A DNA stretch of 63,794 bases, counting the filler, from Asterionella formosa (lineage: Eukaryota): NCBI GenBank assembly GCA_002256025.1. It is 8 parts of 8 records of this genome, joined end to end, with 100 filler letters (N's around TTAATTAATTAA, not from the genome) between each part and the next. Parts side by side here need not be neighbours in the genome. Positions count along the whole stretch, not along the records: positions 44,761 to 63,794 come from NKIB01003856.1; 7 more parts are not named here. The stretch is one strand, 5' to 3'. Under the pieces are notes generated by a model. That model made no database searches and was not told the origin of the DNA. It worked only from the letters and a program-made list of their open reading frames with translations. Each line of letters starts with the position of its first letter. Within the stretch, counting starts at the first letter, position 1. The translations under genes and the position numbers were made by a program. This document shows positions 1 through 63,794 of this stretch, piece after piece.

Positions 1-1514
1 TTTGAGGAATGAGTCTTCATTGCAGATAGAATAATAGGGATACCTCCTTCTTCAGCAATGGTCACCTTGTTGTTGTTATATACAGCCAAGCTCTTAAGTG
101 CTGCACAACCATTTTCTTGCACAGTAGCATTTGAGAAATTAGTCTTCATTGCAGACAGAATCATAGGGATGCCACCTCCTTCAGCAATTGTCACCTTGTT
201 GTTGACATCATTCACAGCCAAGTTGTTCAGTGCTGCACAACCATAGTGTTGCACATTTGCATCGGCTGAATGAGTCTTCATCGCAGAAAGAATCATAGTA
301 ATACCTCCTGCTGCAGCAATCATCACCTTATTGGTATCATTCATAGCCAAGTTATTCAGTGCTGCACATCCATAGTGTTGCAAATTAGCATCGGCTGAAT
401 CAGTCTTCATTGCAGAAAGTATCATAGTAATACCTCCTGCCGCAGCAATCATCACCTTATTGTTGTCATTCATAGCCAAGTTATCCAGTGCTGCACAACC
501 ATAGTGTTGCATATTAGCATTTGAGGAATGATTCTTTATCAAAGACAGAATCGTTGTGATACCTCCTGCTTCAGCAATTGTCACCTTTATGTTTTCATTC
601 ACTGCCAATTTCAAAAGTGCAGCACAACCAAAGTGTTGCACATCAGCATTGGAGGGAAAATTTTTCATCGCAGACAGAATCAAAGTGATACCTCCTGCTT
701 TAGCAATCGTGACCTTGTTGTTTTCATCAACAGCCAAGTTATTAAGTGCTCCACAACCAAAGTGTTGCACATTAGCGTTGGACCAATGAGTCTTCATTGC
801 AGACAAAATCGTAGTGATACCTCCTGTTTCAGCAATCGTTACCTTGTTGTTGTTATTATTATTGGCCAAGTTCAAAAGTGCTCCACAACCATAGTATTGA
901 ACATTAGAATTAGATGAATGAGCATTCATTGCAGACAGAATCATAGGGATACCTCCTGCTTCAGCAATCGTCATCCTGTTGTTGTCATTCATAGCCAAGT
1001 TATTGAGTGCTGCACAACCATGGTATTGCACATAAGTATCGAAGAAATGATTCTCCATCGCAGACAGAATTGTAGTAATACCTCTTTCTTCAAAAATCGT
1101 CACCTCGTTGTTGTCATGATTATAAGCCAACTCCCGAAGTGCTGAACGACTTTCTTTGTCGATGTTAGCATTCTGCTCATTCATTTGTTCATTCTCTGAA
1201 AGAAATGCAGCAATCGGAGATTTAATTGAAGTGGTGGAAATTTGGGTTGAATGCTGAGATTGCGTTTCTTGCCATTGAGGCTGTTGAGGCATTGGAGTCG
1301 TTGGAGCAGTAGGCCCTTGGGTATTCCTACGTTCATGATGGCATTCAGGGCAGCCGTCTCGCAAAGTCTTCCAACCTCCAAATCTCTTCTTTTTGCGAAG
1401 CTGAATGTCTGCGTGATTAGGACAGAATCCATTCCTTATGAGCTCAACTTGCACGTCATGCTCGCTCGTAATTGAAGCATCATGGGTAGGGGCGCATGAA
1501 ACTGCAGATGACAT
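1..1514 (-). CDS. Armadillo-repeat protein with N-terminal CxxH...CxxC motif, paralog A (3' end runs off window)
   Basis: ATG at 1514 (MSSAVSCAPTHDAS...). Frame checked at several points (929, 20) and stays in register to position 1. At least 9 ~42-aa ARM repeats (VTIAEAGGITTILSAMKTH...VQHYGCAALNNLA). Highly similar to 16751-18415. Absent from the ORF track because the stop lies outside the window. Confidence 0.85.
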   Translation of the reverse strand, partial: MSSAVSCAPTHDASITSEHDVQVELIRNGFCPNHADIQLRKKKRFGGWKTLRDGCPECHHERRNTQGPTAPTTPMPQQPQWQETQSQHSTQISTTSIKSPIAAFLSENEQMNEQNANIDKESRSALRELAYNHDNNEVTIFEERGITTILSAMENHFFDTYVQYHGCAALNNLAMNDNNRMTIAEAGGIPMILSAMNAHSSNSNVQYYGCGALLNLANNNNNNKVTIAETGGITTILSAMKTHWSNANVQHFGCGALNNLAVDENNKVTIAKAGGITLILSAMKNFPSNADVQHFGCAALLKLAVNENIKVTIAEAGGITTILSLIKNHSSNANMQHYGCAALDNLAMNDNNKVMIAAAGGITMILSAMKTDSADANLQHYGCAALNNLAMNDTNKVMIAAAGGITMILSAMKTHSADANVQHYGCAALNNLAVNDVNNKVTIAEGGGIPMILSAMKTNFSNATVQENGCAALKSLAVYNNNKVTIAEEGGIPIILSAMKTHSS

Positions 1515-2244
1515 GTTTGATTTGTTCTCGTTCATTGCTTTGGCTGTTTGTGATCGCACGTGTGATGAAACGCCTTTTTCTTGCTTTGCTGTTGTTGGTT
1601 TTGTAATTCTTGACTTCTTTAGTGCTGCTGCTGCAATAGTTTCTCTACCGGTATCACCTGTCAATGAATTCTACATTCAAGCTCCAAATTCATTCAGTCA
1701 TCGCTCGTGCCGGAACTTTTGTCCACCATATATAAATATGTATTTATGCATTCTTATACCAGTAACAATGTCGAGATTAGCAGAGGAATATATTGCAGCA
1801 ATTCCCGCTCCAGCTATCGTCTTGCCAGTCGGGTACTTCTAAGTAATTTTTAGGCTCAAAGTATTTTCTTAAGTAATTTTTATTAGGGGGCAATATGGGT
1901 CAGATCGAATTTTTTGGCATTAAAATTGCCGAGTTTTAGCATGACAACAACAAGCGTAAAACACACGAGAATGATTGTAACAACATGCAACATCAAGGAA
2001 AATTGAACATGATGTTTGGAGCAACCAAAGTATGAAATGCGATGAAATAAGTTGCATCAAATAAGAAATAGAAAAATTGTTTTGGGTTAGAAATGAAGTA
2101 AAAAATAGGAGTTTCAATGGAGACACATGCATTGTGAATCATTGTTGTAGTACTTACACAGGCAACATTGCTTGACTTTCCATCACCACACAATCGAAGA
2201 CCCAAAGTAGAAGAAAAAATGCTGAACCCAATTTAGACCTGCAT

Positions 2245-3416
2245 CGTAAGTGATCGAAGCTGTGCTGCTATGATCAATGCAAAGCTAACTGATGAGTTTC
2301 AAGGACTTCTTCTTTGGGCAGAATGTACCAACACAATGACTCGAGTGACAAATGTGGTTTCGAATTCAAGAAATATCAAGTGTCCTGATTGGCTATGGTA
2401 TGGGAAACAACCTACAATCTATGAACGCTTGATCCAATTTGGATGAATTGGATATGTCACCATAAGCACTCCTGTGAATAAGCTTGATGATAAAGCAATT
2501 AATTGTGTCATGATTGGATACTCTGAAAACCACTCAGGTGATACCTACCGACTCTTTAACCCTATAACCAAGAAGGTGATTCAGAGCTGTGATGTAAAAT
2601 GGATAGAATGGCATGGAGAAACAAAACCTACCGATGATCTGACCATGTTCAAGACTGGGATTGATGAAGTTGAGTTTGAGGAGGAACTTGACCAACCTGT
2701 TGCATCTACTCCGACTGTCATCCCAGATGATGAGACTGGATCACTTTCGACTCTTAATGACTTGCAGGTCTCTGAAGCAGGGAAGAATTAAGCTTCAAAT
2801 ACTTCAAAACCTGCTATTACAAGAGCTGAAAGAGAGCTCAAGAAAATTGGTCATGAAACTGCTCCAACGATGTCTACACTACGTTCTGGAAGATTGCATA
2901 GTCTACTATTGTAGATGATGATGATGATCATCTGGATTCTAAGCCTACTTCATCCGTGGAGGTTCATTACATCTACAGCTCTACACTTGCATCAGATCCA
3001 GGTGAACCCAAGACCTACAGTGCGGCACTGAAAGCAGATGACAGAGAAAAATAGAATCCAGCAATCAAATGTGAAAAAAATAACTTTATCAAACGAAGAT
3101 GGTGTCGATTTTACCGACTCATTTGCACCTGTGGCTACAGATACAAGTATCAGAGTTGTCTTTGCAATCACCAGGCACAAGAAAACATGGACTTTGAAGG
3201 TCATTGATGTTGAAGCATCCTTTCTTGAAGGAGATTTAGAGGAAGACATCTAAAGGCGTTGTTGAGTTTGGTTTTGAAGACAACAAGGTTGTCTCAGAAA
3301 ATTGTGTTCTTCTAAGTAAAGCCAGCCATGTATGGAACGGTACAGGCTGCACAACAGTGGTACAAGAAACTTGTGGAGTGTCTGATTCTCATTGGAATGA
3401 AACAGAGCAAAGTGGA
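2245..3416 (+). pseudogene. Copia pol remnant: integrase C-terminus and RT N-terminal half
   Basis: ORF fragments 2474-2791 and 3038-3253 with Copia motifs; several stops and frameshifts. Ends GMKQSKV at the insertion site. Confidence 0.85.
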
Positions 3417-3440
3417 CATCTACAAAAAAAACTATCATAT
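3417..3440. repeat. Left terminal inverted repeat of the CMC element
   Basis: Matches the reverse complement of 14340-14362 and of 48664-48686. Confidence 0.8.
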
Positions 3441-3479
3441 TTCCATGATGCATCATAGGATTGTGATCATCTGATCATA

Positions 3480-3960
3480 ATATTTCGTTATATCTTCAAA
3501 TAATTTTGATAAATGCCTTTGTAATTTAAATATTAACCCTTTTGTCTACATATATTTAATTATTTTATTTATTGTTTCTATTAGATTGCTGTATTTGAAT
3601 TTATTGGTAGAAAAATGTACCAGCTAAAGTAATGTAATTTGGCTCGTCATTTCTATCTGTCATCACTCCGATTTTTGTAACAACAACGAAATACTATCGA
3701 TGACAAGTGGAATGAATGTTTGCGATAACGTCTTCAATTTGTTGGTCAAGTGATCATTATATCTTCGAGTAATCGTCACGTGCAGTGAATCTTTGTTCAT
3801 AATCATTCAATTAAGAGTTTACAGGAGAGAAGAAACCATTCGAACTCGTAATGGTTCCGCACACAGCGCACAAGCAAAGTAAATCCGTTTCGTCGACTTC
3901 AGCATGACAATTTCGCCAATCAACCCGTAAACAAACACATTCTACTTGTTCTCGTTGACA
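3480..3960 (-). pseudogene. Decayed cargo ORF of unknown function near the left end of the CMC element
   Basis: DEPNYITLAGT here vs DEPNHITLTGT at ~45725-45760 in the related copy, with synonymous changes (GAC/GAT, AAT/AAC, TTA/CTA). Confidence 0.55.
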
Positions 3961-4129
3961 TTTTCAATTCTCACATGATACTACATCTCCTATTTAGATT
4001 CAGCATAGAAGGAGATACGAAAATGTGCGTAACAGACTACTGTCCACACAGCTATAGCTATAAAATGATTCTGATTAGAATATCATATTCATATCGCTTG
4101 CTCGTTTCTGCATTTGGTATAATGTACTT

Positions 4130-4560
4130 GAATTAACTATTGAACTTGTCCGCATCTTTGATACCATCAAGAGAGCGAAAGCAAGTGGCTCTTTTCATTG
4201 TTGTTTGCTTGTAGGAAGAATTTGATATCTGTATCGTCATTTGCTTGTTGGAATTTTCCGTTGCCTCAAATTGCTTGGCATGTGCGTGCACACACTGTCG
4301 ACTTGTTTTCATTGGTATGTTGTTCTTGTATTCACTGTTGAACTTGTCCGCATCTTTGTTAACATCAATAGAGCGACAAGTGGGTTTCTTCATTGTTATT
4401 TTCTCCTGGATAAGTTGGTGTCCGTGTCATCCTCTACAATAGAGAGACAAGTTCTTTCGTTGGAAAAATTGGTACTATGGTATCATTGGAACCACTGTCC
4501 GTTGCCTCAAACCTGATTAGCGTCTGAGTACCGGCATGTGCACTGTCGACTTTTGTACAT
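4130..4560. repeat. Degenerate ~200-bp tandem duplication inside the CMC element
   Basis: TTGAACTTGTCCGCATCTTTG at ~4140 and ~4338; CCGTTGCCTCAAA at ~4258 and ~4499. Confidence 0.7.
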
Positions 4561-5344
4561 TACAGGCGGAGTGACTTGTTAGCTACTAAATTGCGTGATA
4601 TAATAATATACCCCGTAGCACGATGCAGAATACAGTTGCTTCCCAATCATCTCATCATGATTGATAAGATGATATTGTGATATCATGATAGGGTTACATC
4701 GATGCTTACATCACCAAAGTGTGATACGTAATATTGAATAAAGTACATCACATAGCTATGATGCATTGATCATAGAACTGTGATGATTTCTTTAAATGTA
4801 TATGATATAATTTTGATCAAAATATGAATATGTTGAAATAGTACAATGACAATAAAATACGATAAAATATGTACGCAAGTGTTACCAATACATCACAGAA
4901 AATAAATAAATCATAATTACGTTACTTAATAAAGAAATTCGCTTTTTAATGTATACAGTAAAAGCCAACGCTTAATATGATAGTATTATACAGTGGATAG
5001 GATCTAAGTATACGGATGCGTTGATATGTACATCACTATAACATGATTTGTGATATGGATTGATGCATATCACATACCGGTATCCTCAACAACCAGCCAT
5101 CACGTTCATTGTCGTGTCATCTTTCCTTGTTTTAGCTATATATATATGCCAGCATGTGTATTGTGTAAACACTACGCTGGCGGAAAATGCATATTACACT
5201 GTGCTCTGTTCAACAATTACTACACTCGGTTACCATCACATCAGTTTCACCTCCACAAGCGCCGCAATAAGATCCGCGAAAAGCTCCACGTCTCCCTTCC
5301 ACTGTTTTACATCATTGTCTTCTGGCCCTTTGACAACTTTCCAA

Positions 5345-7062
5345 ATGGCATTTAACGGATTTCATGGAAAGGATCAGTCAAAAAAGAAACGAGACTTACT
5401 TCCATTGTTTACACAACACGACTTTATGTTTTCGGAAAAGAAGAAAAAGTCTGAGCTAGATCAAGACCTCGAATTCAGGAAGATCAATGCAGACCGAGTT
5501 GCATGTGATGCTGGCTGAGGCAGTTGATGCTCTGATTGGGGAATGAAGTCAGAAACACAAAATTTAATCTTTTTCCAAATCATACATGGAAGAAAAAGAT
5601 TAGGATTTCTTTGTAAAATCATTGAAAACAAACCCGAAGGCAGCCAGCCACTTTTGTAAAGAGTCGGCATGTGAAATGTGTAGAGTTATTATGCCAAAGC
5701 AAACGGCATTTTCCTTGAGTTTGCCAAAAAAGCAAGGAAGACTAAAATTGTGGAAAGAGTTGTACACTCGTACTCCGCAAGATATATGCAATTACACATC
5801 TGTTTTTTATGGAGTCAAAGGTAGTATCATCAAAAAATCATCTTCAGTTTTTAAAGATCTTGCATATTGGCTGGGACCTTGAAACAATTACCTCTATGAT
5901 CCATTTTATAATTCATGAACTTCATCCAAGTGATGTAAAGGTTATATTTGATCTTGATGAGAACCCAGAAAAGGGTAATGACAAACCGTATATATATGAA
6001 GGTGATTGTCATCCACTTCATCACGAAAGTAACTATGTGCTGATTGTGTATTGCAAAAGATCAGCTGAGGAGGAAAACAATCATTTTGTGCATTATCTTT
6101 TTGCTAAAAATGATGGATTATGTCAAGTCCGTGACCCAGGAAAAGATGCAAGTGTGGATGAACATTATGATCAAGTATTTCACCTTGCCCATAAGTACTG
6201 CATCATCCCCGGATGCAGAAAAGAATTGTGATTGTTATGCACCAATACAGGATATCTTCCACAAGAATTCCTTATACCTGAAGAAATTGGGTTCTCGGAA
6301 TCTTTCTTTACTGGCACCAAAGCACCATTGCAGATCAGTATGGCCACTGAATATGCATGATTCCAGGTTATTTCAACCAGAAGATGACAGTGAATGGTCA
6401 TGTGGACCTCTTACAATTGTGAAAGTGTTGGAAACTCTATTGCAATTAGAAAGGAATGGCAAAAACGAATTTCTTGGCAAACGGGCACATTTCCGTTTGG
6501 AGACTGAGTCCTGGAAAGCTTTGAAACGTCGGGTGTCAGCAACAGATCGAACAGACGATTTCTTATCAATTACATCTGAAACACCAACCAAGTCAACATA
6601 CTTTCATCTTGGAACAGTTTGGCCTCAAGTGACAACGACAAATTCTCGTGAGGATATGTTTCAGTTGGAAATACAATAACTGTTCTTCAATTTTGTATCG
6701 ACAAAATTTTGACATCCTATTTAGATTTAAAAATGTTAAACGAAGTATTTGGACGAGTTCCTTGCAACTCTTCTTTCAAGAAGGATGAAGTTGTCTACGT
6801 AAAATCCATAATACAACAAAGTAATGACAAACTTGCTCCCTTCAAATAGTATAATCATGCACCTCTTGGCAAAATTTCTGGATGCATCAAAATTGACAAA
6901 ATGTTGAAAGAAAATTTTGTATCAGATGATAGCCCTTCTGGAATCAGCTTGAAGAATTTCGCAGACTCATATCGAACTGCAGTTGACAAGTGGAGAAGCA
7001 AAATTTCGGACGAAACGAGACTGACCATCTTTGGTTCTTTGGGAGCGAAAAAGAACAAATAA
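5345..7062 (+). pseudogene. Cargo gene with Ulp1/C48-type cysteine protease-like motifs (frameshifted)
   Basis: Overlapping ORF fragments 5060-5518, 5622-5882, 5809-6231 and 6044-6679. NHFVHYLF (candidate catalytic His) and FQPEDDSEWSCGPL (Q-x-D-x-SCG nucleophile motif). Converges with the transposase gene. Confidence 0.5.
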
Positions 7063-7069
7063 TGGACCA

Positions 7070-9949
7070 TTGGATAATCATTTGTTAGGAAATTGTAGTT
7101 TGTGAAAACCTCATAATAACCAATTGAGTATGCGAAACTATATTGTTACCATTATCATTTATATCATTCTTATAAATTTATCAACGTTCGCTTGTTAGTT
7201 TTTGGTCCCACCCGATTGATTCTCATAAATTACGTGGAGGCATGGCAACATAAAAATTATCTTTCCGTATCTGTTCCAAAACTTCTTGCGGTGGTGTATT
7301 TCAGAGATTTTCTTGATTCCTGTGGTTTCAAAGCAGGAACAACAAATGCTGCCGAAAATATTCCATTTTGGATGGCATCTGAAAATAGTAGTTTGGCCGG
7401 GAACATTACTTTCAATTTTAACATCATAATAAAAGTCAATCCTTACAATGGAAACAGGCCCAACCCCATCTTCAAGACTTTTGATTCTTGTTATTTCGTG
7501 CCAAGGCAAACTGCCTTGTTTCATATGACCTTGTTAAAATGTCATGCTTTAATCGATGTAATTGTCCGTTCACACGCTTACTGGGTCGTTTCAATTTTTC
7601 TTTCAAAAAACACTCCAAATATCAACCAAAGAAATTAAGAGGAGATCCGAACCAACTTCCAAATCAGATGAGGGTAATGTTTCATTCCATGAAATTTTGC
7701 CATTCGTAAGCCAATTTGAGATATCATTTCCCGTTGGGGACCAATCATAATCTTAGTAACTGACATAAATCTCTTCACCCTTTCCTCTAAAATATCAATA
7801 CATGTTGATGTATATTGTGGTATGAATAAAGTGTCATTGATAGATATACATAGCCATAACATCAATGTGAAATCCTAATCTAGGTGCATGGTCTCAGAAC
7901 CCATCATTCCACCCATTGAAAAAATAGTTAATAGACATAATCCGGGAATTTCTTGCCCTGACATTTTCGACAAAGCTTTCATCCCAGATCTGTATGACAA
8001 TTTTGGAATATCACGATCGCTTTGCCTTGCTTTCCAAATGACTATTGATTTGACATATCTAGCACTTTGTTCGAAGTATAGTTTCGAAAATACATTTCTG
8101 GTGCTGGTACAAGTGTTGGGTCTTGATTTTTGCCAGTGTAGATATTTTTGATAACTGGTGAATGTGTCCTTTTTGGTCTTTGCCCGTTTCTTCGGTTGAT
8201 CTTGATCAAGAAAAGCAGAGTCTGCTGTTTCAGTGTTACATTTATGATCTAGGATGTTTTCTGGAATATCTGGAGATTTTCTTTCTTTAAAAAAACATGT
8301 CCATTCTTCAGGGATAGTCCGATAATTGTACAAAGATTCCAAAATGTGCGAACTTAAATATTCCAAGTAGTAATTGATGAAGAACCTCAAATGGAGTTGC
8401 ACCGAATAATCCTTCTAAGTCACCACCAAAACAATGATTTATTAGTGCAGGCATAATAGGATTATGCGATATAACACGGCACCACTCGTTTGCTGTTGCG
8501 TATTTGCCATTAGATTGGGAGACACAATACTCAGGTGGGATACATGGCAATTTTCCATCGGGATATGCATTTTTGTCAAGAAACTTGTTTAAAAACATTT
8601 TAAGATCTGACACTTTACGACGTTCACATCCAATATCAGGATTTTCAGCATCCTTAGTTGAAACCAGGCAATCACGACAAACATATCGTCGATATAATCC
8701 ATACCACCCTTGAAGCCACAAATTTTATTGTGTTCTTCTGTATCACCAATGATCATTCCAATCTGGAAATAAACTTTTGTCATACCAAGACCATGAACCC
8801 AAATATCGTATGACTTGTTTGGATCTTCGAAAGGCGACAATAGAAATCCTGTAACAGAATGATATAAATTGAGTCTACATAAGGACAAGTTGTCACCAGA
8901 TAACTTATTATTCATTTGTTTTTCCAGATCACTGACTTCAATGTCTGGCAAAAGAGATACTAATTACCATCAATTAACTTTTATCTTCCTTCTAACGTTA
9001 AGTTTAACATTGTCAGCAAAAACGGATGCTCGGAATGTTTCATTTGTTTATCAATAGGTGAACCATCACTGAAAACTGCTAGGGCAACAAATAAACAGCC
9101 TGTCTTCAACACTCCATTTTCTGATGCAGGAGAATTGTTGAATGCATTTTCAAACCAAGTCACAGAAGTTAATTCGTCATATTTTCATGCGTTCTCCACA
9201 AGTTGTAAGTTTCACTTGTGGGTGACATACAAAATGTTGCATGATATCGGAATCACGTAGCAATCCTGCCATGAGCTGCACTGGTTCGAAATAATGGAGT
9301 GTGTGTGGTATGATCATGCATATTTGAATTGTTATCAATCTTTATTTGTTTGGTCAACAGTTGACCACAAGCTAATGTTGTTGGAAATGAAATATCCATG
9401 CGTTTTTTTAAAGTCTGGTAGGATGGAGCTTGATGATAGCTACCTTCCATCAAAATATTTCATTGCTTTTGCCTTGAACAGCCATTTCATTAGATGATCA
9501 ATGTAAACTGGTGGAAGATAATTCTCGTTGAGGAATAACATGAGTTCTTATTCAATTGGATGCATGTTCAGAGAATGTTTACTTGGAAGTTGAAATTGAG
9601 GAGGAAGGGGCATTTCCATTGCAATTTCAGGGAGAAAGCTGGTGCGATCTTGAAAATCTGAATATTGCATGTTTTCTGAATTCAACCCTTGGAGAGTTTT
9701 TAGTCTCAATTGTTCGTCCTGTTGTGACTGAATATTGTTATAAACTGAATCGTCGCTGTCGTCATGAAGTGGATGCTGATTGTGGTCACTTGATTCAAGG
9801 ATAGGACACAAAATCTCTTCTTGTCTAATCTCCCTAAATGCTGCAGCAGTTACACTGCCATCATTAACTTCTTTCCTTGAATGATTAGATGCACTACCGC
9901 AAAACATAGTTTCACTAGTATGTTTTCTAGGAACTTGATGTTCCTGCAT
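7070..9949 (-). pseudogene. Plavaka-like (CMC superfamily) DDE transposase, multiply frameshifted
   Basis: Ordered motifs: AVFSDGSPID...HPFLLTMLNL; YHSVTGFLL; IIGDTEEHNKICG...CRDC; FGGDLEGLFGATPFEVLHQLLLGIFK; RQSDRDIPK...MSGQEIPGL; KFHGMKHY; YLECFLKEKLKRP (catalytic E). Confidence 0.8.
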
Positions 9950-10096
9950 GCAATGTCGACAGTGACCATACTATGCATAAAATACACGGTTGCTACAATT
10001 TCGATTGTGAGACTCAGATGGGGATTTGTTCTTCCGAAATTTGTAGTTACACAGATAACACCATTGCAATGTGCCTAACAATCTCGGTCATGTAAC

Positions 10097-10339
10097 ATGT
10101 TTCAAACAGTACTGACAGCTGATGATTTATTCAAGTTAGAAGAAATTGTAGAAGAGGAAAAAATTACGATACAAAGTGAACTCAATGGGGAAGCCTATGA
10201 CAAGGCAGGCCCTCGCTGGAAAGTGCTAAAACAACTTGGTGTAATCAACAATGCTCGTGTAAAGCGGATGTTACAATCTATCCCAGAACAATTACAGAAA
10301 GTTATTTCAGATCGCAAAGACATTGCAAATTGCAAATGA
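10097..10339 (+). CDS. Hypothetical 80-aa helical protein inside the CMC element
   Basis: Intact ATG-TGA ORF with natural amphipathic composition, divergent from the transposase gene. No family recognised. Confidence 0.4.
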   Translation: MFQTVLTADDLFKLEEIVEEEKITIQSELNGEAYDKAGPRWKVLKQLGVINNARVKRMLQSIPEQLQKVISDRKDIANCK

Positions 10340-10761
10340 TGACCAAGTCAGGATATGAAAAGGATAAAATGAAAATGAATTAATATATAATAATACATTG
10401 AGCGCCACTTCGAACATGCTGCTGTGCTGGAAAATGCAGAGTCGTGAAATTATCACTCCACCATAGTAGTAAAAATGGAGGTATACCGCTACATGTAGTA
10501 CAGGCGGCACTAATAAAAATAGTAGTAGTATAGAGCAGAATCAATGTTTTCCTATCATCTATGATATGGCTTGCATTTTAGAAGTCTTATACTAACTATA
10601 ATCATTATGTAACTACTAAGTATGCATTGGATTCTATTAGATCCATTCAAAATCAACATTGTCATCAACATCCCGTTGATTAATGCGGTCATTATAATCA
10701 ATATTCTTTTCAGAAACATTTGGTTGAATTGATTCAACAAATTGATGCATATCCTCTTTAC

Positions 10762-11364
10762 TTACGTTGGGAAATGAGAAGTATGAGTGTGGGTAGATGA
10801 TATTTGTGGTGGGAGTAGCAATTCCACTAGGATTCCTGCCATATTCAGATCGATTCTTTTGTGAAAGTCCAGTATAGATTTCCTTCGTATAATAAACGAG
10901 TCAATCATCCATTGATCAGTAAAACCATTTGAAACTGAACTTTCATTCCTCACACTTATTTTAATAAGTGGTTTCCCACCAATGTCGACAAAATCGGTAG
11001 AATGACGAATTTCGTTCTCTGAAATTTCATGGGTATCTGGATTGAAACCCCATTTTTTTGGTTGTAATCGGAATTTTTCTTTCAGCACCAAGAAGCAAAA
11101 TGCTTCTGTACTGGCAGCATTGATCAGTGAACCAACAAAACGTGTTTGAAATTCACACTGTGCCCAAAGAATGAGTTGAAATTTGGTCACACCAGATTTG
11201 TCTCCTGTTAAAAATGGTTCTCCACGGCTTGTCCTGCCTATAAAATACACCGGAGGAAGAACATCACGCCAGACTTGGTATCCATGGCTTCCCCTGTCAA
11301 TGTCCTTTGACTGCGCAAAACGATAAAGCGTCAACGCCCACCTAATAAAGTCATCAATATCCAT
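10762..11364 (-). CDS. Hypothetical protein or exon (200 aa) inside the CMC element
   Basis: Long open frame in AT-rich DNA with globular composition. May be an exon of a larger gene together with 11474-12496. Confidence 0.5.
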   Translation of the reverse strand: MDIDDFIRWALTLYRFAQSKDIDRGSHGYQVWRDVLPPVYFIGRTSRGEPFLTGDKSGVTKFQLILWAQCEFQTRFVGSLINAASTEAFCFLVLKEKFRLQPKKWGFNPDTHEISENEIRHSTDFVDIGGKPLIKISVRNESSVSNGFTDQWMIDSFIIRRKSILDFHKRIDLNMAGILVELLLPPQISSTHTHTSHFPT

Positions 11365-11473
11365 AGTCTGGAAGTTAGCTATATTCTGTTAGACCAGCTG
11401 GTGTGTCATGAATTATGTTAGCATTATTAAATTGAAACATATTTGATAAGAATATAATCACCGACTCAAAACA

Positions 11474-12496
11474 TCATGCTTTCGGAGCATCTCCCTGCAA
11501 GAACTTACCTAAGATTTCTTTGAATTGATTATTCAATACATTCTGACATTCTCTCAACTCTTTAATGCACATGCCACCAAATGTTGATTTGATGTAATCT
11601 AAACATGCCTTGTTGGTACGTTCAATGATCTGATTCATTGGAAGTAGTGCATCAGAACCATTCCATATGAAATCGGCAAGCTCTGGGTCACTCTTCACTT
11701 CTTTGCCTAACTCCGGTTTCACTGTGTATAGCCGGGTTAGGCAACTTTGCTTGGGCAAACCAATCCTGTTTGTGATTGGAAATGCCTTTCAACTACTTGG
11801 ACCAGATAGGGCGGGATGTTTGATTTTCTTTTGGGACCAGAAAAAAGCACATTTGATTGATATTCTGTTTTACAGTACCTGCAATTCACAAACTAAAACA
11901 TCAAACTTACATGTTCGCAGCAAAACTTCTTGGTCTTGAATATAAAACTCACAACCTTTGTGACAATTGATGATTCAATTTTAGCTAAGCGAGAACGACG
12001 TTCTGATGAGGCTGCTGAATTTGAAGAGTCTTGATAACCTCGTATGGACAAGCGAGTTTTGAACCGAATTACGACCTTTGTAGTGATTGCGTTCATTGAC
12101 CAATTGATAATATCCTTTGGCAAGTACAAAATGTTTTTCCCTCAGGTTGTCATGTACTTGTTGGTCCGTGCGATTAGAAAATTTATGATATGGTACCATG
12201 TTGTCCATCTGCATCCGGGAGTTATTAATGGCATCATCGATAGGAGCCATTTTTCTTGTATCAACACCTGACGTAGAAATGCCATCATCGCTGTCAGTAT
12301 CAATTCCGGGATCCTTTGTACTAGTAGCTGATGGTGTCCCCATCGACGATGAGGTATTTCCCCCAACGTCTCCCAATCGCCGTTTGGATTGCTTTGGATA
12401 ATCGACTATTCGCTTTTTCTTTGTAAACTCATTTTGGAACTTGCTTCTTTGTTCAATACCGGCAGTATTTGCCACATGTCGCTTGTTTGCTTCCAT
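11474..12496 (-). pseudogene. Cargo gene (basic NLS-like + acidic/Ser-rich N-terminus, helical C-terminus), spliced or frameshifted
   Basis: ORF pieces 11981-12496 (KKKR...SKRR, DTDSDDG), 11893-12129 and 11474-11758 in different frames. Confidence 0.45.
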
Positions 12497-13199
12497 GAAC
12501 CTCTTTATGGTTTCTTGAAGACATTGTACTACTTGATAACTGTTGTCGTTGTACTCCGACTATTGGTTTTTAGTTTTACGATCATACGATCCTAAAACTA
12601 TGATGATTTACTGTCCCACTGCAGTAGCAACAGTCCTGAACATATGGTGCTCTGTTGCTAGTTTACTACTCCGAATACCCCCCGTATTTCACTTACTACC
12701 TGCTACTGGTACTCTGTATTTATAGAGCTCCCGCCCAAAAAAGGTGTTTAAACAATTTGCTACCAAAACCCTTGCGGTTATGACTTCTTACACCAATTGA
12801 ATGGCCTAAATAATTAGTTTCAACGGACTTAGAAAATATCGATGCAAACAAATTTCAGAAACAATACCGGTACACGTAGTTGTGGAAAACAATGGACATA
12901 TAGTGCATTGAGTATTTTCGAATTATGTATATGCGAGTATGATCATTTTAACCATATCAGATGTTCCATATCGAGAGCGCCTTTGAATTTTATAAAATGT
13001 ATTACGCTATATATATGTATATATTTACAAATTTTATTAGTATATTCATTGCAAATATATTTTTCAAATCGTTCTGTCATGTCAATAAACACTGCCTGCT
13101 GCGTCATGAAAAGATACATTGTAGTAAAGCACATGACAAGAAAAGAAAGTTTACGCAATATGTAACGAAAAACATTGTGACTTTGACACATTGCGCCTT

Positions 13200-13740
13200 C
13201 GAAGGATGGAGATTGTTTAAGGTAATGAAGCCATCAATGTGGTACTTGGATGACAATCGTTGGGAGACAGGCAGCACAACAACAAATTGTTAACTAAACG
13301 CAGCCACATTTCCTTTTTTCTCAGTTGATTCAACAGCTCGTTTCGCTTGTTGGGGAGCACCAATGTAAAATAAAACAAAAATGCATAAGTGCTCTTGTCG
13401 CTCGTTGGACCTATTCACTTCTGTTGGAACAAAACTGACAAAACTTTTATCTTCTCTCAAAGTTAAGTTGACAAAAATGAACCGGTAAGTTTTATTCGAC
13501 AACATTGGATACTACCCGAAACTTACTTATTCAAGAATTTACTAACAATTTACTATTACAGACTTATGCATCAGTTGCATTGATTTGGCTGTGGTAAGTG
13601 AAGCAAGAGGATACGATGGAATTGCGTGTTCTTGTGTCAATGTAACATGACTAGCTAACAAATCATTCCTTCTCATTGTTACTGTAACTGCATGCATAGG
13701 AAAATGAAACCGATCAAACAGAATAGCCGGCGAGTTCACA
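13200..13740 (-). pseudogene. Decayed conserved ORF near the right end of the CMC element
   Basis: FYIGAPQQAKRAVES here vs LTVGQPQNRKGAIES at ~47755-47800. DNA similarity between 13550-13690 and 48000-48140. Confidence 0.45.
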
Positions 13741-14362
13741 ATGACACTAACGGCAGGGAGAGAGACACAACATTAGTAAGGCATTGCTTGGCACAAGCTT
13801 GACACAAGATTCAGAAAAGAGGAAGAAAATGGTGAGACAGGAACAATATACATTGAGCCGAGTAGAGAGAGAAACATTGGGTTGCTGGCATGTAGATTAA
13901 TAGATAGCATTTGCTTAATTTGATAGTTAAATTACGATCCATTTCAATCTACAATCCATTTCAATCTATTTTGAACAATGCTTGTGATTAGAATTATGAT
14001 CATGTTTACGATAGATTTACGATGAAACAATTCACATGATAGCATAGAGTTGAGCTGGTTTTAGGATACGTTGCAGTTATAATTTACATCAGGCGATCAA
14101 CGGAAGTGAAAATAATATGAGAAGGTTTATGATATTGATGGGAAATGTTGTTGATCAGTTTATTTACATTGTACATTGTGTGATAATAATGTTCTTATTA
14201 TCATTATACTTCAAGGTCGGTAAAATATTAATAAATCATCATAGTTACAAGATACCTTGATCATATTTTTGATCCAAAAATTATCATATATACGAAAATC
14301 CTGTGCCACTTAGCGTACGATACCCTTGATCCTATATGCATGATACTTTTTATTTGCAGACG

Positions 14363-15419
14363 GATCCATGCATTTCTTCTTGAAACGTGATTTGAAATTG
14401 GTTCTAATTGATTGTATCTATGTTGATGACTGCATTGTCGCAGGAGAACAAGCCGATGTTGACTGGCTTAAGGCTGAAACCAAGAAGACTTTCACCATGA
14501 AGGAACTCGGACCAATCAAGAAACATTTAGGAGTTTGTCATGACTGGGGAAAGGATGCTGATGGAAGATTTCTTGAATAGTAGAATATTTCGTTGAAGGA
14601 TTGTTTGAAGATTATAAGAATCTCTTTGGACATTATCCCGCAATTGCACCAACTCCCGGATTGCCAGGTACAAGTCTGTCCAAGAATGATACCCACAATT
14701 TTCTACATAGTGAATACAGATCAATGGTTGGAAAAATCTTTTCTTTTGTAAAGAAGATATCTCCAATTTGTGCCAATGCATGTCGAGAATTGTCTCAGCA
14801 TCTGGAGAATCCAGGAGAGGCTCATTCGAAGGCGGTTAAACATCTGTTGGTATTTTTATATGCAGACAAGAAACATTGGCGAATGAAGATGCGAACCCCA
14901 AGTGAAATGCGCCCAATGGATGTTGTTGACAGCGGATTTGCAATTAACCCCGATACTCGCAAAAGTACAAGTGCATATCTCAGAACTATTGGAGCACGCT
15001 CCTTGGTAACTTGGTCATCCAAAGGACAGAACATTGTAACAACATCAAGCACAGAAGCCGAGTATGTCAGCCTAAGTGACGGTGTCAAGGATACTACATT
15101 TGTTACAAATCTATTGGATGAGGTCTACTATGTGGAACTGCCAGCAATAATTGCTGAGGACAACACTGGAGCGATTTTCCTAAGCAAAAAAACCCAACAA
15201 GCTGGATCAAGGACAAAGCATATTGATGTCAGATATCATTTTATACGTGAGAAGACTGAAGATGGATATGTTGTTGTAGTCTATGTACAAACATGTGAAA
15301 ACTCTAGTGACCTGCTGTCAAAGAATGTAACTCAAAAGGTGCATGAATTGCATGAAAAAGATATTTGCAATGGGACAATGGATTGTTGGAACTGGAACAG
15401 GGAGGATGTCAAGATTTAG
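14363..15419 (+). pseudogene. Copia RT C-terminal half and RNase H
   Basis: DPCI, YVDDCIVAG, KELGPIKKHLGV, YRSMVG, SSTEAEYVSLS, RTKHIDVRYHFIRE. Stop/frameshift near 14580. Confidence 0.9.
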
Positions 15420-15736
15420 TACTGCGTGCATATTAGTTCAGTCGAACTAATCAATCTTGAATAAAATTCCAGTCAAAATCCTGTATTAAAATGCTGTGAG
15501 AATTTGAACAGTATTGATCGCCAAGAACTATATCAGCAAACCAAGGAAAATATTCGAATGGAGAATGTTCTAAGTAATCAATATTTCAATGAAGGAAAGG
15601 TTTATATGCAATGCAGATAGCATTGAATATTCACGATTGTTGTAGTAAGTGAGTGGAGTTAAGTTGTCAGTTGAGAATTGAATGTCTAACAACGCAATGA
15701 ATATCTACATACAAATTTGGGAAGGGAAACTTAACA
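15407..15736 (+). repeat. Probable 3' LTR of the truncated Copia
   Basis: Purine tract AACAGGGAGGA immediately followed by TGTCAA...; candidate end ...TTAACA. No second LTR is present to confirm the end. Confidence 0.5.
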
Positions 15737-16750
15737 GTTGGTCATGTGAATGATTAAAAAATAGATCAAATAAGCTCACAATAAGGTGGGATTAGAACAG
15801 AAGGATTTAATAGCTTGTCAAGAAAGAGCTAGCATTGCAGTCAGACTGCAGAAGAACTTAGCATTATGGTTCCTGGACCCCCCTGCATATTTTTCTCGAG
15901 GTGGATGCAAACACCAAATAATTTTCTTGTCATAGACAAAGTAACGTGCTAAAATTCTTCTTGTCCTTGTAGGCTCTGGTATATAATTATTTAGCTATAT
16001 ACACAATAGAACTTAGGTAGTGGCTGTGAGCAGCTGGAGAATCCTTCATCATGTTGTCGCAACCTTGACCATGACGAAAATACAAATTATACAAATAATC
16101 TCCACGAAAGTTGCTAGAGAACGATGCTTTGATACTTGCTACTTATATTAAGAACGACATGGAAAATACGATTGTAAAAGAATTAAAGTAATAATACTAA
16201 TAATTACAAAGAAAATTGAGGTCGCCGATAACAACATAAAGTTGCGTTTTTCTTGCAAGGTGAAGAACTCTCTTATTTTTCACATCTCGGAAATAATAAT
16301 AATATTAGCATATCTGAGAAAAATGTGCGCTATCCTGTAGAACTAATGAATTTTGCTTAGGTCCAGTATTAGGGAAATCTCTATATTGTCCTGGGTCCCT
16401 CTAAGTAAAATCAGTTAAATTCAGTTATGGAAGTGTACATTTGGTGGTCCAGGATTATGAAGTAGATGGTATGCAAACCCAAAAAGGAATGCAATATATT
16501 AATAGAGCTCACATTAGTAAAAGTATGTAATTTGTAATACATGACATGTGTTGTCCATCTCCATGTTGATGGATCCTTCTGCATTGGTGTGAACAAACGA
16601 ACAAGTTAACAAAACAAGCATCAATTAGGGAAAATCTATAAAGAAGAGCAAAAACATAAAAACTGCAGTTTCACAAAAATTATCGAAATGTAACAATCAC
16701 GTAATTACAACATAAATACTAATTAAGCCTTCGAAATAATACCATAAAAA

Positions 16751-18415
16751 TCATTTCCCACTTTGGGCCAAAATGCAAAGTGCTCCATTACCTTTTTCTT
16801 GGATACCAGCATTGGATGAGTGATTTCGTATAGCAGCCTCAATTGCAGCTTTTCCACTGGCATCGGAAATCGCCATCTTGTTGTAGTCGTTATTCAAAGC
16901 CAAGTTCCAAAGCGCTCCACAACTACTATATTGCACATTAGCATTGGATGAATGAGTCTTCATTGCAGACAGAATCATAGGGATGCCTCCTCCTTCAGAA
17001 ATTGTTTCCTTGTTGTTTTCATTATTGTCAGCCAAGTTATTCAGTGCTGCACAACCATAGTGTTGCACATTTGCATCGGCTGAATGAGTCTTCATCGCAG
17101 AAAGAATCATAGTAATACCTCCTGCTGCAGCAATCATCACCTTATTGTTATCATTCATAGCCAAGTTATTCAGTGCTGCACATCCATAGTGTTGCAAATT
17201 AGCATCGGCTGAATCAGTCTTCATCGCAGAAAGAATCATAGTAATACCTCCTGCTGCAGCAATCATCACCTTATTGTTGTCATTCATAGCCAAGTTATTC
17301 AGTGCTGCACAACCATAGTGTTGCAAATTAGCATTTGAGGAATGATTCTTCATCAAAGACAGAATCGTTGTGATACCTCCTGCTTCAGCAATTGTCACCT
17401 TTTTGTTTTCATTCACTGACAATTTTAAAAGTGCAGCACAACCAAAGTGTTGCACATCAGCATTTGAGGGAAAAAATTTCATCGCAGACAGAATCAAAGT
17501 GATACCTCCTGCTTTAGCAATTGTGACCTTGTTGTTTTCATCAACAGCCAAGTTATTAAGTGCTCCACAACCATAGTGTTGCACATTAGCATTGGACCAA
17601 TGAAAACTCATCGCAGACAAAATCGTAGTGATACCTCCTGCTTCAGCAATAGTCACTTTGTTGCTGTCATTATTATTAGCCAAGTTCAAAAGTGCTCCAC
17701 AGCCATTGGATTGCACATTGTCATCGAAGGAATGAGTCTCCATTGCAGACAGAATTGTAGTGATACCTCCTGTTTCAGCAATCGTCACCCTGTTGTTGTC
17801 ATTCATAGCCAAGTTATTTAGTGCTCCACAACCATAGTATTGAACTTTAGAATGGGACGAATGGGTCTCCATCGCAGACAGAATTGTAGTGATACCTCCT
17901 GTTTCAGCAATCGTCACCCTGTTGCTGTCATTCATAGCCAAGTTATTAAGTGCTGCACAACCATGGTATTGCACATAAGTGTCGAAGGAATGAGTCTTCA
18001 TCGCAGACAGAATTGTAGTAATACCTCCTGCTTCAACAATCGTCACCTCGCTGTTGTCATGATTACAAGCCAACTCCCAAAGTGGTGAACGACTTTCTTT
18101 GTAAATGTCAGCATTCTGCTCATTCATTTGTTCAATCTCTGAAAGAACTGCAGTAATCGGAGACGAAACGGAAGAGGCAGTTTGCTGAGGCATAAGAGTC
18201 GTTAAAACAGTAGGCCCTTGGGTATTCCTACGTTCATGATGGCATTCAGGGCAGCTGTCTCGCAAAGTCTTCCAACCTCCAAATCTCTTCTTTTTGCGAA
18301 GCTGAATGTCTGCGTGATGAGGACAGAATCCATTCCTAATGAGCTCAACTTGCACATCATGCTCGCTTGTAATTGAAGCATCATGGGTAGGGGCGCATGA
18401 AACTCCAGATGACAT
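16751..18415 (-). CDS. Armadillo-repeat protein (10 repeats) with N-terminal CxxH...CxxC motif, paralog B
   Basis: Intact intronless ORF. First ATG at 18415 (the track start at 18460 is a GTG). GFCPHHADIQLRKKKRFGGWKTLRDSCPEC followed by ten ~42-aa ARM repeats. Confidence 0.92.
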   Translation of the reverse strand: MSSGVSCAPTHDASITSEHDVQVELIRNGFCPHHADIQLRKKKRFGGWKTLRDSCPECHHERRNTQGPTVLTTLMPQQTASSVSSPITAVLSEIEQMNEQNADIYKESRSPLWELACNHDNSEVTIVEAGGITTILSAMKTHSFDTYVQYHGCAALNNLAMNDSNRVTIAETGGITTILSAMETHSSHSKVQYYGCGALNNLAMNDNNRVTIAETGGITTILSAMETHSFDDNVQSNGCGALLNLANNNDSNKVTIAEAGGITTILSAMSFHWSNANVQHYGCGALNNLAVDENNKVTIAKAGGITLILSAMKFFPSNADVQHFGCAALLKLSVNENKKVTIAEAGGITTILSLMKNHSSNANLQHYGCAALNNLAMNDNNKVMIAAAGGITMILSAMKTDSADANLQHYGCAALNNLAMNDNNKVMIAAAGGITMILSAMKTHSADANVQHYGCAALNNLADNNENNKETISEGGGIPMILSAMKTHSSNANVQYSSCGALWNLALNNDYNKMAISDASGKAAIEAAIRNHSSNAGIQEKGNGALCILAQSGK

Positions 18416-19091
18416 GTTTGATTTGTTCTCGTTGATTGCTTTGATTGTTTGTGATCGCACGTTGTGATGAAACGCCTTATTCTTTCTTTGCTATTGTTGT
18501 TTATGCAAATCTTGCGTTCTTGAGTCCTTGAGTGCTGCTACTGCAATAGTTCCTCTACTGGTGTCACCTGTCGATGATTTCTATCTTACATTCACGCTCC
18601 AAATTCATTCAGTCATCGCTCATGCCGAAACTTTTGTGTATCATACCGTAATTGGTAAAATTAAACCCAAGTTGTATTTTCCCGTAGGCCTCTGGTATGT
18701 GTCTACTGGGTCATGTTAATACTGGCACGGTATTGATCTGAAAATACTAGTGGAAGCACCGTGTTACAACAGTATTTGCCAGTAGAAAAATTAAACCCGG
18801 TTTAACTGGGGGTTTAATTTTTTGGTTTAATTAAACCATAACTGTACGCACGATCATCGTAGGAATATACACTGTACCTGGTACCTGGTACCGGTCGTTT
18901 ACACAAATTAAACCCCATCCTCATTCATGTACCGGTACTGGTACCTGGTACCTGGTACTCGGTACTTCGGTATGCAGCAGCAGTAAGGAGAGGAAGGTGT
19001 GACTGATGGGACACCAACAGCAGGTGAAGGAGGGAAGTCTGAGCTGCCAGTTTGCTTTTGGAACTATATACTTGGGTTGCACTGCCTCCCA

Positions 19092-19191
19092 NNNNNNNNN
19101 NNNNNNNNNNNNNNNNNNNNNNNNNNNNNNNNNNNTTAATTAATTAANNNNNNNNNNNNNNNNNNNNNNNNNNNNNNNNNNNNNNNNNNNN
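19092..19191. other. Artificial contig linker (N44-TTAATTAATTAA-N44)
   Basis: Identical 100-nt linkers also at 38261-38360, 39541-39640, 40821-40920, 42101-42200, 43382-43481 and 44661-44760. Confidence 0.98.
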
Positions 19192-19300
19192 ATTTCAAAT
19201 AATTATGTGAAGTATTTCAAATAATTATGTGAAGTATTTCAAATAATTATGTGAAGTATTTCAAATAATTATGTGAAGTATTTCAAATAATTATGTGAAG
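19192..19300. repeat. 22-bp tandem repeat ATTTCAAATAATTATGTGAAGT x5
   Basis: Five near-perfect copies at the start of the contig. Confidence 0.95.
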
Positions 19301-20620
19301 GTGATCACGTAATATAGTGATGATCAGGAATGCATGCATGATACTCTCATCAAATAATTAACGTGATGTATTCAGATAATATATAGATATATTCAAGTAA
19401 GCATTTTGATGTATTCAACTAATTCATGTGATCCATTCAAAATCAACTAGGCTTATTTACGTGATGGTCACTTCACGTAATACGCGGCTTAGATGTATGA
19501 TACATGACAAAACATTGAATCTGTCTCATGTCAGTCATCAGCTGGATAGCATTTGTTATTAACAGGATAATTACTGTCTGGATACTGCCATTTTTGTAAT
19601 GTGGGATATTTAAATTGCATAGTAGGATTTAATATATCACATGCATGATATCACCAAACTACCGGTATGCACATTACTGAACAAATTAATATTTTTGTCA
19701 TAACAAACCTTTTCATAGGTGAAGAAAGGTTTACCCTTCGTGTAGGAGAGTGAGCAATCCCGGTCAACTACACAAACACCTATAGGTTTAGAGTTACATA
19801 GATTATATCAGAACTCTATCATCAGGAGAGAACTCGACTACCGGTAACACGTATTGAATACTTCATTGTCAACCTACCGGTAGGAGAACGAGTTGCACAC
19901 AAGGATTAACCAATAAGATCATGTATTCAACAAAGAACAATACTACCTGTATTACTGGTACTTCTAGTTAGATACCTACACTTCACCTGGTACCAGGTAC
20001 CGGTACCCACAAACAGAATGGAGGATGCCGCACCATTGTTGCAAAAAGGAGTGTCGATGTAGAGGTCGGCATTCCTTCTTTCCTCGACCTCGTACAAACT
20101 TCGTAAAGTCTGCTTCTGCAAAGAGCTCATACGACACATGCCGGCATGACAGCTAGTACATAATAGGCAGATTAGGAACACCATGACCAGGTACCAGGGT
20201 ACCAGTACCTGGTCTGCCGGCACATGATATTTAGCTGCATCTTTTCCTAAGTATAAAGCGTGTTTTTCCGGACCTTCCTGCATACCGGTAGTAGGGTGTT
20301 TACTGGTACTCTCAAAAATTGCCCCATTATTGGATATCACACATTATTGATTTATGCTGGTACATGAGGTTCGCCGTCAAACGACCAACGGCAGCGTACC
20401 GGTATCCCTTATACCTATACCACCTTCATTCTCTTACAGTGCCAAAGTATCTCGTGCTGTCATCATTGGACTTGTATTCGCAATTCTCTGGCCTCACTTC
20501 CAGTCGTTCCAAATCGTAGCAAGAACAACGCATCGCTGCAGCGAAACCTCCCCCACCTCCTTCCTTCGACGCACTACTACAACCAGCACTGGCCCTCCCG
20601 TCTGTAGCAGCACCAGCATC

Positions 20621-21672
20621 ATGCCATTATCCTACGCCCTTTTGGCCTTGCAAAACGCAGAAACATCCAATGCCATTATTGAGTCTTGGGCCAATTCCGA
20701 GACTTTCCAAAAACTAGCCGAGACAGAAGGCGCCCTCACTGTAGCTCGGGACAATGAAGATGGTGAAAAGCTTCAACTGGGAATTGATTTTGCCAAGGAA
20801 AAGGGAGTCATTGACCCAAACTATGTGCCGGAGCCATATTTGCAAATGGATGTCCTGGGAAAGACTCCAGAGTCCGTGGCGGACGACATTATCGCGGCAG
20901 TCACAGCGCACTCGGACGGGGCTGGCTCTGTCATTGTCCTTTGTGGCTTGAGTGGAACAGGAAAGGTAAGTGTGCTGACATACACACATGTGCCTTCAAT
21001 CACATGGAGCAGCGATTTGTAAGTCATAGTGTTGGATTCACCTTTTTGATCCCCATTGTGCGACAGGGAACGACTGTCTCGATTCTTAAACAAAAGTTGG
21101 GAACGGATGGCACGATGGTTGTGACTTGGTCCAATGGAAACATCTTTAGAGCCGTCACATACTTGGCAGCCACTTGGTGTGAACAGAACGGATGCGACAC
21201 GTTTGATGCTGATAAGGCCCTCACAAAGGAAAATTTGGCATCCTTCATGACGATGCTCTCCTTTGACAAATTCCATGGCAAGTACGATACACGCATCCAT
21301 GGATTGGGACTCGACATGTACGTTTCCCAAGTGGAAAACATGGAACTTAAGGAACCCAAAGTGTCCAAGAACATTCCAACTGTCGCTCAATTTACCCAAG
21401 GAGAAGTCATTCTGTTTGCCGCTTCTGCCATGGAGACCATGGGTAAGGATGGAATCATTGTGTTGCTAGAGGGGAGAGAGCAGACGGTCAATTATGTCCG
21501 ATCCCCACATCGGTTCACTTTGATCTTGAGCGATGACACGTTGATTGGCAAACGACGGGCCGCTCAACGACTCATGGCAGCGGCACTAGGAGAACTCGGC
21601 CAGGAGGCTTCGGAGGTGGAGGTTCATGCTGCATTGGATAAAGCTCTTACCAAGATGGTGGCAGACTTGTAA
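20621..21672 (+). CDS. Cytidylate-kinase-like P-loop kinase (2 exons, ~316 aa)
   Basis: Exons 20621-20965 and 21067-21672 (GTAAGT...CAG intron) join into GLSGTGKGT (Walker A). WSNGNIFRAVTYLA and LLEGREQTV resemble the Cmk LDTGAMYRA and VMEGRDIG motifs. Confidence 0.75.
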
Positions 21673-21949
21673 AGTGCAAGGTTGGATATCTCGAAAAAAA
21701 CATGGATTTTTAAAAGGCTCATGACACTAACATTAAATTGACCTACAACGAATAGAATGAGAATAATAGTGTCTATAGTTGATATATCCCGCAGCTATGA
21801 TATGAGGGCTTTGCGGACGAGCAAGATATAAAGGCGTCACTTGGACTTGAGATCTTAGCTGGATCCAATGCCTAAGACGACACAAAAACAAAAGATTTTT
21901 AAGCGTGCCCAGACAGCGCAGAAAAGGGACTGAAGAGTAAACACAGAAA

Positions 21950-24131
21950 TTACCAAGCGCCATCTGAGAAGTTTCCCCCTCCTCCTCCACCACCATATCC
22001 CCCTCCTCCATAGCCTCCACCACCGTATCCCCCTCCTCCACCTAATCATAATGAAAACAAAACGAATAATGAGTGAGCACAGGAAGTAATGGCTGTAAAT
22101 GACAACAATGGCTGTAAATGACAACATACCACCACCATATCCCCCTCCTCCATTATAACCACTTCCGCCACGGCCTCCACCACCACCACCACGGCCTGAA
22201 CCGTTACTTTCGTAGCGAACATCGCGACCTCCAAAGTTCTTTCCCCCACGTCCACCACCGCCTCTTCCTCCACCAGAAGACCGACCTCCAGTATATGAAC
22301 ACATCTGGTTAAGCCAAGCAGGAACTTCTTGCTCATTCTCGTCAAGAAGGTCACGAAGCTCACGGATAACACCAGAATTCTTCTCGTTAACAAAAGATAG
22401 AGCAGCTCCAGTGTTTCCTGCGCGTCCTGTACGTCCAATTCTGTGAACATAGTCATCAATGTTGGTCGGAAGATCAAAGTTGACCACTTGGGTGACGTTG
22501 GGAATATCCAGACCACGACTGGCAACATCTGTTGCAACCATAACAGGGGTAAGGGCTTTCTTGAAACTACGCAAGGCGTCTTCGCGCTCTCGCTGGCTCT
22601 TGTCCCCGTGAATGGAACAGGCAGGGAAGCCCTTGCCACAAAGAATATCCTCGATATAATCACAAGATCTTTTGGTTTCGACGAAAATCAGAATCAGACC
22701 TTCTTCAACGGTAAGAAGGAAACGCATCAATGTTTCAATCTTATCGTTTTGTTCCACATATTCCACCGTTTGGGTAACATCCTTTGATGCGGCACCAACG
22801 CGTCCTACGGTCAAAAAAATATAGTCTCTGAGAAAGTCACTGGCAAGTCGCTGAATATTCGGCGGGAAAGTAGCACTGAACAACATCGTCTGGCGATCGA
22901 TTCCCTGCGGCATGCCCTCTTCTTCGACAATTCGACGAATTTGGGGTTCAAACCCCATATCTAGCTGTAATAGTTACATTTGTTGGGGAAGGTTGAATGA
23001 GATATTATGTCAAAACATAGAGTCCATGTCTTTGATAACTGCACTTACCATACGATCAGCCTCATCTAAGACAAGAAAACGAACATTGTCCATGGCAAGA
23101 CGACCCCTTTCAATCAAATCGACGAGACGTCCAGGAGTGGCCACCAAGAGATCGCATCCCCTATCAATTTCCCGCAGCTGTTCGCGTACATCGGCCCCAC
23201 CGTAAACCACAACGGATGCGATACCAGTGCAGTAGGTGAATTTCGCTGCTTCATCCTGAATCTGCGAGGCTAGTTCACGGGTGGGCGCCAAAATCAGGGC
23301 TTCGGGATATACGCGACGACGCGCATTTTCTGGTTGTTCCTGAGCTCCATGTCTAATCATGGCCATAATGATGGGAAACAGGAAACCGGCAGTCTTTCCA
23401 CTTCCCGTCTGCGCACACGCCATGAGATCTCTACCGGCAACACCAATGGGGACGGAGTATTTCTGAACAGGTGTGGGTTTTGTGTATCCGCAAAGAAGCG
23501 AGTTTCGGTATAGATCCTCCCCGACCGTTTCCACACTGTAAGCTTCGATAGGTTCTGGAATATCGTTTCCACTGCTTTCAACAGGGATTTTGTCGTAATT
23601 GTCAAAGTTGATCCCAGTAGTTTGCTGGCCTTCGCGCTCAAAAAGAGACCGCTCCATGCGTTTGTCTGGACGCATGTCACCATGAAAGCCCCGCTCGTTG
23701 ACGTTGGTGTGATTGTCTCTCCGTGCGAAGGAGCCTCCTGCTCCTCTACCACTTCCGCGGGCATCTCCAGCTGAAGCATTGGACCACCGCGAATTGGTGG
23801 CCGGAGGGGCGCGTTCGCCTGCGACTGGAGGCTCTGGAGCGCGTTCGTCTCTGAATGTCCCGCGACCCCCGCCTCCTCCCTTCGAGGAATCGAAGTTGCC
23901 GCGGCGGGAGTCGTCATTGTAGCTTTTGGTGGCAGGGCGCCTGTCGTTGCTGAACGAAGCAGTGCCGCGGCCACCACGGCCGCCGTCGCGGAAAGAGCCA
24001 CTGGGCCCATCGGAAGAAGGAGGTGCGGAGGATCCACCACCCTGAGAGTTTCTCAGGTGCGGTGGTACATACTTGCTGCCTGTTTGCGCGGAAATTGTTG
24101 TTGTTGTTGTTGTTGTTGAGAGCAAGGACAT
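21950..24131 (-). CDS. DED1: DEAD-box RNA helicase, Ded1/DDX3 family
   Basis: YVPPHLR N-terminal motif, [59 protein letters not shown] tail ending DGAW*. Introns 22965-23048 and 22042-22129. The true first exon may lie further upstream. Confidence 0.93.
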
Positions 24132-25874
24132 GGGAATATTTATGGCAAACGCGATTGAACTGGCAGCGAGAGGAGGACGAAAATCGCCGCTGAGTAGAAC
24201 GTCTCAGAAGAATTGAGCGGTCATTCCCAAACACGAAATCACTGGCACGGGGCACAGGACTTCCCTGTAGGACACAGTACCGTCTGTCAACCGATGAAAC
24301 GACTCGAGGAAACATTCGACTTGGAGACCTTTTCGCGAACACTTCCATTCGCCGTCACTAGAGGAAACAGAACAGACCATGACAAACACATCAAAGCAAC
24401 AATGTAGCGCACCATTTTGCATAACACGAGTTGAAAAGGTTGGTTGGGCACGGAGCACAACGAGGAAAAAGTGTGGCCGCAGAGATATGTAGTGCAACCA
24501 ACCTTGAATTCACTTACCGGTACGGTACTGGTACCAGCCACCGGTGCCTACCGGTAATGCACCGTTTTAGAGACTTCCTTAGTCCCATCCATCGATCTGT
24601 CATTCATCCGTACGTAGTGAGGCAGGCAAGATTCCTCGAGTTAGTGTTTCTTACTACCTAGGTATCATGCATTTGCTGGAGTACCAAGTATTAGGTACCT
24701 GGTACTCCGTACCAGTACCAGATACTCCTACTCACGTCATGCATAAAACGAAGTATGGTACCAGGTACCGGTACCTGGTGGCGGCGAGGATGGAAGCGAC
24801 AGGACGACATTTATTGTGGACAGCTCGCCGTCCTCGGTGTCAATACTAGCGCACCCTTTGCTTGACGTGTGAATTTACTCATCCTGGTTTCACAATACAT
24901 AGAATTGATCCTTGCGGTACCTGGTACCAGTACCCTGGTAGTAAGCATGTTGGATCACCGTCTGGGCCTATTCCTTGCCAGCTCATGTAACGGATCAACA
25001 TTGGAATTCCACAAGCCAATGAAAGCTAGCATTGCTTTTCCAGCGAAACACAAGGTGCGCGGCAGCAACAACGAGCAATGTAGCTCCTTACTGGTGATGC
25101 CAGGTACGAACCAGGTAACAGGTACCTGCTACCTGGTACCTGGTACCCCATTGTTCTGACCCTGGGAGAACCAAGCGGAATAGTAGCGAGTGCAGCAACA
25201 CGTTGTTACCATGTACCATTATTGCCTTTACTTTAACTATCATCATGATCAGGTGATTTAAACTAATACTCAGGTCAAATTCTGTACCGTAAATACCGGT
25301 CCACATCAAATATTTACATATCTAACATTAGACTATTAGGGGATATAAAGGAAGAAACAGGCAACGGAAGTTATTGCGAATAGCACGGCTTGCGCTTGCT
25401 GCCCTGCATGCTCCAATATCCTGTATTCTTCATATACAGACAGCACATTACAGACGCATATGACTGAAGGTGCCAGGTACACTCGCGGTGAATATGGAGT
25501 AGAACACACGAGCGAGTCTTGTTCTCAATATCGAGATTTAAGGCCAACCCTGACAGGATTACCGGTATCGAGTTTTGGGGTTTGGCTGGTCCGTTGAAGA
25601 TAGTTGACCATCATTGAGAGAGTATCGTACAGCAGACGACAAAACAATCTCAGTTGTTTGATGAAGAAGCAGGAATAGGCTATCTAACCAGGTAAGAACG
25701 ACCACGGGCCATTGTCGACTCGCATTTTACACTGCAACTTCCTTTTGTATTTCGCTTCTGATGGAACGAGGCATCGGCAAAAGAGGGTTGATTTTGCTGA
25801 GTACGGCGCACACTGGCTTTCTAACAATTTATTTACATATGTACTTCTGCGATTACCACAGCAGCCGTTTTACA

Positions 25875-28533
25875 ATGGGCCTCTTTGGTAGGAAGAAGGA
25901 TAGAGCAAAGGCGACACAGTCAAATGGATCAAATGGAGGTACCGGTACTCTAGTTGCCAAGGAATCAGCGCCACAACAGACTTCTCTCAACCAAACAAAG
26001 AAAACACCACCAGCACAGGTTGCTTCCCAGAAACAGAAAGCAACGAGTGGCAAAACGACTGCCAATTCGAAGGAGCCCACGCTCGCCATGGTAACCGAAC
26101 TGATCCAAGATTTGGCTACGGCAGAACAAACGTCCGGTGATCGACCTGCTAGCGCCCTGCGATCCTTGTTTGCGCTTTCGGAACATTCGTCAGATGGACA
26201 AAATAGAGTCCAAATGGTTAGAATCGATGGGGCTAAATTGGTACCAGTTTTGTTGGCCTTCCTTCAACGATGCGCACGAGGAAGCAGTGAACAATATCTT
26301 GCTCTGCTGGTGCTCAATAATGTTAGCATTCCAAGTGAAAACAAGAGAGTAAGTTATCGTACACATTTGCAAACGAATCTACTTTTCCTTGTTTACATAA
26401 AAAAATCCCGATCGATCACCATCTAACCTATCATTGTTTTAAATCCCCCACAACAGCTTATTGCCTTGGACTGTGATGCAGCTCGAGTCTTTTCCAATCT
26501 TCTATGCGAAGACCCATCATGCCACTTGATGGCTATTATTTTGGTCAATTTGACTTTTGCAGACGCCGAGCTAAGGCGAGAATTGGTTGCTCCTAATAAA
26601 AATATCCGGATTGTGGAATCCCTTGCGTATGCTTTGAGAGTTTCTTCGTTAACACACGAAGAGTACGAATCGCGTCAACCACAACTGGTTGACAACGGTG
26701 ACACCAAATCTGCAGGTGCTCTACTATCTGGCTTGATGGATGAAGACCGACGTCTCCGTCTTGCCTTGTCGGATTTGGATCACAACAGTAGTAACAATGT
26801 CCGTGGAAAGGGATTGCTGTTGGATCCTGCCAGACTACAATACCCAGAAACTGCGAGATGGTGCCTTTCCGCGATTAAGAATCTTACTCGGCCTGGAAAG
26901 GAATCACCAGCTGCCAGTGTTCTTATCGAGACCGGCATTGTCCCCCTTATTATGAAAATAGTGACTGTCGGCGAGCATACGGATATACAGTCGCAATGGC
27001 CCGCAATCGAGTCTATTGAAAATCAGAGTTCCCATGCCACTTCCGGGGATTCACTACTAGCACCTGGCGCTGGTGCTGGTGCTTCACCTGATGATGGGTA
27101 AGTCAGTTCCTTTCATGTTTCCCATTCTGGTAATCGCATCAAATTAATTCTTCAGACTCTTTGTTTACAGCACTAGAGATGCTTTTAACAATTCTCCTAC
27201 AAACTGGGATTCAAACTCCATGCAAGATGCAGCGCTCTTTGTTGCTATGAACTTGTCTGCTTCGGATGTCTCAAGAGAATACGTTAGAGAAATTAATGCT
27301 GTCCATCTGCTTACCCTTATTGCTGAGTATCGCCAACACAGTCCCACCCAATTGACGTTTGACGACAGCAAACAGCTAGACTTCCAGTCTCTCAAAGCAA
27401 GAATGGCTCTTGCGTACTTAGTCGGGTCCGAAGGACACTTTGGCCAACCTCGGACGAAAATTGGATCTACAGCTTTCCCTAGTCCTATTGATTCAGTCAT
27501 TATTTTGTCCGAGAATGAGATTTTCCTCATGCTGGAACTGCTTTCTAATACTCTCAGTCAACGAGCAAAGGAAGGTCCCGGTGGTTACTCAGCGGCAACT
27601 TTTAATGTCAAGTGGGTTCTTTTTGCAATTAGATGTTTGCTTACACATACGTTAAATCAAATGAAATTTATAAATGCGGGGGGTGCCAGACTCAATGCTC
27701 TGCTGCTCAAGGCCCTGGCTCTACACTCGCTAAAGAATTCATCGTCGATCGATGCCGATGCCGCTGAATGCGCAGCTTTTTCTTTGTATCTCCAATCCAG
27801 CCATGGCTTCACGACCAAATTCCTCCCTGCAGCTTTTGGCAACAACGAGAATGTTGCCGGTAAGGGGAGTTTAATCGCCAAGGTTCTCAGTGCTTATATT
27901 CGTATGGAAACCACTACTCCTCCGGGACGACATGCAGCCGAGCAACTCTTGCTTCGATTACGTTGTTTGCACATGTCAGGCTCCCTTTCTGATCTTGTTG
28001 CAACTGGGGCGAATATCCAGCCTGCCGAGGAATACGGTTTTGACCAAGATCTCATAAAAGCGGCAGAAACCATTTTGGTGGAGAAACGAAATGGTGCCAG
28101 GCCAATAGGCGATATTTTTGATCGTCCCATTCTCAGAAGCCGAGCTCCGAAGAAAGGCATGAACTTTGCTCCTTGGGACAACCGATCCTCTATTAGAATT
28201 TACCCAAGCGCCTTGCTTGCAGTGCAACACCTATCTTTTGGCAGTACCAAGGTTCGTCACATGGATGCAATAGATGACATTGCTATCGCCAACAACATTG
28301 CAAATAGTGCCAATGGCCAAAAGACAGAATCCTACAACTATTGGTGGTCGTGGCAGGATTCGGCAGATGAAATCCAAAAGAACTTGGAGCGTGAACGGTC
28401 ACTGGAATCGTCGTCTATATTCAGTGCAAATATGGGAATCACTCGAAACTCTGGCATTAGGGACAACCCAATGGCCCTTTTCGGGTTTGATTGCGGTTCA
28501 CTATGTGCCACCAATACTACCAACGAGATTTAG
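25875..28533 (+). CDS. ARM/HEAT-like helical-repeat protein with N-terminal MG (possible myristoylation), 3 exons
   Basis: MGLFGRKK start. Introns 26349-26456 and 27098-27170 (GTAAGT...CAG). ARM-like segments (LALLVLNNVSIPSENKR, WCLSAIKNLTRP, DAALFVAMNLS). Confidence 0.8.
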
Positions 28534-28959
28534 TAGGTAGTGTCAGTCCGACTTTAGAGCATTCTGGATGCAGCGAGGCCCGATGAGCATGCCCTGAATT
28601 TTGGAGATCCCCTGATTAATACGACTGGCTTCATTTACTCTTGTTGCTTTACGGTTCAGCTCTCACGACGATAGAGCAGGAGATTGTATTCTTGTCTTAG
28701 AAATAATTGCACTGTAATAGTTCTCAACATTGTGCTCGTTCAATTGCCCCCTTGGGCCCCGGAAAGTTCAAAGCAAGGGTATGAAGTGGACTGAGACTCA
28801 ATACTGTTTTGGTTCTAGGGGTGTGTACAGTCTCCTTCCTATTAAAAAATTCTCAACATAAATTGCATGTTTCCTAAAACGTCTCATGAACTTGCTGGAG
28901 GGTTGTTTTGGGACTACCCGAATGGTGCAAATGAAAAACAATCAATTCAAGGGCTTGTG

Positions 28960-29708
28960 CAATCCTCCTCCAAAAAGTCGACCTGATTGGCTTTTTCAAC
29001 AGTCGCCAAAATATTGGAATCAGAATTAGTACGTGCAAAAATGTCCTCGTAGACTTAGAGTCTTGCATAGGTATGTTTTGCTGAATAATTCTCTGTCCGA
29101 AAAGACTCCAGGGTGAGTTCCTGCATCACTACACATATTCTGATTGATTGAATTGAATTTACTCACCTGCTCCAGATCGGCCAAAGTATCCCAGTCTTGT
29201 AAAATTATGCCAGCCATACTTGAACCACATGTATTAGATGTACCATACCAGCAGGTAAAATCAGTACCAGTACACCGGTACTGGTACTAGTTTCATCCTG
29301 TCTTCCATCATCATGAACTGAGAATATGTACTACCGGTACACCAGTACTTTGGTACCTGGTACCGTGCTGATCTTTATTAAACCAATAGACAGCAGCTAA
29401 GCTTCAATATCCCGTATAAAGATGAACCATGAGCATACATGTTGGCATACTCCTGATTTATATATGTGTTTTGGCATTGAGCAACATCATGTCTACATCC
29501 AGAAATGTCAATATAGTATAAACATTTAAGTATCATTTTGTTTGTTTAAAATGGAACTCTGTCTATCTGGCGCCGATTCCTATTTAATTCAAATATTCGA
29601 ATGGACACTCGAATCATGGGAATTCATTGTAGAAAACTCCCTGTCCCATGCTGTTTTTACAACCCTAGCAATATTTTCTCCAAACTAGGGTTAAGCCAGG
29701 CTGCAACC
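28960..29708. mobile_element. Non-autonomous remnant related to the Kolobok-like element
   Basis: 28960-29050 resembles 48812-48900 (TCCAAAAA..CGAC...GTCGCCAAAATAT.GGAATCAGAATTA). 29660-29712 resembles 57655-57708 (CAACCCTA.GCAATATTTT...CTAGGGTT...GCAACC-TTAA). Confidence 0.6.
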
Positions 29709-31341
29709 TTAAAAGGAACATCAGTACCAGTTGTACAATAGTTTGTATTCTTGCAGCTCCTTGATATTACTTGAGGCCACTGTATATGGCGGCGTCATCA
29801 CGATCATCAACATTGCTTATATTTGAGTATAATAGCCAATGAGTTAATACCTAGTCTTTGCGCCATCGACAAGAGTTGTAAACTAGACCCTACTCCATCC
29901 CATTTTCGGGTTATAACAGGCTTGAACATCAAGCTTAGCTAAAGTTTAAGTATACTGTATAGGAAAGGGTGGACAATAAGATTGCTTCTGGTGCTTCTGC
30001 CATCATGTCAGTAGATCAATAATAGGTTGGATTATGTCTACCAGTACTAGTATCTTAGTTGAGTCTATCTATGTATTGCATGAAGACGAATAAAGTCAAT
30101 AATATCTTTTATGCATGTACACCACTAAGCAAAGAATTTAGCAAAAGACGCTCGTTTGCACCACTGGCTGGTACCTGGTTACCAGGTACCCGGTGTGTGC
30201 ATTGCAATGCAACTCGTCCTCTAACGGTATACCGGTATGCTAAGTAACCGATAACCTGGTTTGCATAGTAAATCCAATATCCTTGCTATGTAGCCGGGTC
30301 GCCTAATCTAAATCCAGCCAATCAACTTACCTTGACGATGAGTTGAGCATCATACATAGCCGGTCGCCTTAACGACGCACGAAAAGAACGGTTGGTGGCG
30401 ACCTGCCGCTATGCATCGTTCTTATTATCCATACCGGTATATAGATCCATCATGATCATCGGTGATACACACACACGCAAAGTGGTACAAATACATGAGT
30501 ACCCTGGTACCTGGTACCGCCCTGTATTTAGGTATGGATGTACTGGTATGTATGCAAACATTGGAGAAAGAGTGACATGACCACATGTAATTACGATTTG
30601 TTTTACCGGTATGTATGCCTACTATGCCGAAATTCTTTGCTTGTGACCCTGCACAAATAGTATATAACCAGAACGCACCCTGATTCCAACTCCGTGTACC
30701 CTTAGACTTTAATTGAACCTATGATACGACCGGCCTGATAATTCCTATTGTTACAGAGACACCTAATATACCCCTCCCCGTATATGATAATAGAGACTCA
30801 CTATAATACCGGCATATGCCGGTGCAAGTGTCAATGAATAAGAGTATTAGTATAGCTATTTTAGCAAGGCCATAGATAACGTCAACGGCAATGGCTCAAG
30901 CTTCAAACGGTTTTCGTTGAACACAGCGACGCAACTCCATTTCCTTTCGTTGTAACGATCAGCATTCATCACCATTGGGAGAGATGTGAGTAAAGCAATA
31001 CTTTTTTTAACAAGAATCAAGCAACAACGAATTAGTTTTGGTCCATTTCATCATAAGTTCTCACATTATTTGCCGTGCCCTTCCGCACTTCCAACCTTCA
31101 CTTCGCGGTCAACAGACCAGCTCTACCATAAGCCTGGCCGTTTAATCCCCTCTTGCTTGTACTTTCAATCATCACATCGAAAAAGACCATTAAACTTCCT
31201 TTCAGGAGAGATCGGTCGCAACTGAAAAGTTGCTGAGAACAAGCAACTGTAACCAACAGACAGAAGAACTCCCTGGAGATCCTGAAGATTCTTGTTCAAA
31301 CATCAACAGATCCTCCCTCCTGTCCTCGTCAAAGTGCTTCC

Positions 31342-34300
31342 ATGAGAAGCGCACGATCCACACGCGCATCATCGCGTCGACAAGCGGTCGCTCATGTCGA
31401 AGATGGTTCAGAGAAGGATGACACCAAGTATGGTACGACACGACGTGGAGCGAACAAAGATGGAGATGATGCTTCATCACCCATATCAATCCATGACGGT
31501 GCTCGTTCAGACCAGGAACCGATACCAAGTGATACTAAGAGAAAACCGGCGAGGTCTCAAACTTCATCTCCAATGTCGAGTCAAAATGGAGATGCATCGG
31601 ATCAGGAACTTTTGTCCCCACCGAAGTCATCTAGTCGCAAAGCGAAGCGATCACGAGTTGTCACTTTGTCGACGAGTGAAGGTGATCCTTCGCGGCAGGA
31701 TTCGAAGACAGAGAAGGAAACTGTTAGGCGTTCAAAGAGAGCCCGAAGGCCTCCTCAACTGCCGGGTCAGGAAAGTCGGTCGCCGTACTTGACCTGGAAC
31801 AAGGGACCTTCCGTCGCCAACTCGGAGCTGGCTGTCGAAGAAGAGAACCAAGAAAATGTCACCCAACATCAATTCATCATATCGATTGATCATGAATTCT
31901 CTCAAGTAAAGGATCATGGTGAGACTGATGCACAGGATAACTTTGGCGATAATTCCCCTGAAACTGCTAAGGGTATCATCAAAACTGGGGAAACTGGGAC
32001 AGCCACTTGCGTTGATAATGCGGGCGCTCTAATGGGCAACCCTTCTGCTAATAAATTAAATATTGAAGAAGAAGGGATCATGGCTGAGGCGGTATGTAAC
32101 GACAGGCGCAAAGAGCATCTGAAACATGATGAAGTTGATTTCAATGATGAGCCTGACGACAGCGCTGTCCTTCGAATACCTCAACACGAAATAGCGGAGT
32201 CGAAGATTGTGCGAACAGAAGAAGTTAAATGTGTTGATGTTGATTATGAGAAATCTTTGAATGATGTGAAATTGCTGCATTCACCTGGGGAACAACTGAG
32301 CGCAAAGTCGGATTCGTCCACGGAAGTGACAATGGCTGCGGCAGTAGATTCTTTGTGTGTTGTTTCTTCAACAATGATCTCCAAGTCTACGGAGAAAACC
32401 GAAATTAAAGGTGGGAGAGAATCCCGTGACTCAAAATTGATTCGCGAGGCCAAGGCAGTTGTTGCCGGATCTGCTACCCATTTACTCGCGGTGGCGAGTT
32501 CATGTCAAACGGGTTTTATGGGGTCAGGGATGGACGATACGGCAAATTCCGAAAGTCAGGCATCGCGACAGAAGATTGTAGAACCGACAGTATCGTCAGA
32601 AGGAGATGCTGATACACATCAACAACTCTCAAACCTCAACGTGAACAAGATATCTGACGCTAAACAAACGCTTGTGGCTGTTGACACATCAGTTCAGGGT
32701 GTTGAGTCAAACGTTGTTACTTTTATTGAAAACCACGTGCTAGTTATGAATACAGAAGCTGACGCCACAAGGCAAGTCTCTGTATCTGCAGATAATTCAT
32801 GTGGTCGCGCTAGGAGACGAAAAACGGGCTTAGACGAGTACACGCAACATTCGGACTATGCAGAAGATACCGGTGGCAGCGCAATTGGAAACGCTTTCGT
32901 AGAAACGTTGCCGCTACTGTGTTCGATTGATTCATCGTCTGCTACGGATATCAAGAAAATTCATTTAATGGAAACTGAAAGCCCGCCGGATTCTGACGTA
33001 GCCTTCAATAACATGGATGCAAATGATGCTGATGTTGCGAAAGCTGAATGTCCAGTGCCTTTAGAAAGCTACAGCGAAACCGTTCCCTCAACTGAAAATG
33101 AAGGTCAGGACTCTGTGAAGTCTCATGGTTCTCTCGAAACACAGAGAATCTGCATCATCGAGATTGATGCCCCTGTCTGTGGTTGGATTTCTAGCAAAAC
33201 TACCACGAATTCGTTGGAAATTAAGACTCCGATACCCGACACCACCTTAGGCAATTCCGACATGGTGGAACTAGGCACTGGCAGAATTGAAAACTCTGGA
33301 TTTTTGGTAACGTCTGCTGATTTGAAAATAAAGGGAGTCAACTTTGCCTCGATCCCTGAAAACAATCCTGTCAACGGCGAAGGCAACGAACACTATGTCT
33401 GTTCTGTGGAGCCATTTGTCATTGAGCGAACTGACTGCTTGCCCACTGATTCTCCATCCAGTGGCAAACGCGATGAGAAGACCGAAGATTTCAGTGTGAA
33501 AACTGGAATTAGGCATAACGTTCTATTTGTAGAACAAGAATCAATCTTGACTGAGTCTCAGGAATCTGCGTTGCAGCCTAAATCAGAAAGTTTACCCAGT
33601 TTTGATGAAGGATCTGCAATCCAAGAGAAAAGTGAAATTGTTGATGCGTTATCAGCCGATTGTGAGTCACGCAGAGATTCTGTTACAGGAATATCACAGT
33701 CTGAAGACAACACCTCTCCTATTGATTATAATGACGAGTCTGAGGTCAAAGAGTCTTTTTGTCACGATATCCTCAAGGAAACCACTGGGCGTGGTGTGTC
33801 GCAAAGTTCACTGTTGGACTGCACTCCACCCGAAAAGGGGAACCAGGAACACGTTTTGAAAGAGTCAAAGTCATTGGGAGAAATGAATCTAAATGACGAA
33901 ACGGAATTCTCGAAAGATTGTAAAGAAGCATTTTCTACATCAACGAGTGTTGATTTGTCAGCTATCGTCGTCGAGACAGCCGATGCCATCGCAATGCAAT
34001 GTACGCCTTGTCCGGAATTTGTTTTGATATTGCCACTGAAAAATGCTGATAATTCAATTGAGGAATCAAAATTGATTCATGCTTCACTGCCTATTAGGGA
34101 CCAAAATGCTCAAAGTCAAGCGTTTGGAGGGGAGGTGTCGGAGGTCCCAAAATTTGTGTCACCTACGCCATTAGCTATCTCAAATCCGTCTCCATCCAGC
34201 AATTATTTGGAGTCTTCTAAACATCTTGAATCGATTGCTTTGTACTGCGACCCCAAGGCAAGCGATGTGATGTCTGTAGCTGAGCTCACAACAACCCGGA

Positions 34301-36924
34301 ACGAGCCACAACCAGTTCTGAGGCGTGTAATCAGCGAATATTTGCATCAACCCGACAACGCTATTTCAATCAGAGAGGGCTGTGTTAAGAATGACCCAAA
34401 TGGGTCAACCCATTGCCTAGTTACCGATGAAGATGCTTCTAGGCTATCTCAAGGGAAAGGTGGGGACAATATTGTCGCGGAGAATGAAAATTCAGCAAAA
34501 TTCACCAAGGTCAACACAGAATTTGGGTTGCTGATACGAAATACTCAGCAAGATTCTGTGGACGTGGAGCAGCTTGGAATGGAAAGCAAAGTGCCGGCAC
34601 ATGACAATGTGGATAATGCAGAAGTAAAGTGTGAAAACAAGATTTCGTCTGTGCATGACAAGGGTAATGCTGCAGTTTTGGAGGTGACACATATCGACAA
34701 GGTCATCTTACCAGTCACGAATGATAGTATGTTGGCTCAAAGTGAGGAGGCAATTACAATGGACCTAATCGAAGGCACTCCTGAAAGTCATCTCGAGGTA
34801 GACACGATTTTACCATGTAGTGTTTTACCCGATGATGTCCCTAAATTGAACATCAGCAAACTTAAAATTCAGATGTATACTGCAGCTGTTCGCGGACATC
34901 GTGGAAAAGGAGTCGAGAAGCTGTTCGCTCGCTATTGGAGCAATCTATATTGCTGCATAAACCATAAGCAAATGAGGGGATCTCGTGTCTGGCATGAGGT
35001 GCGACAAGAAATTAACGCATTTCTGACGACAAAGAAGTTAAGGCGTCTGCATAACGCTTTCCTACTTGGTATGTACAAGTTCGTTACTGAAAAGCATATA
35101 TGTTTTCTGAACACAGCTTTTGGAGAATTTTGTCTGTTTAACTTGGTTGTTCTTTTTTTGGCAGGGATCATGCAACTCGCCTCGCACACGAACACACTAG
35201 GGAGTGTCGTTCAAAAAATGCCTTTTAGGTGGAGAGGACGTCTCGGTAGAAAGCAAAGAATGGGAGGCAAAGAAATTCTTGAGGAGGGTGTCACGGCTCA
35301 GTGGAAATCAACTTTCGCTGGTCATGCTGGTAGGTTTCGATGTGTTCATCATATTTATCATTCACATGTCCACTGATAAAATCTTTTCTACTGCTTTTGC
35401 GAAGGAGTTTGGTGCCCCAGTGTTGTCAGCGATCCAATTGGTGCATTGGAGAATGGACAAGCAATTGACTTTCCTCCAAATAGGAACCCGTCATTCATTG
35501 AGATTTCATCGTGTTTGCCTGGTGCCCTGATCGTCGATCCACTTGTTCGTTCTATGGTTGAAGACAGTGGATTGAAGGTGTCTGAGAATGCAATTTGGTT
35601 AATGATTGTTGCTACTCGAGAGTACATCACGTCACTGTTGAAGGGAACAATTTCAAACAGACAAGTATTTTCACGTCGTCGGCTCTTAGTCAGCCCAATT
35701 CGGGAGGATGTTGAGCAATTCAACATGGGGATGTCCAAGAGAAATAGCGACGAGGTGCTAGCACCAGAATTGCAACCAGATAAGCGGTTGGACAAGCTGG
35801 ATTGTATCACTGCACTTGACATCGCCTCGTTCCTGAGTACAAGACCCTCATATTCTACTGTTGGTGGCATAGAGTCGCATTTGGCTTACGAGCGCTGCCT
35901 TCAATCATCATTTGGTCCGAGGCAAACGTCCTCACTGGACGAATTCAATCTTGTTTGCCAGCAGATTTCCGTCGGCATCGAGAGGACTGCCCGAAATAAG
36001 AGAAAGGTAACGGGTGTTTACCAGACTAGTGACACGAAAGATCTTATTTTTCTTCCTCCCATTGCTGAAGCCAAGAAATCCAAAGTTGAAACAACTTCAA
36101 GAACTGCCACTCCTTTTTCCCCACAGCCTCGTGTGAGCCAAAGCAATTCTCAGCGTTCATCTCCCGGTATGGGGCGAGGAGCAAAAGACCTCGCAGCCCT
36201 CAAAGCCCGCGTGGTTACGGTCAATTCGGCGTCAAATACACCTTCAGCTGCTCTCGATGATAGACACGCCTCCGCTCAAGGGCCTCCTGTACCAGTACAG
36301 CTCCTCAATTCTGGATCCGCTGATGTTTCGACGCAAGTTGGTAGTGTTCCAATTGATCGTCCAGTTTTCGGGACCCATGGACAACAGTTCCTTCCGCAGC
36401 ATCTAGTTTTGCCCACTCAGATGGCGCCAGCTCCTGGACAACCACAAGTTATGCCAATGCGTCCAAAACCAAGTCTTCCTGACCTCGCAATTCTTGTAAA
36501 GGGACCAATGCATGCAGCACCTAAGCAAGAACCTGCAGTTGCAAATAGACCTGTGGAAGTGGGCGACCGGGTGAATAGCGCTACGTTTGCTGATGAGGAA
36601 TCTGAATCTGCTAATTCTAAGGCTGCAGGTATCAGCTCAAGGGTGGGTCGTGGAAGGGGTTTTGGTGTGAAGAATCTAGCAGCTATAAGAGCCAAAAGTT
36701 CCACAGTCTGTGATGATTCAACAATTCCCCCAAGTAGTGGAGTTGGTTTGGAAAAATTTGATGAAATAAGACCGACTCGTGATAATATGGGTAAAGACAT
36801 CGGCAAACTTCAACTGTTGGTGGCCAACAAACTCACGCCGGACATAGGGTCAACAAAACCAAGAGAACTGACAGAAAGGGCCAATAACGAAATCTCACCA
36901 GTTGCTGAAGAAGCGCATAAGTGA
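31342..36924 (+). CDS. SAGA complex subunit Ada1/Tada1-like protein with a very long low-complexity N-terminal region (3 exons)
   Basis: Introns 35069-35164 and 35330-35404 give a continuous frame. LNISKLKIQ...YWSNL...LRRLHNAFLLGI resembles the Tada1 N-domain; LPGALIVDPLV...GLKVSENAIWLMIVATREYITSLLK resembles its histone fold. Confidence 0.7.
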
Positions 36925-37053
36925 ACTCTTATTCTTGATTTTGTACAGCAACCTCCATTGCCTCAGCCACTGCTGCTTTGATGGTGCCCTGAATGCATAG
37001 GCATGCTTATTGTCTTCTATCATGGTATAATCTAGAGTCTTAACATAAGTGGG

Positions 37054-37273
37054 TGTATTACTATTGGAAGGCATTTACAATCATGCAAAAAGTGATGGGT
37101 CCTTGGAGTTGTCAAGCATACATATAGTCCCATTGACATCATAGATTTGAAATTGATCCTCACAAGCTTGGGACCCATTGACCCTCACATCCATAGGAGA
37201 TGGAGCTCGGCTCCGCCTTGCACAATGCTGGAGGGAGGCCACCCTTGAGTCCGATTTCGCTCCACATGTCACA
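37054..37273 (-). repeat. Possible 3' LTR of an LTR retrotransposon
   Basis: Minus-strand purine tract GGGAGGGAAGAAAGGA directly followed by TGTGAC...; candidate end ...AATACA. No partner LTR in the window. Confidence 0.35.
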
Positions 37274-40200
37274 TCCTTTCTTCCCTCCCTTTTTGTGTTA
37301 TCTCAGCACAAGTGCGATTACTAGCGTAAGTTTTAATGTGCTTTAAATCCTTAATTAAATACCCTGACAAATCATCACTATTCATCCCAAAGGTAAATCA
37401 GCTGTTGCATCAGGTGTGATAATGACTGTGACGACTGATCATAGTATTAGCAAGGCTATCAGGGGGTAATGGTTGTGCCTGTTCGTGTATACACTTCATA
37501 GGAATTTAGATTAGAATTCTTTCGAAAATCACGTCTATAGTCGAGAACAAAAACAAAGCAGCAAGGAATCAGACGGTAGTCACACTACGAAGGTTTCCGG
37601 AATCCTTTTTGGGAATCGTCGGAAAAGACGCTATCACCATGGCGGAAAAGCAAATGCTCATAGCAGTTTGTGAGAATAAGTCGAAGCAAACGGCGTGATC
37701 ATTGACACGATGCAACATTATGAAGATTATGAAAGGAAAAGAAGAAATAACAGGAAAACCCTGGAAATCACACTCAATTAACAACTCTAACTATGAATGC
37801 AACAATATGGAAATTGCGCTCTTGCCAAGAACGGCGTGTTAGAAGTAAAGATTGCCAAAGCCAGACAAACGGCACTATACTACAGGAATGGAAAGGAGAA
37901 ACAGCAGACAGAAAGGTGCGCATTAAATGTGCGCTCTAGTTGAAACACATAGAGATTCCTGATTCCTGATCAGGTTATGAGTGTCAATATATTTTCGCCT
38001 CTAGTGACCTGATTAGAAACATGTACCACAATCCACTAGATGATTGATTCAAGATTACATGGTTAAATATCGCGTGTAAAATGCCACAGTTGAGAGAGGA
38101 ACTTTCAGGAGAAGTTCTCTCTAACCTGTTAAATGGACTCTAGAAGACGATCAGACCTAGAAGCCAAATCAATAAATGATTGACTAGACAATTACAGATA
38201 TGTCCGTAACATCAAGGAACATTAAAGAAGCAAACTAGATATGATCTAGTTATGATTAACNNNNNNNNNNNNNNNNNNNNNNNNNNNNNNNNNNNNNNNN
38301 NNNNTTAATTAATTAANNNNNNNNNNNNNNNNNNNNNNNNNNNNNNNNNNNNNNNNNNNNAACCTATACATGGTTTCATTTCCATACGTAGGATTATTTA
38401 CCGGGACCAATTCAAATTATAATAACATCTAATATATGTCGGCATACTATAAAATATGTTTCACATAGCTACATACAAAGTAATTTAGTAATTTTGATTT
38501 GTGCTGCTGTCGTTGGGGGACGATGAGACAGCAACTCCTTCTTGATCATGACAATATTATGCACTGAATATCTCCACGAAAAATGACAATTTACTATTGC
38601 TATTTCGTAAATATATATAGCCTAACATAGAAAAGGTAATCATTCAATAAAAAATTTTGATCTAGAAATTGCAACTAGAATTTGTTTTCATAGTTGTTTT
38701 CTCAATTTTGATGATACAAACAAAAACGAGACATTGTTGAGTCCGCAGTGCCAGTGACTAGTTTGATAACTCCTATTGGATAATTATTTCTATCTTACGT
38801 AAAAACAGATGATAAAACTTGAGCAATAGAAATCTCGGAGATGGAGCAACATCTCAAAATGCAAGAAAATACCTCAAGGCATCATTTTTCACTGACCATC
38901 ATGTACAAACTAATTGTCGTGGCTCATATGTCTATGGAATCTTGAGCAGGTCATTTCGATGTTAAATATAGATATACAGCATAAAGACACCATGTAACAA
39001 TACACTGCATGTTCTTCATGCGACTAGAAAATTCGCATTGTGTACAATGTAATGAATTCCCCTGACTGATGGTTTGTGCAATTTCGGACACCTTTTTGCA
39101 AAAATTGTTTTCTTTCCAGGTTACTGAGCCCTTTTGCGGTTGCCTCACCCCTCAACTCCTCTTCTTTCTTTGCCGTAGACACTGTTGTGAGGTGTCTTTC
39201 AACCCACTGCTTCCTTGCTTCTGCTTTGGATTTCTGGGCAATCAGTAAAACAAAACCTCTACTGTGTTTTCATACTTTCTATGTGATTTTTCTGCCACAC
39301 AGCCTTTCCCATTCCTTGAAGTTCTGGACTACCACCACCTCCTTCTGTTTCTCTCCTTCATTGTCCTTCTCTTGCTTATGTACACACATTCTTGCCATCC
39401 TCCTTTGTTGTCATTCACAAGAGGCTGCCACCCGTCTCCATGATATGTAGTGAGAATAGTAGTTGAAATAGTGAAATTAATTATTCGATAGAATTTCTAA
39501 ATTAGTTGAACAGCCTTCAGAAAGTCAGTTTAATGAACTTNNNNNNNNNNNNNNNNNNNNNNNNNNNNNNNNNNNNNNNNNNNNTTAATTAATTAANNNN
39601 NNNNNNNNNNNNNNNNNNNNNNNNNNNNNNNNNNNNNNNNTATAATCCCCGATGTCTTGCACATCATGGGTACTCTGAATAGGTGACTAGAAAGGTTCAC
39701 AATGACATACAGGGCTCACATAATCATTTTTTCAAGCCCAGCTCAACCAGGCGATCGAAAATAGATTTAATTTTTTTTAGCTCACTCGTTTTATTCGTTC
39801 AACTCTGTTTGTTACCTCTGAAATTGTTTAGGATTGATCGCTTTGATAGCATATGGCTGACATTTCCATTTTGGCTGGGTTGCTGTTGGCATTTGTTGCA
39901 GCAAAAGCAACTTTGTCAGGAACACTGCCCAGCGCTGACCACCACGATATGTGCGACCCTCATTCAAACAATATCATCTCAGGAGCATTCATTTCAACTT
40001 GTATGTGTTAATGATTACTTAGAGATCCTGTTTTGACAATTTGCCATTGTTCAATTGTCAAAACTCATGATTTTTCTGCATACACATCATCTTGCAGAAT
40101 TGTCTAAGTCTTTCTTTAGCATTTGCTGGATTGTCAGTTCTTAGAAAACCCACTGTTTTTTGGGTTAGTGCATTGGTCCATACACGCCGTCTCAGGATAA

Positions 40201-42200
40201 TGGCCAAGGAAACGAGAAAACAACTGCCTTTTGACAGGGATGCAATCAATGAGAACCTGGCTTGGCGCATCCCTCTTGTCCTTAGAATTTGCGTTCAACA
40301 CAGATGCAGCTTGGCCATCAGAGCGACAAGGAATCAAATATTTGCAGTTAGTTTTCTTGTTAGTTGGAAGCAATTGTCAATTTGGCTGACCACATGGAAT
40401 TGACAGACACAACACACACACACATACAGGCAGCTTATACCATTGAGCGATGAATTGGATATTTTATACTTGAGTGAGAAAAGGATGACCAGCCATCATG
40501 ATTGAAATCTTGCTAAATGTGAGACTCTAGAGGCTCCCTTACTTGTAATGTTTCCCTTGTCTAGTCTGCAGACTTGTTCTGTTTTATGGCCTTTTTCATG
40601 ACAAGGTCATTGACAGGCACAGCCATACCTTGTTGGATTTCCACTGTGGGTAATTACATTCCAAGTGAAAAGACAATGTGGCATAAAGTACTACAATGCC
40701 TTTTTTGCAGTAATAGTTCATGGAATAATACTGGCCAAGTGTTTGGTTATCATCCTTGTTTTCCCCAGGCTCCTCTACACTAAACTCACAGCTTGTAGTA
40801 CTATCATTGGCTATTTGCCANNNNNNNNNNNNNNNNNNNNNNNNNNNNNNNNNNNNNNNNNNNNTTAATTAATTAANNNNNNNNNNNNNNNNNNNNNNNN
40901 NNNNNNNNNNNNNNNNNNNNACATTTACATTTACATTTACATTACTTAGGCAAGGAACATTTCATTGCATTGCATTGTCTCACTGATTGATTCGTTACCG
41001 ACAAAAGCACAAATGTCGACAGTTTTGACAATTTTGACAATTTTTCGCACAAGCCAACAACTATCCTAGAAATGTTTGTTCAAGTACCGGTATAGATTTT
41101 CTGCAAACCAAACAACGCCCTACTGGTACTACCCGTACCAGCAAATATGCAGGAGGAGCTTCCATTTTAATGTCGTGGTGTTTCGCGTTCGCGAAATATA
41201 GTCGAGACTGAGACTAATAGTGAGACTGATCCATGGCGAAAGTTATCAGCTGGACCTTCTCAAAGGAATCTAGCCAAAGGAAAGATTCTATAATGCCAAA
41301 TGAAAAAGCAAAAATTGCAGGGAATAGGCGAACCCAAAGAAACTACCGGTATGAGCAACAAGAGGAGTTACACTACCGTTATGCGTTATGCAGTTGCCGC
41401 CAAGAATGTCTCCGATTCTTTCCTCGAGCATGGAAATACTGCGGCCAAAAGCCAAAACTCAATCAAGATGAGCCCGCAAATGCAAATGCAAATGCAAATG
41501 TCCTCGTTGATGAAATTTGCTTTGTATCTCAACGATTCATTGAAGAATTCAATATGACTGAAAACAGGACAAGCAAGCAAGGAACAGGGTAGCTATTCGG
41601 AGATATCAATGGTTTTTGTTTGAAACCATTGTATTCTTAGGAGGGGTTGTATGTTGTTTGAATTGAAATTACCGTTACATCAAGGGGATCAGCTACTACC
41701 ATGACAGGAGTTGTATGACCCTAAATATTACATAATACCTGAGTAGGAAATAGAAACCTGTTGTGAAATAACCGATTCATTTGTTTTGAATATTCGTACC
41801 GATATTTATCACAACTCAATTACACCCATTATCATAAGAACTTCGTGGAAGCAAGCAAGAACACAATCGTCATGATAGCTACTGTTACTGTTACTGTTCC
41901 ACCAACGCACTCGATATGACTGCAGAAAGCCAGCTTCTACCAAAGATCATTGCTACTTGCAAAGTATATCAGGCAGATCAGCAGTTGACAGTCCTTCAAA
42001 TTTGTTGTGGCTGGGCTGTGCTGGCTGTTGAGCAATCATATCATTATCTTTGTGCGTGAGCCATTATGTTTGCCTTGCTGTGTATGTCATCGTCGTCGTC
42101 NNNNNNNNNNNNNNNNNNNNNNNNNNNNNNNNNNNNNNNNNNNNTTAATTAATTAANNNNNNNNNNNNNNNNNNNNNNNNNNNNNNNNNNNNNNNNNNNN

Positions 42201-43369
42201 GGTGATCTGAAAAATTCATTGAAAAACAACCCACATCATCAATATAAATTTCCACATCCTCTAAATCACTAAGGATCTGTTCCATAGGTTCTTGTGCAAT
42301 GTCAGATGATTGTTTCACCCCCATAGGGAGACGTAAACATTTATATAAACCAAATGGAGTTGAAGTAACACACAATTTTTGACTCTCCTCATCCAATGCA
42401 AAAGTATAGTATTGCATGGAAACATCCAATTTGGTGAAAAATACATATCCAGCACGTTTAGTGAGAATAGTTTGTATTCGAGGCAAAGGATATATATTGC
42501 GATTGATGACTTTATTAACTTCACGAAAATCTGATACCCATCGGACACTTCCATCCTTTTTTTGGAATAATAAAAGTGGGAGATGCCCATTTAGAAGCAC
42601 CACATTTTTGGAGGACTCCAATATCACATAATCGTTATAATTCCGTTTTGAAAACTTCTAAATGAATATGAGCGACCGGATATGCTCGTTGATGACGAGG
42701 GACAGCATCTGATAATAATTCCAAATGTACCTGTTTATGAGGATAGACTTTTAATTTGCCATCAAATAATGTTTGATATTTAACCAATATAGATCGTAAA
42801 CATGATCGTTGTATTGTTGTCAAATGTATCTGTTTATCCACCACTGTATCAATATTTACGTAATTATATTCAGCAGCTTTAATTTCCAGCGCATATGAAG
42901 ATTCCACAATCATAAGTGCATAGAAATATAATAATATATCTCGTAAACGTTCTCTATCATCAAAGAATGTGAGAGGATGCATAGGAACAATCATATCCAT
43001 ACAGGACATGGTGTTATTTACGAAGTCAATGGTTAAGCCAACTTGACGTAGGAAATCACGTCCTAAAATAACATCAAATGTGCATAGACCATTAAAGACT
43101 TGACACTTTTCTTGTAAAATATGAGCGGATCGATTAAATTCCGGTAAAATCAGGTCATATAGCATGACACTGGCATGAGATGAATAAGTACCAGCTATGG
43201 TATGTATTAATTGGGAAGTCTCCTCGTCAGACAAAGAAATACCTTGAGGCATACTAACCCGTTCATGTATTAAGGATAACGATCCTCCACTATCGAATAA
43301 TACTCGTAGTATTTGATGTATCGGTATATTATCCACCAATCTTGGCGCTAAAAGGGACATCGGAATCAA
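42201..43369 (-). mobile_element. Ty3/Gypsy pol fragment (aspartic protease + RT), disrupted
   Basis: VLFDSGGS and DVILGRDFL (protease); VRWVSDFRE, YPLPRIQ, KLDVSMQYY, RLPMG, YIDD (RT). Stop/frameshift near 42630. Confidence 0.9.
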
Positions 43370-43481
43370 ATCAATTGATGTNNNNNNNNNNNNNNNNNNN
43401 NNNNNNNNNNNNNNNNNNNNNNNNNTTAATTAATTAANNNNNNNNNNNNNNNNNNNNNNNNNNNNNNNNNNNNNNNNNNNN

Positions 43482-43608
43482 GATGGGTTGGACGTAACGC
43501 TTCAAGTACATACTTCGTGCTTGGCTGGATGGAAAAGGCAGCCGTACCGAGGCGAAGATGCATCGCAGCCAGCGAAGCGAGCAAAAAAACAGTTGGAATA
43601 ATTCTCAT
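43482..43608 (-). CDS. 5' end of a probable plastid-targeted protein (truncated by the gap)
   Basis: MRIIPTVFLLASLAAMHLRLGTAA-FSIQPS: signal peptide followed by Phe at +1, the ASAFAP-type motif of complex-plastid algae. Confidence 0.55.
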
Positions 43609-45555
43609 ACTTCCTTGCTCTTCAAAATTGAAATTGAATTGTGACTGCTAGCTAATAAATAAATATACTCAGTATATTCAAAATCAAATCTTTGAGAACC
43701 CACTCTGAATGCATTTATTTGAGAACCCTGCTACCAGGTACCATCCTAAATCAATCATCATACATAGAAGGTATATTCGTGCTCATACTTTCAATACAGG
43801 TACCGGTATCATCATTTCACGCACGGTAAAAAATCTGGTTCTCCGCCCTCTGCCATGGGGTCTGTGTCACTCTTCATACGAGCGAGATGAGTATCGTACC
43901 GGTACGTATTCTTACCGTATATTTAGACTACCAGGTACCAGGTACAGGTACCTGGTGGGTACCTGGTATCAGGTACGACCAGAATAGAAAATACTGCAAT
44001 CTGAACAATGTGTTACACAACTACTAGGTACTGGTATCTCCTGGAGATCATACATAAGAATGCAAAAATGTGATTACTGGTACTGGGCGGTACATGATTG
44101 GCAAGTTTCGCCAATCGAGTTATTTAACTTGATCTTTTCTTATGTCAAAACGTGTTTTACCAGATACCCTGGTATTGGTACTGGAGCAGGTTACTCCGGA
44201 GTAATAGACTCATCAGTACCAGGTGCCAGGTTGCCCTCATGGTAACGGTACGTATGTGTTCCTGATACATCACGCCACGAGTTGCATCAATAAAAGGATG
44301 AGAACACGATGAGAAGAATATGATAGCACGAGTTCGCATCATGTCAGCACCGGTAGACCTGCACGTGAGGCAAAGGTGACATCATCATACAAAACTATTT
44401 GTACAGAGGAATTAGTATGTTTCGCAACAACATGTAACGAAATTCTTTCATCGGACACCTGCCAGCAATGACGTAAAAATCGATGGCAGTGGCAGCCCAT
44501 GCCTGTCATCACTCGCAGCCAGCTCGTGAGTTCAGACAAAGGAGTTCCAAACAGGGGGAGGTATCATCGGCATGCATCCAGCGCTTGGGCAAGTCGCCGG
44601 GGCTGCTCCAAGCAATCCATCCGGATCATTCAATGCAGCACTAGCACCCGCCAAGGAAGANNNNNNNNNNNNNNNNNNNNNNNNNNNNNNNNNNNNNNNN
44701 NNNNTTAATTAATTAANNNNNNNNNNNNNNNNNNNNNNNNNNNNNNNNNNNNNNNNNNNNACCACAGGGTGTTAATTTTGCTCGGTGGACTTTCCCCTCC
44801 TTCTGCCAATCGCTTGCAGATTTGTTTCTGTGCAGTTTTGAGTGGTCGAACGAATCAATCGGACAAATTGGTTTGTCACATATCGTTAGTATTTAACAAC
44901 CGAATGATAAATTCATTTAGGTTTCAATCTTGGAGGAAACAAGAAAATACGAGTTGACATGATGGGTCCTACATAAATGACCCAAGGGTATGGTACCAGT
45001 GCTGGACCTACGGTACCCTAAAATACTGCTTCGAAAATATACTGGGTGGTACCTGGTACTATGTACTGTACACTACCGGTAGTAATTTCATGTCCTATGA
45101 TCGCTGGGACGCAAATGCGTTGAATTGATATGGTTCACGTATGCTATTTCGTGTACAGCATACAGAACTGTTGCGAGGACTCCCGCGGAGTGCCTGGTAC
45201 TCCAAAGGGTAAAAATAATTGACCTTGTGTATTGATCCTATCATGGACGAGATTCCGCTAGACTACCGGTACCCGGTACAAGCAGTACCGGTATGTAAAT
45301 GATGTAATCTAGCCACAACAAATGTACCGGTACAACGGAGAACTTACGACCCCTAAACGTTTTTGTTGAAAACTGCACAGACGCGATTATGCAAATTTGA
45401 ACGGATATAATCGAACAATCGACGACACCTTTGCTCTCATTCTTGTTGCTGCCTTGTTACCAGGTATCCAGTTGAAACCCATTCCAGCTCTCTACATTCC
45501 GATAAAGGTAGAATACTCTTTCAAAATTATCATACGTAAACCCTGAAGGTTGTTT

Positions 45556-48500
45556 CATTGATGCATCATGGGATTATGATAATCTGATCATAATTTTTCG
45601 TTGTATCATCTACTAATTTTGATAAATGCCCTCGTAATTTAAATAGTAACCCTTTTGACTATGGAAATTTATATATGTATTGTTTCTTTTAGGTTCCTTT
45701 ATTTGAATTTCTTGATAGGATAATGTACCAGTTAGAGTAATGTGGTTTGGCTCATCATCCTCGCCAGTCCTCACTCTGATTCTTGCAACAACGACAAACC
45801 AGCCTTGTCGAAAGGAACAAGTGTTTGTGATAAAATCATCATTTGTCATTCAAATCATCATATGTCTTCCATGAATCATCATCAACATTGCACAGTATGT
45901 TTGTACAATGCAATCCGTTAAGAGCTTGAAAAGAAATCCAATGAAAACGAAATGGCTCATCACACAAGACAAATACTTCCGGCCGGTCTGTCACCAGAGC
46001 ATCAATCAGTGTTACAACCTCAATCATAGCTGAACAACATCCATTATAGAACAGCACAATCTACTTCTCTGTAACATTGTCTCTCTAACAAGAACGTAAT
46101 ACATCTAGAATTGAAACGCAGTATAGCAGGCAATATGCACAAAGAAGCATGAGACTGTTTATTTATAGTAACACTGTGATTCTGGTTTCGTAATTTTCAT
46201 GTCTCATTAGATTTTCTTTGTCATCATACTAGTTCCTTAGTACCTTTGAAGACAGGAGCGTATTCTTTGATGTATCTGGAATATTTCAATGGATGGCAGC
46301 AGTTGGATTTAGACACAAACCTCAACAAAAGCACTAGTACTTTGTAGATGTTCATGAAAAGCAAAACACTTTGGCCTATCGAACACCAGCCAGTCTATTT
46401 GCAAAAATGCAAGAAGCACAAGTTGAATGCCCATTTATGGATTCAAGTTTCAGTAGTGCAACAACGTAAAATATTAGAAAACGGAAGTCACATTTCATCT
46501 AATTACGTTTTTCATTAGCTATACTAGTAGCTAGTATTGATTGGTGCAAGGAAGCAATGGTAGAATGGTTGCCAAACGGGCGGGGCAAACACAGAGAATC
46601 CTACTAATTTTTCACCCCAATGATTCCAGACCCTTTTTGAATGTCACTTGCTACAGAAAATGGAGAACAGCCGCCATGATCTGTTGATTGTTGCTTTATG
46701 ATGCCACTGACCAAAACCCCCAGAAATCTCAATGAATTGCTTGAGCAACTACTCCAGTATAAAATATGATCTTTAATCAATCAATTTTGATTCGTTTATC
46801 CTATACCTTTGATCATAACATATTGACCATATGATGAACGGTGTCGTTGATGAGAAAATGAAAGATTAAAATTTATTTTCAAGAATCAGGATTAATTGAT
46901 CTTAAAAATATGATCAAATGATCCTAATCACATGAGCATATTCAGTTTTTCGCTGCACTATTGTGGCATTTCCATGATGGAAGTAATTACCAGCAATTAT
47001 ACAGTACTACCGGTAGGCCATATGAATTTTGGTCAATATGTCTGTATACATAAATGTATGATTTCGACCATTTGAAAAATTGGTGATGACTCCCGTTTAT
47101 TAGGGGGCATAATTAAATCAGCCACTGACTTGTAGGTACAAGAATTGACACAAAACAAATCGAAAAAATTCAACAGGTCGTGGAAAACTATGAACTCATC
47201 ATGCATTGTATATATTTGAATTATGTATAATCAAAATTGATATTAGTTTACACAGGATGTGCCGTGTAATGAGCGTGTTTAAAGCAAACTATGCAAATGT
47301 TCAACTATATATACATTTAAACTTCTTACAAATCTTTATATAGATGTATTCATGGCTGAAACATTTGAAATCATGTTTTCATGTTCCTTGTCATGCATAC
47401 ATTTTGCTCCTGAAATGAAGGATTATCACACATGATGACACGGAAAACGAAAGTGATAATACAGCACAATGATACTTGCGGCTTAGAAGAGAAGGGCGGA
47501 ATCAATTGATGGTAAAAAGTCATGAGCAAATGCCTTTCATGTTTCTTGTCATGCCTGCATTTCCTGAAATGAAGGATCTCAACCAACACATGATGCGAAA
47601 AACTGAAGTGACAATACAGCATGATAAGAATGAGTGAATGTGATGGAGAAGGGCGGAATCAACAAGCTGTGCATAGCATCACGGTTTGTGAAGAGCAAAT
47701 GCCAAGATGATCAATTGCTGGGATTACAAATACGGAATGACTCGTCCCCTTTCAGTGATTCAATTGCTCCTTTTCGATTTTGTGGCTGGCCAACCGTCAA
47801 TGTGGACAAGCGAAATCGGTAAGTACTGCCTATCAGCCATCTTTGGATCAATCCACAACTGTTAGAAAAACTGACACATATGTGTTACTTCTTTCAGGAT
47901 AATGGTAGACAAACAGTATTTGTAAGTTACAAACAGCAGTGTTGGGGCCCATTTATGGATCGATACTTTCTCATTCAGTCTTCAGCTGACACGCACATTA
48001 TTTTACAGAAATATGCATCAGTTACTTCCTCAATTTGTGGTAAGTGAAGCAAGATAGAAGCAAAATGAATGATGTTGTGTAAGCAAAACATGAACAGCTA
48101 AAAATGAATTGCTTCTCTTTGTTACTATGGCTGATTGGAACAACGAAACGGATTCAATAGTGCCTGAATGCAAACTCAGAACCCTCAGTAGTAAATGGAA
48201 CAACGCAGGGGAACAACGCACGGCAAGGCAACCAGTACAACAACCTTCAGAATTGGATTGGGGGGAATGTGGAAGTGAAAACTGGAGCACCAATCATGGC
48301 GATGAGAGCATTGTAGAACATTCTGTAGCCACTCAAGAAATAGAAACATAAAACCATTCTTAGCTAAATATAGTTCTAAATTTCGATCAATTTCATCCTA
48401 TTTTAGACAGTGATATCGATGAGAATTACGATCATGCTAAGATAGATGAATGACAAAAGTATACACATCATATGACCATGTTTCACTAATTATATGATGC

Positions 48501-48686
48501 AATGGTATTATAACTATGATAGTATCATCATACTTCAAGCTCGGTAAAAGTTTACTGCATGATCATAATTATAGGATACATTGATCATATTTTTGATCGA
48601 AAAACTATCATATATGTAAAAATCCTATGCCACTTAGCTTACAATACCCTTGATTATATATTCATGATAGTTTTTATTTACAGACG
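45556..48686. mobile_element. Non-autonomous deletion derivative of the Plavaka/CMC family
   Basis: 45556-46160 is similar to 3444-4060. 48520-48686 is similar to 14200-14362 and ends in the same ...CAGACG. TT flanks both sides (2-bp TSD). Most of the left TIR is deleted. No transposase. Confidence 0.8.
47371..47665. repeat. ~156-bp tandem duplication
   Basis: CCTGAAATGAAGGAT at ~47409 and ~47563; GAGAAGGGCGGAATCAA at ~47489 and ~47646. Confidence 0.75.
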
Positions 48687-49009
48687 TTGGCATAGTAAAA
48701 AAACCGCCAAGTTCCTTTCTGCAGTTTCTCGCCAGAAATTATATACTGATGCTATTTGAAAGTTACCTATGCATCTAAATCGCCGTCAGACCCAGCTAAC
48801 GTTTAGCTATCGTCGTCCAAAAACTCGACAAAATTGGCCTTTTCTACGGTCGCCAAAATATCGGAATCAGAATTACTATGAGCCAAAACGTCATCATCGG
48901 AATAGCACTAGTCGTGTGCCGGAATTTTTAGTCCTAAATCTCTTGTCCAACAAATTCCATTGTAAGTGCCCGCTTCCACATTTACAATATGATTATTCAA
49001 CATGAATTA

Positions 49010-50477
49010 CTTACGTCCATTTGATTTGCCTGATCTGCAGGGCGTTCCAAACTTCTGCCGGCCACACTGGATTCACATGTAATACCAGTACCGGGACTAC
49101 GATACGCTTTGCCTTGAAAGAATGGACAGATTGGTCTGTGCTGCTTTTTCTATGATGATCATTCCGGACGCAATGTTTGCATTGCGCATTTGCATTCTTT
49201 GTTGTGGCCTCCTGATCTTGGTCTTCTAATAAAGCCACCTCAGAGCTGTAACAAGTCTTTCCAGTTTTATTATCGTGTCTTTCTTGTTTGACAGCTTCAA
49301 ATCGTGCAGCATGAATTTTTTCGTTTCGTTTCGTTTCGTTTCGTTTCGTTTCCTTTTCCGATTGAATTGCGCTTTGAAGTAGGTTGCACCATCGTTCCAT
49401 AGCTTTTTCTTCTGTTTCCAGAAGGATTCTTGCAGTTGGGACATTTTCATTCCACATCGTTTGTATACATCTTTATTGTATTTCGTGACTCCTACCTTTG
49501 ATTTTACTCGATAGTCTAGGATCTTTCTTGTGTAGCCACCAATACAGAATGCATGTCCACTTATAGAGTTGTATTTATTCCCACTGGATCACTGCTGCCA
49601 TCCCATATCATAAGTAATGGTGAGTTGCGGCATATTGAGTACAGACATGCGCTCTGTAACAGGTAGACTATTCCACCACTGGAAATCTTGTCCTTTGTCA
49701 GCCCAATCGCCGCGTTCACGCACATTCAGTGTTTGATATATTTCCTCCCAACAAGCCTCTTCCATAGCAAGAGCAGTGGTTGCCACTTCCGCTCACCAAC
49801 TTTCTCTTCTACCGCTGTGAAATTACCTTGGGTTGACCAAAATCCAACTGCAAGAGGTAAGTTCATTGCAGAACAAACAATGTCGGCGTCAACAGGTCCC
49901 AATCCTGATTCTCGACAACCAAGAATAAACTGCTAGTTGATTGCAAACTGTTTTGCTTCTTTTTTCTTTATCTCACCATGGTCTTCATCTTCGTTGTTGC
50001 AGCTTCTTGCAGATTCGAGTTTTTTTGGCAGGTCAAACATGCTATTTTGACGGCACTTGCCAACCAGTAGGTCTCCGATGACATGACAATCAAGGGTTGC
50101 ATTACTGATTTTTCTAACAAGGCTTGTTCCAAGAAAGAATCGCATTTCTCTGCCATTTTAATGTGGTAGGCACTTTGGTTTTGTAGGTAAGTTGCAAAGG
50201 CACGAACAGTTTGTTTACTAAATTTGTCAACAAATGTACTAACACATGTTCTGCAAAACAAATTTTTCTGCAGCAATGTCGACAATGAAGGATAATCGAT
50301 GACTTGATTCCTGCTTTGTTGAAAAGCTGGTTGAATGGTAGATGTGATTGTTGCGGGAGGAGGTTGTTTGATTGTAGGACACCACCAATTCTGATTTTCG
50401 TCATTGACTATATTGCGACGTCCATGACCACCAACTCCAATTTCTGCTAAAAGACGGCCACCACTGGAGCGCGGCAT
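49010..50477 (-). pseudogene. Kolobok/Mutator-like (PF20700-type) DDE transposase, frameshifted and apparently C-terminally deleted
   Basis: LFCRTC...LASAVKIACLTC, FAIN*QFILG, LTITYDMGWQQ*SSGNKYNSISGHAFCIGGYTRKILDYRVKSK, CKHC. Confidence 0.75.
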
Positions 50478-50678
50478 GTTGCTTTAGTTGTCAATGTTGT
50501 TTGTTGTTATTACTGATGTGTTAAATTAATAAATGATAAAACAACGTTGACAAAATAATATAGAATACAAGAAGAGTACATGCCAACTCACTTCTAGATG
50601 ATGAGTTTGAAAGAACATACGCACTAGGTGCATTGATGTAAAATATTCTATTGAAATGAATGAAAATAATAAAATAAA

Positions 50679-50929
50679 CTAATCACTACTAGATTTTGAA
50701 CCTTTAGAAACAGATTTGAAGCCAGTGTACTCTTCGTTTCGGTCCTTGCTTTTCAATTGGGATCAAACCCCCTTCAAACAAGAGTCAGGAAGTTCCATGC
50801 GAATACCTTTTCCCAATGGTCCACAGTAAACTCTGATTAAGAACATGTAGAGAAGGTTGCGGACTCTTGACGCCATAATCTCTTCATCCTTCAGTTTGCT
50901 GAGAATGTCATCATCTTCATCTAAGACGC
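50679..50929 (-). pseudogene. KolX / P2X7-ballast-like ORF, C-terminal part
   Basis: Translates RVRNLLYMFLIRVYCGPLGKGIRMELPDSCLKGV*SQLKSKDRNEEYTGFK, matching the G-x-LG-x-G-x-R-x2-LP-x-C...R...YTGF signature. Confidence 0.7.
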
Positions 50930-51439
50930 CGTTTGCGGCACTTTCTTGAATTTATGTCTAAAGTGACGTATTTATGCTACTTTTCTAAAATATTATGTTA
51001 CTTTTTTGAAATATTATGCTACTTTTTCCATAATTTATTCGGGTTAAACAAAAATTTATTTCACTTATCGAATAATTATGTGATCACACCAATCATTATG
51101 TGTGTTTGTGACAATATATGTTGACCAACTAGCCATCGCAACAGTATAAAAGCGAAATTATGCTGCTCTGCCGCAATATTATGCTGCTTTCACCATATAA
51201 TGAACAAAAGAGTCGCCGATTCCGATTCACTTATTATTTTTTCCGCTCCAACAAATTTCTTTGATCTGAACTGGCAAAGAATAACACATGCAAGAGGAAG
51301 ATTCACACAGTAGAATTCAGCACACGTAGTAGTAGTTGATGTTGTAGACACATTATTAAGTCATTGTTGATTGTAGAGATTACAATAGCCTGCCAGATTG
51401 CAAATAAAGCACCGTTGGTACTCGTTGAGCATTGTTGAG

Positions 51440-52680
51440 CATTGCATGTCTCCGTAGTGAATCGAAATTGAGATTTGCCACAATGGCCTTCTCCGTTTCG
51501 GAGCAGCTACCAATAGTCTACAGCGATAACTCTAGCAAGTAAAATATAGAAAAAGAACCAAAGGATGAGTAGCTGACAACAATTGAATTTGTAAATTCGT
51601 TAAGAAACAGCAGTTGCACATTTTTAATATTCAATGCATGTCGCCGTAGTGAGTCAAAATTGAGATTTGCCGCAATGGCCGTCTCCTTTTCGGAGAGGCT
51701 ACAAATAGTCTACAGCGACAACTCTAGCAAGCACAATATAGAAAAGAAGCAGAGGATGAGTAGCTGACAACAATTGAATTCGTAAATTCGTTAAGAAACA
51801 GCTGTTGCATATTTTAACATTCAATGTATGTCGCCGTAGTGAGTCAAAATTGAGATATGCCGCAATGGCCTTCTCCTTTTAGGAGCAGCTACAAATATTC
51901 TACAGCGATAACTTTAGAAAGTACAATATAGAAAAAGAAGGAAAGGATGAGTAGCTGACAACAATTGAATTCGTAAATTCGTTAAGAAACAGCTCTTGTA
52001 CTATATTTTAACATTCAATGCATATCGCTGTAGTGAGTCGAGATTGAGATGTGCCGCGATGGCTGTCTCCTTCTCAGAGCGGCTACAAATATTCTACAGC
52101 GATAACTCTAACAAGTAAAATATAAAAAAAGAATGAGAGGAGGAGCAACTGGCAATGAGCGAATGAATTCGTAAAATTGTTTAGAAACAGCTGTTGCATA
52201 TTTTAACATTCAATGCATATCGCCGTAGTGAGTCAAAATTGAGATGTGCCGCAATGGCCTTCTCCTTTTCGGAGCGGCTACCAATAGTCTACAGCGATAA
52301 CTCTAGCAAGTACAATATAGAGAAAAAAAACCAAAGGATGAGTAACTGACAACAATTGAATTTGTAAATTCGTTAAGAAACAGCTGTTGCATATTTTTAA
52401 TATTCAATGCATTTCGCCTTAGTGAGTCAAAATTGAGATTTGCCGCAATGGCCGTCTCCTTTTCGGAGCGGCTACAAATAATCTACAGCGACAACTCTAG
52501 CAAGCACAATATAGAAAAGAAGCAGAGGATGAGTAGCTGACAACAATTGAATTCGTAAATTCGTTAAGAAACAGCTGTTGCATATTTTAACATTCAATGT
52601 ATGTCGCCGTAGTGAGTCAAAATTGAGATGTGCCGTAATGACATTCTCCTTTTCCAATCGGCTAGATTACATCTATATTG
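51440..52680. repeat. Satellite array, ~190-194-bp unit, ~6.5 copies
   Basis: CGCCGTAGTGAGTCAAAATTGAGAT recurs at ~51452, 51642, 51832, 52026, 52221, 52415 and 52605. Confidence 0.95.
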
Positions 52681-53009
52681 ATAACTGTAGCAATAACAAA
52701 TTGGTTGTAAAGTCAAGGGCCAAGGAGATGAGGACTACTATCAACTTCATTGAATTCAACCACTCCATAGCTAACCTGTATTCTTCGCAATATTTCGTAC
52801 TTTTTCTGCACACCACCAGTCAATGCACTCCAAAAATATTTGATGTCTGATTCGACCAATAAAACTCATAGCAGTTTAGTAGATGGATGAAATTTGGTAG
52901 AGAATAATAGCTTTGAGTTTTGGTGCGCCCCTGCTGATGTACTCATCACGGCATACTAGCACATCCTATGGTAGTAAATCAAAAATGAGAAGTGCCACAA
53001 TCGCCATCT

Positions 53010-55010
53010 ACACATCCTGATGCATCCGGATGCCTCCTTTGATCAATTTATGTTCATTATGAGTATATCGACATTCGCCTTGACGGCATTGATCTTCTGT
53101 ACATCAAATACTATCCTGGATAGAAATCGGCCTTTAATTGGTGGAGAAAGATGGTTTTGAATTTTCGTTTTTACAGCATTGATCATATCAGTCCACCATC
53201 ACCGAAAAATTACAAAATTTACACATCCTGATACCTCCTTTTATGTTCGTTCTCAGAAAACCAACATTTGCCATGACGGCATTGATCTCGTGTACATCGA
53301 ATACTATGCTGGATAGAAATCGGCCTTAAATTGGTGGAGAAAGATGGTCTGGAAGTTTTGTTGCCACAGCACTGATGATCAGTCCACAAGCATCCGAAAA
53401 TTTACACATCCAGAGGCCTCCTTTGATCAATATATGTTCGTTCTCGGAATATCGATATTGGCCATGACGACATTGATCTCGTGGACATCGAATTCTATGC
53501 TGGATAGAAATCAGCCTTAAAATGGTGGAGCAAGATGGTTTGGAATTTTTGTTGCAACAGCACTGGTCATGCAGCAGTCCACAGCAAGCACCGAAATCTT
53601 ACACACAATCATGATGACCAATTTGATCAATATAGGTTTGTTTTGAGAATATCGATATTTGAAATGACGGAGGTGATCTTGTGTACATCGAATACTTTTC
53701 TAGATAGAAATCAGCCTTAAAGCACTGATGATCAGTCCACAAGCACAGCAAATTTACACATCCTGACGTCTCCTTTGATCAATATATGTTTGTTCTGAAA
53801 ATATCGACGTTCAAAATGACAGCATTGATCTCATGTACATCAAAAACTATGTTGGATAAAAGTCGACTTTAAATTGGTAGAGAAAGGAGGTATGGAAGTT
53901 TTGTTGCCACAGTACTTATGATCAGTCCACAAGCAACGAAAATTTATTTCACATCCTGATGACCAATTGAATCAATATACGTTCTTTCTTAGAATATCGA
54001 TATTCGAAATGCCGGCACTAATCTCGTGTACATCGAATACTGTGCTGCATATAAATCAGCCTTATATTGGTGGAGAAAGATGGTTTTGAATGTTTGTAAT
54101 GACAGCACTGATGTTCAGTACTACCCAGCAAGCACCAAGATTTTACAAACCTTCCCGATGACCAATTTGATCAATATATGGTCATTCTGAGAATATCGAC
54201 ATTCTCCATGACGGCATTGATCTCGTGTACATCAAATACTTTTCTAGATAGAAATCAGCCTTAAAATGGTGGAGCAAGATGGTTAGGAATTTTTGTCGCC
54301 ACAGCAATTACAATCAGTCCACAAGCACCGAAAATTTTATTTCACATCCTGATGAACAATTTGATCAAAATATGTTCGTTCTTAGTATATCGACATTCAT
54401 TATGACGCCATTGATGTCGTGCTCATCGAATACTATGATTGATAAAAATTAGAATTAAATTTGTGGAGAAATATGGTTTGGAATTTTTGTTGCCACAGCA
54501 CTGAAGTTGTGTACATCAAATACTATGCTAGATAGAAGTCTGCCTTAAATTGGTTGAGAAGGGTTGTTTGGAATTTTTGTTGCTTCTGCACTAATGATCA
54601 AGCCACAAGTACCGAAAGTTTACACACCATCCTGATGAGCAACTTGATCAATCCAGTTCGTTCTGAGCGAGCATATCGACATTCGAAATATCGGCATTGA
54701 TATCTCGTGTAAATTGAATACTATGCTGGATAGAAATTGACAATGAATTGGTAGAGAAAGATGAATTGGAAGTTTGGTTGTTAAAGCAGTGGTCATAAGT
54801 CCACAGCAGACACCTAGAATTTACACATCCTGATGCCTCCTTTGGAAAATATACGTTCGTTCTGAGCATATCGACATTCGACAAGAAGCCTTTGATTAAA
54901 TTGTTTATGAAAGAAATGAATTGGAATTTAGGTTTTGCTACAGCACTGGTCATCAGTCCACAGCAAGCACCGAAAATTTTACGCATCCTGATGACGAATT
55001 TGATCAATAC
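53010..55010. repeat. Second satellite array, ~180-200-bp unit, ~11 diverged copies
   Basis: Recurrent CACATCCTGAT...TTTGATCAATAT...GGCATTGATCTCGTGTACATCGAATACT...GATAGAAATC.GCCTTAAATTGGTGGAGAAAGATGG. Confidence 0.92.
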
Positions 55011-55769
55011 TGACTAAGCATAGACTGCGCCAGCTTTTTCTGAAGTACAATGTGCACAAATTTAGTACAAAATGAATGTTGGCGAGGAGGACTGTCCGCG
55101 CCAGTTTTCTTAACGAAAAGCAGCTGCTGGAATGAAAGGAACAAAATATCACATTCATGGTAAAATGAAATTATTTTTATTGTTATTGTTGTCGTTTTTG
55201 TCCTCTTTTCTGCTATCATGGTTGTGTTCTCGTTGTCGTTATCGCTGTCCCTGCTGTTTCTGCTGTCATTTTTCTTGTTTTTATTCTATTGTTCTTTCGT
55301 TGTGGTTACTGTGGCTGTACACCCTTCTCTTCCTTGGTGTTCCTCACCCTGCGTTTGAACTTGAACATGCATTGTTTGATATGGAATGTAAAAAGGTCTT
55401 GTTTGTTAAAAACCAGCCATCATATGACTCTGTGAATCTTGTTCTTCGCTTCCAGATAACAAGAAGGACTCTTGTTATGGGCCGGTTCCTCTGGAAGAAA
55501 CAGGCAGGCATTTTTGTTTCTCCTTGCTTGTCATCACAGAAAGGATGCATCTGAAAGTTCGAGAAATTATGGTAAGCAGTTAATATTTTGGGAAATAGAA
55601 ACAGGTCTTTTGTCACATTGCTGTTGTTCTTTTTGTTGTTGCTCTGCACCGTCGCTCGTTTTCTTCGTCTTGTGTTCGGAACTATGTTTGATTGCTGTTG
55701 TAGTTCCTTTACCTCCATTTCGTTCTTCCTCTTACTTGTGCCGTTTGGAATTGGAAAAGTGGTCAGTCA

Positions 55770-56470
55770 TGAACATACTCTGCAAACCTTGTTCTTTTTC
55801 TACAGACAATCAATCGGTTTTTGGCAGGGCAGGGTTGAACCTTGGGAATAATGAAATGCGTCGTGCTCTGCCTGTGTCAGGATGGCTATCCTGTGTCAGG
55901 CAGGCTATCAATCATTTGTTATTCGCATTGTTGAAAGGATTCCTCTGGTGCATAGGGGACAAATGTAAACATGGTAAGCAAGTGCAATGTTTTCTTGCCT
56001 TCTGCTGATATTGTTTGCTGTTGCTTGTTGTGGGCGGATCTCCTCTCCTATTCTCCTTCGTCTTTGTTCGGAATTGTTAGCGCAGGCATTGCCTATTTGT
56101 AATTAATTAGAAGAAGGGCTTGATTTTGTGCTTGTTAATTGTTGATCACGAACTTACTCTGCAAACGCTGTTCTTTGTCTACAGACAATCAATCTGTTGA
56201 GCAAGGGATTTGTTGGGAATCAGGCAGCATGGTAAGCACAACATGAACGATGTCTTTGTAACAATTGCTTGTCCATGAAGTCATTCTGCAATTGATGTTC
56301 ACTGATCGCAGACAATCAATTTGACGAGGGCTGGGTTGGACATTGGGGAACATGGAAAGGTACACACAGAACCGAAATCATGGCTTCGCAACTTTTGCTT
56401 TCTCATCAACTCACTTTGCAAATGCTGTTGCCCTCTTGTTTCTGTTTCTACAACAGACAATCAATCTGAG
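55770..56470. repeat. Degenerate dispersed repeats (CTCTGCAAAC...ACAGACAATCAAT)
   Basis: AGACAATCAAT at ~55804, 56183, 56310 and 56455. Confidence 0.6.
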
Positions 56471-57148
56471 CAATGAGAATGAGCAGCCGGCTCATTTGCT
56501 ATGAATTGATCTACCGATACTACTAGCAACAGGGACTCCTGCAAGTATGAGTAGCCAGGCAATCTTGTGAGTCGTTACAGCATCCAGCTGCAAGAATGAA
56601 CATCCATTGCTTATCGTATTGTTTTGAGAATCACGTTCTATAGAAAGTATCAATATAGACTATATAGCGAAGCGATTTTGCGATTGTAGCTAGAATTCAA
56701 TTTAAACGTTGATTGGTTACATATAATTATTTGTTTGACTAGCATTTATATTTGTTTAACCTTGAGGTATTAATGTGATCAAAGTAAAGATAAAATGGGA
56801 GCGAACAAACAGAATTAACTGTAGTCAGAGTGAAGAATATTTGTGAACGGAAATGTTGCGAATTGTAGAGAACAGTACCGTATTATAGAGATTATTACTG
56901 AACCAATTTTTCTTCGTGTTGCCAGAAAATATTGTCAGTTGGCCCCAAAAATTATGTGGGTTTTAAAATAATTATGGAAGTTGTCGAAACTATTTTAGTT
57001 CACTCCGTTCATATATATTGTATGATGCATCATTTTTTTATGTGATGTCATACCCTTAAATTATGTATGTAGCTAAATTCATCATATTGGGCCACCCAAA
57101 TAATTAATTTGGGTGATCGTATTTGACTAGCGTTTTTTTGGTGGCGGC

Positions 57149-57313
57149 TGTACCAGTAATCGGCGTTGTAGATGTTCCAAGAAATTTTCCACCAACTCTT
57201 CGACTTCATCCCATTGGCACTGACATTCAGGGCATCCAAAATCACAGCATTCGCAGAAGATGCGACTCTAACATCCCTCCACATCTGACTCTACAATCAA
57301 CTGGTCTTGACAT
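57149..57313 (-). pseudogene. KolX-like ORF, Cys-rich N-terminal part
   Basis: IFCECCDFGCPECQCQWDEVEELVENFLE; the alternative frame ...ADYWYS joins VLDEDDDIL of the 50679-50929 part once the insertion is removed. Confidence 0.5.
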
Positions 57314-58106
57314 GTTGGACAGGTATCATGACTGTAGTTGAATGGGTCATCACCCTAGTTGTCACAATGATGTGCAATTTCGCTCATAGTTGATTGTTGC
57401 GTTTTTTTGTTTCTTACCAGTATAGTCATCAACGATATTTGCCATGCTGTCAGCTTGATTCCCTGACACACATATGTTGATCTTATTATATGTATATATA
57501 CATTCAGTGATGGAGAATGTTCACATACATTTTTAGCGAATTCGAAAAGGAATCTATGTACGTACGCGCAAATTTCCCCTGATTTAATTATTTCAAATGG
57601 AATCACGTCATTCAAAAATAGCTGATAAAATTCATAATTCCAGGGAATTCTGGCAACCCTAAGCAATATTTTAAAATTTGCCTAGGGTTTCAAATGCAGC
57701 AACCTTAATCATCCTCAACTCAAAAACCGGTACCAGGTACCAGGTACCGCAGTACCAGTATGCCAATTTTATGATTTCGTCTTTAATTATGTATATATAA
57801 TATCACGGTATGATACAGATACACTTTGGATACCACTACACCGGTATACCGGTATGTTTTCTCATTTGAATGTAAAATTTATATCATTATGGTCAAATCC
57901 CCTCCCGCCAGTTTTTGTCATACCAGTACATATATTCTTCCCCCACATCGAAATGAAACGAAGAGCTTGGGTACTCTCCACATTTTCCACATTTCTTGTT
58001 GTGGCAATGCTACACTTTCTGACAACATCAAAGTGGCTGTTTATCGCGATGAATTCGATTGCCCAAGCATCGCCATCTGACAATGCCATTTATCCAATAC
58101 ATGTAG

Positions 58107-58373
58107 TGTTGGAGAAAATATTTTAGGAAAGAAAATCCCGGTATGAATTACCTACTACATATTGAATCGAATGAATCAAAAAAGAATACGGTACCAGAGA
58201 ATTCGAAAACAATCTACACCAACAGTGAAAACCCATAATTCTATTAAAACTCTTAGGAACGATTACAATCGATCACGGAGACATCGTTGTTCATATCTAC
58301 AGCCTATTTGGTCCCTGACGTGTCCTTACAGGATACAAGAAAGCAAAGAGTGCTTCGGGACGCAATTTCAACA
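58107..58373 (+). repeat. 5' LTR
   Basis: TGTTGG...TTCAACA; about 10 substitutions vs the 3' LTR by manual comparison (~96% identity). Confidence 0.97.
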
Positions 58374-58388
58374 GTTTTAATAGAATTA
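58374..58388 (+). promoter_or_regulatory. Non-canonical primer-binding site, complementary to the element's own LTR
   Basis: GTTTTAATAGAATTA is the exact reverse complement of TAATTCTATTAAAAC at 58236-58250. No TGG. Confidence 0.75.
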
Positions 58389-58506
58389 GCCGGCCAGGAA
58401 GAGCCGTGATACCACAATCAACAACAAGCGGACAATTGAGAGTCCGGAGACAAGATCTGAGGGTACCAAACCATCCAGAGTCTGAAGAAGTCGCACAGGG
58501 CGCATC

Positions 58507-61500
58507 ATGAGTGGCAAAGGAAAGTTTACCAAGAAGGCTCAAGCCAAGGGCAAGTTTCAAGCCAAGGGAGGGAGCAATATTGCTTCTCACTCAATCAAGA
58601 AGTCAGTCAATGACTATAACTACTACCTCGGATCATCGAAGCAGGCATCTGACTATGAGACTACTACTGAGTATCTCATCAACTGCATCAAGAAAGTGTT
58701 TGATTATGGCAGCGACATTGGAATCGCACTCAAGTCATTAGAACCAATCAACACATCGGTATGGAAGCCAAGAATGCAAGTGAGCATGGCAACAACAGAA
58801 GAAGATCGCGCTGCAGAGAATCGGCAATTTGAGATTGAGTTCAAGGCCGATTATGACACCTACAGTAAAAGGGTACAGGCCTACGAAAATAATAATACCA
58901 AGGCATATGCATTGCTCTGGGAAAGATGCAACAAAGCCATGAAGAACAAGATTGAAGCGAGATCCGATTACAATAGGATCGAAAATAACCCAATAACATT
59001 GCTTATGGCAATTAAAGAACACGCATTCAATTTTCAAGAGAATCGATATTCAATGTCGATCATTTTAGATGCGATGAGAACGCTTTTGTTCACAAAGCAA
59101 AAAGAAGGAGAAAGTCTACAAGACTACACCAAGAGATTTCGTGTGGCACGAGATGTGCTCAAGTCACACATGGGAGGACTCATTATCCTAACCAAGTTTG
59201 TTGAAGCCATGAAAGGATACAATGAGAACGACATCAATCAACGAGATAAATTTCGTGAACAAGCTTTCAGTCAATTTATGGCATATTTATACCTCAAGAA
59301 TGCCGATAAAGCCAAATACGGATCAATTATGACCAGGCTGAACACTCAACAATCACTCGGAAACAATCAATACCTGAAGACCATCACCGAATCAAATAAT
59401 GTTCAGCAACCATCGTTTTGATGTAACAAATAAGTCCAACTACAAGAAACCAGGAGATAATGATAAAGAGAGGAAACAAAAGGATGAAGGCAAGGAAGAC
59501 AAAGATGTGAACTTATTGTTTGCACAGTTAGAAGGAAAATGTTACTGCTGCGGAAAAGCAGGTCACAAATCTCCTTCTTGCCAAGACAAGAATAAACCCA
59601 AAAAGGAATGGGCTATCAACAGGGCCCAAAGCCATGCACAGGCACAGGCTAATACATCCAACACGAGTACAGTTACCTCTATTAATTCCAACAACCCGCC
59701 GTCATCACAAGCTTCACAACAAGCAAATGTCAATCAATTTGGATGGATGGGAGCTCATATGAAACTACAATTTTACCAAGCATCTGAGATGCGTGACTGG
59801 ATACTATTGGATAATCAATCAAGTGTCACAGTCTTTTGCAATCCAAAAATGGTTGATAACATTTGAATGTCAACCAATGGAAGCATGCACCTGGCCACAA
59901 ATGGTGGATCCATGGTAACTAATATGAAGGCGGATCTTCCAGAATGGGGAGAAGTATGGTTTAATGAAAAGGCAATCACAAACATCTTCAGTTATGCCGA
60001 AATGGCAGATAGGTACAGAATTACCTACGACTCCAAGAAAGAAGATGCATTCATTGTTCATTTGCCTGACAAAACAGTTCGATTTGAAAGAATTGAGATG
60101 AACTTATATGTTTTCAAGCCAACTACAAGAATTAAAGTGGAGAATGCTCAAATGTTAAATACACTTGAAGAAAACAAAACATTTTACACTGAACGTCAAT
60201 TTTAGAGAGCTAAGCGAGCTTGTGATCTATTTCATGCCTTGGGTTCACCATCAATTAACGATTTCAAGGCAATAATTCGTATGAATACAATCAACAATAA
60301 TCCAGTGACTACCGATGATATCAAAATTGCAGAGAAAATGTTTGGACCTGACATTGGAACACTAAAAGGCAACACAACTCGTTGCAAGCTGCTGCTGGTT
60401 GTGAACGACTATATCGAGATTCCGAAGGAGCTTATCCAAGCTCAACACAAAGTGATTCTTTGCATGGATGGAATGAAAGTGACTGGACAATCATTTCTCA
60501 CAACAATTTCTCGAAACATTATGTATAGGACAGCACAATGGGTTAAGAATCAGACAGCTGAAGTCTATTGAGATGCTTTGATTCAAGTATTCCGTGTTTA
60601 TAATACCGGAGTATTTAAAATTACAACAATGCACTGTGACAATGAGTTTCGACCTTTGATGGAACAAATTTCCAATGAATTTCAAGTCACTATGAACTAC
60701 GCAAACCCACAAGAACATGTTCCCGAAGCGGAACGAAATAATCGAGTGATTAAAGAATGCGTGCGCGCAGCTTATCATCGATTACCTTTCAAACATTTGC
60801 CATGACTGATGATTAAGATTCTAGTGACAGAATCTGCAAAGAAAATGAATTTCTTTCCAGCAAAGAATGGGATATCCCTGTATTACAGTCCTCATATGAT
60901 TTTACATCAACAAAACCTGGACTATACTTGACATTGCCAGTATACATTTGGCACTTATGTGCAAGCACATGAAAAACCTGTGTTTTCAAACACTAATGCA
61001 CCACGCAGCCTAGATTGCATTTATCTACGCTACAATGACAACATGCAAGGAGGTCATGAATTGTTACACCTACCTACAAATTCATTGATCACTAGACGAA
61101 CAATTACTCCTCTACCACTTACCCCAGCAATCATGAATCAAGTTCACGCCCTTGCTGTGCAGGAAAATATGCTAGATGGTCTCAAGATATCAAATCGAAC
61201 GGGACAACTATTTCATGATAGTGCTTGGATTGCAGGAGTGGATTATGATAATGAAGCATTTGAAGATGCACAAGATGAAGATTATGAAGATCAAGACACT
61301 AGTGATGACGAAAGCAAAGATGAAATTCTCGGAGAAGAAGACTATGATGAAATGACTCCGGATGAAATATATGAAGCAGAACAGCTTGAATTAAACAACA
61401 ATATCCAAGAGAATGACCCTTAAACAAAGCAACAACGAAAATAATGTTGAAATGAATGCAGATGAAATCCAAGCTGAGGATGAAGAACCAGTGAATGAAA

Positions 61501-63374
61501 CTGAAAAAAACCAGTGAATGAAACTGAAAATGAAGAGGCAATGTTAGAAGTCAATCCAAGCACTGAGGATGACACAGACCCAAATGTTAAAACTCCAAGG
61601 TCTGGAAGAGTCTCAAGACCACCATCAAAACTAACCATGGTCCAACATCATTTGCATACCCAAGCACACTGTCAAGAAGAATACACGACTGATAATGCGA
61701 AAGTGATCGCAATGACAAGCAATGTGTTATATGAATGAGATGTCTATCGATGAAGAAGCATTTCACTTTGTTCAGTCATACAGCTTAAGAAAAGGCCTCA
61801 AGAAATTTGGCCAGAAAGGAAGAGACGCTGCGTATAAAGAAATGAAACAACTACATGATAGAGTTGTATTTGAACCGATTAGGATTGAAGACCTAACCGA
61901 TAGCAATTTTTTTGGTTGAAAGAGAGACAAGAGCATTAAAGGCAGAGAATGTGCCAATGGCAGTTTGCAACGTGAATACATGGAAAGAGATGAAGCAGCT
62001 AGTCCAACTACCATGACTGAATCTCTTATGATAACAGCAACAATTGATGCAAAGCAAAATCGCGATGTTATGACTGCGGATATACCCAATGCATTCGTGC
62101 AAGTGGATATTGATGAGAAAGAAAAAGGGGAACAAATCATTATGAAGATTAGAGGTTTGCTTGTCAATATGTTGACAGAGCTCAGCCCCAAGACTTATGA
62201 AAAATATGTTGTTTATGAAGAGAACAACAAGGTCCTATATGTTAGGATGATCAAGGCATTATATGGCATGTTACAGTCATCATTATTATATTACAAGAAA
62301 TTTCGGAAGGATATTGAGTCAATTGGATTCAAGGTAAACCCATATGATCCATGTGTTGCAAATCGCATTGTTAATGGCAAACAGCACACAGTTACTTGGC
62401 ACATAGACGATTTGAAATCAAGTCATGTGGACAGCAAAGTGAATGATCAATTTTTGGAATGGCTCAAACAGAAATACGCTTCTGACGAAATTGGTGAAGT
62501 CAAGGTCATGCGTGGAAAGAAGCATGATTATTTGGCGATGACACTAGATTACTCTATTCCAGGAGTGTTGAGGGTGGACATGACCAAATATGTGAAATCA
62601 ATGATTGATGATTTTCCAGTGAAACTTGAAGGTGTCGGAAAATTCCCATGGACAGATAAATTGTTCACAGTTGATACAAAATCAAAGAAGCTTGAATATG
62701 AAAAAGCAAAAATATTTCATACTTTTGTTATGAAAGGAATGTTCCTATGTAAGCAAGGAAGACAGGACATTCAACCAGGAAATGCATTTCTGGCAACCCG
62801 AATAACCGAACCGAATGAAGGCGGTTGGGCAAAATTAGTCAAGATCATGAATTTCTTGAAAGCAACTCAGAATGAGGTTGCATCTATGAGTGCTGATGAC
62901 ACTCAGAGCATTAAATGGTACATTGATGCGGCGTTTGCAGTACACAAAGATTTTAAAAGTCACACTGGAGCTACATTGTCACTTGGAAACGGAATTATTT
63001 GTTCTATGTCTATGAAACAGAAAGTGAACACTAGAAGTTCGACTGAAGCAGAATTGGTTGGTGTCGATGACATCATATCAAAGGTGTTGTGGACGAAATT
63101 ATTTATTGAAGCACAAGGACACAAGATGACTACGAATGTCATTTACCGTGACAATACTAGCGCAATGAAGCTAGAAGCAAATGGAAAAGCAAGTTCAGGA
63201 AAACGCATGCAACATTTCAACATCAAATATTTTTATATTACTGATCTTATTGAAAGAAAGGAAGTACAAATCAAGTACTGTCCAACGGAGGCAATGTTAG
63301 CAGACTACATGACGAAACCACTGGTTGGAACGAAATTTATTCATCTTCGTGAACAAATTATGAATTCAAAGTGA
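58507..63374 (+). pseudogene. Copia gag-pol with premature stops and frameshifts
   Basis: Gag (KQKEGESLQDYTKRF), zinc knuckle CYCCGKAGHKSPSC, protease WILLDNQSS, integrase HCDNEF...EAERNNR, RT ADIPNAFVQ / WHIDD, RNase H SSTEAELVG. Confidence 0.95.
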
Positions 63375-63396
63375 GCATCCATGTCCAGCAGGAGTG

Positions 63397-63663
63397 TGTT
63401 GGAGAAATTATTTTAGGAAAGAAAATCCCGTTATGAATTACCTACTACATATTGAATCGAATGAATCAAGAAAGAATATGGTACCAGAGAATTCGAAAAC
63501 AATCTACGCCAACAGTAAAAACCTATAATTCTATTAAAACTCTTTGGAACGATTACAATCGATCACGGAGACATCGTTGTTCATATCTACAGCCTATTTG
63601 GTCCCTGACGTGTCCTTACAGGATACAAGAAAGCATAGAGTGCTTCGGGACGCAACTTCAACA
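63397..63663 (+). repeat. 3' LTR, preceded by a short PPT (AGCAGGAGTG)
   Basis: Matches the 5' LTR; followed by the TSD TGTAG. Confidence 0.97.
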
Positions 63664-63794
63664 TGTAGAGAAAGGTGACGTCGTTGAGCCTGCAACACAA
63701 ATGCATGCTTTAATGATTACCAAAAGAAAAGCTGCTATTGCAACGATTAATTCCACCATGCTTTCACGTGTGCATCGTACAGCCTCGACGGGAA

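Follow-up and report, generated by a model that had tools for sequence, protein, structure and literature searches.

What primes reverse transcription of a Copia-type retrotransposon when the site directly after its 5' long terminal repeat (LTR) complements the LTR itself? The question is raised by an element of the diatom Asterionella formosa, for which self-priming had been proposed. This LTR retrotransposon spans positions 58107-63663 of the window, by which we mean the whole 63,794-nt stretch of DNA that was analyzed, and a blastn comparison restricted to the window finds no second copy there. Its 5' LTR (58107-58373, + strand; TGTTGG...CAACA) and 3' LTR (63397-63663, + strand) are direct repeats of 267 nt each, 96.3% identical by blastn. 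In the alignment, the element is framed by a target-site duplication, TGTAG, one copy of which precedes the 5' LTR (58102-58106, + strand), the same 5 nt following the 3' LTR (63664-63668, + strand). The sequence beyond the 3' LTR is unrelated to that beyond the 5' LTR. A candidate polypurine tract, AGCAGGAGTG (63387-63396, + strand), purine-rich and short, adjoins the 3' LTR, its function being a prediction. The LTR ends (TG...CA) and the 5-bp target duplication are those of Ty1/Copia elements. The window also contains other repeats. Tandem-repeat arrays with a period of ~190-194 nt lie directly upstream of the element (51430-55009), and two related repetitive blocks (1-1730 and 16778-18645) are 77-90% identical, with many shifted self-matches. 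Paired 44-nt N runs recur every ~1280 nt, with six pairs in 38261-44760 and one at 19092-19191, and look like a masked stretch within a 1.28-kb tandem repeat.

As for the site next to the 5' LTR, the 15-mer GTTTTAATAGAATTA at 58374-58388 (+ strand) is without the initial TGG of a tRNA-type site. Its reverse complement is found with 0 mismatches in the 5' LTR (58236-58250) and again in the 3' LTR (63526-63540), exactly as the original prediction had it. The perfect helix extends to 16 bp once T58251:A58373 is counted, which makes the LTR-adjacent site complementary at 16 of 16 positions to the element's own LTR, in its predicted R region. The two arms are a predicted self-primer, TAATTCTATTAAAACT (58236-58251, + strand), putatively the first 15-16 nt of the transcript, and a predicted primer-binding site (PBS), AGTTTTAATAGAATTA (58373-58388, + strand), composed of the terminal A of the LTR and the 15 nt that follow. 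The primer sequence recurs intact in the 3' LTR, at 63526-63541. The pairing site begins exactly at the border between LTR and internal sequence, a border defined by the two LTRs and the 5-bp duplication. Even with up to one mismatch allowed, the 15-mer has only three matches in the 63,794-nt window, where 0.02 would be expected by chance and where none of 100 shuffles reached three. The same pair was recovered by an inverted-repeat search of the window, scored as 19 nt at 95%.

The coding region places the element in Copia. Downstream of the leader lie a gag ORF of 304 aa (58507-59421, + strand) and a decayed pol region with at least five ORFs (59399-63374, + strand), among them an ORF with a CCHC knuckle (59399-59866) and an ORF containing an RVT_2 reverse transcriptase (RT) (61965-63374; Pfam E-value 3.4e-8, 33.8 bits versus a cut-off of 31.6). 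The window copy, with its broken ORFs, is dead. Intact relatives possess a single ORF of 1646-1650 aa, relatives of about 1600 aa are numerous, and the lineage is, from these intact ORFs, apparently active. Among the relatives, RVT_2 scores 37.7 bits in L038, an intact copy, and 30.6 bits, slightly below the cut-off, in L003, while PF07727 is present in almost every one of the 120 relatives listed. In L038, RVT_2 covers about residues 1153-1391 of 1650 (i.e., it lies in the C-terminal third). Pfam searches with the gag, knuckle, and middle ORFs of the window gave no hits, nor did phmmer against PDB sequences, and in L038 the Pfam rve family was not detected, gag_pre-integrs reaching just an E-value of 0.14. 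An AlphaFold model of residues 560-900 of L038 has a low mean pLDDT of 57, with a core at 70-85. The top Foldseek hits listed for this model are all retroviral integrases (best E-value 9e-8, with low TM-scores of 0.2-0.35), and the alignment of the region has conserved D, D, and E residues. An integrase-like fold upstream of RT implies the Copia gene order. This, together with an RVT_2 score above the cut-off, bears out the assignment to Copia that had been made from the window alone. It also sets the element apart from the Tf1/sushi clade (Ty3/Gypsy chromoviruses), its RT being of type RVT_2 with the integrase-like fold upstream.

Conservation of the pairing was assessed in relatives defined by their Gag protein. 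The gag ORF has 169 relatives at E-values of 1e-5 or below, the named ones belonging to Fragilaria crotonensis (76% identity) and Nitzschia inconspicua (48%), both pennate diatoms. A scan of metagenome contigs with a 27-sequence Gag alignment yielded 78 loci with Gag identities of 42-95%, which were picked on Gag protein similarity alone, ignoring leader features. In the 54 loci with at least 350 nt of upstream sequence, we then screened the 650 nt preceding gag for perfect inverted repeats whose loop measures 40-320 nt, and recorded the longest. This repeat is 15, 16, or 17 nt long in 46 of the 54 loci, 13 nt in one, and 11 nt or shorter in seven, whereas the second-best repeat per locus reaches just 8-10 nt. 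In each of the two controls (162 shuffles; 48 coding stretches of matching size taken from these loci), the longest repeat measured 11 nt. The repeat is also present in L036, L038, and L046, loci with a shorter upstream stretch, and it recurs in independent contigs of many assemblies. In the relatives, the 5' arm is located 65-167 nt upstream of the 3' arm. In 32 of the 34 distinct arm sequences, the first base of the latter is the final A of an LTR that ends in ...ACA (in CAACA in 28), the LTR border being proven for the window and carried over to the relatives via the conserved ...CAACA end.

Of the seven loci at 11 nt or below, L065 shows 15/15 pairing just beyond the scanned stretch, L031 and L068 show 14/15, and L064 retains a helix of 10 nt in the usual position. 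L039 has kept the PBS of the L013 family, the complement being absent upstream in the contig, and no recognizable repeat was found in the upstream stretch of L052 and L074. The short helix of L064 (L064:1961-2057) is bounded by the usual TCA on one side and CTAAGG on the other, and its length is near that of the 11-nt primer of Tf1. Several contigs repeat themselves with a period of ~5.3 kb and 80-99.8% identity (L017, in which 1-5666 corresponds to 5267-10932, and L005, L016, L012, and L033). Such a pattern would be produced by tandem elements with a shared LTR, by circles with a single LTR, or by an assembler wrapping around a high-copy element, and the 3' LTR ends of such wrap-around or tandem contigs are unusable for fixing borders.

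The element or close relatives were found in 20 SRA runs from 15 studies, six of these runs being RNA libraries, and the family is very abundant in one run (X1), in which 89,351 contig pieces match the element. A scan of viral contigs returned no relatives of the RT ORF. When contigs of one DNA run and three RNA runs were compared with positions 58000-63395, the RNA libraries were found to contain pieces along the whole element, bearing in mind that contigs cannot show the start, end, or strand of an RNA. One listed RNA contig spans the 58373/58374 junction, with only 27 nt on the LTR side, fewer than the 31 nt required by the comparison, and six contigs of an RNA-library run (X15) diverge from the window sequence just past 58373. 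The high depth of X15 at 58180-58359 is counted per contig and was left out of account.

Next, we considered how the two arms evolve relative to each other, using an alignment with one representative for each of the 34 different arm sequences found among the relatives (alignment A3). RNAalifold on A3 predicts this helix alone, with 15 pairs, 13 of which are changed on both sides. Within the helix, 98.6% of the cells are paired versus 62.5% in column shuffles, none of 500 shuffles reaching the observed value; the 98.6% is inflated, since a perfect repeat of 13 nt or more was a condition for entry into A3, and 46-47 of 54 loci is the figure free of this bias. Double-change cells number 170 versus 45.6 in shuffles, and the covariation score is 0.874 versus 0.19. 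When the partner is slid by 1-3 columns, 38-47% of the cells pair. Counting further pair types gives at least 32 compensated events, and single compensated substitutions separate even close relatives such as L057/L058 and L028/L032. The compensatory changes that the original prediction looked to in relatives are thus found in abundance, with a perfect helix of at least 15 nt in 46 of 54 Gag-selected loci, and with the complementarity spread over 34 arm sequences. The pairing is real, functional, and lineage-wide.

The pattern of this pairing is unusually strict. Positions 1-15 of the helix are Watson-Crick paired in all 34 sequences bar one cell, with 0 G:U pairs. The helix has a sharp edge, pairing falling to 14/34 at position 16 and 6/34 at position 17, with background level beyond position 16. 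The arms have a mean G+C content of 19%. Helices maintained by folding alone normally tolerate G:U, and a total lack of wobble is unusual for a helix kept in this way. It is what one would expect of a PBS that every replication cycle copies anew from the primer. In retroviruses, the PBS is regenerated from the tRNA primer.

The arms are embedded in a structured leader. Directly 3' of the predicted primer is a conserved CTTAGG motif (58252-58257, + strand), present as CT[TA]AG[AG] in 22 of the 34 distinct sequences, which may mark the site of RNase H cutting. RNAalifold on seven closer relatives pairs the UAGG of this motif with CCUA at 58304-58307, with compensatory changes, and likewise finds compensatory changes in a helix between 58308-58315 and 58357-58365. 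This helix closes a U5 structure (58308-58365, + strand) and encloses a hairpin at 58321-58335. For the window RNA (58235-58400), the folding energy is -45.1 kcal/mol, with a z-score of -3.76, and the minimum-free-energy fold includes both the primer-PBS helix and the 58321-58335 hairpin, the latter having been foreseen in the original prediction. The other stem put forward there stands in part: its GTCCC/GGGAC pairing (58311-58315 with 58357-58361) belongs to the covarying helix, while the proposed TGA/TC extension falls outside it. On the other side of the PBS, a CCG, often CCGA or CCGG, is seen within 1-2 nt 3' of the PBS in most relatives (58389-58392 in the window, columns 272-277 of A3).

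The 5' edge of the predicted primer falls within an initiator-like motif, CCATA (58233-58237, + strand). In A3, an invariant A (column 7), preceded by a nearly invariant C (column 6), coincides with the 5' edge of the pairing, where CAYW fits 33 of 34 sequences and TCAHW 25 of 34. In Phaeodactylum tricornutum, the mapped starts of FCP genes are surrounded by CAY+1A, and TCAH+1W has been proposed as a diatom initiator-like motif (PMC4686930). This agreement and the sharp edge of the pairing indirectly support the start near 58236 of the original prediction, and from them we infer that +1 coincides with the opening base of the 5' arm (in the window T58236, or possibly A58235), which would reproduce the geometry of Tf1. 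Among the metagenome loci, no contig starts at the 5' arm. By-eye inspection finds ATTAAA or AATAAA inside the predicted primer in 6 of the 34 arm types (58243-58248 in the window, and L003, L004, L009, L029, and L033). Should this hexamer serve the 3' LTR as its poly(A) signal, R would measure just a few tens of nt.

How, then, would such an element prime its own replication? In the scheme that we favor, transcription would start in the 5' LTR at the initiator-like CA/TA, near T58236. Folding back over the structured U5 of about 120 nt, the 5'-most 15-16 nt of the RNA (58236-58251) would pair with 58373-58388, beginning at the last base of the LTR, either within one RNA or between two co-packaged RNAs. 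The RNase H of the element would cut the RNA at the 3' end of this duplex, and the freed 3'-OH would prime minus-strand strong-stop DNA. Plus-strand strong-stop synthesis would subsequently copy the primer, with the consequence that the PBS of each new copy is rewritten from its own 5' end. Since the primer would be copied into the PBS in this manner, the two arms would never drift apart. We consider it likely, on comparative sequence evidence, that the element is a self-primed Ty1/Copia LTR retrotransposon, and that the feature adjoining its 5' LTR is a priming apparatus of the kind used by Tf1. The claim that this diatom Copia lineage primes itself is supported by the lineage-wide covariation of the LTR-PBS pairing. 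One observation that the simple form of this scheme leaves unexplained comes from L038, in which the 3' repeat (5265-5459, matching 1-195) runs past ...CAACA through the PBS and leader for another 55 nt and breaks off immediately ahead of the gag ATG. The DNA beyond it is unrelated and carries, on its minus strand, a gene of glycosyltransferase family 92. This extended repeat could be a tandem-pair remnant, a non-autonomous partner, or an assembly chimera.

Three other explanations for the complementarity have to be weighed against self-priming. That it is a chance inverted repeat or an assembly artefact might be suspected from the A+T-rich arms and from the presence of a single copy in the window. 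The 15-mer, however, is expected just 0.02 times in the window, none of the 162 shuffles and none of the 48 coding controls contains a repeat of even 12 nt, and the repeat is found in independent contigs from many assemblies. The shuffle and coding controls and the covariation counts refute this explanation, whose probability we regard as negligible. Scarcely more probable is that a host tRNA, or a half or fragment of one, binds the site as an ordinary PBS, the match of the site to the LTR being incidental. Most Copia elements do use tRNA-Met or tRNA halves (PMC6317226), but here the initial TGG is missing, and the arms have a mean G+C of 19%. Moreover, the relatives have 34 different PBS sequences, each matching its own LTR. 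Since the PBS differs between families and always matches the LTR of the same element, a shared tRNA or tRNA-half primer is not tenable. No Rfam family, tRNA included, matches positions 58000-58600 at an E-value of 1 or below. ARAGORN, run on the window and on 14 long loci, detected no tRNA.

Harder to dismiss, though still unlikely, is that the helix between arm and PBS is a structural RNA element, involved in genome cyclization, dimerization, packaging, or translation control, and that another primer is used. The helix is indeed set in a conserved multi-helix leader, priming itself is what we infer from it, and fungal GalEa elements, which are Copia, have a conserved hairpin at the place of the PBS (PMC5445492). 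A purely structural role nevertheless sits poorly with the position of the 3' arm, whose first base is the final one of the LTR in 32 of 34 distinct sequences, and with the lack of any other conserved PBS candidate next to the LTR. The complete absence of G:U across 34 lineages speaks against it as well, and an arm of 15-16 nt bounded by an initiator-like motif is more readily explained by copying of a primer than by a folding constraint.

The diatom lineage resembles Tf1/Tf2 and the Tf1/sushi group of Ty3/Gypsy elements, which also have no tRNA PBS, a supporting U5 structure, and a PBS next to the LTR that complements the start of their own RNA, a start that is predicted in the diatom lineage. 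In Tf1, pairing with the PBS involves the initial 11 bases of the RNA, which RNase H severs between base 11 and base 12 (PMC7175516). The two differ in helix length, 11 bp in Tf1 as opposed to 15-16 bp in the diatom elements, where the helix takes in the last base of the LTR, and in the nature of the evidence, which is experimental for Tf1 and comes from sequence alone for the diatoms. They also differ in superfamily, the diatom lineage having an RVT_2-type RT with an integrase-like fold upstream of it. Because the superfamily differs, it is plausible that self-priming in diatoms is independent of Tf1. In our reading, the lineage works like Tf1 and is yet outside the Tf1/sushi clade.

Within Copia, the statement that priming is by tRNAs, on which the original prediction built, holds for most elements and is incomplete, as the plant TAR lineage of Ty1/copia had already been predicted from sequence to be self-primed in a survey of plant elements (PMC6317226), which also cites an earlier self-priming proposal for Houba and Osr-1. 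Like the diatom elements, TAR belongs to the Copia superfamily and is predicted to have a PBS to which the RNA of the element itself binds, but its hosts are land plants. Fungal GalEa elements, too, are Copia elements without a tRNA-type PBS that have a conserved pairing element beginning at the last A of the 5' LTR. There, it is a local 9-bp palindrome and hairpin, for which the authors found no complement in the LTR (PMC5445492). The diatom site is no such Conserved Hairpin Site, since it is not palindromic and has its partner 65-167 nt upstream in the LTR. The CoDi elements (Maumus et al. 2009) resemble the lineage in being diatom Ty1/Copia, and relatives of the window element in Gag and Pol are named for F. 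crotonensis and N. inconspicua. A term search of the CoDi paper (PMC2806351) returned no text on primer-binding sites, tRNA primers, or self-priming. More generally, we found no report of self-priming in diatom elements in a literature search, whose coverage leaves out most subscription journals.

To our knowledge, self-priming has been proven for Tf1-type Gypsy elements only, and for Copia there are sequence predictions in plants. To these, our analysis adds a large and apparently active diatom lineage with unusually clean comparative evidence, namely 34 primer/PBS pairs that are all Watson-Crick bar one cell. Two ideas can now be tested directly, one being that the primer serves to regenerate the PBS, the other that the start of the primer coincides with the transcription start. 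There is a practical side as well. LTR-annotation tools that rely on a PBS complementary to a tRNA will overlook these abundant diatom elements or score them wrongly, and the arrangement TCA/primer-CTTAGR ... CAACA-PBS (the slash marking the 5' edge of the primer) can be used to recognize the lineage. As for the broader meaning, we suggest, with somewhat less than even confidence, that a clade of Copia elements in pennate diatoms gave up host tRNA primers in favor of a private primer/PBS pair of 15-16 nt for each family, rewritten in every cycle, with an origin separate from that of Tf1/sushi and possibly from that of plant TAR. Rapid and perfectly compensated drift of such pairs might then act as a family barcode against cross-priming, and could have freed the PBS from host defence aimed at the conserved tRNA-type PBS.
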